The translations under genes were made by a program, and so were the position numbers. Below are positions 1-45,953 of a stretch of DNA of 45,953 nucleotides, one piece after another. This DNA is from a virus. Where the stretch lies: the IMG/VR virus record IMGVR_UViG_3300045988_051183; one strand, given 5' to 3'. Below the pieces are notes generated by a model. The model made no database searches and had not been told where the DNA came from. It worked only from the letters and a program-made list of their open reading frames with translations. How positions within the stretch are numbered: position 1 is the stretch's first letter; each line of letters starts with the position of its first letter.

Positions 1-119
1 GCTTCAACGAAGATGTGTTTGAAGCAGGCATTGATTGCAGCAGCAAGACCATGTATCCCGACTGGCTGTCCCTTACGGGTGACGGCTATGTGGCTGAGAT
101 GTACAAGAAGTATGGCAGA
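1..119. repeat. Terminal direct repeat, left copy (circular closure overlap)
   Basis: Exact 119-nt identity with 45835-45953. It lies inside the nrdD reading frame and is in phase with it. Confidence 0.95.
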
Positions 120-1097
120 GTGGTAAGTCCTATGGGTTGCCGTGCATTCCTGTCCCCGTGGTTTGAGCGTGGCGGTATGGAGCCTGCGGACGCAGATGAC
201 AAGCCTGTATTTGTGGGACGCTTCAATGTTGGTGCGGTATCCCTGCACCTGCCTATGATTCTGGCAAAAGCCAGAGCGGAGAGCCGTGACTTCTATGAAG
301 TCCTGGACTACTACCTGGAAATGATTAGAGGGGTTCACAAGCGTACCTATGAGTACCTGGGTGAGATGAAAGCCAGTACCAACCCTATCATGTACTGTGA
401 GGGCGGCGTGTACGGTGGACACCTCAAACCGTCTGACAAAATCAAGCCCCTGCTGAAACCCATGACGGCTTCCTTCGGTATCACCGCACTGAATGAGTTG
501 CAGCGGCTCTACAACGGCAAGTCCATTGCGGAGGACGGAGAGTTTGCACTGGAAGTTATGAAGCATATCAACCAGAAGGTCACAGAGTTCAAGAAGCAGG
601 ACGGATGGTTGTATGCAATCTACGGAACCCCGGCAGAAAGCCTGTGTGGTTTGCAGATTGAGCAGTTCCGCAAAAAGTACGGCATTATCGAAAATGTATC
701 TGACCGCCCGTATGTGAGCAATTCCTTCCACTGCCATGTGACAGAGGACTTAACCCCGATTGAGAAGCAAGACCTTGAGGGGCGGTTCTGGAATATGTTC
801 AACGGTGGAAAGATTCAGTACGTTCGCTATCCGATTTCCTACAACCGGGAAGCGGTCAAGACCCTGGTTCGTAGAGCAATGCAGCTTGGTTTCTACGAAG
901 GTGTGAACCTCTCCCTTGCTTACTGTGATGACTGCGGACACCAGGAACTTGAGATGGATGTTTGCCCGGTCTGCGGCAGCACCAACCTCACAAAGATTGA
1001 CCGCATGAACGGTTACCTGTCCTACTCCCGTGTTCACGGTGATACCCGTCTGAATGCAGCGAAGATGGCAGAGATTGCAGAACGGAGGTCTATGTAA
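1..1097 (+). CDS. nrdD: Anaerobic ribonucleoside-triphosphate reductase, C-terminal part (continues from 44805..45953 across the circular junction)
   Basis: The frame is continuous with the ORF running off the 3' end. There is a C-terminal CDDCGH..CPVCG zinc site and a glycyl-radical motif RMNGYLSYS. Confidence 0.9.
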   Translation, partial: FNEDVFEAGIDCSSKTMYPDWLSLTGDGYVAEMYKKYGRVVSPMGCRAFLSPWFERGGMEPADADDKPVFVGRFNVGAVSLHLPMILAKARAESRDFYEVLDYYLEMIRGVHKRTYEYLGEMKASTNPIMYCEGGVYGGHLKPSDKIKPLLKPMTASFGITALNELQRLYNGKSIAEDGEFALEVMKHINQKVTEFKKQDGWLYAIYGTPAESLCGLQIEQFRKKYGIIENVSDRPYVSNSFHCHVTEDLTPIEKQDLEGRFWNMFNGGKIQYVRYPISYNREAVKTLVRRAMQLGFYEGVNLSLAYCDDCGHQELEMDVCPVCGSTNLTKIDRMNGYLSYSRVHGDTRLNAAKMAEIAERRSM

Positions 1098-1524
1098 TGG
1101 GGGGGGACGAAACTTGCATGACATTGGACTGGAAAATCTCAGATTCGGGATTGTGGAACAGGCTGTAGACGATTACCTCAGTATACTGGCAGGCTTCATC
1201 GTCCCGACAACGGACTGCAACCTGGCAGAACTGGAACGGTTCTTCTACTCCGACTGGTTCAGTGTTTTATGTAAGTTGGAGCCAGAGTTCATTATTGAGA
1301 GTCTGAAAAGAAAGGCGAAGAAAATGATTTTGAAATACACTGTATCGAAGCAGAAAGGCAGTAGCCGTTACTATGTGCATGAGGTAGGCAGTAAAGAGCC
1401 TATCCCCGGCACACTGGGAACTAAGAAACAGGCTTTGCATAGAGCGGCAAAGATGAATGACCTGGACTATAAGGACTACATGAGAGTCCGCAGAAGGGAT
1501 GGTGTGAGTTGTGATAAAAATTGA
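1054..1524 (+). CDS. Hypothetical protein (start uncertain, see G8 tract)
   Basis: Open frame of 156 codons. ATG 1054 has no visible SD and lies 44 nt inside nrdD. The coupled TAATG start at 1097 is one G out of frame. Confidence 0.55.
   Translation: MQRRWQRLQNGGLCNGGGRNLHDIGLENLRFGIVEQAVDDYLSILAGFIVPTTDCNLAELERFFYSDWFSVLCKLEPEFIIESLKRKAKKMILKYTVSKQKGSSRYYVHEVGSKEPIPGTLGTKKQALHRAAKMNDLDYKDYMRVRRRDGVSCDKN
1099..1106 (+). repeat. G8 homopolymer followed by ACG (one of three G8ACG sites)
   Basis: The sequence reads atggggggggacg directly after the nrdD stop. Confidence 0.9.
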
Positions 1525-2191
1525 TGAAGTCGAAACCTACGGATGGCAGGCGGCTATCCGTGGTATGAGAAACCCGAAGAACTCTTGGGAGAAGTCAGAC
1601 AGCTATCCCGCTGTAGATTGCGGGAAGTGCGGAGTGATTGACCGGGACGGTATCTGTCATCCGAAAGAGCATGACTGCACTCCGTTTGCCTGCTATGCAG
1701 TCGGTGACAATGACTTGAAGCTGATGGAAACCCTGGGTGCTGCGGGAACTGACCACGGGAAGTACCTGCGTATGATTACCGTGACCGCAGACATTACCGC
1801 CCCCCTGTATTGGTGGAAAGAGTACGATACCTACAAGGTAGGCACTGTGGCAAACTCTTGTTCTACCATGCACAAAATCCAGGCAAAGGAGTTTGTTCTG
1901 GGTGATTTCAGCACGGAACACCTCTCCGCTACAAACCTCATTGTATTCAGCATGGTCATTGACGCTATGAATAATGCCCGTCTGGATTTCTTGCAGAGAA
2001 AGGACAAGAAGGACTGGTGGCAGATGATTCAGATGTTACCGACCTGCTACAACCAGAAGAGAACCGTACAGTTTAACTACGCTGTTCTCAAGAATATGTA
2101 CCATTCCCGACAGAATCACAAACTGGATGAGTGGCGTGAGTTCTGCAAGTGGGTGGAAACCCTGCCGTACAGTCAGTTAATCACAGGATAA
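1511..2191 (+). CDS. Hypothetical protein, possible divergent ThyX (Thy1)-like fold
   Basis: GTG start. The layout GDNDLKLM..DHGKYLRMITVTADITAPLYWWKEYDTYK..NSCSTMH and later LPTCYNQKRTVQFNYAVLKNMYHSR resembles ThyX, but the RHR and SxRY motifs are replaced. Confidence 0.35.
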   Translation: MIKIDEVETYGWQAAIRGMRNPKNSWEKSDSYPAVDCGKCGVIDRDGICHPKEHDCTPFACYAVGDNDLKLMETLGAAGTDHGKYLRMITVTADITAPLYWWKEYDTYKVGTVANSCSTMHKIQAKEFVLGDFSTEHLSATNLIVFSMVIDAMNNARLDFLQRKDKKDWWQMIQMLPTCYNQKRTVQFNYAVLKNMYHSRQNHKLDEWREFCKWVETLPYSQLITG

Positions 2192-2204
2192 GGAGAGTGT
2201 GGGA

Positions 2205-2993
2205 ATGAAGGATTATTCCAAAATACCAGAGGAATTAAAGAATATGAATCAGTGGGTGTGTGCCTGGGATAACTCCAAAATTCCCATGAAAGCCTTTGAG
2301 AAGAAAGCCGCTTCCTCTACTGCCCCAGATACATGGAGTTCCTTTGAGCAGGCAGAGTGGGCAGTAGAGAACGGCTATTATGATAACCTGGGATTTGTAT
2401 TCGCAGATAACGGACTGGTTGGTATTGATATTGACGCAGGCTTTGAGGATGGTCTTATGACCCCTCTCTGCGCCGATATTATGACCGCCTGCAAGTCCTA
2501 CACAGAGAAGTCCAGAAGCGGACGTGGAGTACATATCCTGCTGCGGGGGACGCTCCCCTTCCACGGCAAGAACAACCTTGCAGGTGTTGAGATTTACAAA
2601 GCCCGCAGGTTCTTCATTATGACCGGGAAGCAGCTTATCTTTCCAACTATCATTGAGAACCAGGAAGCCGTTGATTATGTGGTGGAGAAGTACTTCAAAG
2701 AGGTTGAGAAAGAGAACGGCGGGAAGTCTGCACTGGTGCAGAAGATATACGCTCCGAAGTTCAGTAAGCCAGAGGGCGGCAAGATTCCCGTTCGCCCCGA
2801 TTACCCGCCGATTGCTTCCGGGGGCAGAAACCTGTCACTCACTTCCCTGGCAGGTGCAATGCACAACACGGGTTACACCCCGGCACAGATTTATGCAGAA
2901 CTAAAATTTGTCAATATGACTCAGTGCAAGCCGCCGCTTGATGACCGGGAACTGCAAACCATTACAGAAAGCGTGACGAGGTACAGACGATGA
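2205..2993 (+). CDS. Primase-polymerase (archaeo-eukaryotic primase superfamily) with PriCT-like C-terminal domain
   Basis: GFVFADNGLVGIDID..SRSGRGVHILL..GVEIY..RFFIMTG motifs. The C-terminus GGRNLSLTSLAGAMHNTGYTPAQIY resembles PriCT. SD AAGGAGAG lies upstream of ATG 2205. Confidence 0.8.
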   Translation: MKDYSKIPEELKNMNQWVCAWDNSKIPMKAFEKKAASSTAPDTWSSFEQAEWAVENGYYDNLGFVFADNGLVGIDIDAGFEDGLMTPLCADIMTACKSYTEKSRSGRGVHILLRGTLPFHGKNNLAGVEIYKARRFFIMTGKQLIFPTIIENQEAVDYVVEKYFKEVEKENGGKSALVQKIYAPKFSKPEGGKIPVRPDYPPIASGGRNLSLTSLAGAMHNTGYTPAQIYAELKFVNMTQCKPPLDDRELQTITESVTRYRR

Positions 2994-3151
2994 GAAGAGA
3001 AACTGGAAATCCCTGCTTTGATTGCAGGTGTGGTTGGTATGACTCTGACCTGGGGTGTACCTGTCCTCCACTTGAGAAGTGGTATCAATGCCCGTTAGAG
3101 CCAGAACCCGACTGGGAAGAAATAATGAAGGAGGAAAAGAACCATGGGTGA
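2990..3151 (+). CDS. Cys-rich miniprotein, 53 aa (7 Cys)
   Basis: Hand translation gives MRRETGNPCFDCRCGWYDSDLGCTCPPLEKWYQCPLEPEPDWEEIMKEEKNHG. There is an ATGA overlap with the primase-polymerase stop. It is below the ORF-track size cutoff. Confidence 0.6.
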   Translation: MRRETGNPCFDCRCGWYDSDLGCTCPPLEKWYQCPLEPEPDWEEIMKEEKNHG

Positions 3152-3284
3152 AACGTGTGCAACCTGTACTCACTTCATCGGTAGCGGTGACTGGGGTCTG
3201 TGTTGTGATTTGAAATATGATTTATGTTATAGCTGCACTCCGAAGTGCAATGAATATGAAGAGAGGAAGGAGGAAAGCCGATGA
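3144..3284 (+). CDS. Cys-rich miniprotein, 46 aa (8 Cys)
   Basis: Hand translation gives MGETCATCTHFIGSGDWGLCCDLKYDLCYSCTPKCNEYEERKEESR. SD GGAGG lies 9 nt upstream. There is an ATGA overlap with the radical SAM start. Confidence 0.65.
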   Translation: MGETCATCTHFIGSGDWGLCCDLKYDLCYSCTPKCNEYEERKEESR

Positions 3285-3955
3285 AGTATATGAGCGTTAT
3301 TACGAATTTCGGATGTCATTATAAATGCCCCTACTGTATCGTGAAAGAGAATAATCTTCACATTCCGAAAACCACGGTTGCAGGATTGGACAATCTAAGG
3401 GAAGCCTTGAAAGAGAACGGGTGTAACATCATTTCGCTATCTGGTGGAGGTGACCCACTTCACGAATACGATAAGCACATTGAATGGTATCGTAAATTTT
3501 TCGGTATCATCCAGAATCACTGGGTATTTTTCAATGACCGTGAACGTCCAATTCCTGTAGAAATGCACACAAGCTACATGACGGACGAAACCTCTTTTCC
3601 GTTCTATGATTGCTACAGAGTTGTATATCATGCGAATACTCTTGAGCAGCTTTCACATATTCGCAGAACTGGAAATGAAATAGTTCGGGCGGTATTTGTA
3701 GTAACGGCTGAATATACCATCAAAGATATTATGGATATTGCTCTTTTTGTAAAGAACAGTCCCGACATTGATGAGTTGAGTTTTCGTCAGTTGGTTGATG
3801 ACAATTACGAAGAGCAGCACTACCTTGAAGAGTATCTTCGCATGGGACATAAAAAGCTGTGGTGGTACATTGAGCAGAGTGACTACAACCTGTACTACGC
3901 TGAAAACCAGGTAAGTACCCGGTATCGTGACTTTGAGAAGGAGGTACAGGTATGA
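3281..3955 (+). CDS. Compact radical SAM protein of unknown function
   Basis: CHYKCPYC matches the CxxxCxxC cluster motif. SLSGGGDPL is a glycine-rich SAM motif. The protein is only 224 aa with no extra Cys clusters (no SPASM-like domain). Confidence 0.8.
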   Translation: MKYMSVITNFGCHYKCPYCIVKENNLHIPKTTVAGLDNLREALKENGCNIISLSGGGDPLHEYDKHIEWYRKFFGIIQNHWVFFNDRERPIPVEMHTSYMTDETSFPFYDCYRVVYHANTLEQLSHIRRTGNEIVRAVFVVTAEYTIKDIMDIALFVKNSPDIDELSFRQLVDDNYEEQHYLEEYLRMGHKKLWWYIEQSDYNLYYAENQVSTRYRDFEKEVQV

Positions 3956-4134
3956 AGCAATGGGAATACGAACAGTTGCAATCCGAACTTACAAAGAAAA
4001 TGCAGAACAATCCTTACGGACGTACTGCAAACTTCAAACGTAACGTGAGGATGGATACAAAGAAGGGATTCTTGCAGCGAAGAGCATTCTTCATAATTTC
4101 TATAAATGGAAAGGAGGTACAGAAGAGTGAGTGA
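3952..4134 (+). CDS. Hypothetical small basic protein (60 aa)
   Basis: ATGA overlap with the radical SAM stop and a GGAGG SD. Confidence 0.5.
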   Translation: MKQWEYEQLQSELTKKMQNNPYGRTANFKRNVRMDTKKGFLQRRAFFIISINGKEVQKSE

Positions 4135-5605
4135 TGAATTATTTCAGTTGTCCAACGGCAGGTACATTACCTCTGAGGACATAAGCAGAAAGCTGTATTA
4201 CATTAAAGACCACCACCCGGAAACCGCCTACCAGGATGATTCTACGGGGTACTCCTGGGATGAAGCGGGCATGGCTGACCTCTTCTCTGAGTGCTATCAG
4301 AATGATACCCGCTACTGCCCGGAAGCAAAGTCCTGGTACACCTATGAAACTGGCAAGTGGCACAAGGATGTGGGTGCGCTTCTGGTTTCTGCAAAGATTA
4401 AGGAGTTCGTGCGGCTCATGGCTCTGTACTGCGGAGAGATTACCGATGAGGAAAAGCGCAAGCAGTACATGGCTTTTGTGGGAAAGATGGGTGACCGCCG
4501 TTTCCGTGACCGTCTTATGAAGGACGCTGCGGACAGCATGAAGATTGCGGCGGCACAGTTTGACACTCACCCCTATCTGATTAACTGTCTGAATGGCACT
4601 TATGACCTGGAACACATGAAGTTCCGTGAGCATAGATGGGACGATTTCTTGACCATGCAGACCAATTTTGAATACACCTTGCAGGAAGTTACCTGCCCGC
4701 GATGGGAACAGTTCATCAAGGAAGTTACCCAGAACGAAGCAGACAAGGCAGACTACTTGCAGAGGGCTTTGGGCTATTCAATCTTAGGTACAAGCAAGGA
4801 AGAATGTATGTTCATTCTCCATGGTAAGACCACCCGCAACGGCAAAAGTACTATGCTTGACGCTATTCAGCACTTGCTTGGTGACTATTCGACCGTGGCT
4901 CCTGTGGAACTTATCTGCCGTGGTGACCGCCAGAAGAACGCAGAAGCAGCGAACCCGGTACTGGCAAAGCTGAAAGGTAAGCGCATGGTTACCATGAGTG
5001 AGTCAGATACCGCAGGTAAACTGGATGAAGCTACGATTAAGCAGTACACAGGTGGTGAGGACATTACTGCCCGTGAGTTGTATCAGTCAGCTATCACCTT
5101 CAAGCCGCAGTTTACTATGTGGCTGTCCTGTAATGACCTCCCTTCGGTAAAGGATAAATCCCTGTTTGCTTCTGACCGTGTGCGTGTCATTGAGTTCAAT
5201 CGTCACTTCACTGATGAAGAGCAGGATAAGGGACTCAAGGACTACTTTGAAACCCCAGAAGCAATGAGGGGTATATTCACATGGTTAGTGGCGGGCTACT
5301 TCAAGTATATCCGCTTCGGGCTGAAAATGTCCCAAGGTATGCAGAAGGTTATTAAGCAGTATGAGAAGGACAATGACCTGGTACTGCAATTCCTGGAAGA
5401 GAAGTGTGAGCGTAACGCAGAAGGTAAGACCCGTGCGAAGTCCCTCTATGATAACTACAAGATGTGGTGCAAGGGCAATGGGTATTATGTATGCAGCATG
5501 AAGAAATTCAATGCAGAACTGACCGTACACCCGGAATGGTATGCAGACAAGGCAGTTACCCAGGGCGTTTTGTTCTATTATGGAGTAGCTTTAAGGCAAA
5601 ATTAG
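4127..5605 (+). CDS. D5 / P4-type primase-helicase (D5_N plus SF3 helicase domain)
   Basis: Walker A HGKTTRNGKST, Walker B-like RMVTMSESD, then YTGGEDITARELYQS..FTMWLSCNDLP..RVRVIEF. GTG 4127 lies 9 nt after AAGGAGG; the alternative start is ATG 4106. Confidence 0.85.
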   Translation: MSDELFQLSNGRYITSEDISRKLYYIKDHHPETAYQDDSTGYSWDEAGMADLFSECYQNDTRYCPEAKSWYTYETGKWHKDVGALLVSAKIKEFVRLMALYCGEITDEEKRKQYMAFVGKMGDRRFRDRLMKDAADSMKIAAAQFDTHPYLINCLNGTYDLEHMKFREHRWDDFLTMQTNFEYTLQEVTCPRWEQFIKEVTQNEADKADYLQRALGYSILGTSKEECMFILHGKTTRNGKSTMLDAIQHLLGDYSTVAPVELICRGDRQKNAEAANPVLAKLKGKRMVTMSESDTAGKLDEATIKQYTGGEDITARELYQSAITFKPQFTMWLSCNDLPSVKDKSLFASDRVRVIEFNRHFTDEEQDKGLKDYFETPEAMRGIFTWLVAGYFKYIRFGLKMSQGMQKVIKQYEKDNDLVLQFLEEKCERNAEGKTRAKSLYDNYKMWCKGNGYYVCSMKKFNAELTVHPEWYADKAVTQGVLFYYGVALRQN

Positions 5606-5613
5606 GTGGGCAT

Positions 5614-5700
5614 GGTAGGGTAAAATAAGATTTTACTATAAGTTTTCTTAGTACGCGCGTATCTATAAAAACTTACTGTAAAAATTGAATTTGCCCTACC
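5614..5700. repeat. 87-bp AT-rich imperfect palindrome, copy 1
   Basis: Runs ggtagggtaaaat...acgcgcgt...ttgccctacc. It is homologous in inverted orientation to 9342-9428. Confidence 0.85.
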
Positions 5701-5747
5701 AACCTCATGCCAGACAGCAACTCTTACTTGACAGAAAGGAGACAGAA

Positions 5748-5927
5748 ATGGAGTCTTATGTAGAAAGATGGAAGCGGGAGCAGGAGGAAAAACGACTGCT
5801 TGAACAGGAAGAAGCAAAGCAGAAGGAGGTGCAGAAGAGCAATGGCAGAAGAGCAGAAGAAACCCGGAGTAAGAGGGAAAGACAGAAAGCCCAGAAGAAC
5901 AGAAGGGTATCAGAAGAGCAGTCCTAA
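5748..5927 (+). CDS. Lys/Glu/Arg-rich small protein (59 aa), overlapping the 5' part of the terS frame
   Basis: SD AAAGGAGA lies upstream of ATG 5748. The sequence MESYVERWKREQEEKRLLEQEEAKQKE is predicted to be charged and helical. Both frames are open across the CAGAAG repeats. Confidence 0.45.
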   Translation: MESYVERWKREQEEKRLLEQEEAKQKEVQKSNGRRAEETRSKRERQKAQKNRRVSEEQS

Positions 5928-6504
5928 GAATTTGATGAAAGCCAGAGAGAACAGTCCTATCATGCAGGCTCAGAAGGTAGAAATGCCAGAAGGGTACAAT
6001 GCAAAAGTGACTGCCTTTATGATGGAGATTATGCCGAAAGAACCTCTGGACTTGCAGGATGTGGCAGAAATGGAAAGACGGTTCTTGAATTATGTGCAGA
6101 AATGTTCCGAGTGGGATATGAAGGTAGGTAACCAGGCTGCGTATATGGCTATCGGCATTACGAAGGAACAGGCGTGGGAGTGGGAGAACGTCACGAAGGG
6201 GAACCCCGCCCGTACTGACTTTATCAAAAAAGTTCGCCAGTTCTGCGGCGTTTTTCGTGAGGGTCTTATGCAGGACGGCAAGGTGAACCCTGTTACGGGT
6301 ATCTTCTGGCAGAAGAACTATGACGGCATGAAAGACCAGACAGAAATGGTACTCACCCCGAACAATCCTCTGGGAGAGCAGAAGGATATGAAAGCCCTTG
6401 AGCAGAAATACCTTGAGAGTGCCTATGACGGCTCAGAAGCCGCAGAAGGAACTTTTACAGAAATCGCAGAAAGCCCAGAAGGGGCAGAAGGGCAGAAAGA
6501 CTGA
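5800..6504 (+). CDS. terS: Terminase small subunit (start uncertain: 5800, 5842 or 5934)
   Basis: The segment FLNYVQKCSEWDMKVGNQAAYMAIGITKEQAWEW..FIKKVRQFCGVFREGLMQDGKVNPVTGIFWQKNYDGMKDQ follows the usual TerS HTH plus IFxLKNxxGxxD-type layout. Confidence 0.7.
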   Translation: MNRKKQSRRRCRRAMAEEQKKPGVRGKDRKPRRTEGYQKSSPKNLMKARENSPIMQAQKVEMPEGYNAKVTAFMMEIMPKEPLDLQDVAEMERRFLNYVQKCSEWDMKVGNQAAYMAIGITKEQAWEWENVTKGNPARTDFIKKVRQFCGVFREGLMQDGKVNPVTGIFWQKNYDGMKDQTEMVLTPNNPLGEQKDMKALEQKYLESAYDGSEAAEGTFTEIAESPEGAEGQKD

Positions 6505-6534
6505 TTTAAAAAGTCACAGAAGGGGCAGAAGGGC
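6476..6534. repeat. Two copies of the 18-bp direct repeat cagaaggggcagaagggc
   Basis: Exact copies at 6476-6493 and 6517-6534, spanning the terS stop. Confidence 0.9.
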
Positions 6535-6809
6535 GGCAACCCTGCCCGCCTGCTGCCTGCCCTGCGGCAGACCTGCCCGCCCTGGCTGCGGGGTTTCACC
6601 ATGCTTTCAAGGCATGGGACAGGGACAGACCGCCCGCCGCCCGTGGTGCTGTCTTGCTGCCGTGGTGCAGGCGTGGACGCTATGCGCCCATCTGCGCCCC
6701 TCTGCGGGGTTTCTGCCCGTTATGGTATAAGTATAGCCCCGCACGGCTTGCGCCCGTCCTGGGCGGCTCTGCGGGGCTGTGAGGGCATACAAGCAAATAG
6801 ACATAAAAG

Positions 6810-6846
6810 AACCCCGGTGCAGGCTGTGAACCTGTCCGGGGTTTTC
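6810..6846. terminator. Bidirectional intrinsic terminator-like hairpin
   Basis: aaccccgg-N18-ccggggtt, followed by tttt on the + strand and by ttctttta on the - strand. It sits directly after the FtsK-like gene stop. Confidence 0.6.
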
Positions 6847-6851
6847 GTGTG

Positions 6852-7586
6852 TTATAACCAACGCAAGCGGGGGCGGCTGTGGTGCTTCCAATAGTCTACA
6901 AGCCGTTGCACCTCTGCGGGGCTGTACATGGGTATATTATACAGTTGCAAGCCCGCCGGGGTCATATAATAGCCCTGTCCATAACGGGGCAGGGTTTCGC
7001 ACCCTGGCAAGCCTAAAATATTACGGCTGTCTTGCTTGCTGCGGGTTCTGAGTCCTACCCGGCTATCAAAGTTTACTTTTATAGGGGTAGGGATAACAGC
7101 GGATAGCGGGCATTGTGTAGCGGCTATAATATGCACGTTTGCCGCCCTGCCTATCTGCGCAAGGCGTTGTATAAGCGGTTGCACCTGTTTTCTATTGGTT
7201 GTCATCAAGTCCGCAAGTTCGTCTATAATCACATAGACCGCCCCGCCGCTGTAGTTCTTTTCATGGCGGGCTTGCATAGCCCTGTAGCGGCGTTCTGTCG
7301 TGTCAATGGCAAGTTGTAAAGCCTGTACCATGTCCCCAGGTTCACTTGCATACTGTAGCGTATGCGGTAGACGTTTATAGTTAATTAGTTCTACCCGTTT
7401 TGGGTCGATGAATATAAATTGAACGGCGGCGGGGCTGTCTTTCAATGCGGTTGTAATTATGCCGTTTATAACTACACTTTTACCGCTGCCCGTTGCCCCC
7501 GCAACTAATAAGTGCGGTTGATGTAGCATATCCGCATACAGGTTATAATATTGCCCCTGTGGCGTTGTCCATGTCTTTTTAATCAA
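6852..7586 (-). CDS. Stand-alone FtsK/SpoIIIE-family P-loop ATPase (244 aa, no membrane or gamma domain)
   Basis: Walker A GATGSGKS, Walker B VYVIIDELADL, then HIIAATQCP and SRVGLRTRSKQDSRNILG. TTG start lies 8 nt after GGAGGT. Confidence 0.85.
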   Translation of the reverse strand: MIKKTWTTPQGQYYNLYADMLHQPHLLVAGATGSGKSVVINGIITTALKDSPAAVQFIFIDPKRVELINYKRLPHTLQYASEPGDMVQALQLAIDTTERRYRAMQARHEKNYSGGAVYVIIDELADLMTTNRKQVQPLIQRLAQIGRAANVHIIAATQCPLSAVIPTPIKVNFDSRVGLRTRSKQDSRNILGLPGCETLPRYGQGYYMTPAGLQLYNIPMYSPAEVQRLVDYWKHHSRPRLRWL

Positions 7587-7609
7587 TCTTTTATACCTCC
7601 ATCAATAAA

Positions 7610-7641
7610 GCCCCGGCAGGCTGTGCGGCTCTGTCCGGGGC
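7610..7641 (-). terminator. Hairpin (attenuator or terminator) between the 124-aa gene and the FtsK-like gene
   Basis: gccccgg-N18-ccggggc with tttatt following on the minus strand. It is homologous to the hairpin at 6810-6843. Confidence 0.45.
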
Positions 7642-7647
7642 TGTGGT

Positions 7648-8022
7648 TTACTGCAAATAGCTATAATCGTATTTCGTGACGGTTCCCAGGGTTCCCGCTG
7701 TGGGTGCTTCACCTGTGAAGCGGTCAACAGTCCGCACAGGAATATAAAACGCTGCATAGCGCCCCGCCTGGGCTGTAGTACAGTTGTAATACTCAAACGA
7801 ATTAACCTGATTGTTAAAATCGTTTTTAACTCCGATTTCATCAACTACGAATTGCGCCCGGTCTTTTCTATTCCAGTTGGTAGCAACTTCCCACGGGCTA
7901 AACGGGTTAAAATTTGCAGGACATACAAGAACGGTTAAGCCGTTCATGTAAGCGGTGCGGGCTTCCTTTTTATTGATACGCTCAAAAGTAAAGCCCTTAT
8001 TTGTAAAGGTGTATTTGTTCAT
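7648..8022 (-). CDS. Hypothetical protein (124 aa)
   Basis: ORF with a GGAGGT SD. No family was recognised with certainty. Confidence 0.6.
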   Translation of the reverse strand: MNKYTFTNKGFTFERINKKEARTAYMNGLTVLVCPANFNPFSPWEVATNWNRKDRAQFVVDEIGVKNDFNNQVNSFEYYNCTTAQAGRYAAFYIPVRTVDRFTGEAPTAGTLGTVTKYDYSYLQ

Positions 8023-8171
8023 GTTATACCTCCATTTTGTGCATATTGCTATTTATAGGCTGTTTTTCTGTGGTGCAGGTTTGAAAGCCTACATTATACC
8101 CCAGACCCCGCAACCCTCACAGGCTGCGGACGCTTGCGCCCTAACTGGCTATTTATACACGGCGCAACGTG

Positions 8172-8417
8172 TTAAAAGTAAATGAAAGCGGCTGTACTGC
8201 GGGCAGTGATTGCGTATAATGTCCCGGTTTCCTGTCCCTGTAATAAACCGCCGTTTATACCGTACACCCCGGAACTATAACCCAGTTTGTCAAGGTCTTT
8301 TTCCTTTTCTATCAAGGCTTCATATTCTGCGGTTCCGTGGTTTGTAATGTCCACGGCTGCGCCCGTTCTTACAAGAGTTTTTAACTCTTTTTGTGTGTAC
8401 TCTCTCATTACTTGCAC
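8172..8417 (-). CDS. Hypothetical protein (81 aa)
   Basis: ORF overlapping the stop of the upstream gene. No family was recognised. Confidence 0.55.
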   Translation of the reverse strand: MQVMREYTQKELKTLVRTGAAVDITNHGTAEYEALIEKEKDLDKLGYSSGVYGINGGLLQGQETGTLYAITARSTAAFIYF

Positions 8418-8785
8418 CCCCTTACAAGTTCCCTATAAATAAGGGATGTTAAAAGCTGTTCGGCGTTCTGTTCACTGTAGCGGGCTTTTTCCTGTTCGGT
8501 TTCATCAAGGATTTTTCCCAGGTCATCAACTGCGGAACGGTTGTAGTAATAGCAGGTATCAAGGATTGACGGCAACCCCTGCGCCCAATCTGTAAAGCGT
8601 TCCTGTTCGCTCATTCTGCTATATGCGCCCTTTGCGGGCTTTTCGCTGTTGAATACCTCCATAATAACGGCGGCTGTATCCTTGAATGTTTCCGGGGTTT
8701 CTATGCTGTAGTTCTCACCCGTGAACCCCTGCATAATGTAGGCTTGCACGTTCTGCCGTGCCTGTTTGCTGTTTGTTTTTAACAT
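8408..8785 (-). CDS. Hypothetical protein (125 aa), first gene of the minus-strand cassette
   Basis: ORF with a GGAGGT SD, directly downstream of the minus-strand promoter. Confidence 0.6.
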   Translation of the reverse strand: MLKTNSKQARQNVQAYIMQGFTGENYSIETPETFKDTAAVIMEVFNSEKPAKGAYSRMSEQERFTDWAQGLPSILDTCYYYNRSAVDDLGKILDETEQEKARYSEQNAEQLLTSLIYRELVRGCK

Positions 8786-8825
8786 GGTTGTTACCTCCTG
8801 TTTGTTGTACCCTGTCGGGTTGCTA

Positions 8826-8886
8826 TCAAGTTTTATCTTGATTAAAGTATATCAAGATATATCTTTATTGTCAAGATATTTCTTGA
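8826..8886. promoter_or_regulatory. Three TCAAG-N6-CTTGA operator-like inverted repeats overlapping the minus-strand promoter
   Basis: Sites at 8826-8841 and 8871-8886 are perfect. Site 8852-8867 has one mismatch and fills the promoter spacer. Confidence 0.6.
8846..8874 (-). promoter_or_regulatory. Consensus-like sigma-A/sigma-70 promoter for the minus-strand cassette
   Basis: On the minus strand it reads TTGACA (8874-8869), a 17-nt spacer, then TATACT (8851-8846). Confidence 0.65.
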
Positions 8887-9035
8887 AATTCTTTTGACTT
8901 TTTCTCCACGTCCCGCCGCTCTGCCTGTGGTGCAGGCTGTCCCGGTCATCCTGCGGACAGACCCCCGGCGGGGGATATAGACCCCCGGCAGCCGGGGCGG
9001 GTGAGCCTGGAAAATCCCGCAAAAATAAAAAAGAT

Positions 9036-9076
9036 TCAAGATATAACTTGACAAGATAGAACTTTAATGCTATCCT
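9036..9076 (+). promoter_or_regulatory. Promoter of the HTH gene with an overlapping TCAAG-N6-CTTGA operator
   Basis: Operator at 9036-9051, TTGACA at 9048-9053, a 17-nt spacer, then TATCCT at 9071-9076. Confidence 0.5.
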
Positions 9077-9099
9077 TATCTTGAACAGGAGGAAAACGT

Positions 9100-9351
9100 A
9101 TGACTTCAAAAGAACTGATTAAGACTCTGATGACAGAGCATGATATAACGAATGCTGAGATGGCAAAGACTTTGGGCATTACGCAGGCGGCTCTCTGGGA
9201 TAGACTGAATCCGAAGAAGAGCGATAACACTACAGTTGCAAAACTGGGTGATATGTTGAGCGTTATGGGGTATAAAATCGTGGTTGTTCCCGATGAAACA
9301 CCTATCCCCGAAGGTGGATATGAGGTTGGTCAGACAGACATGGTAGGGTAA
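9100..9351 (+). CDS. Small HTH DNA-binding protein (XRE/Cro-like), divergent from the cassette
   Basis: ITNAEMAKTLGITQAALWDRL looks like a helix-turn-helix. AGGAGG SD. The stop codon lies inside palindrome copy 2. Confidence 0.7.
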   Translation: MTSKELIKTLMTEHDITNAEMAKTLGITQAALWDRLNPKKSDNTTVAKLGDMLSVMGYKIVVVPDETPIPEGGYEVGQTDMVG

Positions 9352-9428
9352 AATCGAATTTTTCACTAAGTTTTTATAGTAAAGACTCTACTAAGAAAAC
9401 TTATACAGATTTTATGATTTACCCTACC
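9342..9428. repeat. 87-bp AT-rich imperfect palindrome, copy 2 (inverted relative to copy 1)
   Basis: Runs ggtagggtaaaat...tttaccctacc. Its reverse complement shares the exact blocks tataagttttcttagta and taagtttttatag with copy 1. Confidence 0.85.
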
Positions 9429-9454
9429 ACGCTAAGAGAAAGGATGGTGAAACC

Positions 9455-9607
9455 ATGTTCTATATTTTGTTCTGCTGCTTGTGGTTCCTGTGGTGGTGTA
9501 TTAAATCCTTCTTCTGGCTTTGTGCATGGGTCACCTGGAATATCGTAGTCAGACCTGTGGTATGGTGCTTGTGCCTGCCCTTTAAGTTAATAGGTAACTG
9601 CAAGTAA
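9455..9607 (+). CDS. Possible Trp/Cys-rich hydrophobic peptide (50 aa)
   Basis: Hand translation gives MFYILFCCLWFLWWCIKSFFWLCAWVTWNIVVRPVVWCLCLPFKLIGNCK. The SD is weak (AAAGGA). A T8 tract follows. Confidence 0.3.
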   Translation: MFYILFCCLWFLWWCIKSFFWLCAWVTWNIVVRPVVWCLCLPFKLIGNCK

Positions 9608-9674
9608 GTTGCGGTTTTGTCCAATGGGACTGTCTTAATTGACGGTTCCATTTTTTTTGTTTACGGAGGTATGT

Positions 9675-11342
9675 ATGGATTATAGTAAAATGAAAAGCAG
9701 CATTGACCGGGCTATCTTAAAGAGTCCGCTTGATGTTGCAGCCTATGATGATAAGTTCGCCCTGTGCCGTGACTATGAGGGTGCAGAGTTTCGACTGGCT
9801 CACGAATGGAACCAGGCTTTACAGGAGGAAATCAGAGCAGGGCTGAAACTGGCAGTAGATACCAGGGATTTTAAGACAGCAGAGGAATTTGACAATCTGC
9901 TGTTTCGCTCCCTACTGTTTTGTGCGCCCCATTATTTTGACGCATATTTGCAGGCGGTAGAGTATGGCAAGCCGCTTGACAAGAAGTTCTATCTGCCCCG
10001 CCGTCATTACCTTAGACGATATGTAGAAGGATACCAGGAAGTTCTTGAGGGAAAACTGGACTTTCTGTCCATCTCCATGCCGAAACGATGTGGTAAGTCT
10101 CAGCTTGGTATCAACTTTACGAATATGCTTTCTGGAAAATTCCCAGACCGCTCTACGTTGATGGAGGGTACAGGTGATGACCTTGTTCAGTCTTTCTACA
10201 AAGGTTGCCTTGAGTACATTCAGCAGCCGAATGATTATCATTTTTATGATATTTTCCCGGAGAGCAAACTGGTACAGACCAATGCCGATACGAAGGTCAT
10301 CAATCTTCTGCATAAGTCCCGATTCCCTACTGTCATGTGCCGTTCTATTGACGCACGGCAGGTAGGTCTTTCGGAAGCAACCAACCTTCTCTACCTGGAT
10401 GACTGCGTAGAGGGACGTGAGGAAGCGAAGAATAGACAGCGGCTTGATGACAAGTGGGAGGTCATCTCGGGTGATATTATTGGACGTGCTATTGAGGGTA
10501 CACCTATCGTTATCTGCGGTACACGATATTCTCTGTATGACCCTATCGGTCACTTGCAGGAGGAAATGAGAAAGCAGGGCAAGCGGTGCAAGATTATCGA
10601 AACCCCGGCTCTTGACCCCGTGACGGATGAGAGTAACTTTGAATACATTCGTGAGGGCAGGAAGGTTTTCACCACGCAGTACTTCCGTGACCAGAGAGAA
10701 ATGCTTTCGGCAGAGCAGTTTGAGTCTGAGTTTCAGCAGCAGCCGTTTGAAGCGAAGGGTATTCTTTTCCCGGAAGCGTCCTTGAACCGATACTTTGAAC
10801 TTCCTGTAGACCGTGAACCAGACAGTATTATTGCCGTCTGCGATACTGCGGACAAGGGTGCGGACTATTGCTCTATGCCGATTGCTGCGGTGTACGGAGA
10901 TGAGGTCTACATTGTAGATGTAGTGTTCGATGACTCCCCGCCAGAGGTTACGAAGCCAGAGTGTGCAAAGGCTCTGATGGACAATCTTGTGGTGGCAGGA
11001 ACCTTTGAGTCAAATAATGCAGGTACATACTTTGCCAGGGATGTACAGCAGATTTTGATTGACCGAAAGTATGTCTGCAATATCCGAACGAAGAGGACTA
11101 TCAGCAATAAACAGACCCGTATCGAGTTCGCTTCTGATAACATCATCAAGCATTTTTACTTCAAAGACCCGTCACTCTACGCACGGAACAGTCAGTATGC
11201 CATGTTTATGAAGCAGGTCACAACCTACACCCGGTCTGGTAAAGTGCCACATGATGACGCACCCGACTCTCTTTCTCTGCTTGAGAATGAACTGCGTGGA
11301 CTGGTAGGAGCGAAGGTTGAAGTTTTCAAAAGACCGTGTTAA
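9675..11342 (+). CDS. terL: Terminase large subunit
   Basis: ATPase region PKRCGKSQ and LLYLDDCVEG. The nuclease region CDTADKGADYCSMPIA..IVDVVF..FESNNAG is typical. ATG 9675 follows GGAGG. Confidence 0.9.
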   Translation: MDYSKMKSSIDRAILKSPLDVAAYDDKFALCRDYEGAEFRLAHEWNQALQEEIRAGLKLAVDTRDFKTAEEFDNLLFRSLLFCAPHYFDAYLQAVEYGKPLDKKFYLPRRHYLRRYVEGYQEVLEGKLDFLSISMPKRCGKSQLGINFTNMLSGKFPDRSTLMEGTGDDLVQSFYKGCLEYIQQPNDYHFYDIFPESKLVQTNADTKVINLLHKSRFPTVMCRSIDARQVGLSEATNLLYLDDCVEGREEAKNRQRLDDKWEVISGDIIGRAIEGTPIVICGTRYSLYDPIGHLQEEMRKQGKRCKIIETPALDPVTDESNFEYIREGRKVFTTQYFRDQREMLSAEQFESEFQQQPFEAKGILFPEASLNRYFELPVDREPDSIIAVCDTADKGADYCSMPIAAVYGDEVYIVDVVFDDSPPEVTKPECAKALMDNLVVAGTFESNNAGTYFARDVQQILIDRKYVCNIRTKRTISNKQTRIEFASDNIIKHFYFKDPSLYARNSQYAMFMKQVTTYTRSGKVPHDDAPDSLSLLENELRGLVGAKVEVFKRPC

Positions 11343-11370
11343 TTTACGCAAAAACTCTTCAAACCTATTA

Positions 11371-11386
11371 TCAAGAAATCTCTTGA
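11371..11386. promoter_or_regulatory. Additional perfect TCAAG-N6-CTTGA inverted repeat between terL and portal
   Basis: tcaagaaatctcttga, the same architecture as the island operators. Confidence 0.4.
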
Positions 11387-11445
11387 AATAACCATTGAAG
11401 AGTGCTATAATTACAATAGAAATATTAGGATTGGAGGTGGCTTGC

Positions 11446-12921
11446 GTGTCTTTCGGTTTATACGGTAGACGCATGATAAAGTCTGATGAAACCGAAGTGA
11501 CCGTTGAGAACGTGGTTGCGATTCTCAATAAGGCACTTCCTTATCACTGGGAGAATCGCAGTGAAATTCAATATCTGTGGTACTACTACAGAGGATTACA
11601 GCCGATTCTCAACCGTGAGAAACAGGTTCGTCCAGAGATTTGTAATAAAATCGTGGAGAACCGGGCGAATGAGATTGTGTCCTTCAAGTCTGGTTATTTG
11701 ATGGGCGAACCTCTACAGTATGTTTCCCGTGGTAACGGTGATAATTTATCTGACGAAATCAATCAGCTTAACGAATTTGTGTTTGCCGAAGAGAAGCCTG
11801 CAAAGGATAAGGAACTTGCTGACTGGTTCCATATCTGCGGTACGTCTTTCAGAATGGTTCTTCCAGATGAGGACGTAGGTGAGGACGATGACTCCCCGTT
11901 TGAAATCTACACGCTTGACCCACGAAACACCTTTGTGGTGTACAACAACGGTCTTGGAAACAAGCCGCTTCTGGGTGTCAAGTATGTGGTGGATGACAAC
12001 GGCATAGTTCATTATAGTTGCTACTCTGACCATGAGTATTTTGAGATTGTAGAATCTCATATCATCAAGGCAGAGCCGCACATTCTGGGTGATATTCCCA
12101 TCATCGAATATCCTCTGAACATTGCCCGTATCGGTGCGTTTGAGTTGGTTATCCCGCTCCTTGACGCAATCAACCTTACGGACAGTAACCGCCAGGATGG
12201 TGTTGAACAGTTCATCCAGGCACTCATGCTTTTCCACAACGTAGATATTTCGTCTGACGATTATGAGAAGCTGAGAGAGGAAGGGGCTATTAAGTTCCGG
12301 GATATTGACCCTCAGTTGAAAGCCGAAGTATCTTATCTAACCAGTACTCTGAACCAGGGCGAAACGCAAACCCTGGTTGACCATATGTACCAGACGGTAT
12401 TGACTATCTGTGGTATGCCGAACCGCAACGGTGGTACGTCTACCAGTGATACCGGGTCTGCGGTCATTATGAGAGATGGTTGGTCTGCTGCGGAAGCAAG
12501 AGCAAAGGACAGCGAATTGATGTTCAAGAAGAGTGAGAGGATTTTCCTCAAGCTGATTTTGAATATCTGCAAAACTCTGAAAGGCATGGACTTGAAGGTT
12601 TGCAATATTGAAATTCGCTTTACCCGAAGAAATTACGAAAACATTCTGCAAAAAGCCCAGGTGCTTGACCTTATGTTGAAGAACAGTAAGATTCATCCAC
12701 GGCTTGCTTTTGAACATTGCGGACTGTTTGTTGATTCTGACCTGGCATACACATTAAGTGCGGAATATGCAGAGGAACAGGAGAAGAAAGCACAGGAGTT
12801 GCTTGAAAAGCAGAATACGGAAAAGGAGGATGAAACCGATGACTCCAACACTGACAAAGGAAATGGTGCAGCAGGTGGAAACGCTGCTCAAGCACGGCAG
12901 CAGAGTGGAAGTGCTGATTGA
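11446..12921 (+). CDS. Portal protein (SPP1 gp6-like)
   Basis: LNKALPYHWENRSEIQYLWYYYRGLQPIL and later segments fit the SPP1-type portal layout. GTG 11446 lies 8 nt after GGAGG; ATG 11473 is the alternative. Confidence 0.85.
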   Translation: MSFGLYGRRMIKSDETEVTVENVVAILNKALPYHWENRSEIQYLWYYYRGLQPILNREKQVRPEICNKIVENRANEIVSFKSGYLMGEPLQYVSRGNGDNLSDEINQLNEFVFAEEKPAKDKELADWFHICGTSFRMVLPDEDVGEDDDSPFEIYTLDPRNTFVVYNNGLGNKPLLGVKYVVDDNGIVHYSCYSDHEYFEIVESHIIKAEPHILGDIPIIEYPLNIARIGAFELVIPLLDAINLTDSNRQDGVEQFIQALMLFHNVDISSDDYEKLREEGAIKFRDIDPQLKAEVSYLTSTLNQGETQTLVDHMYQTVLTICGMPNRNGGTSTSDTGSAVIMRDGWSAAEARAKDSELMFKKSERIFLKLILNICKTLKGMDLKVCNIEIRFTRRNYENILQKAQVLDLMLKNSKIHPRLAFEHCGLFVDSDLAYTLSAEYAEEQEKKAQELLEKQNTEKEDETDDSNTDKGNGAAGGNAAQARQQSGSAD

Positions 12922-12976
12922 GCAGGGCAAGGTTACGATTGTTGAAATCAAACGCAAGATGAGAATGAAAGAGTAA
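12839..12976 (+). CDS. Small protein (45 aa) out of frame over the portal 3' end
   Basis: AAGGAGG at 12824-12830, then ATG 12839. Sequence MTPTLTKEMVQQVETLLKHGSRVEVLIEQGKVTIVEIKRKMRMKE. Confidence 0.4.
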   Translation: MTPTLTKEMVQQVETLLKHGSRVEVLIEQGKVTIVEIKRKMRMKE

Positions 12977-13006
12977 CACCAGGACAGAGGTTCTGGTGAG
13001 TCCAAT

Positions 13007-13045
13007 GGGACTGTGAGTGACGAACTCATAGTCCCTTTTTATTTT
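13007..13045 (+). terminator. Intrinsic terminator-like hairpin
   Basis: gggactgtgag / ctcatagtccc stem with one mismatch, followed by tttttatttt. Confidence 0.65.
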
Positions 13046-13049
13046 GCCT

Positions 13050-13646
13050 ATGAATAATACATTTTCAGCTTATATTGCTGCGTTTGATGAACTCAACATT
13101 CTGACTTCCACCAGTTATTACTCCGCTTCTGGGAAGGATATGACCTCAAAGGTTGCTCAGATTGCGGATGACATTTTATCACTGCTCATCCGGGCTTATC
13201 AGCAGGGTATTACAGCCACGGCAGATATGCTTGCCTACGATTTGACCGTAGACGTGGATTCCATGGAGGAAGCCATTTATGAGGTGATAGACGGTAAAAC
13301 CTTTGAGGACAGAATCGCTGACCATGTGATAGCCGGGGATTTGTCGGGCTTACAGACGTTAGTCGAATCTGAATATCACAGGGTATTCAATGCAGCGGAA
13401 GAGGATGGAGCCTATGAGTTCCAGTCCACAAGAGGACTGGGAGTCTCAAAGAAATGGGTGACTCTCCGAGATGAAGCCGTTCGGGATACTCACAAATACC
13501 TGGAAGGTGTAAGCGTGGCTCTGGACGAAGAGTTTTATACCTTTGATGGTGACCATGCTTCCAGACCGGGTGAGTTCACTAAGGCAGAAAACAATGTGAA
13601 CTGCCGTTGTGTACTGAAACTTGAAACTGATACTTCGCAGGATTGA
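13050..13646 (+). CDS. Head morphogenesis protein (Mu F / SPP1 gp7 family)
   Basis: The C-terminal segment WVTLRDEAVRDTHKYLEGV..DGDHASRPGE..NCRCVL is typical of the Phage_Mu_F domain. Confidence 0.85.
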   Translation: MNNTFSAYIAAFDELNILTSTSYYSASGKDMTSKVAQIADDILSLLIRAYQQGITATADMLAYDLTVDVDSMEEAIYEVIDGKTFEDRIADHVIAGDLSGLQTLVESEYHRVFNAAEEDGAYEFQSTRGLGVSKKWVTLRDEAVRDTHKYLEGVSVALDEEFYTFDGDHASRPGEFTKAENNVNCRCVLKLETDTSQD

Positions 13647-13655
13647 CCTGCTTGT

Positions 13656-13737
13656 ATGGTGAGGGAACACCTTAAAACGCACACTCAGACAAGAGGATAA
13701 AACAGAAGAACATGGTGAGGGAACACCTTAAAACGCA
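13656..13737 (+). repeat. Two perfect 26-bp direct repeats atggtgagggaacaccttaaaacgca
   Basis: Copies at 13656-13681 and 13712-13737, immediately upstream of the scaffold gene SD. Confidence 0.95.
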
Positions 13738-13751
13738 AGGAGGACTTTATT

Positions 13752-14342
13752 ATGAGTTATTTAAGTGATTTGCTTGGAGATTCCTACAAGGAAGGTATGA
13801 CTGAGGAAGAGATTTCTACTGCTTTACAGGCTGCGGGTGCAGGTCAGAATAATGACGCTGAAATCAATCGTCTGAAAGCACAGCTTTCTAAAGCCAATTC
13901 CGAAGCTGCTGATTACAAGAAGCAGCTAAGAGGTAAGCAGACTGCGGATGAAGCCGCTGCCGCTGAACAGAAAGCAACCATGGATAAGCTGACCCAGGAG
14001 AATACCGATTTGAAGCGTTCTATCGCTCTGGCAGACAAAAAGACCAAACTGGTAGCTATGGGTTACGATGAGAAACTTGCTGACAGTACTGCAATCGCAA
14101 TGGTTGACGGCGATATGGACACGGTTATGAAGAACCAGGCTACGTTCAATGAGTCCCGTGAAAAGGCAATTCGTGCTGAACAGATGAAGAAAACTCCCAG
14201 ACCTGCTGCGGGTTCTGATGGGACGGGCGGCATGGATTACGCTAAGAAAATCGAAGAAGCGCAGGCAAGCGGCGATTTGACCGCAGTTGCCTACTATACA
14301 CGTCTGAAAGCGCAGGATGAAGCGAATCAGATGAAAGAGTAA
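13752..14342 (+). CDS. Scaffolding protein
   Basis: The sequence suggests a charged coiled coil (LKAQLSKANSEAADYKKQLRGKQ). It sits directly upstream of the capsid gene. Confidence 0.6.
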   Translation: MSYLSDLLGDSYKEGMTEEEISTALQAAGAGQNNDAEINRLKAQLSKANSEAADYKKQLRGKQTADEAAAAEQKATMDKLTQENTDLKRSIALADKKTKLVAMGYDEKLADSTAIAMVDGDMDTVMKNQATFNESREKAIRAEQMKKTPRPAAGSDGTGGMDYAKKIEEAQASGDLTAVAYYTRLKAQDEANQMKE

Positions 14343-14361
14343 AAATCGGAGGTAAAAGACA

Positions 14362-15378
14362 ATGGCAGATACGTTTGCAACCAGTTTTGGCGTTCTGAAT
14401 TATTCTGGAATGCTGTTTAACAAGGGTAACGTGCGTACCCCGCTTTCTTCCATCATCGGTAGCAAGGCGAAAACCACGAATCATGTAGAGTTCGTTACTG
14501 GACAGGAGTACACCTCTAACGGTAATGGCTCTCAGCCTGCAATCAGTGAGAGTGCTTCTCTGACTGCCCCGGACGCTGATGTTGTGACCCGTTCTCAGAA
14601 AACGAACGTCACTCAGATTTTCCAGGAGTCCGTTGGTATCTCTTATGGTAAGCAGAGCAACATGGGTACTCTGAGCGGTATCAATGTCGCAGAGCAGCAG
14701 GCAAATCCGATGAGCGAACTGGACTTCCAGGTTGCCGCTAAGATTCAGAAGGTCAACCGTGATATTGAGTACACCTTTATCAACGGTGTGTACAGCAAGG
14801 CTACTTCTGATACGGAAATCAACAAGACCCGTGGTCTGGTGAACGCTATCGAGTCTAACACTATGGCAATGGCTAAGAAGCCCCTGGGTCTGTGGGACAT
14901 TGCCGACATGGTGAAGAAGATTTACGGTGCGAATGCCCCGACTGACGGTCTGGTGCTGTGGTGTGACGCTGTGACTCTGTTCCAGGTCAACGCTGACGCT
15001 GTTCAGAATGGTCTGACTGTGGTTCCTGCTGCCCGTGAGATTAACGGTATCGCTCTTTCCAGTGTGGTAACTCCTATCGGTGTTGTTTACCTGTATCTGG
15101 GTGAGTGCCTGCCTGCGGGTACGGCAATGCTTCTGAACCTTGATGTTCTGGCTCCTGTTTATCAGCCTGTTCCGGGTAAGGGTAACTTCTTCCTGGAGCC
15201 GCTTGCTAAGACGGGTGCGGGTGAGAAGTATCAGCTTTTCGGTCAGATTGGTCTTGACCATGGTCCCGAATGGTATCACGGCAAGTTCACTGGTATTTCT
15301 ACTACCTTTGAGAAGCCGACCTACAGCCGTTCTGTTTATGTGGCGAATGCCGCTGACATTGGCAAGACTACGGGCTGA
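14362..15378 (+). CDS. Major capsid protein (HK97-fold type)
   Basis: 338 aa, located after the scaffold gene, with Gly/Ala/Val/Thr-rich composition typical of capsid proteins and a strong SD. Confidence 0.75.
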   Translation: MADTFATSFGVLNYSGMLFNKGNVRTPLSSIIGSKAKTTNHVEFVTGQEYTSNGNGSQPAISESASLTAPDADVVTRSQKTNVTQIFQESVGISYGKQSNMGTLSGINVAEQQANPMSELDFQVAAKIQKVNRDIEYTFINGVYSKATSDTEINKTRGLVNAIESNTMAMAKKPLGLWDIADMVKKIYGANAPTDGLVLWCDAVTLFQVNADAVQNGLTVVPAAREINGIALSSVVTPIGVVYLYLGECLPAGTAMLLNLDVLAPVYQPVPGKGNFFLEPLAKTGAGEKYQLFGQIGLDHGPEWYHGKFTGISTTFEKPTYSRSVYVANAADIGKTTG

Positions 15379-15403
15379 TGAAGATTAAAAGGAGGTGGAC
15401 AAC

Positions 15404-15715
15404 ATGACCGATGAAGAGAAACTGACCATGCTTAAAAGCATGACAGAGGAAACGGATAACGATGTGTTGTCCACTTACCTCACTTTAGCAAAAGGGGTAG
15501 TGCTTTCCCGTGCCTACCCTTATACGGAAGAAGATAAAGTTCCTGCAAAATATGACACGGTTCATGTTGAGATTGCCGCTTATATGCTGAATAAGCGTGG
15601 GGCAGAGGGTGAAACAGCACACAGCGAAAACGGCGTTTCCCGTTCTTATGAAGATGGTGACATTCCCCCTACCCTGCTGCGGCGAATCCTCCCTATGGCG
15701 GGGGTGATTCTATGA
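15404..15715 (+). CDS. Head-tail connector (gp6-like, DNA-packaging QLRG-type)
   Basis: Its position, and an N-terminus EEKLTMLKSMTEETDNDVLSTYLTLAKGVVL typical of this family. Confidence 0.6.
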   Translation: MTDEEKLTMLKSMTEETDNDVLSTYLTLAKGVVLSRAYPYTEEDKVPAKYDTVHVEIAAYMLNKRGAEGETAHSENGVSRSYEDGDIPPTLLRRILPMAGVIL

Positions 15716-16086
15716 AGCTGATGAAGCGCAATCTCAAGCCCGTGCATTACTGCCTGTACAAAGGCAGGGAGCCGCTTCTGGACGATGACGGGAATGAAAC
15801 TGGTGAATACCAGGTGGGCTATGAAAGCCCCGTTGAACTGCAATGCAGTGTTTCACCTGCGACTGGATATGCCCAGGTGAATATGTTCGGTAACTTAGAG
15901 TCCTATGACAAGGTACTCATTACTGATGATACAAATTGCCCCATTGACGAAAACACCCTGCTCTTTGTGGATAAGGAGCCAGAGTTCGGAAATGACGGCA
16001 ATCCTCTCTGTGACTATAGGGTACGGCGTGTTGCAAAGTCCCTTAACAGTATTTCTTATGCTATTAGCAAGGTGACCGTATCGTGA
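15712..16086 (+). CDS. Head closure / head-tail adaptor protein
   Basis: Synteny, plus an ATGA overlap with the previous gene. Confidence 0.5.
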   Translation: MKLMKRNLKPVHYCLYKGREPLLDDDGNETGEYQVGYESPVELQCSVSPATGYAQVNMFGNLESYDKVLITDDTNCPIDENTLLFVDKEPEFGNDGNPLCDYRVRRVAKSLNSISYAISKVTVS

Positions 16087-16613
16087 GCAAGCGTGTTATC
16101 AAAGTTACGTTATCTGAAAAGAGCATTGACAATGCCATTAAAGAACTCAAGAACTACAAGACGTGGTTGAAAGAGTGTACTGAAAAATTTATACAAGCCC
16201 TTGGCGAAGAGGGAGTCCAGGTGGCTACAGCAAAGTTCCAGACTGCCGTCTATGACGGTACGAATGATGTGAGCGTGTCTGTAGAGAGTAGGGATACCAA
16301 CAAAGTAGCCGTGGTAGCTGTAGGAAGTTCAGTCCTCTTTATTGAGTTTGGTACAGGTGTCAAGTACCCAGACAATCACCCGGAAGCAGGTAAGAACGGT
16401 TTCACCCGTGGTGGCTACGGTTATAAACTGGGACGGCTTGAAAAGGGATGGCGATACACTGGTGACCCTGGTTCTAACGGTGAAGTTATTACCACGGGAA
16501 AACACGCAGGTGAAGTTCATACCTACGGTAACCCTGCAAACATGAGTATGTACGAAACAGTCAGAGAATTGGAAGAGAAATTTGCAGAGATAGCAAGGAG
16601 GTGTTACACATGA
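16083..16613 (+). CDS. HK97 gp10-family tail component
   Basis: The SVLFIEFGTG motif and synteny. Confidence 0.65.
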   Translation: MSKRVIKVTLSEKSIDNAIKELKNYKTWLKECTEKFIQALGEEGVQVATAKFQTAVYDGTNDVSVSVESRDTNKVAVVAVGSSVLFIEFGTGVKYPDNHPEAGKNGFTRGGYGYKLGRLEKGWRYTGDPGSNGEVITTGKHAGEVHTYGNPANMSMYETVRELEEKFAEIARRCYT

Positions 16614-17011
16614 TTGACTGCGAAAACGAAGTCTATACAAGGCTTGCAAAAATCTTGAGAGATAAATTCCCTAAGATTGATATTGCCAGTGAATATGTGA
16701 AATCACCTTCTTCTTTTCCTCATGTGAGTATTACCCAGAGTGACTGCTATATCCCTACGGAGTGGCAGGACAGCAGCATGAAAGAGAATATGGTCATTGC
16801 CATGTTTGAAATCAATGTCTACTCCAATAAGGCAGAGGGTAAGAAAACAGAATGCAAGAAGATTATCAAAGAAATCAATGACGCATTGTACTCCATGAAT
16901 TTTAGGCGCACGGCTATGACCCCGGTTCCGAACATGGAGGACGCAACAATCTATCGGATTACAGCCCGCTTCCGTGTGGCAACCGATGGAAAACACTTTT
17001 ACAGGAGGTAA
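16610..17011 (+). CDS. Tail completion / tail terminator-like protein
   Basis: Synteny; it lies immediately upstream of the major tail protein. Confidence 0.5.
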   Translation: MIDCENEVYTRLAKILRDKFPKIDIASEYVKSPSSFPHVSITQSDCYIPTEWQDSSMKENMVIAMFEINVYSNKAEGKKTECKKIIKEINDALYSMNFRRTAMTPVPNMEDATIYRITARFRVATDGKHFYRR

Positions 17012-17016
17012 GTGAA

Positions 17017-17442
17017 ATGGCTACAAGTACTTATATGACTTTCCTCATGCACAAGAAGGAAACGGCATGGGAGAAGCTGCTTGACATTACTGAGTTCCCC
17101 GACCTGGGCGGTGACCCGGAACTGCTTGAAACCACCACTCTGTCTGACAAAATGCAGACCTATGTGAATGGTGTCCAGAGCAATGACGGCATGACCTTTA
17201 ATGCCAATTATGACCACACTGAGTATAAGGCTCTGAAAGCCCTTGAGGGTAAGAACGAGGAATACGCAGTATGGTTCGGTGGCACTGAGACTGCAAGTTC
17301 CCCGACTCCTACGGGTTCTGAGGGCAAGTTCAAGTTTGCAGGCGAACTGTCCGTCTACGTTACTGGTGGCGGCGTGAATGAGGTTCGTGGTATGGCGATT
17401 ACGATTGCCCCGTCCACTCCTATCACTGAGGACGAAGAGTAA
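17017..17442 (+). CDS. Major tail protein (TP901-1 / phi13-like)
   Basis: MATSTYMTFLMHK..LLDITEFPDLGGDPELLETTTLSD is typical of this siphovirus tail tube family. Confidence 0.7.
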   Translation: MATSTYMTFLMHKKETAWEKLLDITEFPDLGGDPELLETTTLSDKMQTYVNGVQSNDGMTFNANYDHTEYKALKALEGKNEEYAVWFGGTETASSPTPTGSEGKFKFAGELSVYVTGGGVNEVRGMAITIAPSTPITEDEE

Positions 17443-17481
17443 GATTACATTTAATTTTGAGAATTAAAGGAGAGTTGAGCA

Positions 17482-17814
17482 ATGGCTAAACAGATTGTTT
17501 TTACCTATGAAGATAAGGAATACACGCTTGAGTTTACCAGGCGTACTGTCAAGCAGATGGAGGATGAGGGCTTTGTTGCACAGGACATTGACCGTAAGCC
17601 TATGACTCTGCTTCCTGCTCTTTTTGCAGGTGCATTCAAGGCGCACCATCGTTTCGTGAAGCAGGATGTGATTGACAAGATTTATGCGGGTATGCCCCAT
17701 AAGGACGAACTGATTGGTAAGTTGGCAGAGATGTACAATGACCCGATTGTGACTCTGATGGAGGAACCCGATGAGAAAGCGGTAAAAAACGTGAGTTGGG
17801 AAGCGAACTGGTAA
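17482..17814 (+). CDS. Tail assembly chaperone (gpG-like)
   Basis: Located between the major tail protein and the tape measure, with a slippery site near its 3' end. Confidence 0.7.
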   Translation: MAKQIVFTYEDKEYTLEFTRRTVKQMEDEGFVAQDIDRKPMTLLPALFAGAFKAHHRFVKQDVIDKIYAGMPHKDELIGKLAEMYNDPIVTLMEEPDEKAVKNVSWEANW

Positions 17815-18254
17815 CGGGTTCGGACTCCCAGGCTGCAACGGGCGGCGGCAACCGCCGCTTGCCCGTTGTTTATCGTTACGGGGAAACTTTTGAAAAACTC
17901 TGCGGTTATTACATGAGTCTGGGTATGGGCTATCACGATTACTGGGATGGTGATTGTGAGATGGCACGGTACTACAGGGATATGGATGAAAAGGTCAAAG
18001 AGCGGCAGAATGAAGCCCTCTGGTTACAAGGTCTGTATTTCTATGAAGCGTTGGTTGACGCTTCCCCGGTACTGAACGCTATGAGTAAAAAGCATAAGCC
18101 TATTCCTTACAGGCAGGCTCCGATTCCTCTCACCGAAGCACGTCATAGACAGCAGCAAGAGGAAGAAAATCACAAGAAGCTGAATGCAGGTAAGGAAGCC
18201 ATGAAGCAGATAATGGCAGGGGTTAATTCAAAATTCAAACGGAAGGAGGAATAA
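17482..18254 (+). CDS. Tail assembly chaperone -1 frameshift fusion (gpGT-like)
   Basis: A shift from frame 1 to frame 0 at 17784-17790 joins the two ORFs. The downstream part ends 4 nt before the tape measure start. Confidence 0.65.
17784..17790 (+). promoter_or_regulatory. Slippery heptamer AAAAAAC for a -1 programmed frameshift
   Basis: In the zero frame it reads gtA AAA AAC. The -1 frame is open from here to 18254. Confidence 0.7.
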
Positions 18255-18257
18255 ATC

Positions 18258-21200
18258 ATGGCAGTTGAGATTGAAGGTCTTGAGTTTCAAATTGAAGCGA
18301 AGTCCGAAAATGCCGCTAAAGGTGTAGACGCTCTGATTAACAGCTTCAATAAGCTGAAAGCCGCAACCAAAGGCGGCGCAGGTCTGAACAATATCAGCAA
18401 GAAACTGGACGCAATCAGTAATGCAAAGCTGAGTATGTCCGGGATTGAGAAGATTGAAGATTTGACGAAAAGCCTTAATTCTCTGAGCAATGTCAAGATT
18501 TCCTCCACAATCTCTAAGAGAATAACTGAAATCGGTGCTTCTCTGGATGGTCTGAATTGGTCTGGTGTGGAAAAGGTTGAAGCACTCAGCACTGCTCTAC
18601 AGAATATGCAGGGCATTCAGATTCCGAATATGAGAAATATTACTGGGAACCAGACGGCTACGCCTGCCGGGACTGCGGCTCCGGCTGACCCTGCGGGTGC
18701 AACAAATGCGGGTGCGGCAGCTACAGCGGCAACCTCTGGTATCACTCAGTATACTTCCCAGATAACTGCTGCCGCTACGCAGACCAGGGGATTCCTGGGT
18801 GTTCTGCAAGGCGTAGGTGGTGTGTTCTCAAGAGCATTTTCTGCTGTAGGTGGTGTTGCTCTGAAAGCATTTCAAGCTGCCTTGAAGGGGGTAAGCACTG
18901 CGGCAAAATCAGCAGTGAATGCTTGTAAGAAACTGGGAAGCACTATCGGCTCCAAACTGAGTAGCAAGGTGAAGCAAACAACTTCGGGTATGGGTCAGTT
19001 GTTCTCTTCCTTAAAGCGTATTGCATTGTACCGTGCAATTCGATTCTTCTTTGCACAACTTACTGCTGCAATGAAGGAAGGTATTCAGAATTTGTATATG
19101 TACAGTTCCCTCATGGGCGGTACGTTCAAGGGAAGTATGGACAGTCTGGCAACCAGTTTCCAGTACCTCAAGAACAGCATGGGTGCTATGGTGGCTCCGC
19201 TCATCAATATGATTGCTCCTGCGGTGGACGCTCTGATTGATAAATTTGCAGCATTGCTGAACATTGTCAATCAGTTCTTCGCTCGTCTGTCTGGTGCAAC
19301 CACCTTCACGAAAGCGAAGAAAGCGGCAGCTTCCTATGGCGATTCTATCTCTGGTGCGGGTAAGTCTGCGAAGAAAGCGGCAAAGGATATTAAGGACGCT
19401 ACGGTTGGCATTGATGAATTGAACATTATCAGTCAGAAGGATTCCAGTGGAAGCGGTTCTGGCAGTAAGAACTATGGCGATATGTTTGAAACCGTGCCGA
19501 TTGACAGTAGCATTTCTGAATTTACCGACAAGCTGAAAGCAGCACTGGACGCAGGTGACTGGAAAACCCTGGGTACTTTACTGGGTGAAAAGTTCAATGA
19601 GATTGTGGATAGCATTGATTGGTCTGGTATCGGTCACAAGATTGGATACGGACTGAACGGTGCAATACAGACAGCATACTGGTTCCTAAAGACAGCGGAT
19701 TTCAAGAACCTGGGTAACCATATAGCAGAACTGCTGAATGGTGCAATGGAGGAAATTGACTTCACATACCTGGGCAGACTTCTGGTTCGTGGTGTCACGG
19801 TAGCCCTTGATTTTATGATTGGCTTGCTTGGCGGTTTGAATTGGAGCCTTGTGGGAAAGAGCATTGGCGATTTCTTGAAGGGTGCATTCAATGAAGCCCA
19901 GGAGTGGATTGCAAGCTATAACTGGAACAAGATGGGCAAAGACCTGTGGAAGAATCTCAAGGCTTGTATCAAGGGCATTGACTTTGCAGGTGTGGCACAG
20001 AGTTTCTTCAAGTTACTGGGTTCTGCTCTGGCGGCTGCGGTTAGCTTTATCGCAGGTTTCGTGCAGGGTATCTGGGAGGACATTACCGGGTACTTCCAGA
20101 AATATCTCACCAATGATGACGGTACAAAGAAATGTGGTCTTGACTGGGTAGCGGGTCTACTTGAGGGTATCTGGGACGGCATTAAAAATATCGGCAAGTG
20201 GATTAAGGAGAACGTATTTGACCCGTTCATTGAGGGATTCAAAGAGTGCTTCGGTATTCACTCTCCTTCTACAGTAATGAAGGAGATGGGCGGTTATGTG
20301 GTCGAAGGTTTCTTGCAGGGACTTAACAAGTTCAGTGAGATTGCAGGCAAGGTGAAGGAATGGGCAGGTAAAGTCATTGAGTGGTTCACGAAGGGTGAGG
20401 ACGGCAAGGGTATTGTTGAGCATTTCAAGGAAATCGGCGGCAATATCGTAAGCGGCTTCAAAGACAAGGTTGGTGGCACTTATACCACGGTCAAGTCTAA
20501 CGTGACTACCTGGGCAAGCAAAGTGAAAGACTGGTTCAGCAACAACTCTTTTGGTGGAGTGAACAGCGATACTTTCAGTACCTTTGCGAACAACACGATT
20601 GAAGGTTTCCGAACCAAAGTCGGTAGTGCCTATACCAACACCAAAACGAATGTGACCACCTGGGCAAGTAAGGTCAAGGAATGGTTCACCAGTAGTTCCT
20701 TCGGTGGCGTAAACTCTACGAACTTCCAGACGTTTGCCGGGAATGTCATTGAGGGCTTCCGCACAAAAGTAGGTTCTACCTACACCACTACGAAGTCCAA
20801 CATGGTCACCTGGGCTACGAATGTGAAAGAGTGGTTTACGAACAGCGGCTTCGGCGGTGTGAACTCCGCAAATTTCCAGACCTTTGCAAACAATGTGGTG
20901 ACCGGGTTCAAGGATAAGATTGGTTCTGCGTATGTGAATACGAAGAGCAATATGACTACCTGGGCAACCAATGTGAAGAACTGGTTCTCTGGTATCGCTT
21001 CCGCTTCTGCATTTTCTGGCTTCGCAACCAGTGTGGTTGATGGATTCAAGAACAGAATCGGCGGCTACTATACTGCGGCACAGGGTAACATGAGTACCTT
21101 CGGTAGCAGCGTGAAGAGTTGGTTCACAGCGCACTGCTCCTACAACGGTTTCTATAATGTAGCTTCTGACGTAGTGAGTGGTTTTAAGAATGGTATCGGT

Positions 21201-21710
21201 GAATTGTACCATACTTGCAAAAGCACAATCTCTTCCTGGGGTAGTTCCATCATTTCCTGGTTCAAGGACAAGTTGGACGTAAACTCCCCGTCTAAGGTCT
21301 TTTATGAGATTGGTGGTTTTGCCGTTGCAGGTTTCAATAATGCGATTACCCAGGTGGGTAAGAGTACGAAGTCTGTAGTCGGCACATGGGCTGATTCCTT
21401 CACGAATTTCAGTCCGACAATGGCACTGGCAGTTGATACTTCTGCTCTGAAATATTATGACTCTGCCGCATTCTCCCGGTCTATTTCTTCTAACGTACAG
21501 AGCAGCACGGAGATTTCCGCAACGGGCTTCCGTGAAGCCATGGAGGATTTCTACCATGAGTACGTTGAACCGACCATGGTTCAGATGGCTGATGATATGC
21601 GTAGGCAAGCTGATAAGGAAGAGAAAACCGTGGTGCAGGTTGGTAACCGTGTGGTGACTGACGCTGTGACCACTCAGAAGAAAGCCAATGGCTATAGCTT
21701 TACGGGATAA
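18258..21710 (+). CDS. Tape measure protein
   Basis: 1150 aa with Ala/Gly/Ser-rich helical N-terminal segments and internal tandem repeats, located after the chaperone pair. Confidence 0.9.
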   Translation: MAVEIEGLEFQIEAKSENAAKGVDALINSFNKLKAATKGGAGLNNISKKLDAISNAKLSMSGIEKIEDLTKSLNSLSNVKISSTISKRITEIGASLDGLNWSGVEKVEALSTALQNMQGIQIPNMRNITGNQTATPAGTAAPADPAGATNAGAAATAATSGITQYTSQITAAATQTRGFLGVLQGVGGVFSRAFSAVGGVALKAFQAALKGVSTAAKSAVNACKKLGSTIGSKLSSKVKQTTSGMGQLFSSLKRIALYRAIRFFFAQLTAAMKEGIQNLYMYSSLMGGTFKGSMDSLATSFQYLKNSMGAMVAPLINMIAPAVDALIDKFAALLNIVNQFFARLSGATTFTKAKKAAASYGDSISGAGKSAKKAAKDIKDATVGIDELNIISQKDSSGSGSGSKNYGDMFETVPIDSSISEFTDKLKAALDAGDWKTLGTLLGEKFNEIVDSIDWSGIGHKIGYGLNGAIQTAYWFLKTADFKNLGNHIAELLNGAMEEIDFTYLGRLLVRGVTVALDFMIGLLGGLNWSLVGKSIGDFLKGAFNEAQEWIASYNWNKMGKDLWKNLKACIKGIDFAGVAQSFFKLLGSALAAAVSFIAGFVQGIWEDITGYFQKYLTNDDGTKKCGLDWVAGLLEGIWDGIKNIGKWIKENVFDPFIEGFKECFGIHSPSTVMKEMGGYVVEGFLQGLNKFSEIAGKVKEWAGKVIEWFTKGEDGKGIVEHFKEIGGNIVSGFKDKVGGTYTTVKSNVTTWASKVKDWFSNNSFGGVNSDTFSTFANNTIEGFRTKVGSAYTNTKTNVTTWASKVKEWFTSSSFGGVNSTNFQTFAGNVIEGFRTKVGSTYTTTKSNMVTWATNVKEWFTNSGFGGVNSANFQTFANNVVTGFKDKIGSAYVNTKSNMTTWATNVKNWFSGIASASAFSGFATSVVDGFKNRIGGYYTAAQGNMSTFGSSVKSWFTAHCSYNGFYNVASDVVSGFKNGIGELYHTCKSTISSWGSSIISWFKDKLDVNSPSKVFYEIGGFAVAGFNNAITQVGKSTKSVVGTWADSFTNFSPTMALAVDTSALKYYDSAAFSRSISSNVQSSTEISATGFREAMEDFYHEYVEPTMVQMADDMRRQADKEEKTVVQVGNRVVTDAVTTQKKANGYSFTG
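20454..21275 (+). repeat. Six tandem 138-150 bp coding repeats inside the tape measure gene
   Basis: Units start at 20454, 20604, 20754, 20904, 21042 and 21180. Each encodes GF(K/R)xK(V/I)G..Y...K.N..TWA..VK.WF. Confidence 0.85.
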
Positions 21711-21724
21711 GGAGGTAATGTGTA

Positions 21725-22096
21725 ATGGCTTATCTGGCAATCAACGGTTATGCGTTACCTCCCTGCAAGAGAGGTGTCACCCCTACGGTGACCACTCTTG
21801 TAGATTCCGGGCGTAACGCAAACGGTACGGTGGTGGGTCAGCGTATCGGACGTGACCAGTACAAGATTGACAATCTGGAATGGTCATGGCTCACTGCCGA
21901 ACAGTGGTCAAAGATACTGAGTATCCTTGATAACTTCTTTGTAAATGTAACTTTTATTGACCCTGTAAGTAATGCACCTAAAACCATCAAAATGTACTGT
22001 GGTAACCGAACGGCTGAACCCTACTGGGTAGATGAGGACGGTCACCCGACACACTACAGGAATTGCAAGGTGAATCTGATTGACGTAGGAGAGTGA
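21725..22096 (+). CDS. Tail-associated protein (position of a distal tail protein)
   Basis: Synteny only. Confidence 0.4.
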   Translation: MAYLAINGYALPPCKRGVTPTVTTLVDSGRNANGTVVGQRIGRDQYKIDNLEWSWLTAEQWSKILSILDNFFVNVTFIDPVSNAPKTIKMYCGNRTAEPYWVDEDGHPTHYRNCKVNLIDVGE

Positions 22097-22100
22097 TTTT

Positions 22101-24323
22101 ATGCAAAAGGTATCCAAAGAGTATAAGGCAAGCATGAAAGACTCCCTCCGTGAGAGAGCATACATAATGATTTCTTTCGGAGTTGTCAACCAGGAAGCGC
22201 AGGCGAAAGCCAGAGTAGACAGCGGAGAGTTTGCCTACTTCTCCAACCCGGACAACTTGTTCAATGAGGGTGATGACGATGTGGTGTACGCAACTCTGGA
22301 AGAGAATTTCACAAGGGTTGACGGTTCCATGTATTTTCTCCCACGGAACAAGCCGGGTGCAATGTTCTACAACACAGGGTTGGTAGGAAAGAATCTGGTG
22401 TCAGACGGACTGTATGAAGTGACCATAAACCTTCATGCGGCTCCGACTGATTTCAGAGGTATCACGATTAACTTCGGTGAGAATTATCCTACTGATTTCG
22501 ATTTTGTCACTAATACCGGGCAAAAGGTTGAGTTCCGGGATAACGACAAAGCTGTTTTTACTACAGAGGAAGTGCTTGAGAATGTAACCACACTGACTCT
22601 GGTGATTCATAAAATGAAGAACTTACGAAGCAGGCTGCGTATTTACTCCTTCCGTTTCGGTTACGGACTGGTGTACTACAACGATTCTGTTATGAGTTCT
22701 TCGCTTGAGAGTTACGTCAGTCCGATTGGTGCTGACATTCCTCAGATTGATTTCTCAGTAACGCTGAAAAACTATGACAAGTATTTCAACGTGGACAACC
22801 CGAAGTCGGCTATCAACTTCCTGGAAACGGGACAGGAGATGGACATTTACTACGGGTATCAACTTCCGAACTCTGATGAAATCGAATGGGTCAGAGGAAA
22901 TCACCTGCTCTGTTCTGAGTGGGAGTCCGATGACTATACGGCAACAATCCGTTGCCAGGACGTGTTCCGTAACATGGACACGGAGTATTACAAAGGGTTG
23001 TATGCTCCGAACGGCAAAAGTTATTATGACCTGGCGATTGAGGTTCTGAAAGCTGCCGGGGAGAAAGACTACTATGTTGACCCCCGACTCAAAAAGCTGT
23101 ACACGAAGAACCCTATCCCCCGTGTTTCCTGCAAGGAAGCATTACAGATTATAGCCAATGCCTGCCGCTGTGTTCTGTCACAGTCCAGAGTTGGTACGAT
23201 TCAGATTAAATCCTCTTTCGTCCCGGAAGCTGCGGCAAGCAGCAATGGTGAAACCGATTACTCCCATATTGCGAAGATTCTGACGGATGACACCAAAGAT
23301 GAGTACGCAACACTGGCAAGTAACTACACCACGGCAGACGGGACAATGTTCTTCCTGCCACGGGCGGCAAGTAAGAGGACGCTGAACACAGGCTTTATCT
23401 CAGAACAGCAGTCTGACGCTGACGGTAAGTTTACCACAAACCCTATGGTGACAATCGTGCAGGAAGCCGCCTGTATGTACTACGGTGTGAAGTTCGTGTT
23501 CGGTAATGCCCTTCCTTCGGGAATGGTCATTCGCACCTACAACAATAACGAATTGGTTACTGAGTATGAGGTGGAAGAAGAGATTACAAAGACCCTGGTG
23601 ATTCTTCGGGACTTTGATGATTTCGACACTATGAAGATTGAGTTCACGGGAACGGCAGAGCCGTACAACCGTATTGTGCTTAACAACTTCGCTTTCGGTG
23701 ATGTGACTGACTTCACTATGGAGCGGCAGGACATGACTTCTTCCCCGAAAGCTATCAAGCAGGAGTTGGTCAAAGAGGTTATCGTTCCTTGCTACAGTTA
23801 TCAGCCGGGTAATGCGGAAGAAAGTCTTGTCAGTGAGGATATTACCGTGAAGTCTGGTGATGTGGAAACCTTCTATGTGGGTGAACCGTCCTACAACTTC
23901 CGAGCAACACTGGACGAAAGTGCCAGTGGTGTGAGTATTACTGCATGGGGTAACTACTATGTGACAGTCAAGTTCTCTAAGACAGGAACCTTCCGTCTGG
24001 AAATTCTGGGCTATCGGTACAAAATCGTGGAGCGATATGCCACGAAGTCACTGAACAGCAGAGGTAAGTCTGTAAAATGGGCGAACCCGCTTATCAGTGA
24101 TATGGCGATTGCTACGGAACTGGCTGAATGGATTGGTGACTATTATACCGCAGGTATTGAGTATGAGTACGATACCAGAGGCAACCCGGAAATTGACGCA
24201 AACGATATTGTGTACCAGGAAAATGAGTTCCATGACGGAATGAAGGTAAATATCTATCGGCACACAATCAACTTTGACCAGGCGTTCAGCGGCAAGGTAA
24301 CCGCAAGACGTGTATCCAGTTAG
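22101..24323 (+). CDS. Large tail tip / baseplate protein (740 aa)
   Basis: Synteny and size. No catalytic motif was recognised. Confidence 0.45.
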   Translation: MQKVSKEYKASMKDSLRERAYIMISFGVVNQEAQAKARVDSGEFAYFSNPDNLFNEGDDDVVYATLEENFTRVDGSMYFLPRNKPGAMFYNTGLVGKNLVSDGLYEVTINLHAAPTDFRGITINFGENYPTDFDFVTNTGQKVEFRDNDKAVFTTEEVLENVTTLTLVIHKMKNLRSRLRIYSFRFGYGLVYYNDSVMSSSLESYVSPIGADIPQIDFSVTLKNYDKYFNVDNPKSAINFLETGQEMDIYYGYQLPNSDEIEWVRGNHLLCSEWESDDYTATIRCQDVFRNMDTEYYKGLYAPNGKSYYDLAIEVLKAAGEKDYYVDPRLKKLYTKNPIPRVSCKEALQIIANACRCVLSQSRVGTIQIKSSFVPEAAASSNGETDYSHIAKILTDDTKDEYATLASNYTTADGTMFFLPRAASKRTLNTGFISEQQSDADGKFTTNPMVTIVQEAACMYYGVKFVFGNALPSGMVIRTYNNNELVTEYEVEEEITKTLVILRDFDDFDTMKIEFTGTAEPYNRIVLNNFAFGDVTDFTMERQDMTSSPKAIKQELVKEVIVPCYSYQPGNAEESLVSEDITVKSGDVETFYVGEPSYNFRATLDESASGVSITAWGNYYVTVKFSKTGTFRLEILGYRYKIVERYATKSLNSRGKSVKWANPLISDMAIATELAEWIGDYYTAGIEYEYDTRGNPEIDANDIVYQENEFHDGMKVNIYRHTINFDQAFSGKVTARRVSS

Positions 24324-24336
24324 GAGGTGACGGAAG

Positions 24337-24768
24337 ATGGCATGGCAAACACCTAAAACAGATTGGCACGGAAGTACAAATTCAGAAGGTGTTTATACGG
24401 GTGACAGATTCAATGCTTCTGACTTCAACCGTATCAAGAACAATCTGACGTTCCTCCGGGATACGGCAATCAATCTGTACAAGGAGTTCTCCCTTGTAAG
24501 CCTGGGTGATGACAGAGTACCAGGTGATTACTTCTACGCTGATGAAATCAATCAGCTTGAAGAAAATCTGGAAACCCTCAATACCAACACTCTCAGAATG
24601 TCTTACGGGTCTGCACCCGTTTATAACGATAACGGCACTACGATGGATTTCAATGAACTGAATCGTTTGGAGGGTGCAATCTTAGACCTGTATGACAGAC
24701 TCACTAATGAGAGTGAAGGAAGGAGGATGTTTACATGGAATTTCGGAATGAAGGGAGGGGACTTGTAA
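24337..24768 (+). CDS. Hypothetical tail fibre-associated protein
   Basis: Synteny and a strong SD. Confidence 0.4.
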   Translation: MAWQTPKTDWHGSTNSEGVYTGDRFNASDFNRIKNNLTFLRDTAINLYKEFSLVSLGDDRVPGDYFYADEINQLEENLETLNTNTLRMSYGSAPVYNDNGTTMDFNELNRLEGAILDLYDRLTNESEGRRMFTWNFGMKGGDL

Positions 24769-25362
24769 ATGGCATGGAAACTTTTACCTGTTGACTATAC
24801 GGACGCTGTGTGGGCTGGTTTGAAGCGATACAACCAGATTAACAATGAGGATGGTTCGGTATCCTTCCAGGACATTACGGCTTATACCGGGAAAGAGAAA
24901 TCTTTCTTCGGGGCAAAAGACGCTAACCGCATGAACGAAGCCCTCAACACCATTATGAGCATGGTGGAGAATGGCACTGACTTGTATACCGCTTTCCAGA
25001 ATTATTTTGCAGAGCAGAAAACTTTGTTTGAGCAGGAAGCTGATTCCAAAGCAACGGAGTTTGACAACTACACAGATAATCTGGAACAGGAATATAAGGC
25101 AAGCATGGCGGCTTTTGAGAGTCAGCAGCAGCAAATTTACAATGCCTGGTTCCAGGCTATGAAAGACCAGTTGAGTAAGGACGCTGCGGGCAACCTGCAA
25201 AATCAGTGTACTGAACTGGATGAGCGTTTGACTCTGCTTGAGCAGATGACAATGCAGAATGACTTCTCTGCTCCGCTTGCTACAGATGATGAAGCAATCA
25301 CTCTGATTGTGGATGACCTGGACTATGCGATTCTGGCAGATTGGAAATACAAGGAGGAATAA
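24769..25362 (+). CDS. Coiled-coil tail fibre protein
   Basis: Gln/Glu-rich heptad-like stretches. The start abuts the previous stop (TAAATG). Confidence 0.4.
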   Translation: MAWKLLPVDYTDAVWAGLKRYNQINNEDGSVSFQDITAYTGKEKSFFGAKDANRMNEALNTIMSMVENGTDLYTAFQNYFAEQKTLFEQEADSKATEFDNYTDNLEQEYKASMAAFESQQQQIYNAWFQAMKDQLSKDAAGNLQNQCTELDERLTLLEQMTMQNDFSAPLATDDEAITLIVDDLDYAILADWKYKEE

Positions 25363-25365
25363 AAG

Positions 25366-26247
25366 ATGGCAACTATTAGTGTTCAGACGAAAAAGTTTGC
25401 AGACCTGGAAGCGATTCTGTCCGTTACGGGTACTGAGCTGATGTTGATTCACGATGGTAACGGCGTAAAGGTCATTACCGTGAAGAATCTTCATAAGGGT
25501 TTGCAGACTGACATTGATTCAGTCAGAAATGTACTGGCTGATGGTGCAGGCGCACATAACAGTATCTATCGTGGTAAGAACCTGGGTACTTCTGTTACGG
25601 CAGAACAGTACAAGGCAATTTCCGATGGTACGTTTGCAGGTCTGTATGTTGGTGACTACTGGGTTATCAGCGGAGTGACTTACCGTATTGCAGGCTTTGA
25701 CTATTACCTGCATAACGGCGATACCGATACTACGAAGCACCATGTGGTGATTGTACCCGATGAGAGTATGGGTTCCGCTCAGATGAATACCACCAATGTC
25801 ACTACGGGCGGTTATGTCGGTTCGGCTATGTACAAGGCAAATCTGAATGCGGCTAAGACTAAAATCAAGTCTGCGTTCAGCGGTCATGTTCTTAGTCATC
25901 GTGTTTATCTGACGAATGCTGTATCTAACGGCGCACCTTCTGGCGGTGCATGGTTTGATAGCGAAGTTGAACTTATGACAGAACGCATGGTTTATGGCTG
26001 TCCTGTTCATTCTCCTATGGGTGACGGTCAGAAAGACCCGTGGAGCGCAATGCACAATTATACCGTGGAAAAATCTCAGCTTCCATTGTTCGCCCTCAAC
26101 CCGGCTGCGATTGCTACACGATATGATTACTGGCTGAGAGATGTGGTTACCGCCGCTACCTTCGCTCTTGTGAGCGACGACGGGCGTGCGGACATTAACG
26201 GCGCTTCGCACTCTTTTGGCGTTCGCCCCGCTTTCTGTATCTGTTAA
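25366..26247 (+). CDS. DGR target 1: tail fibre tip / receptor-binding protein with a C-terminal variable region
   Basis: It is the last structural gene. The C-terminus YWLRDVVTAATFALVSDDGRADINGASHSFGVRPAFCIC carries VR1. Confidence 0.85.
   Translation: MATISVQTKKFADLEAILSVTGTELMLIHDGNGVKVITVKNLHKGLQTDIDSVRNVLADGAGAHNSIYRGKNLGTSVTAEQYKAISDGTFAGLYVGDYWVISGVTYRIAGFDYYLHNGDTDTTKHHVVIVPDESMGSAQMNTTNVTTGGYVGSAMYKANLNAAKTKIKSAFSGHVLSHRVYLTNAVSNGAPSGGAWFDSEVELMTERMVYGCPVHSPMGDGQKDPWSAMHNYTVEKSQLPLFALNPAAIATRYDYWLRDVVTAATFALVSDDGRADINGASHSFGVRPAFCIC
26150..26235 (+). repeat. Variable repeat VR1
   Basis: Gapless 86-nt alignment to TR. There are 17 differences, 16 of them at TR adenines. Confidence 0.9.
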
Positions 26248-26255
26248 TCGAAAAT

Positions 26256-26278
26256 CTGCACCCCCTTGTGGGGTGCAG
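26256..26278 (+). promoter_or_regulatory. Hairpin downstream of VR1 (ctgcacccc CTTGT ggggtgcag)
   Basis: Perfect 9-bp stem and 5-nt loop, 20 nt after the VR1 end. Confidence 0.75.
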
Positions 26279-26296
26279 TAGAAAGGAACTAATGAA

Positions 26297-26932
26297 ATGT
26301 CAGTATTGAAAAGCAAACGGAAACCCTCTCAGTTTGAGGTGTTTCATCATCTCAATAAAGTTAGGAAAGAGGTTACTGATTTGCTGCTCCGTGACTTTGG
26401 CTACAGCAAACGAAAGGCGGCACAACGTCTTGAAAAGAAATTCAGCGGGCGAAGCTACGAAGAACTTACTGACGTTGAGAAAGAGATTTATGACCATTTC
26501 CGCAAACAGCAGGAAGCCTTTGACACCTGGTTCATTGAGGATGAGCGGAAAGCTGTAGTCGATTGTCTGAGGTCTATCGGTGAACACGTTTACACTGCGA
26601 ACAGCATTTATCCTACCTACTATGAAGAGTTGGTGGAGCGGCGTGTTCATCAAGACTTGGCAATCGGTCAATGTTACCGACTGGTACAAGAACTACAGTA
26701 TGCAATAGAAACTCTCCCAGTGGATGTTAATACTTTCTTGAGGTTCGGTGAGGACATTCAAAGAGAGATAGACCTTATCAAAGGTTGGCGTAAATCTGAT
26801 AACAAGTTCAAAGGGGCAATCTCTGCAACCGCCGCTAACTTCGCTAATGTGAACAACAACGGGAATGCGAACAATAACAACGCTTCTAACTCTAATGGCG
26901 TTCGCCCCGATTTCGATACTTCGATTAAATAG
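26297..26932 (+). CDS. avd: Accessory variability determinant (Avd-like four-helix-bundle protein); the ORF reads through TR
   Basis: Located between target and RT. ANSIYPTYYEELVERRVHQDLAIGQCYRLVQELQ and LIKGWRKSD are typical Avd-like segments. The last roughly 35 codons are TR read in VR phase. Confidence 0.7.
   Translation: MSVLKSKRKPSQFEVFHHLNKVRKEVTDLLLRDFGYSKRKAAQRLEKKFSGRSYEELTDVEKEIYDHFRKQQEAFDTWFIEDERKAVVDCLRSIGEHVYTANSIYPTYYEELVERRVHQDLAIGQCYRLVQELQYAIETLPVDVNTFLRFGEDIQREIDLIKGWRKSDNKFKGAISATAANFANVNNNGNANNNNASNSNGVRPDFDTSIK
26829..26914 (+). repeat. Template repeat TR
   Basis: 25 adenines arranged as 12 AAY codons plus one. The non-A positions are 60/61 and 59/61 identical to VR1 and VR2. 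Confidence 0.9.
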
Positions 26933-26978
26933 CCACTTGAGCGTTTCGGAGTAAGAGAAAGGAGAGGTTGTCCTTCCT

Positions 26979-28181
26979 ATGATGGTAAATACCAAACACG
27001 ATACTACTTCTTACGAGAATTGTAGTTGTCAACGTGAAATATATGACGGCAATGCGTTGTATGACGCTTATCTTAGAGCAAAGAGTGGGAGTGATTGGAA
27101 ACCGCAGGTTCAGCGGTATGAAATGGCATATCTTCTGGACTTGTCCAAAATGCAAAGAGAGTTGAAAGAACATACCTACGAATTTCAACCCTGTAGTAGT
27201 TTCCCTCTGAATGAACGGGGTAAGACCCGCTTTATTACGGGCGAACAGATACGGGATAGAATTGCCAAACATTCTTTATGTGATGAAGTCTTGACTCCCG
27301 CAATTAAAGACCACCTCATCTACGATAATGGCGCAAGCCAGAAAGGTAAAGGAATTGACTTTACCCGCCGCAGGTTGGAAGCGCACCTGCACAGGTTCTT
27401 CCGGGAGAATCAGAGCAACAATGGTTATATCTTGCTGATGGATTTCTCAAAGTACTATGACAACATTCGACATGACAAACTCATGGAGTTGTTTGAAAAG
27501 TACGTTGATGACGATACAGCACTCTGGTTCCTGGAAAAGATTGTAGACAATGAGAAGGTGGATGTGTCCTACATGAGTGATGAGGAATATGAGTCCGCTA
27601 TGGACGATGTATTTAATTCACTGGAACATGAAAAGGTTGATAAGAGTCTGCTGACCGGGAAGAAGTTCTTGCGAAAGCACTTGAACATTGGTGACCAGGT
27701 AGCGCAGGACGCAGGGATTGCTTATCCCATACCGATTGACAACTACATAAAGATTGTAAAAGGCGTGAAATTTTATGGCAGATACATGGATGACAGTTAT
27801 GTGATTCACAAGGATAAGGAGTTTCTGAAAGGGCTGCTTATAGAGATTGTGGAAATCGCACATGACCTGGGTATTACCGTGAATCTTCGGAAAACCAGAA
27901 TATGCAAACTGTCTGAAATGTGGAGGTTTCTACAGATTCAGTATTCGCTTACCGATACCGGGCGGGTGATTCACAAGATTCATCCGAAGCGGCTTACAGG
28001 TATGAGAAGAAAGGCTAAGAAACTGGTACTCATTCTCTCAGAGAAGGATTTCGATGACTGGTTTAGGTCATGGTTCAATGGTCACTGCCACTACATGAGC
28101 AAGCTACAAAGGTCAAATATGTTAGACCTTTGCAAGAAATTAAAGGAGGAACACTACTATGGTAAAACTGATTTTAGCTGA
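26979..28181 (+). CDS. DGR reverse transcriptase
   Basis: LLMDFSKYYDNI (motif A), YGRYMDDSYVI (YMDD), SQKGKGIDF, and LNIGDQVAQ resembling the DGR-type [LIV]GxxxSQ motif. Confidence 0.9.
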   Translation: MMVNTKHDTTSYENCSCQREIYDGNALYDAYLRAKSGSDWKPQVQRYEMAYLLDLSKMQRELKEHTYEFQPCSSFPLNERGKTRFITGEQIRDRIAKHSLCDEVLTPAIKDHLIYDNGASQKGKGIDFTRRRLEAHLHRFFRENQSNNGYILLMDFSKYYDNIRHDKLMELFEKYVDDDTALWFLEKIVDNEKVDVSYMSDEEYESAMDDVFNSLEHEKVDKSLLTGKKFLRKHLNIGDQVAQDAGIAYPIPIDNYIKIVKGVKFYGRYMDDSYVIHKDKEFLKGLLIEIVEIAHDLGITVNLRKTRICKLSEMWRFLQIQYSLTDTGRVIHKIHPKRLTGMRRKAKKLVLILSEKDFDDWFRSWFNGHCHYMSKLQRSNMLDLCKKLKEEHYYGKTDFS

Positions 28182-28461
28182 CGGCACTGAACTCAAGGGC
28201 TTCAAGCAGAATGGTAACAACTATGTCAGCAAGACTGAGGTTGATGTGTCCGTGTTTGAGGACAATCTGTCCACTCTTACGATTGTGGACGGTGACACTC
28301 AGATGGTCATGCACAACGCTGAACTGATTCAGCAGGTTCAGTATGCTGACGGTTGGTATCTCTGCTTCCGTGAAAAGACTGAGCAGGAAATGCGCTATGC
28401 TGAACTTATGGGCAAATTTGAGTACCTGGCGATGATGACTGGCGTGGATATGGAGGTGTAA
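28159..28461 (+). CDS. Hypothetical protein (100 aa)
   Basis: AAAGGAGGA SD; overlaps the RT 3' end by 23 nt. Confidence 0.55.
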   Translation: MVKLILADGTELKGFKQNGNNYVSKTEVDVSVFEDNLSTLTIVDGDTQMVMHNAELIQQVQYADGWYLCFREKTEQEMRYAELMGKFEYLAMMTGVDMEV

Positions 28462-28464
28462 ATC

Positions 28465-28614
28465 ATGGAACACAGCAAGAATTTCAAGAAGGTTAAGGAG
28501 TTCTACAAAAACGGTATCTGGTCTAAAAAGATGACGTGGAACGCAGTAGGCAAGTGGATTACCCCGGAAGAGTATAAGGAAATCACCGGGGAGGATTACA
28601 ACAAGGAGGGCTAA
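28465..28614 (+). CDS. XkdX-family small protein (49 aa)
   Basis: Hand translation gives MEHSKNFKKVKEFYKNGIWSKKMTWNAVGKWITPEEYKEITGEDYNKEG, which matches the XkdX pattern. Confidence 0.65.
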   Translation: MEHSKNFKKVKEFYKNGIWSKKMTWNAVGKWITPEEYKEITGEDYNKEG

Positions 28615-28618
28615 GATT

Positions 28619-29047
28619 ATGAAAGAATGGATTTGTACTGCAATCGGAGTTGCGGGTAGCTTCATTGCTTCCCTGTTTGGCGGTTGGGACGCTGCTCTGG
28701 CAACCCTGGTTATCTTCATGGCGATTGACTATGTTACAGGTCTGATTGTCGCAGGCGTGTTCCATAACAGCGGTAAGACTGAGAATGGTGCGCTTGAGAG
28801 CCGTGCAGGTTGGAAGGGACTGTGCCGCAAGGGTGTTTCTCTTTTGGTGGTTCTGGTTGCCTGCCGCCTGGATTTAATTACTGGCACTAATTTTATTCGT
28901 GACGCTGTGGTTATTGCATTCGTGGCAAACGAAACTATCTCCATCGTGGAAAACGCAGGACTTATGGGTATCAATATTCCCCCGGCTATTACTGCCGCAA
29001 TCGAAGTACTCAAGAAGAAGTCCGATACTGACAGCGGCGCAAACTAA
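28619..29047 (+). CDS. Holin (phage_holin_4 / LL-H-like)
   Basis: Three hydrophobic segments, DYVTGLIVAG..GLCRKG, and a position upstream of the endolysin. Confidence 0.8.
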   Translation: MKEWICTAIGVAGSFIASLFGGWDAALATLVIFMAIDYVTGLIVAGVFHNSGKTENGALESRAGWKGLCRKGVSLLVVLVACRLDLITGTNFIRDAVVIAFVANETISIVENAGLMGINIPPAITAAIEVLKKKSDTDSGAN

Positions 29048-29051
29048 GGCG

Positions 29052-29075
29052 GGAGAGAGGGTTCGCCCTCTCTCT
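29052..29075 (+). promoter_or_regulatory. Perfect 10-bp hairpin with a TTCG tetraloop between holin and endolysin
   Basis: ggagagaggg ttcg ccctctctcc. No U-tract follows. Confidence 0.7.
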
Positions 29076-29096
29076 CCTATAAAGGAGTGATGACCT

Positions 29097-30506
29097 ATGA
29101 CTATCCAGGGGTTTATTGACAGTATTGCCGGGTACATTAAGAAATATGCTGCCGCTTACAATGTATGCGTGTTCAGCCCGATTATTGCCCAGGCGATTCT
29201 TGAGAGTAACAAAGGTACGTCTGAACTGGCAGTCAACGCTCATAACTACTTTGGCTTGAAGTATCGCAAAGGACGCTGCAAGACCTGCGTGGGTGTTTAC
29301 CACAAAGTAGGCAGTGAGCAGAACCCAGACGGAACCTACACCAGTTCCACTATGGAATGGTGCAAGTTTGGAAGCATGGAGGATGGTGTTATCGGGTATT
29401 TCGATTTTACCAACATTTCTGCCTATTCCAATTTGAAGGGTGTGACTGACCCCAGACAGTACCTTGAGAATATCAAAGCTGACGGGTATGCAACCTCTCT
29501 GAAATATGTGGACAACCTTATGGCTGTCATTGAGAGGTATGACCTTACCCGATATGACAAGGAGGAAATGAAAATGAGTAACAGTTCTCTGGTGTCCTAC
29601 ACCAAAATCTCACCTAACAAAAACAGTCCCCGCAATCATGTGATTGACCGTATTACCCCGCACTGTGTAGTCGGTCAGCTTTCTGCGGAGAGTATCTGCG
29701 GTTGCTTCACCAGTCCTTCCCGGCAGGCAAGCTGCAACTACGGTATCGGTTATGACGGCAGAATCTCTCTATGTGTGGAAGAGAAAGACCGCTCCTGGTG
29801 TTCTTCCAGTTCTGCGAATGACCATCGTGCCGTGACCATCGAATGTGCGTCTGACAAGACTCACCCTTACGCTATGACGAACGCTGTATATGCTTCCCTC
29901 ATCAACCTTTGCGTGGACATTTGCAAGCGCAACGGTAAAAAGAAGCTGCTCTGGTTCGGTGACAAGAACAAGACCCTGGCGTACAGTCCGAAGTCTGATG
30001 AGATGGTTCTGACGGTACATAGATGGTTTGCAAATAAGTCTTGCCCTGGTGATTGGCTCTATTCCCGTATGGGTGACCTGGCGGCAAAGGTTACTGCCCG
30101 TCTGGGCGGCAGCACTGCCGAAGAGAAGCCTGCAAGCACCACACTGTACCGTGTCCGTAAGACCTGGGCTGATAGTGCTTCTCAGAAGGGTGCATTCTCT
30201 TCTCTGGCGAATGCGAAAGCCTGTGCAGACAAGAACCCCGGCTACAAGGTGTTTGATGGTTCGGGTAATGCTGTGTACCCTGCGGAGAGCAAGCCTGCAT
30301 TCTCTCCGTATAGAGTGAAGGTTACAGCTTCGGTTCTGAATATCCGTAAGGGTGCAGGTACGAACTACGCACTGGCGGGTGCTATCCGTGACGGTGGAGT
30401 TTATACCATCGTGCAGGAAAGCACTGGGCAGGGAGCAACGAAGTGGGGTAAGCTGAAATCTGGTGCAGGGTGGATTTCCCTGGACTACACCACGAAGGTA
30501 TCATAA
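29097..30506 (+). CDS. Multidomain endolysin (glucosaminidase, N-acetylmuramoyl-L-alanine amidase, SH3-like binding repeats)
   Basis: AQAILESNKGTSELAVNAHNYFGLKY (glucosaminidase-like); an amidase_2-like middle region; C-terminal YRVKVTASVLNIRKGAGTNY..WGKLKSGAGWISLDY (SH3-like). Confidence 0.9.
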   Translation: MTIQGFIDSIAGYIKKYAAAYNVCVFSPIIAQAILESNKGTSELAVNAHNYFGLKYRKGRCKTCVGVYHKVGSEQNPDGTYTSSTMEWCKFGSMEDGVIGYFDFTNISAYSNLKGVTDPRQYLENIKADGYATSLKYVDNLMAVIERYDLTRYDKEEMKMSNSSLVSYTKISPNKNSPRNHVIDRITPHCVVGQLSAESICGCFTSPSRQASCNYGIGYDGRISLCVEEKDRSWCSSSSANDHRAVTIECASDKTHPYAMTNAVYASLINLCVDICKRNGKKKLLWFGDKNKTLAYSPKSDEMVLTVHRWFANKSCPGDWLYSRMGDLAAKVTARLGGSTAEEKPASTTLYRVRKTWADSASQKGAFSSLANAKACADKNPGYKVFDGSGNAVYPAESKPAFSPYRVKVTASVLNIRKGAGTNYALAGAIRDGGVYTIVQESTGQGATKWGKLKSGAGWISLDYTTKVS

Positions 30507-32086
30507 TCCCAGAATCGCTTCCAGGAATGTGACTTCAATCTACAGTGGAACGTGTGAATTAACAGGTTTCCTGTGATTGTTGGATTTGCACTCATACCTG
30601 GTGCATTGGAAGTGAAATCCGACAACGTGCCGCCTTTGTTTAGGCGGTACGTTTTTGTCGGTAAAGAGGTTAGATTATAAGCAACGGTGACCTTATAGGT
30701 ATTATCGTCCTCATCCCATACAGTGACGGAGTTTACGAAAAGGTCAATGAGCATACGGCAGAACTCTTCATCTTCAATACTGCCGCCCCGAAACTGTTCT
30801 AACCAATAAATAACCTGGGCTTTGTCCAGTTCAACAATATCCTCAGATTCTTTCTTAGCCTGTGCTTGCAGGTCTTTCTTTTCTTTCTCTAATTCACCCA
30901 TACGCTTCACAAGCATATCTGGGGCTGACCCGGATTCAATAGCTTTGAGAAGATGGTTGAGAGATAAGTCTACCTGGTGAATACGGTCACGAATAGTTGG
31001 GAGGGCTGAATCCAGTTCAATCTCATGCTGATTCTTCTCACAGGCAATAGTAGCAATCTGTTCTATATATTCATCCGTAAGGAGTGATAGAGCGTCCTGG
31101 GCAACCAGTCTTTCTATGAACTCCTTACGGATATTCTTTTTCTTGCAGTCAACATTGCCGTTCTTCTTTCCGTAACACTGATAGTAACAGTAGTTTCCTG
31201 CATTGCAATTTCCGTTCATTTTACTACCACAATGTCCGCAGAAGATTTTACCACTAAGCAGGTAGACTACTTTTGCTTTGTTCCGGGCAGGTGCATTTTT
31301 AATCTTACCGACTCTAAGTTGCACCCTGTCCCAGAGGTCTTTGTCAATTATAGCAGGTATAGCGTCCTCTGCCCGGTAGTCATGAAAGGTATAAACTCCG
31401 ATGTACCTCTCATTACGGAATATTTTGGTGAAAGAACTCTTTCCGAAAGCTGTACCCTTTGAGGTTTTGTATCCACGGGCATTAAACTGACGGCAGATTT
31501 CAGCAACCGTTTCTCCGTCTGCATATTTCTCAAAGGCTTCTTTTACAATGGGAGCCGTTTTAGGGTCTATTACCAGTTTCTTATCTTCAATCTTATATCC
31601 CAGAGGAATTGCCCCTCCTATAGAGTTATGCTTATAGGCTGACTCTCTCATACCACGGTTAATTTTCTGGGATAGTTCGGCACTGTAGAACTCAGCCATA
31701 CCTTCAAGCACGGATTCCAGAATGATACCTTCCGGGTCATTGCTGATATTCTCTGTGGCAGATATAAGCTGCACCCCGTTACGCTTCAAGCGATATTTGT
31801 AGGTGGCTGAGTCATACCGGGAACGGGCGAAGCGGTCAAGTTTGTATACGATTACAGCGTCAAACAAGCCCTTCTCAGAGTCCTTTATCATCTTGAGGAA
31901 CTGGACTCTCTTCTCTATATCCTTACTGGCAGATGTGGCTCTGTCAGCATATATCTCTACAATTCTAATATTATGCCGCTTGCAGAAGTCACGGCAAACA
32001 CGGGTCTGCCCTTCAATGGATTGCTCAGTCTGGTTATGGCTTGAGAATCTAACGTATAGGCAGGCTGTTTTTATATCCTCATACAT
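30485..32086 (-). CDS. int: Large serine recombinase (integrase)
   Basis: N-terminal ACLYVRFSSHNQ..SIEGQ catalytic serine region, a recombinase domain, a Cys-rich zinc ribbon (CGHCGSKM..CYYQC) and a coiled coil. Confidence 0.9.
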   Translation of the reverse strand: MYEDIKTACLYVRFSSHNQTEQSIEGQTRVCRDFCKRHNIRIVEIYADRATSASKDIEKRVQFLKMIKDSEKGLFDAVIVYKLDRFARSRYDSATYKYRLKRNGVQLISATENISNDPEGIILESVLEGMAEFYSAELSQKINRGMRESAYKHNSIGGAIPLGYKIEDKKLVIDPKTAPIVKEAFEKYADGETVAEICRQFNARGYKTSKGTAFGKSSFTKIFRNERYIGVYTFHDYRAEDAIPAIIDKDLWDRVQLRVGKIKNAPARNKAKVVYLLSGKIFCGHCGSKMNGNCNAGNYCYYQCYGKKNGNVDCKKKNIRKEFIERLVAQDALSLLTDEYIEQIATIACEKNQHEIELDSALPTIRDRIHQVDLSLNHLLKAIESGSAPDMLVKRMGELEKEKKDLQAQAKKESEDIVELDKAQVIYWLEQFRGGSIEDEEFCRMLIDLFVNSVTVWDEDDNTYKVTVAYNLTSLPTKTYRLNKGGTLSDFTSNAPGMSANPTITGNLLIHTFHCRLKSHSWKRFWDYDTFVV

Positions 32087-32113
32087 GGTTCTTCCTCCAC
32101 TCTACAAAATCAA

Positions 32114-32461
32114 TCACCCGGCACTTTCGTTGTCCCCTTTTCGCTTCTCACACATACAGGTAGTAATAATGTTGAATCTACCTTGTGGGGTAGCGGAACG
32201 GAATGCATCAAGCAGTAATTGCTCTTCTTCTGTTAGGGAAATCTCTACTTTTGGGTATGGTGAATCAGATAAACAGAATAAATAATCAGTAGAAACGTGA
32301 AAATATTTAGCCAGTCTTAGTACGGCTTCGGCACTGGGCGCATAAGTTCCCTTTTTCCATTTGCTAAAACTGCCATTAGATATACCTGTAGCAGCTTCAA
32401 GGGCTTTTACTGTTAATCCCGACTGTTTTTGTAACTCCAAAATGCGTTCTAAGGTATCCAT
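32114..32461 (-). CDS. cI-like repressor (XRE-family HTH)
   Basis: SGLTVKALEAATGISNGSFSKWKKG looks like an HTH. It is divergent from the early operon and directly upstream of int. Confidence 0.8.
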   Translation of the reverse strand: MDTLERILELQKQSGLTVKALEAATGISNGSFSKWKKGTYAPSAEAVLRLAKYFHVSTDYLFCLSDSPYPKVEISLTEEEQLLLDAFRSATPQGRFNIITTCMCEKRKGDNESAG

Positions 32462-32506
32462 AAGAACCCTCCTAAAAATAAATTTGGGAAAACTCTAAAA
32501 TACCTG

Positions 32507-32535
32507 TTGACAATTTGGGAATTCTCTACTATACT
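32507..32535 (+). promoter_or_regulatory. Early rightward promoter (PR-like)
   Basis: TTGACA at 32507-32512, a 17-nt spacer, then TATACT at 32530-32535. It is overlapped by a repeat of aatttgggaaNNctcta. Confidence 0.6.
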
Positions 32536-32710
32536 GAGTATGTCAACAAAAGTTGTTTACAGGGTATAAGAAATAGCCCCTCCGGGCTGTAAATTTTACC
32601 CCGCAGAGTTTTCAATGGTATATGGGTGTGGTAGCTTCATTATAACCTTTGAAGAGTCTGTTGTCAACTTTAGTTTACAAGATTCTAATATGAAAGGAGG
32701 AAGCGAAAAC

Positions 32711-32935
32711 GTGGAGGAACGTGAAAACATTCGTGAGCGGCTTAAAAAGCACAAGCTGTCTTACGTCTGGTTGATTGGTCAGCTTGCCTTGCGGGGTATT
32801 GTGACTGATAAGACAGAGATGAGTTCAGTAATTTCGGGAACCAGAAACGGTACTAAAGCGGACGCAATCATTGAATTGTCCATAGATATTCTGGACAAGT
32901 ATGAGAATGGTTCCGTCCTCGTTGATGGGGCTTAA
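32711..32935 (+). CDS. Cro-like / early regulator (start uncertain)
   Basis: GTG 32711 follows AAAGGAGGA. It is the first gene of the rightward operon. Confidence 0.5.
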   Translation: MEERENIRERLKKHKLSYVWLIGQLALRGIVTDKTEMSSVISGTRNGTKADAIIELSIDILDKYENGSVLVDGA

Positions 32936-33084
32936 TGCTTCGCACATTAGAAGGAAGCGCACTTTGTTCTGTCCTTGCTGACAGGGTAAAGGAATACTTC
33001 AAAGATGAGGAAAACCGCAAGAAGTTTGAAATCTGGTATCAAGAAAAATACGGTAAGCCGTACAAGTGGAGGAAAACACAATGA
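32935..33084 (+). CDS. Hypothetical small protein (49 aa)
   Basis: TAATG coupling upstream and ATGA coupling downstream. Hand translation gives MLRTLEGSALCSVLADRVKEYFKDEENRKKFEIWYQEKYGKPYKWRKTQ. Confidence 0.45.
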   Translation: MLRTLEGSALCSVLADRVKEYFKDEENRKKFEIWYQEKYGKPYKWRKTQ

Positions 33085-33653
33085 AAGTAAAAAGAATGAT
33101 TAAGTCTGACGTTGATACTTTTAAGGTTGGAGATATTATCAAGGTCAAACTCACGGACGGTGTGAAGGTGCAGGCTATGGCTATGCAGCAGGAAGAGGAC
33201 GGCATGATTTTCTGCCTGGTTGATTGCCTGCCTGGTGAGTACCCGATGAACAGCACCCGTACCAATGAAGGAGGTTACGAAGAGAGTGACCTGCGTAAGA
33301 AGCTGAATGGTGAGATTCTGAATCTCTTCCCGGCAGAACTCAAGGCTATGATGGCTCCGTTTGACAACGGTGATTTGCTCCGTCTGCCGACTGAGAAAGA
33401 GATTTTCGGAGAGAACTACTACGGTGAGTACGAAAGCCCGTATGTGAAGCAGTGGAAGCCTATGAAGAAGCGTAGAAACCGTATGGCGTTCGATGGCAGC
33501 AAGGATGAGAACTTACAGTGGTACTGGCTGATGAACAAGGTCAGAGAATCCGCCGCTAGCTTCGCTAGAGTGTACAGCGGCGGGCATGCTAGCCATGGCG
33601 GCGCTTCTTACTCTCTTGGCGTTCGCCCCGCTTTCAAAATCAAGAATCGTTAA
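33081..33653 (+). CDS. DGR target 2: small early-operon protein with a C-terminal variable region
   Basis: The C-terminus WYWLMNKVRESAASFARVYSGGHASHGGASYSLGVRPAFKIKNR carries VR2. GGAGGA SD. No signal peptide or tail-attachment domain was recognised. Confidence 0.85.
   Translation: MKVKRMIKSDVDTFKVGDIIKVKLTDGVKVQAMAMQQEEDGMIFCLVDCLPGEYPMNSTRTNEGGYEESDLRKKLNGEILNLFPAELKAMMAPFDNGDLLRLPTEKEIFGENYYGEYESPYVKQWKPMKKRRNRMAFDGSKDENLQWYWLMNKVRESAASFARVYSGGHASHGGASYSLGVRPAFKIKNR
33550..33635 (+). repeat. Variable repeat VR2
   Basis: Gapless 86-nt alignment to TR. There are 19 differences, 17 of them at TR adenines. The codon phase is the same as VR1. Confidence 0.9.
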
Positions 33654-33654
33654 T

Positions 33655-33677
33655 CTGCACCTCCTTGTGAGGTGCAG
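33655..33677 (+). promoter_or_regulatory. Hairpin downstream of VR2 (ctgcacctc CTTGT gaggtgcag)
   Basis: 9-bp stem and the same CTTGT loop as the VR1 hairpin, with one compensatory base-pair change. It lies 19 nt after the VR2 end. Confidence 0.75.
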
Positions 33678-33692
33678 TGGGAGCAGAAGCCT

Positions 33693-34133
33693 ATGAAACA
33701 AGTGAACAAAACAATGGGAAACCACTTTGAAGAGGAACTGTGTGAACTTCTGGCAGAGCAAGGTTTCTGGGCGCACAATCTGGCACAAAACCAGGTAGGA
33801 CAACCCGCAGACGTGCTTGCGGTTCGGGACAACATAGCAATCTTGATTGACTGCAAGGTATGTTCTAACAACCGCTTCCCGTTATCCCGGATTGAACCAA
33901 ACCAGGAAGCGGCTATGACCATGTGGGAAGCCCAGGGCAATGAGCATTGCTACTTCGCTATGAAGCTGAATGACGGACAGATATATATGATTCACTTCGA
34001 TGAGTTATGTCTGCGGCAGCTTTACGGGCAGGGCAGCATTACAGAGTCAGAGTTTCCAGAGTACAAGACCTTTCAAGAGTGGTTGGAGGAAATGGATGTT
34101 TATAGAAATCGGGAGCCGATTGAAAATCCTTGA
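33693..34133 (+). CDS. PD-(D/E)xK nuclease, Hjc-type Holliday junction resolvase-like
   Basis: GNHFEEELCELLAEQGF..PADVLAV..AILIDCK fits the GxxFE / D / (D/E)xK arrangement. The ORF-track GTG 33672 lies inside the VR2 hairpin. Confidence 0.55.
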   Translation: MKQVNKTMGNHFEEELCELLAEQGFWAHNLAQNQVGQPADVLAVRDNIAILIDCKVCSNNRFPLSRIEPNQEAAMTMWEAQGNEHCYFAMKLNDGQIYMIHFDELCLRQLYGQGSITESEFPEYKTFQEWLEEMDVYRNREPIENP

Positions 34134-35481
34134 CCCCTCACCCGAACTGATTAAGTGGTGCAAAGAGAATCTGGAAATGACAAACCCAGAGTATCAGCAA
34201 AAAGCACGAATGCACCTGTGGCTTGGGAATACCCCACGAACACTTTATCTCTATGAGGTAAATGGAAATAGCTTGATTCTCCCATTCGGGTGTCTGAGAG
34301 CAATCCTGCCGCTTCTGGAAGGAGATATGAAGAAGCTGTTCAAAGAGCCGAAGAAGGTTGACTACGGCGGTAAGGTTCCGCTGTATGACTACCAGGAAGA
34401 AGCAGTTGCGGCAATGCTGATAAACCACTACGGCATTCTACAATCCCCTGCCGGGTCTGGTAAGACTCAGATGGGAATTGCCCTGGCGTGTGCGTTAGGG
34501 GTAAAAACCCTCTGGCTGACACACACCAAAGACCTGCTGACGCAGAGCAAGAGCCGTGCAGAACAGTATGTTGATTCAGAACTACTGGGAACGATAACCG
34601 AAGGGAAGGTTAATATCGGCAAGGCTATGACCTTCGCCACAATCCAGACCATGTGCAAATTGGACTTAGACCAATATAGAGATGAGTGGGACTGCGTGAT
34701 TGTGGACGAGTGTCACAGAGTAAGCGGTACACCTACAGCGGTAACCCAATTCTCAAAGGTACTGAATACGCTGTGTGCCAGACATAAGTTCGGGCTGTCA
34801 GCAACCGTCCATCGTTCGGACGGGATGATAAAAGCAACCTACGCAATGTTGGGTCAAGTAGTATGGACTGTTCCAGACGAAGCAGTGAAGTCCAGGGTTA
34901 TGACAGTGAGTGTCCTGCCGAAAGGTACGAACGTAAAACTGAGTCCTGCTTATCTGAACAGTGATGGCACAATTAACTACTGCAAAATGATTACCTACCT
35001 CACAGAATGTGAGAGCCGAAACAAGATTATTCTTGATGACCTGGTTGAGAACCGTGAGCATTTCAATCTGATTCTATCAGAAAGGGTTGACCATCTTAAA
35101 TACCTGTATGAGCAGTTACCTTTGAAACTAAGGGCGCAAGCAGCGGTGATAGATGGAAAGATGACCAGTAAGAAGCGGAAAGCTGAACGGGAACAGGCTA
35201 TTGAGGATATGAGGACTGGCAAGAAACGGTATCTGTTTGCAACATATTCCCTGGCAAAAGAAGGTCTGGACATTCCCAGACTGGACAGATTGTACCTAAC
35301 AACCCCCCAGAAAGATTATGCGGTGATAGTTCAGAGCGTGGGACGTATCGCCCGAACCTTTGACGGTAAGGAGCAGCCGATAGCTTATGACTATGTAGAC
35401 TGCATACGGTCATTGCAGAAATCTTTCAAACAACGCTGCACCAGTTACAGGAAGTGCGGGTGCGAATTTATAGGAGATTGA
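34096..35481 (+). CDS. SF2 DEAD/DEAH-box DNA helicase
   Basis: LYDYQEEAV, PAGSGKTQ (motif I), VIVDECHRV (motif II), LSATVHR (motif III), QSVGRIAR (motif VI). ATG 34096 follows GGAGGA. Confidence 0.85.
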   Translation: MFIEIGSRLKILDPSPELIKWCKENLEMTNPEYQQKARMHLWLGNTPRTLYLYEVNGNSLILPFGCLRAILPLLEGDMKKLFKEPKKVDYGGKVPLYDYQEEAVAAMLINHYGILQSPAGSGKTQMGIALACALGVKTLWLTHTKDLLTQSKSRAEQYVDSELLGTITEGKVNIGKAMTFATIQTMCKLDLDQYRDEWDCVIVDECHRVSGTPTAVTQFSKVLNTLCARHKFGLSATVHRSDGMIKATYAMLGQVVWTVPDEAVKSRVMTVSVLPKGTNVKLSPAYLNSDGTINYCKMITYLTECESRNKIILDDLVENREHFNLILSERVDHLKYLYEQLPLKLRAQAAVIDGKMTSKKRKAEREQAIEDMRTGKKRYLFATYSLAKEGLDIPRLDRLYLTTPQKDYAVIVQSVGRIARTFDGKEQPIAYDYVDCIRSLQKSFKQRCTSYRKCGCEFIGD

Positions 35482-35482
35482 C

Positions 35483-35869
35483 ATGAAGAATAAAGTTCTG
35501 AAAACAATCGGATATATCGTGGGCATAACGTGGCTGTTCACTGCCTGCGCTCTGGATGATGAAGTCTACGGGATGACAATGCTTCTCATCAATGTCCTCT
35601 GTACTGCATACCTGGCACTGTTCTCCTGGGCAAATAACTGGTGGTATGACTTGGAGGACTACGAAGATGAAGATGACGAAGAGTATGAAGAACCACTTCA
35701 CTACTGCTCAACTTCTTCTGGACGGCGTGGAAGAGAGTATGGGAGCCACACCCGACAAGTGGGGCATAATTCCTCCCGAACACTCCAAAGCGTCAATGAT
35801 TCGCCGCTGCGTACAGGCAAGACAAGAAATCTTGCAGGTACAAAAGGCTCTGGAAGAAGGGCGGTGTGA
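35483..35869 (+). CDS. Small membrane protein with an acidic tail (3' extent doubtful)
   Basis: Two hydrophobic segments, then DLEDYEDEDDEEYEE. The last roughly 55 codons are Arg/Ser/Gly-rich and overlap a better-looking frame. Confidence 0.45.
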   Translation: MKNKVLKTIGYIVGITWLFTACALDDEVYGMTMLLINVLCTAYLALFSWANNWWYDLEDYEDEDDEEYEEPLHYCSTSSGRRGREYGSHTRQVGHNSSRTLQSVNDSPLRTGKTRNLAGTKGSGRRAV

Positions 35870-35879
35870 CGATGGTTGA
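35667..35879 (+). CDS. Hypothetical protein (70 aa) in an alternative frame
   Basis: GGAGGA at 35653-35658 lies 8 nt before ATG 35667. Sequence MKMTKSMKNHFTTAQLLLDGVEESMGATPDKWGIIPPEHSKASMIRRCVQARQEILQVQKALEEGRCDDG. Confidence 0.5.
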   Translation: MKMTKSMKNHFTTAQLLLDGVEESMGATPDKWGIIPPEHSKASMIRRCVQARQEILQVQKALEEGRCDDG

Positions 35880-37845
35880 GGGAACCTACATATTCGACTG
35901 TGAGGTATTTGCTCATGACTGGCTGTTTGTGTTCAAAGAAGTAGCCACGGGAGAGTACACGGTTATCTGGAATGACAATGATGAAGTTCTGGCTTTCATG
36001 GAGCGCAACCCGTATCTGGGCGGCTTCAACAACAAGCACTACGATAACCACATACTCAAGGCAGTTATGTGTGGGTTCACCCCGGAACAGGTGAAGGAGA
36101 TAAATGACCTCATCATCGTTCACGAATTAAACGGGTGGGACATTCCTGCTCTGAGAGAGTACCGGGTCTATTTTGACAGCTTTGACCTCAAGGATGATTG
36201 CCAGGACGGTGTATCCCTTAAAGGGATTGAAGCCCACCTGGGTATTCCGATTGAGGAAACAGAGGTTGATTTCAATGTTGACCATGTTCTCTCTGAATCA
36301 GAAAAGGCACAGACTACTTACTACTGTAAGTACGATGTGGACGCAACGGAGATTCTTTTCAAGTTGCGGCAAGGCTATCTGGACAACAAGGCGGCTGTAG
36401 GCAGGAAGCGTGGTCTGACAGACAGACAGGCTATGTACATGACTAATGCCAAACTGACAAGCGTGTACCTGCAAGCCCAGAAACCAGAGAAGCCATGGAC
36501 AGACGAAAGAGATTATCAGTACCCGGACAAGCTGCTTCGGCAGTACATTCCGCAGGAAGTGTTTGACTTCTTTGACAAGCTGCATGACCCGAACATTCCG
36601 AACTACCTTCTGTTTGGTGGCTACGATGAACAAGGTGTGAAGCACAAGGGAGCCGCCCTGGACTTTTCCATTGGTGAGTGCAAATGCACGATAGCCTACG
36701 GAGGTATCCACGGTGCAATTCCTACTTATGTGGAAGAAGCTACTGAGGGCAGGTCAATCCGAAACAAGGACGTGGCAAGTTATTACCCGCACTTGATGAC
36801 CATTCCTCTCTCAAAGGGACAGAAATACGGCTTCTGTAGTCGCAATATTCCTTCCCCGCAGGTGTATGTAGATACCTTGGAAGAGAGAGTACAGGCGAAG
36901 AAAGCCGGGGATAAGGTCACGGCAAACGCTCTGAAACTGGTACTGAACACAACCTACGGAACCATGCTTAACGGTAAAGATGGCGTGGCTTTCAATGACC
37001 TGTATGACCCTCTGATGGGACGTTCAGTCTGTATCACAGGACAGCTTCTCCTACTGGAACTGTCAATGCACTTGGTCAGTGAGTGTCCGACTCTTAAAAT
37101 CATTCAGCTTAATACGGATGGTATCATGGTGAGTTTCGACAACTCCGATGAAGCAAAATGGCAGGAAATCACCCAGGAATGGCAGGACAGAACCGGGTTT
37201 GAACTGGAAGAGGATTTCATTCAGAAAATCGTGCAGCGGGATGTGAACAACTACGTTGAGGTTCCCGTGGGTGACGGTAAGCCGAAGGTCAAGGGCGGCG
37301 CACTGGTAAGAGGTATTCTGACCAATGCAAACATTGACTTCACCAAAATGGGACTCCCTGCCTGGGAGAACATGAGTGGTGGTGCATGGAATATCAACAA
37401 CAATGCGGTTATAGTCGCACGGGCAATTCAGGATTACTTTGTAAAGGGTGTAGACCCAGAAGAAACGATAATGGCAAGTAAGAATATCCTGGACTTCCAG
37501 GTGATTGCAAAGGTTGGAGGTAAATATTCCGGGTGCTATCAGATGGTGGGTGAAGATAAGGTTCCTGTACAGAAAGTCAACAGGGTATATGCCACGGCAG
37601 ACAGACGGTATGGAACCATCTACAAAACTCACGCTGTAACAGGCAAGGACGCAAAGGTTCCCAGTCTGCCAGTTCACTGTATGGTAGACAACAATAATGA
37701 GTTGTCTATTGATGTGGTAGACCGCAACTGGTATCTGAAACTGGCACAGAAGAACATTCGTGAGTTCCTGGGTGTGAAACCACCACGGAAGAATACAAGG
37801 AGAATCAATTCCTTGAAAAAGAAATCTTTAGCATTATTCGATTAA
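35866..37845 (+). CDS. Family B DNA polymerase with 3'-5' exonuclease domain
   Basis: Exo motifs FDCEVF, NNKHYDNHIL and YCKYDVDAT. Polymerase motifs DVASYYPHLM, KLVLNTTYG and LNTDGIMV. The start is GTG 35866 or ATG 35872. Confidence 0.85.
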   Translation: MTMVEGTYIFDCEVFAHDWLFVFKEVATGEYTVIWNDNDEVLAFMERNPYLGGFNNKHYDNHILKAVMCGFTPEQVKEINDLIIVHELNGWDIPALREYRVYFDSFDLKDDCQDGVSLKGIEAHLGIPIEETEVDFNVDHVLSESEKAQTTYYCKYDVDATEILFKLRQGYLDNKAAVGRKRGLTDRQAMYMTNAKLTSVYLQAQKPEKPWTDERDYQYPDKLLRQYIPQEVFDFFDKLHDPNIPNYLLFGGYDEQGVKHKGAALDFSIGECKCTIAYGGIHGAIPTYVEEATEGRSIRNKDVASYYPHLMTIPLSKGQKYGFCSRNIPSPQVYVDTLEERVQAKKAGDKVTANALKLVLNTTYGTMLNGKDGVAFNDLYDPLMGRSVCITGQLLLLELSMHLVSECPTLKIIQLNTDGIMVSFDNSDEAKWQEITQEWQDRTGFELEEDFIQKIVQRDVNNYVEVPVGDGKPKVKGGALVRGILTNANIDFTKMGLPAWENMSGGAWNINNNAVIVARAIQDYFVKGVDPEETIMASKNILDFQVIAKVGGKYSGCYQMVGEDKVPVQKVNRVYATADRRYGTIYKTHAVTGKDAKVPSLPVHCMVDNNNELSIDVVDRNWYLKLAQKNIREFLGVKPPRKNTRRINSLKKKSLALFD

Positions 37846-37858
37846 GGAGGATAAGACA

Positions 37859-38029
37859 ATGGAAGAAAAAAAAATTAGCAAGGTTGAGTTCGATGAAGCA
37901 GTGAAGCAGGCAATTCACGAACAGGTCAATGACCCGAACATTGAGGGTATGGGCAAGCTGCTCATTCCGATGACGGGTATGCTGTTCGCAACTAAAGTAA
38001 AAGAGATTCTGTTCGGTAAGGAGGACTAA
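37859..38029 (+). CDS. Hypothetical small protein (56 aa)
   Basis: AAGGAGG SD. Hand translation begins MEEKKISKVEFDEAVKQAIHEQVNDPNIEGMGKLLIPMTGMLFATKVKEILFGKED. Confidence 0.55.
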   Translation: MEEKKISKVEFDEAVKQAIHEQVNDPNIEGMGKLLIPMTGMLFATKVKEILFGKED

Positions 38030-38033
38030 GATT

Positions 38034-38543
38034 ATGAAATTCAGTGAAGCTGAAAAAGCACTCAAGGCAGGCAAGAAGATTAAGTTACCTAAGTGGGAGA
38101 AAGCCTACTGGTACATGAACCAGGACGGTGAACTCATCAACCATTTTGAGGAAGGTGAGGAACTTCCGACTATCGCACTCTTCCCTCATGACATGATTTG
38201 GGTCACCCGTGATGATTGGGAAATCGTGCAGGAGGGTGAGCCGAAGAACGTCAACGAACCTGCGGGTGAGATGAAGAAGCTGCGTAACTTCGGATGGGCG
38301 ATTGCCGCTCTCAAGGACGGTAAGAAGGTAGCCCGCCAGAACTGGAACGGCAAGGGTATGTTCCTCTTCCTGGCACATAGCATGGATATTACAACGGACG
38401 CTGACCTTTCTTGCGTGAAAGACCTTGAAGGTGACCTGGTATCCCCGTCCATCGTTATGAAAACTGCTGATGACCGTTTCTGCGTTGGTTGGCTTGCAAG
38501 TCAGACAGATATGCTTGCGGATGATTGGTACGAAGTTCAGTAA
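38034..38543 (+). CDS. DUF2829-family protein (Tad2-like), apparently two tandem repeats
   Basis: FGWAIAALKDGKKVARQNWNGKGMFLFL..PSIVMKTADDRFCVGWLASQTDMLADDWYEV is a typical DUF2829 pattern. The N-terminal half FSEAEKALKAGKKIKLPKW..DDWEIV repeats it. Confidence 0.75.
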   Translation: MKFSEAEKALKAGKKIKLPKWEKAYWYMNQDGELINHFEEGEELPTIALFPHDMIWVTRDDWEIVQEGEPKNVNEPAGEMKKLRNFGWAIAALKDGKKVARQNWNGKGMFLFLAHSMDITTDADLSCVKDLEGDLVSPSIVMKTADDRFCVGWLASQTDMLADDWYEVQ

Positions 38544-38563
38544 AGATAAGGAGGACATTAGCA

Positions 38564-39313
38564 ATGGCTAATATTTATGAAGCAATGAACGTGCGCCAGA
38601 AGTTGGCGAAAGCAAGACTGTACTTTCTGAATCAGAAGGTGCAGAAGTCGGGTAAGAATATGCACCTTGAGTTCAAGTATTTTGAGTTGGAGGACATTGT
38701 GCCGCCTGCAACCCGTATCTTCGCCCGTGTGGGTCTTACCACGGAGATTGATTTTACGGATGAGGGTGCTGTGATGAAGGTCTACAACGTGGACAGCATT
38801 GAGGAAGCACCTATGCAGTTCCGTGTTCCGTACCGTGAGGTGAAGCCGATTGTGAGCAATGCAGGCAAGGAAGTCACCAACCCCATGCAGGCTCTCGGCT
38901 CTTCTATCACCTACCTGCGCCGTTACCTCTGGATGGCGGTTCTGGATATTACTGAACCCGATGACATTGACGCAAACCTTGGTTCTGATGACCAGGCAGA
39001 GGAAGAAGAGATTCCTGCTCCGAACCCGGAAACGGCTAAGAAGGAGAAGAAAAAGAAGTCTGCTGCACCTGCTACTCCGAAGGAGCGTGAGGAAGCGAAG
39101 AAGGAAATGACGGGTACTGACGGACAGGCTGATGAGTTGCAGATTAAAGCACTCAAGGAAGCCTGCAAGACTCTGATGGACAAGGATTCCGACCAGGAAG
39201 AGTTTGTTCAGCAGATTGCCATGAAAACCAATGGTTTCACCAATGTCACCCGTGCAGCGTGTGAGCAGCTTATTCAGAACCTTGGTGAGATGATTGCCGC
39301 CTACGGTGAGTAA
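38564..39313 (+). CDS. erf: ERF-family single-strand annealing recombinase
   Basis: KNMHLEFKYFELEDI and ALGSSITYLRRYLWMAVL motifs, with an acidic/basic low-complexity C-terminus. ATG 38564 follows AAGGAGGA. Confidence 0.8.
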   Translation: MANIYEAMNVRQKLAKARLYFLNQKVQKSGKNMHLEFKYFELEDIVPPATRIFARVGLTTEIDFTDEGAVMKVYNVDSIEEAPMQFRVPYREVKPIVSNAGKEVTNPMQALGSSITYLRRYLWMAVLDITEPDDIDANLGSDDQAEEEEIPAPNPETAKKEKKKKSAAPATPKEREEAKKEMTGTDGQADELQIKALKEACKTLMDKDSDQEEFVQQIAMKTNGFTNVTRAACEQLIQNLGEMIAAYGE

Positions 39314-39326
39314 GGAGGGCTGAGTC

Positions 39327-39566
39327 ATGGCTGACAATGTAAACCATCCCGCTCATTACGAAACCGGGAAGTTTGAGTGCATTGACGTTATGGTGGAAAC
39401 CCAGGGAGTAGAAGCCACGCAGAACTTCTGCGTGTGCAACGCTCTCAAGTACGTGTATAGGCACAAGAAGAAAAACGGCATAGAGGATTTACAGAAAGCA
39501 ATCTGGTATCTGAACAAAGCCGTTGAGTTGGAGGAAGCGAAGAATGACAAAACGACAAATCATTAA
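39327..39566 (+). CDS. DUF3310-family protein
   Basis: NHPAHY..ECIDV..NALKYVYRHKKKNGIEDLQKAIWYL matches the DUF3310 pattern. Confidence 0.7.
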   Translation: MADNVNHPAHYETGKFECIDVMVETQGVEATQNFCVCNALKYVYRHKKKNGIEDLQKAIWYLNKAVELEEAKNDKTTNH

Positions 39567-40122
39567 GTGGTTGGAGTCGCAGAGCGAAAAGGCATTAGCC
39601 GAAGTAGAAACTCAGAGTGAAAAGGCTCTCAACACTTACTATGCAGAGAGAAATGAGAGAATCGGTCTGGAAGATACGGCAACCAGTATTGCCGCTCTCA
39701 TGCAGCAGGCTTACAGTCTGACTGAATCCTTTAAAGAGAAGGTGAAAGCAGAATATCCGGGAGTTAATACCCTCTGTGGTTACTATGGTTCTATCTCTTA
39801 CAAACTGGCAAATATGAGTTCTCAAGCGGAAATTCGTTCCTGTTTACTCAAAGAGTTTGAGGACGGAAGAACGGAAATCAGAAAGGGTATCAAAGCCCGA
39901 AAGAATGAAATGATTAAGGGTATTACCGATAACTACAGAAATGTGATTGCCAATGTAAGCAACATGAAGAATGCAAAACTGGCAATGGAATATCTCAAGA
40001 GTCTTGGGTTTGACTTGAGTGACCTGGTAAAAGCCGATGAAAACCCTGTGACCACGGCATTGTCCGTGGAAGTGGATACACGATTTCTGTTCATAGGAGG
40101 TAAGAAAAATGAAGTGGAATGA
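39544..40122 (+). CDS. Hypothetical protein
   Basis: ORF overlapping the previous stop. No family was recognised. Confidence 0.5.
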   Translation: MTKRQIIKWLESQSEKALAEVETQSEKALNTYYAERNERIGLEDTATSIAALMQQAYSLTESFKEKVKAEYPGVNTLCGYYGSISYKLANMSSQAEIRSCLLKEFEDGRTEIRKGIKARKNEMIKGITDNYRNVIANVSNMKNAKLAMEYLKSLGFDLSDLVKADENPVTTALSVEVDTRFLFIGGKKNEVE

Positions 40123-41161
40123 TGATAAGACCATCACTATCACCCCGCCGAAGCGTCCTAAGAAGATTACGGGTACACGCTTTGCGGCGATTATGGGACT
40201 GAACAAGTGGACAACCCCGTTCAACGCCTGGTGTGCAATCACCAGAACCTACGAAGAGCCGTTTGAGGATACAATCTATACCGTTGCAGGTAAGACGATT
40301 GAGCCTAAGCAGGCTGAATTTATGAAGAAGTCCTATTTTATGACAAACCTCATCACACCTACGGATGTGTACGGGGCTGACTACTTCCAGAAAACCTGGG
40401 GTGACTTCTTCAAAGACAGTCCTATCTTCGGTGGTATGTGGGACTATCTTCTGGTTGACAAGGACGGCAAGCCTACTACGGTTCTTGAGATGAAAACCAC
40501 GAAGAGGTCAGAGGACTGGGTTGAGGATGTCCCGGAGTACTACGCTTTGCAGGCTGCGCTCTATGCGTATCTTCTGGGTGTAGATGACGTGATTATGGTA
40601 TGCAGTTTTCTGGGTGACAGGGACTATGAGAACCCGGACGCATATCAGTGTAGCACTGAGAACACCATCGTTCGCCCCTTCAAGTTGTCTGAGCGTTATC
40701 CCGAACTGAAAAAGACCATCAAGAAGGTTGAGAAGTGGTGGAAAACGCACGTTGAGGGCGGTGTTTCTCCGAAGTTCGATGAGAAAGCGGACGCAGACAT
40801 TCTGAAAGTCCTGCGTGATAACAACCTGTCCCCGGACACTGACATTGCTACTCTGGTTGCCGAAGCAGAGCAGTTGAAGAAACACATTGATGAGGTCAAA
40901 GGTACGGTAGCTGACGATGAGAAGAGGTATAAGACTATTACCGATATGCTCAAGAAGGAAGCTATCAGCCAGTTCAAGGAGGGCGATAAGACCGTTACTA
41001 TCAGCGGCGCTTCCTTTGACTGGGTTACCTCTAAGACCATGAAAGACCCTGGCTACGATATGGCGAAAATGCAGGAGGACGGCATTGATATTGAGAAGTA
41101 TCATGGCACACCCGAACCGCAGTACCGCTTTACTCCGAAAGCCAGAAAGGAGTCCGCATGA
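40109..41161 (+). CDS. YqaJ / lambda-exonuclease-like recombination exonuclease
   Basis: ITGTRFAAIMGLNKW, then GGMWDYLLVD..VLEMKTTK (PD-(D/E)xK) and YYALQAALYAYLLG. It is paired with ERF. Confidence 0.75.
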   Translation: MKWNDDKTITITPPKRPKKITGTRFAAIMGLNKWTTPFNAWCAITRTYEEPFEDTIYTVAGKTIEPKQAEFMKKSYFMTNLITPTDVYGADYFQKTWGDFFKDSPIFGGMWDYLLVDKDGKPTTVLEMKTTKRSEDWVEDVPEYYALQAALYAYLLGVDDVIMVCSFLGDRDYENPDAYQCSTENTIVRPFKLSERYPELKKTIKKVEKWWKTHVEGGVSPKFDEKADADILKVLRDNNLSPDTDIATLVAEAEQLKKHIDEVKGTVADDEKRYKTITDMLKKEAISQFKEGDKTVTISGASFDWVTSKTMKDPGYDMAKMQEDGIDIEKYHGTPEPQYRFTPKARKESA

Positions 41162-41910
41162 TAAGATACCTCAGTCTTTTTAGCGGAATTGGAGCGTTTG
41201 AGAAAGCACTGGATAATCTGGGTATTCCCTATGAACTGCTTGCTTATTGCGAAGTAGATAAATACGCCAGTAAAGCCTATTCTCTTCTGCACCATGTTCC
41301 CGAAAGCATGAATCTGGGGGATATTACCAAAGTGGACGAAAAGGCTCTGCCGACCGATATTGACCTACTTACATACGGTTTTCCTTGCCAGGACATTTCC
41401 ATTGCAGGAAACAAGCGTGGGTTCGTCAATGAGGACGGTACTAAAACCCGAAGCGGATTGTTCTTTGACGCATTGCGTATCATCGAACATTGCAAACCAA
41501 AAGTGGCTATTGCTGAGAACGTAAAGAATCTCACCAGTAAGAGCATGAGTTCTATATTCACTATCGTACTGGAAAGCCTGGATAATGCAGGTTATAACTG
41601 CTACTGGCAGGTTCTCAACAGCGCAGACTACGGTGTGCCGCAAGGGAGAGAGAGAGTATTCATTGTTTCCATCCGTAAGGACGTGGATGACCACTCTTTC
41701 CGATTCCCTCCTGTTATTCCGCTTGAGATGTGCATGGGTGACCTCTTAGATGAGGAAGTCCCGGCAGAGTTCTATTTATCTGAGGAAAAGACCCAGAGCG
41801 TCATAAGACATGACAGCAATCATCCCGGTCATATCGCAGACAGGGGGGGGACGTGTCCAACCTTACTGTCAAGGGACTATAAAGACCCGAAGGTGGTGAT
41901 TTGCCCATGA
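41158..41910 (+). CDS. DNA (cytosine-5) methyltransferase, N-terminal polypeptide (motifs I-VIII plus one TRD-like segment)
   Basis: LFSGIGAF (I), GFPCQDIS (IV), ENVKNL (VI), QGRERVFIV (VIII), then CPTLLSRDYKDPKVV. Confidence 0.9.
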   Translation: MIRYLSLFSGIGAFEKALDNLGIPYELLAYCEVDKYASKAYSLLHHVPESMNLGDITKVDEKALPTDIDLLTYGFPCQDISIAGNKRGFVNEDGTKTRSGLFFDALRIIEHCKPKVAIAENVKNLTSKSMSSIFTIVLESLDNAGYNCYWQVLNSADYGVPQGRERVFIVSIRKDVDDHSFRFPPVIPLEMCMGDLLDEEVPAEFYLSEEKTQSVIRHDSNHPGHIADRGGTCPTLLSRDYKDPKVVICP

Positions 41911-42275
41911 AGATAATTCAAGCAGCAGATTTGAACCACTACGGCAATGACCAGATGAACCGTATCTATTCGCCAGAAGGTCTTGCCCCTACACTGAAAA
42001 CGGTTAGTGGGGGGGGACGTGAGGTGAAAGTACTGACAAACGGTAAATACCGCAAACTGACTCCGAAAGAATATTTTCGGTTAATGGGTTTTTCAGACTC
42101 AGACTATGAACTGCTTGCAATGAATGGTATCTCCAAAACACAGATTTACAAGATGGCAGGAAACTCCATCGTGGTTACAGTTCTGGAACACCTGTTCAAG
42201 CAGATTTACACACCAGGTACTCAGAGCATTGATTCTCTCAAGAAGAAATCTCTGGATATATTAAACACCTTATAA
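41907..42275 (+). CDS. DNA (cytosine-5) methyltransferase, C-terminal polypeptide (TRD-like segment plus motifs IX-X)
   Basis: RIYSPEGLAPTLKTVSGGG, RKLTPKEYFRLMGF (IX), GNSIVV (X). ATG 41907 overlaps the upstream TGA (ATGA). Confidence 0.85.
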   Translation: MKIIQAADLNHYGNDQMNRIYSPEGLAPTLKTVSGGGREVKVLTNGKYRKLTPKEYFRLMGFSDSDYELLAMNGISKTQIYKMAGNSIVVTVLEHLFKQIYTPGTQSIDSLKKKSLDILNTL

Positions 42276-42289
42276 GGAGGATACTTAAA

Positions 42290-42787
42290 ATGGCAAAAAT
42301 TGGACTGAGTGAGGGTTTCACTCTTATTCCGAAGGGAACCCACGTTTTTAAGATTGTTGAGGTCAAGTACAAAGAGGACTTCGGCAAGATGGAGATTGTT
42401 ATGCAGCTTGCTTCGGGTCAGAAGCACACTGAACGCTTCTCTCTGCTGAATGCAGATGGTGAGCCAAACCAGGGCGGTCTGAACGCTTTCAGCTACTTCG
42501 CAAAGACTGCACTGAATGACTACACTCTGACGGAGATTGACCATGAGGAACTTGTTGGGCACTATATCCGCTGTGAGGTAGACCACGAAGAGGTTGAGTC
42601 TAACAAGACTCCGGGTAAAATGCTCAAATTCGTTCGTCTGGGCGATAAGGAGCCTGCGGACGGGTTTGACGAAGCAGAAGCCCCGGCACAGAAGAAGGAG
42701 AGCAAGCCTGCGGCTACTGCCCCGGCTACTACACCTGCTGAAAAGGCAAGCGGTAAGAAGTTCGACCTGGACAGCATTCTGGGTTAA
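42290..42787 (+). CDS. DUF669-like phage protein, possible ssDNA-binding role
   Basis: The N-terminal FTLIPKGTHVFKIVEVKYKE pattern, a Pro/Ala/Lys-rich linker and an acidic tail FDLDSILG. Confidence 0.4.
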   Translation: MAKIGLSEGFTLIPKGTHVFKIVEVKYKEDFGKMEIVMQLASGQKHTERFSLLNADGEPNQGGLNAFSYFAKTALNDYTLTEIDHEELVGHYIRCEVDHEEVESNKTPGKMLKFVRLGDKEPADGFDEAEAPAQKKESKPAATAPATTPAEKASGKKFDLDSILG

Positions 42788-42874
42788 TTAAATGACCTGC
42801 GGAGAGGGAGAAGTGTAGCTTTGAACTCTCCAATGGTCTATATTCTATAAAGTTGAATGAAAGGTTTGAAGATT

Positions 42875-43414
42875 ATGAGCGAACGAGATAAGCGTGTCAA
42901 GGCGTTTGAGAAGCTGATGAGGGGCGGGCTGTCCAGTACGGATGTGTTCTGTCTGAAAACTCAGTTGATGGCAATGGGATTCTTTACGGCTCCTGCTTCT
43001 ACGAAGTACCACGGGAACTATGAGGGCGGTCTGTTTGACCATAGCTTTACAGTAACCTCTTCTCTGCTTTCTCTGACAAAGAGGATGGGTCTGAACTGGA
43101 AGCGCAAGGCAAGCCCCTACATTGTGGGTATGCTCCATGACCTCTGCAAGTGTGATTCGTACATTCACAACCCAGATGGCACATACAGCTACAACCCGAA
43201 CATTCTTCTGCCGGGACACGGTGACAAGTCCGTGATTCTGGCACAGAAGATTGTTGACCTCACAGATGAGGAAATGGCTTGTATTCGTTGGCACATGGGA
43301 GCCTTTGATGACAAAGAAAACTGGGACAAGTACGGAAAGTCCATTGAGAAGTACCCGAACGTCCTGTGGACTCATACCGCTGACATGATGGCGGCACGAA
43401 TTTTCAAAATTTAA
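42875..43414 (+). CDS. HD-domain phosphohydrolase
   Basis: KYHGNYEGGLFDHS, GMLHDLCK, GHGDKS, IRWHMG. The alternative start is ATG 42857. Confidence 0.8.
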   Translation: MSERDKRVKAFEKLMRGGLSSTDVFCLKTQLMAMGFFTAPASTKYHGNYEGGLFDHSFTVTSSLLSLTKRMGLNWKRKASPYIVGMLHDLCKCDSYIHNPDGTYSYNPNILLPGHGDKSVILAQKIVDLTDEEMACIRWHMGAFDDKENWDKYGKSIEKYPNVLWTHTADMMAARIFKI

Positions 43415-43424
43415 GGAGGACAAC

Positions 43425-43811
43425 ATGAAGAAATTCATTGCAGTAATTTTAGCCCTGGTTATGGGAGCCTGCCTGCTGGCAGGCTGTAGTAGGGAGTCAG
43501 ATATGGTTTCCTACAATATCGGTAAAGAAGCTGACAACTTCAATGTAACCCGTAGACTGACGGTTATCAATGCCAGAACCGATACCATCCTGTTACAGCT
43601 TGAAGGTACGTTTTCTCTGAGCAATAACAGCACAAATGAACTGGAAATTATTTGTGAAGTTGGTGACGGTGTTTATCAGAAGCATTTTGTATATCTGAAT
43701 GACTATACCCTTTATGTGGTTGAAGATATTTCGGGTTCTGGCGTAGATAAATACCATTATGAAATCAACTTCCTGCCGCAGTACGGGTTCAAGGTCACTC
43801 ACAGTGACTAA
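43425..43811 (+). CDS. Lipoprotein
   Basis: Signal peptide MKKFIAVILALVMGACLLAGC with an LAGC lipobox. Confidence 0.75.
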   Translation: MKKFIAVILALVMGACLLAGCSRESDMVSYNIGKEADNFNVTRRLTVINARTDTILLQLEGTFSLSNNSTNELEIICEVGDGVYQKHFVYLNDYTLYVVEDISGSGVDKYHYEINFLPQYGFKVTHSD

Positions 43812-43822
43812 GGAGGTAGCCT

Positions 43823-43972
43823 ATGCTGACAGTAGTACTTATCATCCTGGCTTTTATTCTGGGCGGTATCTGCGGAATGATTCTTCTTGCAGTAATTGCC
43901 ATTGCAGCAGCGCACGGATGTATGAATGATGAATCTCCGAAGTCAAAGGAAGAATGGAAAGAGGTAGATTGA
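43823..43972 (+). CDS. Small single-pass membrane protein (49 aa)
   Basis: AGGAGG SD. Hand translation gives MLTVVLIILAFILGGICGMILLAVIAIAAAHGCMNDESPKSKEEWKEVD. Confidence 0.55.
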   Translation: MLTVVLIILAFILGGICGMILLAVIAIAAAHGCMNDESPKSKEEWKEVD

Positions 43973-43973
43973 T

Positions 43974-44309
43974 ATGACAGGTAAGGAATACCAGGCATTA
44001 GCCATTAGAACTTGCAGCATTCCCTACGATTGCAAAGCTGACCGTCTGTATCATGCAGTTTTCGGTCTGAACAGCGAAGCGGGAGAGGTTGCAGGTATCT
44101 TACAGAAGAAGTACCAGGGACATGAAGTGAACCTTGAACATATGGAAAAGGAACTGGGAGATTGTCTCTGGATGATTGCGGAAGCGTGTGACGCACTGGG
44201 TACGGACATTGATACGGTCATGCAGATGAACATTGACAAGCTGAAAGCCCGTTACCCGGAGGGCTTTACGGTGGAGAACTCCCTTCATCGTAAGGTAGGC
44301 GATATTTAA
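43974..44309 (+). CDS. mazG: MazG-like nucleotide pyrophosphohydrolase
   Basis: GLNSEAGEVAGILQKK..ELGDCLWMIAEACDALGTDIDTVMQMNIDKLKARY is the typical EExxE/D MazG helix pattern. Confidence 0.8.
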   Translation: MTGKEYQALAIRTCSIPYDCKADRLYHAVFGLNSEAGEVAGILQKKYQGHEVNLEHMEKELGDCLWMIAEACDALGTDIDTVMQMNIDKLKARYPEGFTVENSLHRKVGDI

Positions 44310-44818
44310 TGAACTTCCACAATATCACGCATGATGATATGAACAACGGTGATGGGCTGAGAGTGGTTCTCTGGGTTGCAGGGTGCGAACACCACTGCAA
44401 GAACTGCCAGAACCCTATCACCTGGGATTTCACAGACGGGGTTGAGTTTGACAAAGCAGCTTTCCATGAAATCTGCACGGAGTTGAGCAAGCCTTATATC
44501 AGCGGTCTTACCCTCTCTGGGGGTGACCCGCTGCACCCCGTCAATCGTTATCAGATTCTCTGGCTTGTGAAGAAGGTCAAGCATTTCTTCCCGCACAAAA
44601 CTATCTGGCTCTATACCGGGTATACCTGGGAAGAGGTAACGGCTGAGAACTTCTACGGCAAAGAGATTCTGGACTACATTGACGTTCTGGTGGATGGACG
44701 TTTTGAAGAAGCATTGAAGGATGTGGGCTATCACTGGGCAGGTTCCACCAATCAGAGAGTTATCAATGTCCCGCAGTCCTTGAAGGAAGGGAGGGTTATA
44801 CTCCATGAAAGTAATTAA
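44309..44818 (+). CDS. nrdG: Anaerobic ribonucleotide reductase activating protein (radical SAM)
   Basis: DGLRVVLWVAGCEHHCKNCQNP cluster motif and SGLTLSGGDPL. It overlaps the nrdD start. Confidence 0.9.
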   Translation: MNFHNITHDDMNNGDGLRVVLWVAGCEHHCKNCQNPITWDFTDGVEFDKAAFHEICTELSKPYISGLTLSGGDPLHPVNRYQILWLVKKVKHFFPHKTIWLYTGYTWEEVTAENFYGKEILDYIDVLVDGRFEEALKDVGYHWAGSTNQRVINVPQSLKEGRVILHESN

Positions 44819-45953
44819 GAAGGACGGCACGATTGAGCAGTTTGACGGTCAGAAGATTGTCAACGCAGTCAGTAAGTCTGCCGCCCGTGCAATGATTGAA
44901 TTGGACGATACCCAGTACCATGAGATTGTATCTAAGGTCATGGCTATTGTCACTGAGCGTTTCCCGGAACAGGTTCACGTTGCGGATATGCACAACATTG
45001 TGGAGCAGGTTCTTGATGAGGTCAACCCGAAGATTGCAAAGTCTTACCGGGATTACCGAAACTTCAAGAAGGATTTCGTTCACATTATGGATGAGGTCTA
45101 TCAGAAATCTCAGTCCATTCGTTTTCTGGGCGATAAGGAGAACGCAAACACAGACTCCACCCTGGTTGCCACGAAGCGTTGTCTGATTTTCAACGAACTG
45201 AACAAGCGGCTGTACCGCAAGTTCTTTATGACCAATGATGAGTTGCAGGCTTGTAAGGACGGATTCATTTATATCCATGACCAGTCAGCCCGCCTTGATA
45301 CTATGAACTGCTGTCTGTGTGACATTTCCTCTATTATGAGCGGCGGCTTTGAGATGGGCAACGTCTGGTACAATGAGCCGAAAACTCTTGATACCGCCTT
45401 TGATGTTCTGGGAGATATTATCCTGGCTACAGCGTCACAGCAGTACGGCGGCTTCACTGTCCCGGAGGTAGACAAGATTCTGGCTCCGTATGCAGAGAAG
45501 TCCTACAAGAAGTACTGCGCTGAGTACATGGAAATCCGCAATCAGCAGACCTTCACCCAGGACGCAAAGGACTGGGCTATGAGTAAAGTGCAGCGTGATT
45601 TTGAGCAGGGCTTCCAGGGTATTGAGATGAAGCTGAACACTGTGGGTTCTTCCCGTGGTGACTATCCGTTCATCACTATGACCTTCGGTCTGGCTATTGA
45701 CGTGTTCGGCAAGATGGCAAGCAAGACCTTCCTCAAGGTTCACATGGAGGGCGAAGGTAAGCCGGGATTCAAAAAGCCCGTGCTGTTCCCGAAACTGGTT
45801 TTCCTCTACGATGAGAGCATTCACGGTGAGGGCGGCTTCAACGAAGATGTGTTTGAAGCAGGCATTGATTGCAGCAGCAAGACCATGTATCCCGACTGGC
45901 TGTCCCTTACGGGTGACGGCTATGTGGCTGAGATGTACAAGAAGTATGGCAGA
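44805..45953 (+). CDS. nrdD: Anaerobic ribonucleoside-triphosphate reductase, N-terminal part (runs off the window end; continues at 120..1097)
   Basis: Hand translation gives an ATP-cone N-terminus MKVIKKDGTIEQFDGQKIVNAVSKSAARA. There is no stop before 45953. It is absent from the ORF track because it is open-ended. Confidence 0.9.
   Translation, partial: MKVIKKDGTIEQFDGQKIVNAVSKSAARAMIELDDTQYHEIVSKVMAIVTERFPEQVHVADMHNIVEQVLDEVNPKIAKSYRDYRNFKKDFVHIMDEVYQKSQSIRFLGDKENANTDSTLVATKRCLIFNELNKRLYRKFFMTNDELQACKDGFIYIHDQSARLDTMNCCLCDISSIMSGGFEMGNVWYNEPKTLDTAFDVLGDIILATASQQYGGFTVPEVDKILAPYAEKSYKKYCAEYMEIRNQQTFTQDAKDWAMSKVQRDFEQGFQGIEMKLNTVGSSRGDYPFITMTFGLAIDVFGKMASKTFLKVHMEGEGKPGFKKPVLFPKLVFLYDESIHGEGGFNEDVFEAGIDCSSKTMYPDWLSLTGDGYVAEMYKKYGR
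45835..45953. repeat. Terminal direct repeat, right copy
   Basis: Exact 119-nt identity with 1-119. Confidence 0.95.

Follow-up and report, generated by a model that had tools for sequence, protein, structure and literature searches.

A lineage-wide, insulated accessory transcription unit with a mini-FtsK ATPase between terS and terL of temperate gut Lachnospiraceae siphophages

Layout and base composition of the terS-terL interval

The window analysed here, that is, the whole stretch of 45,953 nucleotides of the IMG/VR virus record IMGVR_UViG_3300045988_051183, represents a closed circle of 45,834 bp, which carries a serine integrase and a cI-like module outside the locus described below. 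On its plus strand lie terS (5800-6504), encoding a small terminase of the P22 gp3-like family (phrog_606 at 7e-5), and terL (9675-11342), encoding the large terminase (phrog_38 at 2e-46) and starting with an ATG at 9675 behind a ribosome-binding site (RBS). The initial annotation was therefore correct in describing the two genes as split, with terS ending at 6504. PF16677 (GP3_package) was matched by 5 of 15 members of the terS family, with E-values down to 1e-9. The true start of terS may be an ATG about 14 codons further in; the terS gene called in one relative encodes 221 aa, and the terL gene called in one relative encodes 555 aa. Together with the portal gene, terS and terL form a complete classical set in the window. 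Between them, the minus strand holds four ORFs (6852-8785) and the plus strand holds one ORF of 83 aa (9100-9351), and all the features listed in the initial annotation were found at the positions given there. A pistol ribozyme (8172-8101), a GC-rich block at 8896-9010 and an inverted pair of 87-nt palindromic elements had been overlooked.

The GC content of the genome is 47.1%, and all intergenic regions other than 6505-6851 range from 37 to 53%. There are two GC-rich blocks, at 6505-6851 (64%) and 8896-9010 (70%), both of which are non-coding. The first, which had been estimated at about 350 bp, measures 347 nt with 63.7% GC. It contains 10-nt phased repeats, its folding z-scores are -3.5 and -4.3, and it is a candidate pac, ori or loading site. 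Its GC content is 0.58-0.68 in most relatives, among which the copy number of the 10-nt tandem repeat varies; GC-richness and repeats are not universal, since the loci L026-28, L062 and L078 deviate. The description of the whole interval as a GC-rich island did not hold for its genes: measured against 50 backbone genes, their coding GC and GC3 are typical, deviating by no more than about 1.5 sd, and the high GC is confined to non-coding DNA. The codon preference of the ATPase gene is atypical (CAI-like z = -3.2). This oddity consists of an A3/T3 swap, which a gene that has long resided on the opposite strand would be expected to show.

A cluster of eight CAGAARG repeats (6379-6533, plus strand) runs across the terS stop codon, two of the copies lying past it; the strand skew of this motif outside the cluster is accounted for by purine-rich coding strands. 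One copy of the 87-nt palindromic element (5614-5700) is located between a D5-type primase gene and terS and is a candidate late-regulatory site, and the other, in inverted orientation (9342-9428), is located upstream of terL and forms a hairpin of -30.4 kcal/mol (z = -7.1). A search of the window with the pattern of this element gave these two loci and no others, shuffled sequences gave none, and both copies were seen again across many clades. In addition, a 12-bp hairpin followed by T8 (9623-9652, plus strand, z = -3.2) directly precedes the RBS of terL.

The mini-FtsK ATPase and its conservation

The gene next to the GC-rich gap (6852-7586, minus strand) is the conserved anchor gene of the interval and encodes a soluble FtsK/SpoIIIE beta-domain ATPase of 244 aa, named here mini-FtsK. 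It matches PF01580 (FtsK_SpoIIIE) at 6e-34 with 117.8 bits (cut-off 24), phrog_1358 at 5e-63, PHROG 3551 at 2e-33 and phrog_2666, annotated 'terminase large subunit', at 2e-14; against the NCBIfam FtsK model it reaches 135 bits (cut-off 1566). Its beta motor domain aligns end to end with the P. aeruginosa and E. coli FtsK motors (2IUS, 2IUT, 2IUU), with about 40% identity to cellular FtsK motors across the whole domain, and it retains the motifs of Walker A, Walker B and ATQxP type. However, the alignment is limited to the RecA-like beta domain (residues 161-424 of the 2IUS chain), and, in contrast to the cellular translocases, mini-FtsK lacks the N-terminal membrane anchor, the linker, the alpha domain and the KOPS/SRS-reading gamma winged helix, which bears out the earlier view of a stand-alone ATPase without membrane and gamma domains. 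No gamma or other DNA-reading domain was found in the ATPase or anywhere else in the window. Walker A, Walker B and the other motifs are invariant in 31 ATPase sequences with identity down to 37%, and omega values of 0.08-0.17 point to purifying selection; judged from these features, the protein is probably a working ATPase. It belongs to a large set of stand-alone proteins of 230-320 aa. Strong matches to the ATPase domain are shared with the 'FtsK/SpoIIIE-like protein' of PHROG 1358/3551, known from mycobacteriophage cluster J and many Bacillus phages, although the homologues in 365 GenBank phage records are all below 60% identity.

One reading of such a protein is host takeover, in which a beta-only subunit would join the FtsK/SpoIIIE hexamer of the host and poison or redirect it, thereby blocking division or sporulation. 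The identity to cellular motors, the retention of all motifs that bear the oligomer interface, and the PHROG category of the family ('moron, auxiliary metabolic gene and host takeover') are in line with it. We consider this very unlikely, as the alpha domain, a contributor to assembly of the FtsK ring, is missing. Integrated copies of these phages were found in contigs of Oribacterium sp. and Moryella indoligenes; neither Oribacterium nor Moryella is known to form spores, which counts against a block of sporulation.

The results of the comparison with relatives showed that the window belongs to a large group of temperate, pac-type siphophages of gut Lachnospiraceae. In every relative with sufficient flanking DNA, the ATPase gene lies antiparallel between terS and terL, and no site at which the two terminase genes adjoin was seen among them. 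This synteny spans terL identities of 78-100% and also relatives with terL at 32-38% and the ATPase at 60-66%, and the ATPase gene stays convergent with terS even where terL and portal are of different families. The earlier statement that the ATPase had been inserted at this place could therefore not be upheld, and a conjugative or plasmid origin was not supported either, since no plasmid homologue reaches 60% identity.

It is hardly credible, and already contradicted, that a foreign GC-rich island or moron, perhaps from a conjugative element, entered only recently between a terS and a terL that are normally adjacent. Its minus-strand orientation and its own promoter and terminator do fit the definition of a moron, the codon preference of the ATPase is deviant, and the dS of the ATPase in the closest relatives (0.49-0.73) is above that of the backbone (0.05-0.27), which indicates allele exchange. 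However, the island reading fails because coding GC is typical and the GC-rich gap itself is kept in most relatives. The universal presence of the ATPase, the A3/T3 nature of its codon oddity and the low identity of plasmid homologues likewise speak against it, and the occurrence of one 87-nt element upstream of terS and another upstream of terL agrees with an arrangement that is old and fixed. We concluded that the stretch between terS and terL is not a foreign insertion but an accessory transcription unit that is insulated and present throughout the lineage.

Regulatory elements, ribozyme and exchangeable cassettes

The 83-aa plus-strand ORF encodes an HTH regulator (HTH_37; phrog_1468 'transcriptional repressor'), and an HTH-family ORF occupies this slot in 66 loci. 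From its sequence and position it is presumed to repress the leftward promoter P_L and to regulate itself. P_L is predicted on the minus strand at 8874-8846 (TTGACA-17-TATACT with an upstream TG; -35 at 8874-8869, -10 at 8851-8846) and, with 11 of 12 consensus matches, is the best promoter-like site within 5500-10000. The palindrome TCAAGATATnTCTTGA occurs four times, at 8826, 8852, 8871 and 9036; the first three copies form the predicted operators O1-O3 over P_L (8826-8886), and O4 covers the -35 of the predicted rightward promoter P_R (9036-9076, plus strand, TTGACA-17-TATCCT with an upstream A-tract). The claim that the unit has its own switch, with a consensus-like promoter overlapped by operator-like repeats, was thus supported. 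The operator block is kept where the downstream cargo differs, and its sequence changes with the type of HTH while the arrangement, with three operators at P_L and a single one at P_R, stays the same. Between the divergent promoters lies the 70% GC element (8896-9010) with two palindromic hairpins, which is conserved in all clades and shows in the locus L011 a compensatory change from CCCCGG/CCGGGG to CCCAGG/CCTGGG; its folding is no better than that of shuffled sequences.

Downstream of P_L, cassette 1 comprises p125 (8408-8785, minus strand, cluster c14, 125 aa, phrog_11100 at 7e-8) and p81 (8172-8417, minus strand, cluster c11, 81 aa), and cassette 2 consists of p124 (7648-8022, minus strand, cluster c2, 124 aa). 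The all-helical p125 (AF2 pLDDT 84) has its sole fold matches among uncharacterised phage proteins (TM 0.7-0.75), with none in the PDB; p81 matches no family in Pfam, PHROG, NCBIfam or PADLOC; and the alpha/beta protein p124 (AF2 pLDDT 87) has no Pfam, PHROG or NCBIfam match and no PDB fold match, its sole PADLOC hit being non-significant (PD-Lambda-5_A, E 0.037). The initial annotation had treated the four genes as one cassette; among relatives, p125 and p81 are exchanged independently of p124, and the replacement families at both positions show no similarity by hhalign (probabilities below 3%). As had been suggested, the small genes behave like morons, being present or absent among relatives. 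The mosaic breakpoints, at O1 (about 8825), the 5' end of the ribozyme (8172), about 8043 and 7580-7640, coincide with non-coding elements, namely the operator block, the ribozyme and a hairpin.

The ribozyme, a self-cleaving pistol (Rfam RF02679; 8101-8172, minus strand), begins with the final base of the stop codon of p81 and, as predicted from its sequence, should cut between G8106 and U8105, 83 nt before the start codon of p124. The window copy scores 31.5 bits against RF02679 in default local alignment, truncated (gathering score 34.5), and 74.7 bits at full length against a custom model, and the ribozymes of relatives score 45.8-64.8 bits against Rfam, above the threshold in 11 of 14 relatives. 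When the window and its relatives (78 sequences) were scanned with the custom model, 42 hits were obtained in 39 sequences, every one on the ATPase strand and in every case at a cassette junction. At all but two of 36 junctions the ribozyme starts within a few nucleotides of the upstream stop codon; seven families were found upstream and at least nine downstream. Pairing is kept in 99.1% of cells, with compensatory changes in 14 of 21 pairs including the pseudoknot, a level reached by none of 500 shuffles. As in published pistol ribozymes (Weinberg et al. 2015; Harris et al. 2015, PMC4604425), P1, the P1-loop pseudoknot, P2 and P3 are present and co-vary, the AUAAAUA linker and the G|U junction are found, and the context is that of Firmicutes phages, consistent with the published association with phage genes. 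The ribozymes of this phage family differ from the published ones in their precise site, on an upstream stop codon between shuffled cassettes of one operon, and the window copy differs in its unusually long P3 (8 bp, 6-nt loop) and in falling 3 bits below the gathering score in local mode. The biological role of pistol ribozymes has been termed undetermined (PMC6765202, PMC10085705). About half of the relatives lack the ribozyme, with no other Rfam family at that place; the unit thus does not depend on self-cleavage.

Ahead of the ATPase gene, the hairpin noted earlier was confirmed at 7609-7643 (minus strand, -26.4 kcal/mol, z = -3.2); it is followed by UUUAUU and lies 9 nt before the RBS. 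A hairpin is found at this site in 21 of 21 clade representatives, with differing stem sequences, and we infer that it may act as an attenuator or internal terminator. A promoter scan found no ATPase-specific promoter upstream of the gene. The leftward operon ends at a strong intrinsic terminator (6811-6843, minus strand, z = -3.3), a hairpin followed by UUCUUUUAU, whose stem is nearly identical even in clades with an ATPase only 74-79% identical.

Possible function of the unit

The unit shares with phage morons its own sigma-70 promoter, intrinsic terminators, orientation against the flanking late genes and small genes that come and go among relatives. In contrast to morons, its ATPase and regulatory platform are fixed lineage-wide and not sporadic, and it is a multi-gene unit with predicted internal RNA processing and attenuation. 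In known acr-aca loci, as predicted here, a small HTH autorepressor has inverted-repeat operators that overlap a strong promoter, and a conserved regulator is combined with rapidly exchanged small proteins lacking a known fold. The acr-aca regulator is co-transcribed downstream of the cargo, whereas here it is divergent; moreover, a conserved ATPase ends the operon here, and homology to Acr or Aca proteins was not found.

A module expressed from the prophage for defence or superinfection exclusion, with mini-FtsK acting on incoming foreign DNA and the small proteins serving as sensors or specificity factors, seems doubtful to us. The orientation opposite to the lytic genes, the host-type promoter and the terminators of its own would suit it, as would the combination of a conserved core with variable partners, which resembles modular defence systems, and the plus-strand neighbours in the slot of relatives, which are classic lysogenic-conversion morons (Bro-N, Mrr_cat+TM, TM2 and lipoproteins). 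However, P_R is also host-type and three operators lie over P_L; therefore the operon should be repressed in a lysogen making the HTH protein, and the predicted attenuator and ribozyme would leave ATPase levels very low. At the domain level the ATPase matches SspH (4e-28) and mad8 (4e-24) in PADLOC, but these matches span the generic P-loop domain only and no partner protein was matched.

The ATPase might instead handle DNA in cis for the phage itself, in packaging initiation, concatemer processing or replication, and would load at the repeat-rich GC gap beside the 3' end of its gene, with the small genes as unrelated passengers; Streptomyces TraB, loading at clt repeats, and FtsK, loading at KOPS, provide models. 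In all clades the ATPase gene is convergent with terS beside a repeat-rich non-coding gap, and the CAGAARG cluster, the 10-nt phased repeats and the match to phrog_2666 point the same way. A precedent for FtsK parts in packaging is the FtsK_gamma-terS fusion of Bacillus phages Sam46 and Sam112 (PMC8190038). With this fusion and TraB/clt the unit shares the position of an FtsK-family component beside short direct repeats and packaging genes. TraB and the Sam46 terS, however, possess a winged-helix DNA reader, which is found neither in the ATPase nor in terS or the rest of the window. The ATPase gene is read in the direction opposite to the late genes and lies behind a predicted attenuator, its host-type promoter is predicted to be under repressor control, the set of terS, terL and portal is already complete, the gap differs in the loci that deviate, and the wider CAGAARG skew reflects coding strands. 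On balance we judge a DNA-handling role unlikely, although the constant link to terS and the repeat-rich gap is, taken by itself, equally compatible with a role in DNA packaging or replication.

The best explanation of the whole, to which we give a probability of roughly 0.55, is a self-regulated accessory operon with graded expression that acts in conflict. The HTH protein would repress P_L, so that the operon would be on mainly when the repressor is scarce, e.g. just after DNA entry. Expression would then drop stepwise, being highest for cassette 1, lower past the ribozyme cleavage site and lowest for the ATPase, which would be a low-copy, DNA-dependent hexameric motor. The variable small proteins would be fast-evolving effectors or adaptors; the ATPase is kept while all its partners vary, and it could be functionally unrelated to them. 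The function of the operon is most likely that of a conflict module (counter-defence, establishment or exclusion) between phage and host or between phages, and this is the weakest step of the explanation. Against it stand the divergent position of the regulator, unlike that in known acr-aca loci, and the outcome of the PADLOC, PDB fold and structure searches, which tied neither the ATPase nor the small proteins to any defence or anti-defence family. Throughout this phage family, the operator block, the ribozyme and the hairpin would double as recombination linkers, at which new cassettes are swapped while the ATPase is kept.

Gene content and genomic setting of the operon

The first 119 nt of the window are identical to nt 45835-45953, and this exact terminal overlap indicates that the window is a circularly closed phage genome of 45,834 bp; a relative of 45,957 bp was opened at another place. 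No nucleotide-level relative was found among the GenBank phages. Near-identical copies of the ATPase, a soluble protein resembling FtsK, occur in prophages within large contigs of Oribacterium sp., Moryella indoligenes and an uncultured Lachnospiraceae genome. Four contigs with this phage type (L164, L166, L170 and L171, 24-45 kb, of which two have the size of a whole genome at 42-45 kb) are listed under MAGs of Bacteroidaceae or Bacteroides; the copies found integrated belong to Lachnospiraceae, and these contigs were probably mis-binned. In a close relative, the early region (L241:15732-20020) encodes an anaerobic ribonucleotide reductase NrdD, a radical-SAM activase, MazG and a PAPS-reductase-like protein.

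The initial annotation had described a GC-rich, self-regulated minus-strand island inserted between terS and terL, and every feature that it listed was found where it had placed it. On the minus strand lie the ORFs p125 (8408-8785, 125 aa) and p81 (8172-8417, 81 aa), which make up the first cassette, p124 (7648-8022, 124 aa), which makes up the second, and the FtsK/SpoIIIE-family P-loop ATPase (6852-7586, 244 aa). The plus strand carries the ORF of a regulator of 83 aa (HTH, 9100-9351), whose helix-turn-helix was recognized by profile match. Sequence comparison identifies the real object as an accessory operon that is conserved, punctuated by a ribozyme and presumably gated by a repressor, with a mini-FtsK as its last gene; it consists of known parts in a new combination and is abundant. 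Since a serine integrase and a cI-like repressor are located at 30.5-32.5 kb, the operon constitutes a second, separate regulatory unit of the phage.

The description as GC-rich holds for the non-coding DNA but not for the genes. The stretch between terS and the ATPase gene, for which about 350 bp had been claimed, measures 347 nt (6505-6851) with a GC content of 63.7% against 47.1% for the genome; together with the interval 8896-9010 (70% GC) it is the only GC-rich DNA of the region. When compared with 50 backbone genes, the five cassette genes fall within about 1.5 standard deviations in GC (z from -0.96 to +0.91) and GC3 (z from -1.48 to +0.52). The codon preference of the ATPase gene is unusual (CAI-like z = -3.2) owing to an excess of A-ending over T-ending codons; this A3/T3 swap mirrors the usage of the plus-strand genes and is consistent with a long stay on the minus strand. 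As there is no shift in GC or GC3 and the codon oddity is consistent with the strand, a foreign island was rejected.

The claim of an insertion was not borne out either. The terL has at least 461 relatives in IMG/VR. In every relative with enough upstream DNA the gene order is primase, terS, the antiparallel ATPase gene, a variable slot, terL and portal; the ATPase gene stands between terS and terL in every relative with enough flank, and no empty site was found. The order is kept where terL is 32-38% and portal 30-51% identical, and the ATPase there is still 60-66% identical. As for the conjugative elements and plasmids on which the initial annotation had suggested looking for the cassette, the best plasmid matches to the ATPase are below 60% identity and the top-listed ones resemble cellular ftsK on large replicons, so that such an origin was rejected. 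Annotators should regard the split of terS and terL by an antisense block as fixed in this lineage, and not as an assembly artefact or an insertion.

The terS of the window has no Pfam match and a sole match to phrog_606 (7e-5); five of 15 homologues match PF16677, with E down to 1e-9, and by these profiles terS is tentatively assigned at the family level to the P22 gp3-like small terminases. Downstream in the window, terL is followed by an SPP1-type portal gene. A palindromic element of 87 nt occurs in exactly two copies in the genome, inverted with respect to each other, at 5614-5700 before terS and at 9342-9428 before terL. Both copies recur across many clades; each is bounded by GGTAGGGTA arms, which are doubled in some cases, and has TGnTATAAG-like boxes inside them. 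The presence of the element ahead of each terminase gene is consistent with a separation of the packaging genes that is old and fixed. A structured RNA was rejected because the pairing beyond the 9-bp outer arms is lost in some clades; the element is more likely a DNA-level protein-binding palindrome with -10-like boxes, and thus a candidate late promoter or late-regulatory site. Inversion of the segment between the two copies was likewise rejected, since one orientation was seen in all of more than 60 independent assemblies. At 9336-9425, a weak match to the sRNA SpF43 (23 bits against 70) was noted. Directly before the terL ribosome-binding site (RBS) lies a hairpin of 12 bp followed by T8 (9623-9652), which would stop transcripts of the HTH gene; if so, terL would need read-through or a separate late promoter.

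A pistol ribozyme between exchangeable cassettes

A permissive Rfam scan gave a match to the pistol family (RF02679) at 8113-8172 on the minus strand, with 31.5 bits against a gathering score of 34.5 (E 3e-4 on 301 nt). The local alignment is truncated, its 3' part being missing because P3 is longer than usual; the complete element covers 8101-8172 (minus strand), between p81 and p124. As read from the sequence, P1 is ACACG/CGUGU, P2 is CCAG/CUGG and P3 is CCGCAGCC/GGUUGCGG; the P1 loop UUGCGC pairs perfectly with GCGCAA to form the pseudoknot, and the AUAAAUAG linker, AGCGU and the G-U junction are all present. The features of pistol RNAs, including the 2-nt G-U junction between P3 and P2, have been described (Harris et al. 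2015; PMC4604425). Across 21 sequences, one of them that of the window, the AUAAAUAG linker and the AGCGU core show no variation and the G-U junction is kept. In their alignment 99.1% of the cells are paired, and 14 of 21 pairs, spread over all four helices, have changed on both sides; none of 500 shuffles matched this result and slid controls reached only 24-46%. By structure and covariation the element is a pistol ribozyme, and it is predicted to cleave itself, the predicted cut being G8106|U8105.

Homologous copies scored 45.8-64.8 bits with Rfam in 11 of 14 short relatives, and two loci had two copies. A custom model made from the 21 variants, which gives the window copy 74.7 bits, recovered 42 copies in 39 of the 78 sequences scanned, all of them on the ATPase strand and at cassette junctions. 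In the relatives without a pistol, no other Rfam family or ribozyme was found in its place. The p81 stop codon ends on A8172, the base with which the ribozyme begins. At all but two of 36 junctions, no more than a few nucleotides separate the ribozyme start from the upstream stop codon, and seven families of upstream genes occupy that place. Downstream, 11-128 nt further on, follows one of at least nine different families. Two loci (L105 and L035) were observed to carry two pistol copies per operon, one after each cassette, so the ribozyme recurs in the manner of a spacer between cassettes.

The slot between the ATPase gene and terL varies from 1.7 to 3.7 kb among the relatives. Its promoter-proximal minus-strand position is occupied by p125 and p81 (protein clusters c14 and c11), by c3 or by c6, and the ATPase-proximal position by p124 (c2) or by c16, c19, c38, c46, c55 or c59. 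Profile-profile comparison revealed no similarity among these alternative cassettes (hhalign probabilities below 3%). The three small proteins of the window have no match in Pfam or NCBIfam and one non-significant match in PADLOC; p125 alone matches a PHROG, an uncharacterised one. Confident AF2 models of p125 and p124 have no match in the PDB (E > 1), and in BFVD the p125 model matches uncharacterised phage proteins only. An HTH-family gene is found on the plus strand in 66 loci, followed in relatives by genes for Bro-N, an Mrr_cat nuclease with membrane segments, a resolvase, DUF5067 lipoproteins and TM2, which are typical morons.

Pairwise identity profiles showed sharp breakpoints at operator O1 (about 8825), at the 5' end of the ribozyme (8172), at about 8043, just before the start of p124, and at 7580-7640, which corresponds to a hairpin and the RBS of the ATPase gene. 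Judging by these sites, exchanged cassettes meet at conserved joints, namely the operator block, the ribozyme and the hairpin. The idea of a moron, put forward in the initial annotation, fits in part. A phage moron has its own promoter and terminator, and at the sequence level the unit has both; morons are also sporadic, as the varying p125/p81 and p124 are, but the ATPase and the HTH platform are fixed.

Promoters, operators and terminators

The leftward promoter of the operon, P_L (TTGACA-17-TATACT with an upstream TG; 8874..8846, minus strand), has 11 of 12 matches and is the top promoter-like site in 5500-10000. The palindrome TCAAGATATnTCTTGA occurs in four copies, at 8826, 8852, 8871 and 9036. 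The consensus-like promoter and the operator-like repeats of the initial annotation were thus both recovered. In the closest clade the HTH gene, P_L and the rightward promoter P_R, the four operators (O1-O4) and the GC-rich block in between are almost identical, and homology ends a few bases left of O1, where differing first cassettes attach. Clades with a different HTH (36-71% identity) still keep three operators over P_L and one over P_R, and the palindrome changes with the HTH, to TCAAGTGTTTTATTGA in two loci (L010 and L018) and to AATACATTTTTGTATT in another (L056). This covariation is the strongest indication available that O1-O4 are bound by the HTH. The HTH, its putative operators and the two promoters support the self-regulation proposed for the region. 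In acr-aca loci an HTH autorepressor acts through inverted-repeat operators over a strong promoter, and the locus architecture and operator-HTH covariation appear to fit this type; however, the acr-aca regulator is co-transcribed downstream of a cargo that inhibits a defence system, whereas the HTH here is divergent.

The block between the divergent promoters (8896-9010) is conserved in all clades. It contains two short perfect palindromes, CCCCCGGCGGGGG and CCCCGGCAGCCGGGG, after which comes an A-tract ahead of P_R; one of the palindromes has a compensatory change in one close relative (L011). The folding of 8896-9010 is not better than that of shuffles.

The attenuator-like hairpin noted before the ATPase gene (7609-7643) folds far better than shuffles (z = -3.2). 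In 21 of 21 clade representatives, a GC-rich hairpin and then a U-rich run lie between the preceding stop codon and the RBS of the ATPase gene, the stems differing in sequence. Between the hairpin 7609-7643 and the ATPase gene no promoter-like site was found. Downstream of the ATPase gene, the terminator of the unit (6811-6843) consists of a hairpin and then UUCUUUUAU, and its sequence is nearly identical even where the ATPase of the clade is only 74-79% identical. Three of the four hairpins of the CCCGG...CCGGG type in the genome fall in this region.

The ATPase and the proposed working of the operon

The ATPase matches PF01580 with 117.8 bits (cut-off 24, E 6e-34) and phrog_1358 with 5e-63. 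Its Walker A (GxxGxGK[ST]) and Walker B (hhhhDE) residues G30, G35, K36, S37, D122 and E123 do not vary among 31 sequences with identities as low as 37%. The match spans residues 17-240 and corresponds to residues 161-424 of the 2IUS chain, that is, the beta domain only. Only 16 residues precede it, leaving no N-terminal membrane domain and linker; no residue lies opposite 2IUS 1-160, where the alpha domain would be; and the alignment stops where the beta domain ends, so that there is no gamma winged helix, the reader of KOPS/SRS. The initial description of a stand-alone ATPase lacking these parts is therefore confirmed. A gamma domain in trans was not found in the six frames of the window (best E 0.64, with an HMM of three sequences). 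With 135 bits against a cut-off of 1566 for the NCBIfam equivalog NF007615, the protein is by profile comparison a member of the FtsK/SpoIIIE superfamily and not an FtsK orthologue.

This family of stand-alone proteins of 230-320 aa is very large, and metagenomes from human gut and rumen contribute thousands of its members. Purifying selection acts on the ATPase (omega 0.08-0.17). In the closest relatives (L008 and L011) its dS is 0.49-0.73 against 0.05-0.27 for terL, portal and primase, which suggests that ATPase alleles are exchanged between otherwise near-identical phages. In PADLOC-DB its matches are limited to the P-loop domain (SspH, mad8 and HerA); as these are generic and the small proteins match no system component, a known anti-phage defence system was rejected. 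The conjugative translocase TraB binds 8-bp repeats (clt) adjoining its gene by a C-terminal winged helix. Repeats adjoin the ATPase gene as well, but the ATPase has no winged helix and scores 22.6 bits against NF041214 TraB (cut-off 800).

The adjoining gap between terS and the ATPase gene, with a GC content of 0.58-0.68 in most clades, is rich in repeats, and the ATPase may act there in packaging or replication. Eight copies of CAGAARG lie within about 150 nt (6379-6533) across the terS stop codon, in two frames and with two copies past the stop, and similar clusters are found at the 3' end of terS in other clades; they may be a signal connected with pac or may simply result from a low-complexity tail. 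A phased GC-rich tandem unit of 10 nt, GCGCCCMTCT (6683-6706 and the homologous positions of L001-L018), varies from one to three copies among near-identical relatives, and an 85-nt deletion is present in the gap of L018. FtsK parts can be recruited to packaging, as FtsK_gamma is fused to terS in the Bacillus phages Sam46 and Sam112 (PMC8190038); there, however, the gamma domain is present, and from this locus it is absent. The window offers no DNA-reading domain, and the orientation and regulation of the operon point away from packaging or replication. CAGAARG as a polar motif of the KOPS/SRS type was rejected: it occurs 37 times on the plus and seven times on the minus strand, but other purine-rich 7-mers are similarly skewed and 13 of the 37 copies lie in or just after terS, so that only the local cluster is notable. 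The corresponding gap of a distant relative (L078:2703-3208) is AT-rich (39% GC), with four copies of the palindrome TCTGAGAWTYTCAGA and no GC-rich repeats. Three further candidates were discarded: a conserved GGGCATAA motif in the gap is merely the U-tract side of the leftward terminator on the opposite strand; an sRNA from a TGnTATAAG box at about 6720 has nothing in its support beyond sequence resemblance; and an 18-nt inverted match (6576-6593 and 8984-9001) was judged a chance match of two GC-rich tracts.

We propose that the HTH would repress P_L through O1-O3 and limit its own synthesis through O4, so that the operon would fire when the repressor is scarce. After ribozyme cleavage the cassette-1 mRNA would carry the compact ribozyme and a cyclic phosphate at its 3' end, and the p124-ATPase mRNA would begin with a 5'-OH. 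Such a 5' end can target a transcript for decay by RNase J1 in Firmicutes, as is known for glmS. The hairpin with its U-tract would pass only read-through transcripts to the ATPase gene, and the net outcome would be a stepwise decreasing expression along the operon.

A function as a conflict module is the weakest step of this proposal; its basis is the fast exchange of small proteins of unmatched fold, the strong self-repressed promoter and the neighbouring morons. We favour an early role in counter-defence or establishment over a defence expressed in the lysogen, because in lysogens the repressor, made from its own promoter of host type, should keep P_L silent. Taken jointly, the pistol would be, in this abundant group of gut phages, the standard junction of exchangeable effector cassettes, uncoupling the stability of the cistrons on its two sides as RNA and serving as a recombination linker as DNA, and the array would feed a throttled, soluble mini-FtsK acting as a new phage tool in phage-host or phage-phage conflict, or in pac/ori handling at the GC-rich repeats; we give this complete reading about one chance in five.

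Pistol RNAs are known to occur near phage genes (PMC4604425); why ribozymes associate with phage genes has been called undetermined, and the processing of polycistronic transcripts has only been suggested (PMC6765202, PMC10085705). The position of the ribozyme in this operon is precise and repeatable: on the stop codon, between shuffled cassettes and inside a presumably repressor-gated operon. The locus therefore bears on why self-cleaving ribozymes cluster near phage genes and also on the role of the stand-alone FtsK-like ATPases annotated in hundreds of phages, and cultivable lysogens, with the Oribacterium and Moryella prophages, make both questions open to experiment. If the complete reading is true, a bacterial pistol ribozyme would for the first time have a defined biological role.

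Follow-up and report, generated by a model that had tools for sequence, protein, structure and literature searches.

The phage genome analysed here very probably carries a complete diversity-generating retroelement (DGR) with two targets, the protein T1 bearing the variable repeat VR1 and the protein T2 bearing VR2. The phage is temperate and siphovirus-like, with a circular contig of about 45.8 kb (the window, meaning the whole stretch of DNA that was analysed, spans 45,953 nucleotides), and its host is, to judge from sequence relationships, a Lachnospiraceae gut bacterium; a 99% match to its reverse transcriptase (RT) is found in an Oribacterium sp. prophage. The original prediction of a complete DGR is supported, as all parts are present and adenine-specific variation is seen among near-identical phages. 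The genes and repeats of the system are as follows.

25366-26247, + strand: target gene 1 (T1, 293 aa), ending ...GVRPAFCIC, with VR1 at its C-terminus
26150-26235, + strand: variable repeat VR1, in the last ~30 codons of T1; 86-nt match to TR
26297-26932, + strand: avd-like gene (211 aa); PHROG match 'Avd protein of DGR', E 9e-4
26829-26914, + strand: template repeat (TR), with 12 AAY codons and an IMH*-like end at 26897-26914
26979-28181, + strand: RT (400 aa), with motifs ILLMDF, IGDQVAQ and YMDD
33081-33653, + strand: target gene 2 (T2, 190 aa), a stand-alone DUF6273 protein with VR2 at its C-terminus
33550-33635, + strand: variable repeat no. 2 (VR2), at the C-terminus of T2; match to TR

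The cassette had been placed at the end of the tail module, correctly, because it falls between tail-fibre genes on one side and XkdW/XkdX-like genes, a holin and an endolysin on the other. ORF 28159-28461, conserved 3' of the RT in nearly all relatives, was considered as a fourth DGR component and rejected; it looks like the usual XkdW/XkdX tail pair, because an XkdX-family gene, the holin and the lysin come next. Searching the cassette DNA against GenBank phages returned a 65-nt match only.

TR and VR1 align over 86 nt with zero gaps (87 nt if positions 26828/26149 are counted). All but one of the 25 adenines of TR lie in 12 in-frame AAY codons, the other being the A of a GAT; AAY codons encode Asn, and 12 are templated per target gene. 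Mismatches number 17, with 16 at TR adenines and one elsewhere (position 59, T>G), and the hypergeometric probability of placing at least 16 of 17 mismatches on 25 adenines among 86 positions is 3e-10. The match length, adenine count and mismatch counts claimed from first inspection were exact on re-alignment, and the site assigned to VR1, in the final ~30 codons of a protein with a GVRPAF end, agrees with the ...GVRPAFCIC terminus of T1. That prediction also implied two VRs; the second is real, and its coordinates, 33550-33635, are first given here. VR2 differs from TR at 17 adenines and 2 non-adenine positions (P = 4e-10), every one of its 12 AAY codons being altered, such that differences from TR are nearly confined to TR adenines in VR1 (16/17) and VR2 (17/19) alike. 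The non-adenine mismatches, one in VR1 and two in VR2, are the points in the repeats that go against a DGR reading.

The motifs originally claimed for the RT (YMDD, LLMDF and IGDQVAQ) were all found in the translation of 26979-28181. The protein matches RVT_1 in Pfam (E 8e-11) and phrog_1423 in PHROG (E 1e-56), and its best PDB match is 8ub7_A, a 328-aa RT (E 2e-10) that we take to be the Bordetella DGR bRT, with retron and group II RTs at about 1.5e-4. The nearest cultured-phage RTs (those of Fontainebleau, nd12, Shimadzu, Lelie and others) all reside in DGR cassettes. By domain, PDB and phage-RT matches alike, the enzyme beside TR is of the DGR lineage. A PADLOC search gave generic or weak RT matches and nothing more. 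Motif 4 is at its expected place and reads IGDQVAQ, missing the strict [LIV]GxxxSQ pattern, a diagnostic aid for DGR RTs and not a defining one, by Ala for Ser. This substitution, which had been pointed out earlier, is real and is a clade trait among relatives at least 60% identical: AQ is present in 80/80 motif-bearing RTs at that level, versus SQ in 65 of the 68 at 40–50% identity. The AQ-type RTs that were examined adjoin diversified VRs, and motif patterns in DGR detectors should allow AQ.

The avd-like ORF continues in frame across TR, a read-through found in 72/74 TR contexts, and its stop codon is located inside the loop of the stem-loop at 26918-26952. An AF2 model of the protein (pLDDT 80) is helical over residues 12–167 with a disordered tail at 178–211. 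Its top-probability Foldseek matches (0.93–0.97), with E-values >0.1, were 2rld and 2gsc, presumably four-helix bundles belonging to the same family as Avd. The protein had zero Pfam or NCBIfam matches and its alignment profile produced chance matches only against the PDB; one homologue carries the source name 'Avd-like'. At the sequence level its assignment as Avd is weak, while its position, size and predicted helical bundle fit Avd. By analogy with BPP-1, it would have an accessory role.

Six further elements lie in or around the repeats.

26218-26235, + strand: IMH-like 3' end of VR1, GGCGTTCGCCCCGCTTTC, a GC-rich element plus a VR-specific C
26256-26278, no strand assigned: GC-rich hairpin/cruciform 20 nt past VR1, CTGCACCCC-CTTGT-GGGGTGCAG; repeat family D18
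33655-33677, no strand assigned: hairpin 19 nt downstream of VR2, CTGCACCTC-CTTGT-GAGGTGCAG
26814-26824, + strand: upstream strand of a long-range duplex, GGGCAATCTCT
26918-26952, + strand: stem-loop 4 nt 3' of TR, ACTTCGA...TCGGAGT plus an inner 3-bp helix
26957-26973, + strand: spacer segment, with GAAA at 26957-26960 and AGAGGTTGTCC at 26963-26973 as the downstream duplex strand

The IMH-like end is the same in VR1 and VR2, and its IMH*-like counterpart, GGCGTTCGCCCCGATTTC, forms the last 18 nt of TR. Both have GGCGTTCGCCCCG, after which the VRs read CTTTC and TR reads ATTTC, a single differing base that gives GATTTC in TR where the VRs have GCTTTC; the GC-rich element at the VR 3' end thereby differs from that of TR. 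This base is TR position 82, which is A in TR and C in both window VRs and almost all VRs of relatives, the sole exception being VR1 of prophage L085, which has A. The near fixation of C in the VRs of relatives is consistent with the earlier suggestion that position 82 is an IMH/IMH* difference. Among close relatives, diversity in segment 26218-26296 is 0.003. The hairpins have 9-bp stems, 19–20 nt downstream of each VR, and that of VR2 differs from that of VR1 by one compensatory base-pair change. VR-downstream hairpins occur in 73/76 distinct contexts; their stems take 27 different sequences, the CTTGT loop is conserved, and stems of at least 7 bp were found in 42/76 contexts versus 16/1520 shuffles. 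The region 3' of TR has a different structure, so that a GC-rich inverted repeat of the VR type follows the VRs and none follows TR. We propose that the VR1 hairpin is a target-recognition element, a role it would share with the hairpin after the VR in BPP-1, where a 4-nt GRNA loop is essential (PMC3240598).

Within an RNAalifold consensus of 41 sequences, the stem-loop at 26918-26952 has compensatory changes in 7/7 outer and 2/3 inner pairs. Paired cells amount to 98.7%, the covariation score was reached in 0/500 shuffles, and the signal collapses in slid controls. An Rfam search of 25000-34500, stem-loop included, gave zero family matches. We propose this element as a candidate Avd-binding stem-loop of the DGR RNA. 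Around it, 26814-26824 pairs with 26963-26973 over 11 bp, bracketing TR, with 97% of positions paired and compensatory changes at 4 positions (12 distinct sequence combinations), an observed value matched by just 1/1000 shuffles; the upstream strand is coding sequence, and its variation is therefore limited. RNAalifold also drew a local hairpin at 26961-26977, which was rejected as lacking two-sided changes, and the long-range duplex is preferred because it has them. The GAAA of the spacer is complementary to the TR 3' end (UUUC, 26911-26914); this helix 2 pairing is invariant, and covariation thus cannot judge for or against it. A stem-loop 3' of TR and a duplex across TR are both present, and may correspond to two BPP-1 elements, the stem-loop bound by Avd and the cPRT Stop, respectively. 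By analogy with bRT, cDNA priming would be placed in the spacer.

Evidence for activity comes from the population. We assembled 20 TR-VR pairs, the window's own two and 18 more, from phages ~96–97% identical to this one. Across these pairs, 317/505 adenine sites differ versus 14/1215 others. Pairwise diversity among nine close relatives is 0.255 in VR1, compared with 0.007 in TR and 0.003–0.047 in the flanks. Every related contig has a different VR1, TR occurs as two alleles that are each invariant, and the non-adenine bases of a VR follow the TR allele of its own genome. The contigs of these relatives show, at the population level, one-way TR-to-VR transfer that is still under way, and DGR diversification in the phage population is ongoing, on lineage-level evidence drawn from relatives.

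Could the cassette instead be a fossil, its VRs diversified formerly and the element now dead in the present lineage? The evidence for activity is indeed lineage-level, and dead relatives exist, such as the Moryella indoligenes prophage L163, which retains a VR but has lost TR and RT residues 1–277; T2 copies outside phages also have frozen VRs. We nonetheless consider this very unlikely, given that the RT ORF is intact and 100% identical to the RT of relative L001, that nothing is broken in TR, the IMH-like ends, the two hairpins or the RNA helices, and that phages 96–97% identical over 12–14 kb share TR while each has its own VR1 and VR2. A shared TR with differing VRs in near-identical phages implies many recent mutagenic events. 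Barely credible, in our view, is the notion that the repeats arose by ordinary paralogous duplication and diverged through point mutation or gene conversion, beside an RT from a retron, a group II intron or a defence system. Such an RT is hinted at by the top NCBIfam match, a model for group II intron RT/maturases (far under cutoff at E 3e-18), and by weak matches to defence RTs, but all of the intron and defence family matches fall far under curated cutoffs, 8ub7 is the closest solved structure, and neither a maturase nor an endonuclease domain, nor any intron or msr/msd RNA, is present, Rfam being empty. Paralogous divergence, moreover, is at odds with mismatches that concentrate on TR adenines and with a TR that stays constant while the other copies vary.

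A DGR with two targets also requires that VR2 be a true target and not a passive paralogue, a possibility to which we give little credence. VR2 is 6.7 kb from TR, past the lysis genes and integrase, most T2-homologue loci have no DGR core within 10 kb, and certain T2 copies elsewhere are not diversifying: those in non-phage contexts lack the hairpin and have near-identical VRs (Pfam searches of the genes around one such copy, L174, were uninformative). Against this, VR2 has the same IMH-like 18-mer and hairpin as VR1, at equal spacing, all 12 AAY codons are altered, and VR2 varies among near-identical phages while agreeing with the TR allele that its genome carries; the homologous Shimadzu orf43 is experimentally modified. 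Phage-borne T2 copies retain the hairpin, with VR2 different in each phage-borne relative, and across 53 T2 homologues variation is found only in AAY-templated codons, the scaffold being conserved. An impression that T2 was missing from most close relatives proved wrong, as T2 was found beyond the 10-kb flank of the same contigs (the T2 locus L167 with the DGR locus L002, and L176 with L010).

Both targets are DUF6273 proteins (PF19789), matching Pfam at 25.6 bits for T1 (residues 235–292) and 37.5 bits for T2 against a cutoff of 23.5, and in each it is the model's C-terminal part, the site of the VR, that is matched. T1 residues 136–292 align to T2 residues 52–187 (27% identity, E 1e-9). In its N-terminal ~85 aa, T1 matches phrog_27494, 'virion structural protein' (residues 1–84), and T2 matches phrog_21980 (E 7e-28). 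NCBIfam gave zero matches for T1 or T2, and the T2 alignment profile gave chance matches only against the PDB. The AF2 model of T2, from a 53-sequence alignment, reached a pLDDT of 47 because the homologues are too similar (81–95% identity). The targets are proposed to adopt a C-type-lectin fold on the basis of their DUF6273 matches, published modelling and the analogy with BPP-1.

T2 is gene 3 of an early rightward operon, and its start codon overlaps the stop of a 49-aa ORF (32935-33084); the overlaps at its start and stop suggest translational coupling to the operon of the cro-like gene. It is conceivable, though we think it rather doubtful, that T2 is an early cytoplasmic binding protein and not a virion component, tracking a variable partner inside the cell or in its envelope, for example a host factor for defence or exclusion. 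Consistent with a non-virion protein, T2 is without the ~85 virion-like N-terminal residues of T1, has no evident signal peptide on inspection by eye, and belongs to an operon just upstream of which is a near-consensus promoter-like site; in four lineages (the present phage, Fontainebleau, Shimadzu and Lelie), T2 homologues are encoded in an early or non-structural part of the genome. The more usual reading, in which T2 is an adhesin attached to the virion and its gene lies apart from the structural genes, is compatible with all of these data. The function of T2 may be testable in Oribacterium sp. HCP28S3_H8, a cultured lysogen.

Taken as a two-target DGR, the system would operate as follows. 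The avd-TR-RT region would be transcribed, and the RNA would fold into the stem-loop 3' of TR and the long-range duplex around it. The RT would then make cDNA of TR, jointly with the Avd-like helical-bundle protein and with misincorporation opposite adenines, and this cDNA would replace a homologous VR marked by an IMH-like end and a GC-rich hairpin ~20 nt downstream. The receivers of the mutagenised copy would be T1, the terminal protein of the tail-fibre module, through VR1, and T2 through VR2, each with 12 randomised Asn codons.

In conclusion, the DGR described here is one more well-preserved case of a known type of system, reported earlier from related gut phages, and it leaves the current picture of DGR function unchanged. 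What is added to the original prediction is the location of T2, the VR hairpins, the TR-flanking RNA elements and the avd read-through of TR. Dozens of near-identical genomes provide a population record of mutagenic homing, elements characterised biochemically in one Bordetella phage (the spacer stem-loop, the TR-bracketing duplex and the VR hairpin) recur in Clostridia phages, and a second target of the T2 sort, a short free-standing DUF6273 protein whose gene lies among those for early functions or replication, turns up repeatedly. With the prototype, BPP-1 (mtd-avd-TR-brt), the present element shares its gene order (target, avd, TR, RT), the adenine specificity of transfer from TR to VR, a GC-rich IMH-like VR end with a differing TR counterpart, a GC-rich hairpin after the VR and none after TR, a stem-loop directly 3' of TR, and a duplex that joins the spacer to the 3' end of avd. 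BPP-1 differs in having one target instead of two, Mtd instead of DUF6273 proteins, several IMH/IMH* differences instead of one, a 4-nt GRNA hairpin loop instead of the 5-nt CTTGT, and SQ instead of AQ in RT motif 4, before which the present RT has ~50 extra residues; the 211-aa Avd-like protein, with its N-terminal extension and TR-encoded tail, is also unlike that of BPP-1.

The large-plus-small target layout has been published for Shimadzu and Lelie/CP11, and our own search verified that the T2-like genes of Shimadzu, Fontainebleau and Lelie contain VRs matching TR. In Roseburia phage Shimadzu (LR596903), VR1 in a tail gene adjoins avd-TR-RT and a second VR is located in a small protein of the replication module, orf43 (34% identical to T2), both VRs being modified in virion reads. 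However, Shimadzu infects another host genus and is myovirus-like with baseplate genes, its RT is 32% identical, and its avd (136 aa) ends before TR. Faecalibacterium phages Lelie, Toutatis and CP11 likewise have DUF6273 targets of two sizes, 'large' and 'small', in their DGR (PMC11792537), the small target of Lelie (orf58) lying about 16 kb off, past a serine integrase, but they differ in host and in RT (about 27% identical), and in Lelie VR1 lies inside a gene located 3' of the RT and read-level activity was not seen (PMC11792537). The two-target phages nd4 and nd12, with their 'tentaclins' (PMC10743442), have RTs about 29% identical and a first target in which an N-terminal DUF6273 precedes Ig-like domains and the VR is close to the 5' end, whereas both VRs are C-terminal here and there are no Ig domains. 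The closest cultured relative is Acutalibacter phage Fontainebleau (ON453893; RT 45% and T2 46% identical), whose cassette is also situated between tail genes and holin/lysin and whose small target lies between DNA polymerase I and helicase. Its avd ORF is not fused to TR and its hairpin stems are different; the ON453893 annotation is without DGR repeats, and both of its VRs were located in the present work.

We find support for a complete diversity-generating retroelement (DGR) with two targets, active at the population level, in the window. As the original prediction proposed, and as the gene map built from PHROG, NCBIfam and Pfam matches bears out, its core lies at the end of the tail module. 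The core features were located by listing ORFs in 25200-28400.

Gene map of the window
4106-5605, primase
9639-11342, large terminase
11395-12921, portal
14362-15378, major head protein
17017-17442, major tail protein
18258-21710, tape measure
as far as 25362, additional tail proteins
25366-26247, first target gene (T1)
26297-26932, avd-like ORF
26829-26914, template repeat (TR), within the 3' end of the avd-like ORF
26979-28181, reverse transcriptase (RT)
after the RT, XkdW-like and XkdX-family genes
28619-29047, holin
29097-30506, endolysin
30485-32086, minus strand, serine integrase
32114-32461, minus strand, RstR/DicA-like repressor
32507-32535, plus strand, promoter-like site, 11/12 matches
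32667-32639, minus strand, promoter-like site, 12/12 matches
between the repressor and T2, cro-like gene, then a 49-aa ORF
33081-33653, second target gene (T2)
after T2, in this order, resolvase-like gene, helicase, DNA polymerase

The same 119 nt stand at both ends of the window (1-119 and 45835-45953), indicating a complete genome of 45,834 bp that is circular or terminally redundant. Two prophages encode near-identical RTs, one in Oribacterium sp. HCP28S3_H8 (99% identity) and one in a Lachnospiraceae MAG (98%), which identifies the host group. At 28159-28614, a 100-aa ORF that overlaps the 3' end of the RT gene, and that nearly all relatives keep behind the RT, precedes a 49-aa XkdX-family ORF; together they resemble XkdW/XkdX of tail modules, so that avd, TR and RT were apparently inserted between a fibre gene and the XkdW/XkdX-like genes. 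Elsewhere, a 35-nt segment recurs six times in the tape-measure gene (20353-21125) at a spacing of 150 nt (138 nt once), which indicates that the protein has a repeat with a period of 50 aa. A 92-nt sequence occurs at 5610-5701 and 9341-9432 as mutually inverted, 75% complementary copies, apparently outside long ORFs, one after the primase and the other before the terminase; the latter is palindromic on its own (9341-9384 with 9386-9429). Between the repressor and cro-like genes lie the two promoter-like sites listed above, both near-perfect and of sigma-70 type, which fit a lysis-lysogeny switch region.

All sequence-level statements of the original prediction proved correct. The gapless 86-nt alignment of TR with the first variable repeat (VR1, 26150-26235) was reproduced; the 25 TR adenines come from 12 AAY codons and one GAT; and 16 of the 17 mismatches fall on adenines, the remaining one being the predicted T>G at position 59. 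The motifs ILLMDF, IGDQVAQ and YMDD were likewise all found in the RT. An adenine-tolerant scan of the whole window returned a sole further copy, VR2 (33550-33635), with 17 adenine and two non-adenine mismatches to TR. By chance, such a concentration at adenines would arise with a probability of about 3e-10 (VR1) and 4e-10 (VR2).

The RT matches Pfam RVT_1; among solved structures, the 328-aa reverse transcriptase 8ub7_A is its best relative (E 2e-10, against about 1.5e-4 for retron and group II RTs). We take 8ub7 to be bRT, the RT of the prototype DGR of Bordetella phage BPP-1, from its length and a cryo-EM study of the bRT-Avd-RNA complex, the text of which does not contain the PDB code. The alignment passes over about 50 residues of the window RT directly before IGDQVAQ (about 197-248; 27567-27722) that have no counterpart in 8ub7. 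Among cultured phages the nearest RT is that of Acutalibacter phage Fontainebleau (45% identity), others being those of Faecalibacterium phages Brigit, Toutatis, Lelie, Pioen, Roos and Taranis, and the nd12 and Shimadzu RTs are 30-32% identical; published DGRs exist for several of the phages with the nearest RTs. The replacement of Ser by Ala in the RT signature, already pointed out in the prediction, is a clade trait: AQ is present in 80/80 relatives of at least 60% identity in which the motif was found, and SQ in 65/68 of those in the 40-50% identity bin. As elements with AQ have diversified VRs, the change is compatible with function.

Activity was read from comparison across the lineage, in place of the read mapping suggested in the prediction, and concerns the lineage rather than the single window genome. 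Of 444 RT relatives in IMG/VR, 17 are 96-100% identical, and the flanks of these contigs match the window at 96-97% identity across 12-14 kb. Their TRs fall into two alleles differing at few non-adenine positions; the non-adenine bases of each contig's VR1 are those of its own TR, with differences almost only at adenines, and VR1 is distinct in nearly every contig. Summed over 20 TR-VR pairs, mismatches occupy 317/505 adenine sites and 14/1215 other sites, six of the 14 coming from a single VR with a shorter 5' boundary. Pairwise diversity among nine close relatives is 0.255 in the mutable part of VR1, 0.007 in TR, 0.003 in the segment from IMH (the GC-rich 3' end of the VR) to avd, and 0.026-0.047 in the remainder of T1, avd and RT. 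T2 follows the same pattern: across 53 aligned homologues (81-95% identity) the scaffold is conserved and the variable columns are the AAY-templated codons; one 90%-identity cluster in the homologue set has 7,495 member sequences.

Ordinary paralogy beside an unrelated RT is excluded by the adenine specificity of the mismatches and the invariance of one copy. A fossil element is unlikely, since the parts are intact and phages that are nearly identical to one another have many distinct VRs. It is also unlikely that VR2 is a passive paralogue: it shares its IMH-like end and downstream hairpin with VR1, differs among phages while tracking the TR allele, and has a homologue in Shimadzu that is a proven target. 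The prediction of a complete DGR is thus supported by intact parts, adenine specificity, a near-invariant TR and many distinct VRs.

In two related contigs (L003, 9851-9936; L044, 673-758), TR carries adenine-to-other substitutions common to the VR1 of the same contig, and in L044 VR2 differs from TR at non-adenine sites; these TRs suggest occasional VR-to-TR gene conversion, or an assembly chimera between both repeats. T1 occurs in two types with a protein identity of just 69%, avd and RT being 96-99% identical (25366-26247 compared with L004, L007-L011, L014 and L015), and each type is paired with its own TR allele, so that target and template are apparently exchanged together or co-evolving. 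A prophage of Moryella indoligenes DSM 19659 (L163, about 7324-8369; NZ_JAUSTO010000002), with neighbouring proteins 95-98% identical, has a deletion from avd residue 175 to RT residue 278 that takes out TR; VR1, its hairpin and a T2 homologue are kept, making this a naturally dead DGR with frozen VRs.

A GC-rich hairpin with a 9-bp stem and the loop CTTGT lies 19-20 nt downstream of each of VR1 and VR2, the two copies differing by one compensatory pair (CCCC/GGGG vs CTCC/GAGG). A hairpin is present in 73/76 distinct VR-downstream contexts of relatives, with 27 stem sequences, a conserved loop and usually AATC immediately 5' of the stem; the stem reaches 7 bp or more in 42/76 contexts, compared with 16/1520 shuffles. 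It is the counterpart of the BPP-1 hairpin/cruciform, which homing efficiency requires and in which stem structure rather than stem sequence matters (PMC3240598). As the BPP-1 loop is a 4-nt GRNA (PMC3240598), the 5-nt loop of this family is a variant.

A stem-loop after TR (26918-26952), unlike the VR hairpin in structure, has compensatory changes in 7/7 outer and 2/3 inner pairs across 41 sequences; 98.7% of cells are paired, its covariation score is matched by 0/500 shuffles, and slid controls collapse. A long-range duplex can form between 26963-26973 and the 11 nt that lie just 5' of TR (26814-26824), with compensatory changes at four positions in 12 distinct combinations and a pairing reached by 1/1000 shuffles. 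TR ends in UUUC, the complement of an invariant GAAA (26957-26960). Searches of Rfam gave no family for the VR hairpin, TR stem-loop, long-range duplex or TR 3' end pairing. Were cDNA primed beside UUUC:GAAA, its synthesis would start at, or short of, the A at TR position 82, which would explain why the VRs retain a C of their own. That position had been proposed as a possible fixed difference between IMH and its TR counterpart, IMH*, and the retained C agrees; the VR1 of the Oribacterium prophage (L085, 7172-7257) ends in the TR-like GATTTC instead of GCTTTC, so this boundary, or single IMH/IMH* difference, is not absolute.

The avd-like protein is likely, but not proven, to be Avd. It matches PHROG Avd weakly (E 9e-4), and Pfam, NCBIfam and PDB-profile searches returned no match. 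Its confident AlphaFold2 model (pLDDT 80) comprises a helical bundle (12-167) and a disordered tail (178-211); the Foldseek matches of top probability (0.93-0.97) were 2rld and 2gsc, presumably four-helix-bundle proteins of the family that includes Avd, with RMSD of about 2 Å over 81-84 columns and E-values that are not significant. The ORF has no stop before TR and runs on in the AAY frame to a TAG within the conserved loop TTAAATAGCC of the spacer stem-loop, so that TR encodes the Asn-rich tail, predicted to be disordered, and gives the protein a spurious match to the target family (phrog_21980). This read-through is kept in 72/74 related TR contexts, even in one where about 25 extra codons are inserted in frame, the exceptions being Fontainebleau and the related locus L102. 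Since TR needs an open frame regardless, we treat the fusion as probably incidental.

Both targets score above the Pfam DUF6273 threshold. T1 residues 136-292 align with T2 residues 52-187, and T1 residues 1-84 match phrog_27494; T1 is thus a virion-protein-like N-terminal segment plus a DUF6273 domain, and T2 is DUF6273 alone. The lectin fold of the targets is predicted, resting on published modelling of DUF6273 domains; the structure model of T2 had a pLDDT of 47. The cro-like gene, the 49-aa ORF and T2 overlap in series, each stop codon with the ATG of the next gene, and the near-consensus site at 32507-32535 lies upstream of this operon, making T2 probably an early gene. Homologues of T2 have similar locations, between DNA polymerase I and helicase genes in Fontainebleau (46% identical) and between methyltransferase and Erf genes in Shimadzu (orf43, 34%); the small second-target gene of Lelie (orf58), which is not among direct tblastn matches to T2, lies past the integrase. 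TR-matching VRs were confirmed in all three.

T2 homologues of 77-89% identity also occur on long contigs amid unrelated genes (L174, L175, L181-L187, L190-L213; T2 match at about 10001-10570 in each), with no RT or TR within 10 kb. The hairpin is missing downstream of these copies, and their VRs are almost the same in many contigs; on phages, T2 copies retain the hairpin and every VR is different. Presence of the hairpin thus shows a naturally occurring correlation with diversification across T2 copies, although the identical VRs could also result from clonality of the host contigs.

In conclusion, some specialist interest attaches to the AQ form of the RT signature, the VR hairpin with its 5-nt loop, the BPP-1-like RNA elements backed by covariation, the fused avd-TR reading frame, and the small early-region target that recurs among phages. 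The two-target layout itself is already in the literature: the tail VR1 of Shimadzu and its VR2, which lies in orf43, are both modified in about 2% of virion reads; Lelie and CP11 have one 'large' and one 'small' DUF6273 target (PMC11792537); and nd4 and nd12 have two DUF6273 targets each (PMC10743442). The DGR described here adds another example.

What the first reader, a model, noticed from the sequence alone, without database searches (positions are those of the whole stretch)
33081..33677. Second, remote DGR target: a small non-structural protein in the early (cro-side) operon
VR2 (33550-33635) matches the same TR over the same 86 nt and in the same codon phase. It has 17 adenine-site differences and 2 non-adenine differences (TR positions 20 and 41). 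VR2 lies 6.7 kb from TR, beyond the lysis and lysogeny modules. It is the third gene of the rightward early operon and is translationally coupled (ATGA) to the gene before it. The 190-aa protein has no recognisable signal peptide, lipobox or tail-attachment N-terminus. It does share pre-VR elements with target 1: WYWLMNKV versus DYWLRDV, and LPTEKEIFGENYYG versus ELMTERMVYG. A hypervariable ligand-binding protein made early and apparently inside the cell is not the classical receptor-binding role of phage DGR targets. It could instead bind a variable host factor or defence component.
Basis: partly seen in the sequence, partly recalled or inferred. Interest (0 to 1): 0.85.

Follow-up and report, generated by a model that had tools for sequence, protein, structure and literature searches.

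The report
Remote early-operon DGR target protein
A gut prophage uses one mutagenic retroelement to hypermutate both a tail-module protein and a small soluble lectin-like protein encoded 6.7 kb away in its early operon; this layout is real and active, but it has already been reported in related gut phages and the protein's function is still unknown.

Summary
VR2 (33549/33550-33635) matches TR (26828-26914) in the same codon phase. It has 18 adenine-site and 2 non-adenine differences (Fisher p=1e-10). It carries the same IMH and the same downstream GC hairpin as VR1. VR2 closes a 190-aa ORF, the third gene behind a near-consensus rightward promoter next to the repressor.

The target is active, not decayed. 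Among 120 homologues, variation peaks at exactly the 12 AAY codons. In four relatives VR2 matches its own diverged TR at non-A sites. The scaffold is under purifying selection (dN/dS 0.19).

The protein is one DUF6273 domain with no hydrophobic N-terminus. It lacks the N-terminal virion-type module of target 1.

Homologous small remote targets lie in early or replication regions of Acutalibacter phage Fontainebleau, Roseburia phage Shimadzu (orf43) and Faecalibacterium phage Toutatis (gp24). Diversification of Shimadzu orf43 has been shown experimentally. A 2025 Nature paper already noted distal second VRs near counter-defence genes.

This is therefore a new member of a known kind. An intracellular, early-acting variable binder is plausible, but it is neither demonstrated nor original. 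A virion-associated or released adhesin role is not excluded.

The parts
33081..33653 (+). Target 2 (T2) gene: a 190-aa soluble protein made of a single DUF6273 domain
   Evidence: ORF and ATGA overlap. Pfam DUF6273 scores 37.5 bits against a cut-off of 23.5. phrog_21980 matches residues 1-186 at E 6.6e-28. Maximum 19-residue hydropathy is 0.63 and there is no lipobox. Scaffold dN/dS is 0.19.
33549..33635 (+). VR2, the variable repeat (homology to TR is secure from 33550)
   Evidence: 18 A-site and 2 non-A differences from TR, Fisher p 1.2e-10. Protein entropy of about 3 bits falls at exactly the 12 AAY codons.
33618..33635 (+). IMH-like 3' end of VR2 (GGCGTTCGCCCCGCTTTC). The TR copy reads ...CCCGATTTC (IMH*).
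   Evidence: The same single C/A difference from TR occurs in VR1 and VR2, and in all related VR2 copies.
33655..33677 (+). GC-rich 9-bp hairpin with a 5-nt loop downstream of VR2; presumed target-recognition element
   Evidence: -11.0 kcal/mol, z -3.75. It is paralogous to the VR1 hairpin with a compensatory C:G>T:A change. Stems covary across relatives, and the hairpin is missing from non-DGR paralogues.
26828..26914 (+). Template repeat (TR), with 26 adenines and 12 AAY codons
26149..26235 (+). VR1, at the end of target 1
   Evidence: 16 A-site differences and 1 non-A difference from TR
26256..26278 (+). Hairpin downstream of VR1
   Evidence: -11.4 kcal/mol, z -5.17
25366..26247 (+). Target 1 gene (293 aa): an N-terminal virion-structural-type module followed by a DUF6273 domain
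   Evidence: phrog_27494 'virion structural protein' matches residues 1-84; DUF6273 matches 235-292. The gene follows the tape-measure and tail genes.
26297..26932 (+). Avd-like ORF whose reading frame runs through the TR
   Evidence: phrog_3206 'Avd protein of DGR' at E 9e-4, a weak match
26979..28181 (+). DGR reverse transcriptase (400 aa)
   Evidence: RVT_1 at E 8e-11; phrog_1423 at E 1e-56
32507..32535 (+). Rightward early promoter-like site (TTGACA-17-TATACT)
   Evidence: 11 of 12 consensus matches, in the intergenic region between repressor and early operon
32615..32935 (+). First early ORF (106 aa); called cro-like from its position only
   Evidence: No Pfam or PHROG hit. Conserved synteny in relatives.
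32935..33084 (+). Second early ORF (49 aa), overlapping both neighbours (TAATG and ATGA)
32114..32461 (-). HTH (XRE/cI-type) repressor, transcribed divergently
   Evidence: HTH_3 and HTH_19; phrog_8
33693..34133 (+). Holliday-junction resolvase (Hjc/RecU-like), the gene immediately after T2
   Evidence: Pfam Hjc at E 2e-6; phrog_843 at E 2e-15
34096..35481 (+). SF2 DNA helicase. The start is taken from the gene call in the Moryella prophage; the ORF is open from 34000.
   Evidence: ResIII and Helicase_C; phrog_16

Best explanation
SHOWN. The prophage carries one DGR: an Avd-like ORF, TR 26828-26914 and RT 26979-28181, placed between the tail and lysis genes. This DGR writes adenine-mutagenised copies of the TR into two targets. 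Each target presents the same cis signals, namely a VR in the same codon phase, an identical IMH (GGCGTTCGCCCCGCTTTC) and a GC-rich hairpin about 20 nt downstream. VR2, 6.7 kb away, is therefore a working remote homing site. It is kept in register with its own TR in every relative examined and is as heavily diversified as VR1. The 12 AAY codons allow about 15^12 = 1e14 variants. T2 is a conserved, purifying-selected 21.8-kDa protein with no hydrophobic segment. It consists of one DUF6273 domain, and the literature describes DUF6273 as C-type-lectin-like. The variable residues lie at its C-terminus.

INFERRED (about 0.4). T2 is the third gene behind the repressor-controlled rightward promoter. 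Its homologues sit among replication, recombination and methyltransferase genes in five different genome layouts, never in the structural module in the genomes examined. I therefore think it is most likely made early and acts off the virion, in the infected cell. Under this view it is a variable binding protein whose ligand is itself variable: a host defence or other host factor, or a component of a competing element. Each genome would test its own variant at the next infection.

The DGR-target part of this statement I hold at about 0.97. The intracellular-binder part I hold at about 0.4.
For: - Repeat family and adenine bias.
- Hairpins after both VRs but not after the TR, differing by a compensatory change. 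Hairpin stems covary across relatives.
- Entropy of about 3 bits at only the 12 AAY-encoded residues among 120 homologues.
- DNA entropy at A sites of 1.46 bits against 0.20 bits at other sites, p 5e-12.
- VR2 has 0, 0, 0 and 1 non-A mismatches to its own TR in four relatives whose TRs differ from this one at up to 7-8 non-A sites.
- The exact RT protein occurs on 82 contigs, while the exact T2 sequence occurs on 1 and the exact T1 sequence on 2.
- One 90%-identity cluster of T2 holds 7,495 distinct sequences.
- Scaffold dN/dS is 0.19 and VR dN/dS is 1.33.
- DUF6273 and phrog_21980 membership. The best BFVD structural matches are DUF6273 phage proteins.
- No hydrophobic segment. Of 95 small family representatives, only 1 has a hydrophobic N-terminus.
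- Promoter present and no terminator before 36000.
- Early or replication-region position in the Moryella prophage and other W-type loci, Fontainebleau, Shimadzu and Toutatis gp24.
- Experimental diversification of Shimadzu orf43: 2% of reads in vitro and 47% of virome reads in mice.
- A published remark that distal second VRs lie near counter-defence genes.
Against: - There are no data on expression timing, localisation or virion content for any member of the family.
- All characterised phage DGR targets are virion-exposed receptor-binding or adhesion proteins.
- DUF6273 domains in bacteria occur in secreted or surface proteins: the IgA protease N-terminal domain and giant proteins with 5-12 repeats and signal or TM N-termini.
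- Small DUF6273-only targets also occur within DGR cassettes next to tail genes and have been read as Mtd-like.
- In this window T2 has no methyltransferase or known anti-defence neighbour.
- My AlphaFold models are of low confidence across residues 114-178, so I could not verify the binding-site geometry or the C-lectin fold myself.
- VR2 in this particular genome has 2 non-A mismatches.
Confidence: 0.4

Rival explanations
1. T2 is a virion-associated accessory receptor-binding or adhesion protein, a minimal Mtd-like lectin domain. It merely happens to be encoded outside the structural module. It would join the tail or capsid through its scaffold or through another protein, and so give the phage a second, independently diversified binding specificity.
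For: - All experimentally characterised phage DGR targets are virion-surface binders (general DGR knowledge).
- T2 shares the DUF6273 scaffold, IMH and TR with the tail-module target T1.
- Authors of the Toutatis and tentaclin papers read small DUF6273 targets as receptor-binding proteins.
- Bacterial DUF6273 domains are extracellular.
Against: - In five genome layouts the gene lies in early or replication regions, never in the structural module in the genomes examined.
- It lacks the N-terminal module that T1 has, a weak phrog_27494 match.
- It is the third gene of the repressor-controlled early operon.
- VR1 and VR2 residues in the same genome are unrelated.
Confidence: 0.3
2. T2 is a free lectin-like protein that acts outside the cell. 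It would be released at lysis, or by vesicles or non-classical export, and would bind bacterial or mucosal glycans. Possible roles are masking receptors on debris, adherence, or lysogenic conversion.
For: - A 2026 preprint reports a prophage DGR-diversified DUF6273 (tentaclin) protein in the secretome or vesicles of Faecalibacterium without phage particles.
- The protein is soluble and small.
- The domain family is extracellular in bacteria.
Against: - No signal peptide.
- In this window the gene lies behind the promoter that faces the repressor gene, so it is presumably silent in the lysogen.
- The preprint's protein is the large Ig-domain target in the accessory module, not the small early one.
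Confidence: 0.15
3. VR2 is a decayed or fossil target, or a chance or duplication-derived repeat that the DGR no longer rewrites.
For: - VR2 here has two non-A mismatches to the TR.
- T2-like paralogues on large contigs do look static: they lack the hairpin and a nearby TR.
Against: - Adenine bias with p 1e-10.
- Intact IMH and hairpin.
- Concerted evolution with each phage's own TR.
- Hypervariability confined to AAY codons across thousands of variants.
- The exact T2 sequence is unique while the RT sequence recurs on 82 contigs.
- The homologue in Shimadzu is rewritten experimentally.
Confidence: 0.03

Closest known systems
Roseburia phage Shimadzu orf43 (VR2 target; Cornuault et al., bioRxiv 10.1101/575076 / ISME J 2020)
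   Same: - Homologous protein: 34% identity, E 1e-15, DUF6273.
- It is the second VR of a DGR whose cassette follows the tail genes.
- The gene lies beyond the lysis, integrase and repressor genes, in the early or replication region.
- 0 non-A mismatches, and a GC hairpin after the VR.
- Diversification was seen in reads.
   Different: - The host phage is a myovirus.
- The gene is 13.7 kb from the TR, flanked by DNA methyltransferases and Erf rather than directly behind the cro-like genes.
- The TR is 111 nt, and the protein is 209 aa.
Acutalibacter phage Fontainebleau WAK78934.1 (ON453893, 9330-9899)
   Same: - 46% identical 189-aa protein.
- Same two-target layout: VR2 9801-9887, VR1 34391, TR 35106, RT 35351-36376.
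- Same IMH logic and GC hairpins.
- Its 90%-identity cluster holds 1,220 variants.
   Different: - It lies between DNA polymerase I and a helicase, 25 kb from the TR.
- The record annotates it only as hypothetical. I found no paper in the searchable library that describes this VR2.
[quoted passage not shown]
   Same: - A small DUF6273 protein in the early region, remote from the cassette.
- All 13 TR/VR differences fall at adenines.
- It is a core gene in 98.8% of Toutatisvirus genomes.
   Different: - It is too diverged for tblastn to detect.
- The VR ends about 40 codons before the stop.
- No clear hairpin was found after it.
- The authors interpret it as a receptor-binding protein.
Bordetella phage BPP-1 Mtd with its IMH and hairpin target recognition (Liu 2002; Guo 2011; my own knowledge)
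   Same: - A C-terminal VR with AAY codons.
- An IMH/IMH* distinction, and a GC hairpin downstream of the VR that marks the homing target.
- The C-lectin-type variable fold, according to the literature on DUF6273.
   Different: - Mtd is a 381-aa trimeric tail-fibre tip protein with N-terminal domains, encoded immediately upstream of the cassette.
- It has no detectable sequence similarity to T2.
- T2 is a single domain, encoded remotely, and positioned among early genes.
Cytoplasmic bacterial DGR targets (C-lectin/FGE domains fused to STAND NTPases or kinases; Vallota-Eastman 2020, Dore 2024; listed)
   Same: They set a precedent for DGR-diversified ligand-binding domains working inside the cell as sensors or binders.
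   Different: - They are cellular, multi-domain signalling proteins, not small phage early proteins.
- No sequence relationship was tested here.

Membership tests
DGR variable (target) gene | A VR that is a near-repeat of a TR, with differences concentrated at TR adenines | tested here: met
   18 of 20 differences fall at A; Fisher p 1.2e-10
DGR variable (target) gene | A cognate DGR reverse transcriptase and accessory (Avd) gene next to the TR | tested here: met
   RT matches RVT_1 and phrog_1423 at E 1e-56. The Avd match is weak (phrog_3206, E 9e-4).
DGR variable (target) gene | An IMH at the 3' end of the VR that differs from IMH* in the TR, plus a downstream GC-rich hairpin or cruciform | tested here: met
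   VR reads ...CCCGCTTTC and TR reads ...CCCGATTTC. A 9-bp hairpin lies 19-20 nt downstream of both VRs and is absent after the TR. Stems covary.
DGR variable (target) gene | Ongoing diversification at adenine-encoded codons in natural populations | tested here: met
   Entropy peaks at the 12 AAY codons. VR2 evolves in concert with its own TR. The exact sequence is unique while the RT recurs on 82 contigs. Read-level variation within a single sample could not be tested.
Pfam DUF6273 (PF19789) | Score above the curated gathering threshold | tested here: met
   37.5 bits against 23.5, residues 122-188. The full length matches phrog_21980. BFVD structural hits are DUF6273 proteins at E 3e-6 to 2e-4.
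C-type-lectin-fold DGR variable proteins (Mtd, TvpA class) | A C-lectin/FGE-like fold with the VR forming the ligand-binding face | tested here: inconclusive
Mtd-type virion receptor-binding protein | Encoded in the tail module, with an N-terminal domain for attachment or trimerisation | tested here: not met
   The gene lies in the early operon, 6.7 kb from the cassette. The protein is a single domain, and the alignment to T1 starts at T1 residue 136.
Mtd-type virion receptor-binding protein | Physical presence in virions and a role in adsorption | not testable with these tools
   I found no virion proteome for any member in the searchable library.
Phage counter-defence (anti-defence) protein | Early expression and a neighbourhood of counter-defence genes | tested here: inconclusive
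   An early-operon position is predicted. Methyltransferase neighbours occur in Shimadzu, group C and Toutatis, but not in this window or in Fontainebleau.
Phage counter-defence (anti-defence) protein | Binding to, or inhibition of, a host defence component | not testable with these tools
   Needs experiment.

The most novel reading that the evidence does not exclude
The small early DUF6273 proteins of Clostridia phages (this T2, Fontainebleau WAK78934.1, Shimadzu orf43, Toutatis gp24) form a phage-encoded, DGR-diversified repertoire of antibody-like cytoplasmic binders. They are made from the immediate-early operon. Each genome would carry one of about 1e14 possible specificities and be selected at the next infection for neutralising a variable host defence protein or a competing mobile element. 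That would make this the first adaptive-immunity-like counter-defence system found in a virus of bacteria.
Probability: 0.22. Interest if true: 0.88.

Novelty: new member of a known kind. Interest (0 to 1): 0.5.

Why it matters
DGRs are the only known natural machines for targeted protein hypermutation in prokaryotes. In phages they are understood almost entirely as tools for switching tail-fibre tropism.

This locus adds a well-resolved, very abundant example of a second class of phage DGR target. One cluster alone holds 7,495 variants, and the phage occurs as a prophage in several Lachnospiraceae genera. The target is a minimal DUF6273 domain that is always encoded among early or replication genes, far from the cassette, and is kept in step with the TR by an IMH and hairpin signal.

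The comparative result is new as a synthesis: the same class of position recurs in five genome layouts, covering siphovirus-like and myovirus genomes of Lachnospiraceae and Oscillospiraceae/Ruminococcaceae. This sharpens an open question that can be tested directly, because two members (Fontainebleau and Shimadzu) are in culture.

If the protein acts inside the cell, it would extend DGR biology in phages from host recognition to intracellular conflict. If it is a virion or released adhesin, it shows that phages can run two independent binding repertoires from one template.

Tried and rejected
1. Megablast of 24000-38000 against GenBank phages found nothing. Relatives had to be found by protein search.

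2. Structure. Two AlphaFold2 runs used 99-sequence alignments with two and then three clades. Both left residues 114-178 below pLDDT 50. Foldseek against the PDB gave no significant hit, and an HMM search of PDB sequences gave only a spurious E 0.28 hit. I could therefore not confirm the C-lectin fold myself.

3. Chance or duplication origin of VR2 is rejected on adenine bias and concerted evolution.

4. A decayed target is rejected.

5. The hairpin acting as an intrinsic terminator that separates T2 from downstream genes is rejected. It has no T-run, and no plus-strand terminator-like site was reported.

6. I scanned family members that carry N-terminal extensions for informative fused domains. 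Only unknown-function PHROGs appeared.

7. My crude ORF caller picked several wrong-strand ORFs (clusters 4, 26, 37, 48, 69). These were discarded as artefacts.

8. Neighbour families of the large-contig paralogues gave no Pfam hits.

9. I looked for virion proteomics or timing data for any homologue in the held library and found none.
Full report
**1. The observation**

A repeat search across 24000-34500 returns one three-member family: VR1 26149-26235, TR 26828-26914 and VR2 33549-33635.

- Over 87 nt, VR2 differs from TR at 20 positions, and 18 of these are TR adenines. The two non-adenine differences are at TR positions 21 and 42.
- With 26 adenines in 87 nt, the adenine bias gives Fisher p = 1.2e-10.
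- Both VRs begin at codon position 1 of their ORFs.
- The ORF is 33081-33653 (190 aa). Its ATG overlaps the TGA of a 49-aa ORF (32935-33084), whose own ATG overlaps the stop of a 106-aa ORF (32615-32935).
Both VRs, but not the TR, are followed 19-20 nt downstream by a 9-bp GC-rich hairpin with a CTTGT loop. The energies are -11.4 and -11.0 kcal/mol, with z-scores of -5.2 and -3.8. After the TR the value is -4.4 kcal/mol with z -0.4. The two stems differ by one compensatory C:G to T:A change.
- Together with the IMH/IMH* difference (VR ...CCCGCTTTC, TR ...CCCGATTTC), this is the cis-signal set known from the Bordetella phage DGR (my own knowledge of Guo et al. 2011).

**2. Map of the window**

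| Feature | Coordinates |
|---|---|
| Tape-measure protein | 18258-21710 |
| Tail-region proteins | up to 25362 |
| Target 1 | 25366-26247 |
| Avd-like ORF | 26297-26932 |
| RT | 26979-28181 |
| Holin | 28619-29047 |
| Endolysin | 29097-30506 |
| Serine integrase | 30485-32086 (minus) |
| HTH repressor | 32114-32461 (minus) |
| Rightward operon: 106-aa ORF, 49-aa ORF, T2 | 32615-33653 |
| Hjc-type resolvase | 33693-34133 |
| SF2 helicase | to 35481 |
| DNA polymerase | 35866-37845 |
| Erf | 38525-39313 |

These assignments come from Pfam and PHROG scans.

- Target 1's N-terminal 84 residues match a 'virion structural protein' PHROG.
- A TTGACA-17-TATACT site lies at 32507-32535 in the intergenic region between the repressor and the early operon. 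No plus-strand terminator-like site occurs before 36000.
- The 'third gene of the early cro-side operon' description therefore holds. However, the 106-aa protein is cro-like only by position, because it has no family hit.

**3. Is VR2 active?**

Four independent lines of evidence say it is.

- (a) Among the 120 best of 2,028 homologues, column entropy is about 3 bits (12-16 residue types) at exactly the 12 residues encoded by AAY in the TR. It stays below 1.7 bits at almost every other position. One 90%-identity cluster alone holds 7,495 distinct sequences.
- (b) At the DNA level, across 24 distinct related VR2 copies, entropy is 1.46 bits at TR-adenine positions and 0.20 bits elsewhere (p = 5e-12).
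- (c) For four relatives, both TR and VR2 could be read from the same contig. There VR2 has 0, 0, 0 and 1 non-adenine mismatches to its own TR, although those TRs differ from this window's TR at up to 7-8 non-adenine sites. This concerted evolution is what continual rewriting from the template predicts.
- (d) The exact RT protein of the window is on record on 82 contigs, whereas the exact T2 and T1 proteins are on 1 and 2 contigs.

VR1 and VR2 carry similar mutation loads. VR1 has 11-23 of about 26 adenines changed across relatives, and VR2 has 14-18. The variable residues of the two targets in one genome are unrelated.

The scaffold (codons 1-156) is under purifying selection, with a median dN/dS of 0.19. 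The VR codons give 1.33.

Within-sample read data were not available.

**4. What the protein is**

- T2 passes the Pfam DUF6273 threshold (37.5 against 23.5 bits) over residues 122-188. It matches phrog_21980 over residues 1-186.
- T2 residues 52-187 are homologous to T1 residues 136-292 (27% identity; hhalign probability 96%). T1 is therefore an N-terminal module plus a DUF6273 domain, and T2 is the DUF6273 domain alone.
- T2 has no hydrophobic segment (maximum 19-residue hydropathy 0.63) and no lipobox. The same holds across 99 aligned relatives.
- An exhaustive profile search finds 4,952 family representatives. Of the 148 best that I could read, 95 are proteins of 215 aa or fewer, and only one of those has a hydrophobic N-terminus. 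Seven are large proteins, of which six carry 4-12 domain copies, and four of the seven have signal or TM N-termini.
- My two AlphaFold2 models are confident for residues 12-110 and 181-188 but not for 114-178. Their best BFVD matches are DUF6273 phage proteins (E 3e-6 to 2e-4). There is no significant PDB match.

**5. Related loci**

- The same synteny (integrase, repressor, 106-aa ORF, 49-aa ORF, T2, resolvase, helicase, polymerase) occurs in a Moryella indoligenes prophage and in several IMG/VR contigs. The T1 cluster includes an Enterocloster bolteae protein.
- A 57-58% identical form sits between the helicase and the polymerase (L059 and L074).
- Acutalibacter phage Fontainebleau has a 46% identical protein between DNA polymerase I and a helicase. 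Its VR2 (9801-9887) has no non-adenine mismatch to the TR at 35106, which lies next to the RT after the tail genes. GC hairpins follow both VRs.
- Roseburia phage Shimadzu orf43 is 34% identical and lies between DNA methyltransferases and Erf. Its TR is 19599-19709 and its VR2 is 33483-33593. All 15 differences are at adenines, and a hairpin follows. IMG/VR relatives of this type are preceded by a C5-methyltransferase and a 3D-domain protein.
- Faecalibacterium phage Toutatis gp24, annotated DUF6273, lies among early genes upstream of the replication initiator and antiterminator. Its VR differs from the TR at 13 adenines only.
- In none of these five layouts is the small target inside the structural module.

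**6. What is already published**

- Cornuault et al. reported VR2 in Shimadzu orf43 'of unknown function'. They saw DGR-type variants in 2% of reads in vitro and 47% of virome reads from mice.
- Gulyaeva et al. described 'small DGR target proteins' with DUF6273 in Lelie and CP11, and called their role unclear.
- The iLund4u preprint described the Toutatis second VR, 17,480 nt from the TR in a core gene, and read it as a receptor-binding protein.
- Baykov et al. showed two-target DGRs with DUF6273/C-lec domains.
- Roux et al. state that their survey could not detect remote targets.
- A 2026 preprint reports a DGR-diversified DUF6273 tentaclin in a lysogen's secretome.

The existence of this class of target, and the counter-defence idea, are therefore both in the literature. 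The function remains untested.

**7. Mechanism**

Shown by the sequence and comparative data:

- One TR and RT serve two targets that share codon phase, IMH and hairpin.
- VR2 is rewritten in nature.
- The 12 AAY codons give about 15^12 (1e14) possible binding surfaces on a conserved soluble scaffold.

Inferred:

- Early expression from the repressor-controlled promoter.
- Action away from the virion.

I put about 0.4 on an intracellular variable-binder role (host defence, host factor or competing element). I put about 0.3 on a virion-associated accessory binder, about 0.15 on a released or exported lectin, and about 0.03 on a fossil target.

- An early cytoplasmic binder would have a clean genotype-phenotype link, because each incoming genome expresses its own variant before replication.
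- Against this stand the extracellular habit of DUF6273 in bacteria and the precedent of all characterised phage targets.

**8. Verdict**

The target is real, remote, early-positioned and lacks an export signal, but 'non-structural, intracellular' remains an inference and the idea is not new.
- Classification: a new member of a known kind.
- Interest is moderate, at 0.5. The case is well supported and abundant, and it bears on an open and now readily testable question, but it is not a discovery of a new kind of system.

Noticed in passing
L005 5440-6042, 6807-7409, 10001-10615; also L013-L048 (match at 10001-10570 in each): Contigs of 45-268 kb carry 2-3 tandem T2-like paralogues, 74-89% identical to T2, with VR-like ends. 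They have no GC hairpin downstream, no TR within 10 kb, and no exact TR 3' end on those IMG/VR contigs. Several contigs share an identical VR that differs only by ordinary point mutations. These look like static or orphan copies, possibly on the 'Hodor' megaplasmids described in PMC12934698.
   Followed up: partly
window 26297-26932: The Avd-like ORF (211 aa) reads straight through the TR, so its C-terminal 30 residues are the TR translation and hit phrog_21980. The Avd match itself is weak (E 9e-4) and starts at residue 86. The true Avd start and stop are therefore uncertain.
   Followed up: no
window 32639-32667 (minus strand): A perfect sigma-70 consensus (TTGACA-17-TATAAT) lies on the minus strand inside the 106-aa cro-like ORF and points toward the repressor gene. 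It may be a maintenance-type promoter with a leader of about 180 nt.
   Followed up: no
window 33569 and 33590 (VR2); 26208 (VR1): This genome has 2 (VR2) and 1 (VR1) non-adenine mismatches to its TR, whereas four relatives have 0-1. One of the VR2 changes (AAT>AGA) turns a would-be Ser codon into Arg. The cause could be RT error, a later point mutation, or a mixed-population consensus.
   Followed up: partly
whole window (1-45953): The window is an entire 45,953-bp JGI/ENA contig. Near-identical prophages occur in Moryella indoligenes (GCA_030812885.1), and T1 cluster members occur in Enterocloster bolteae. One phage type therefore spans several Lachnospiraceae genera.
   Followed up: partly
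P0405 (3973 aa), P0410 (3404 aa), P0477 (2439 aa), P0420 (2245 aa): The strongest profile hits to the T2 family include giant proteins with 5-12 tandem DUF6273 domains and signal or TM N-termini. They are presumably bacterial surface proteins built from the same module.
   Followed up: no
window 26828 / 33549; L104 TR: The first TR codon is ACC in this lineage, but VR2 reads TCC in all relatives, and another lineage's TR itself reads TCC. The 5' boundary of effective homing therefore appears to fall after this base for VR2.
   Followed up: no
L084 (FP_Toutatis) 11932-12032: In Toutatis gp24 the VR ends about 40 codons before the stop, and no strong hairpin follows it. This differs from the W-type, Fontainebleau and Shimadzu targets.
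   Followed up: no
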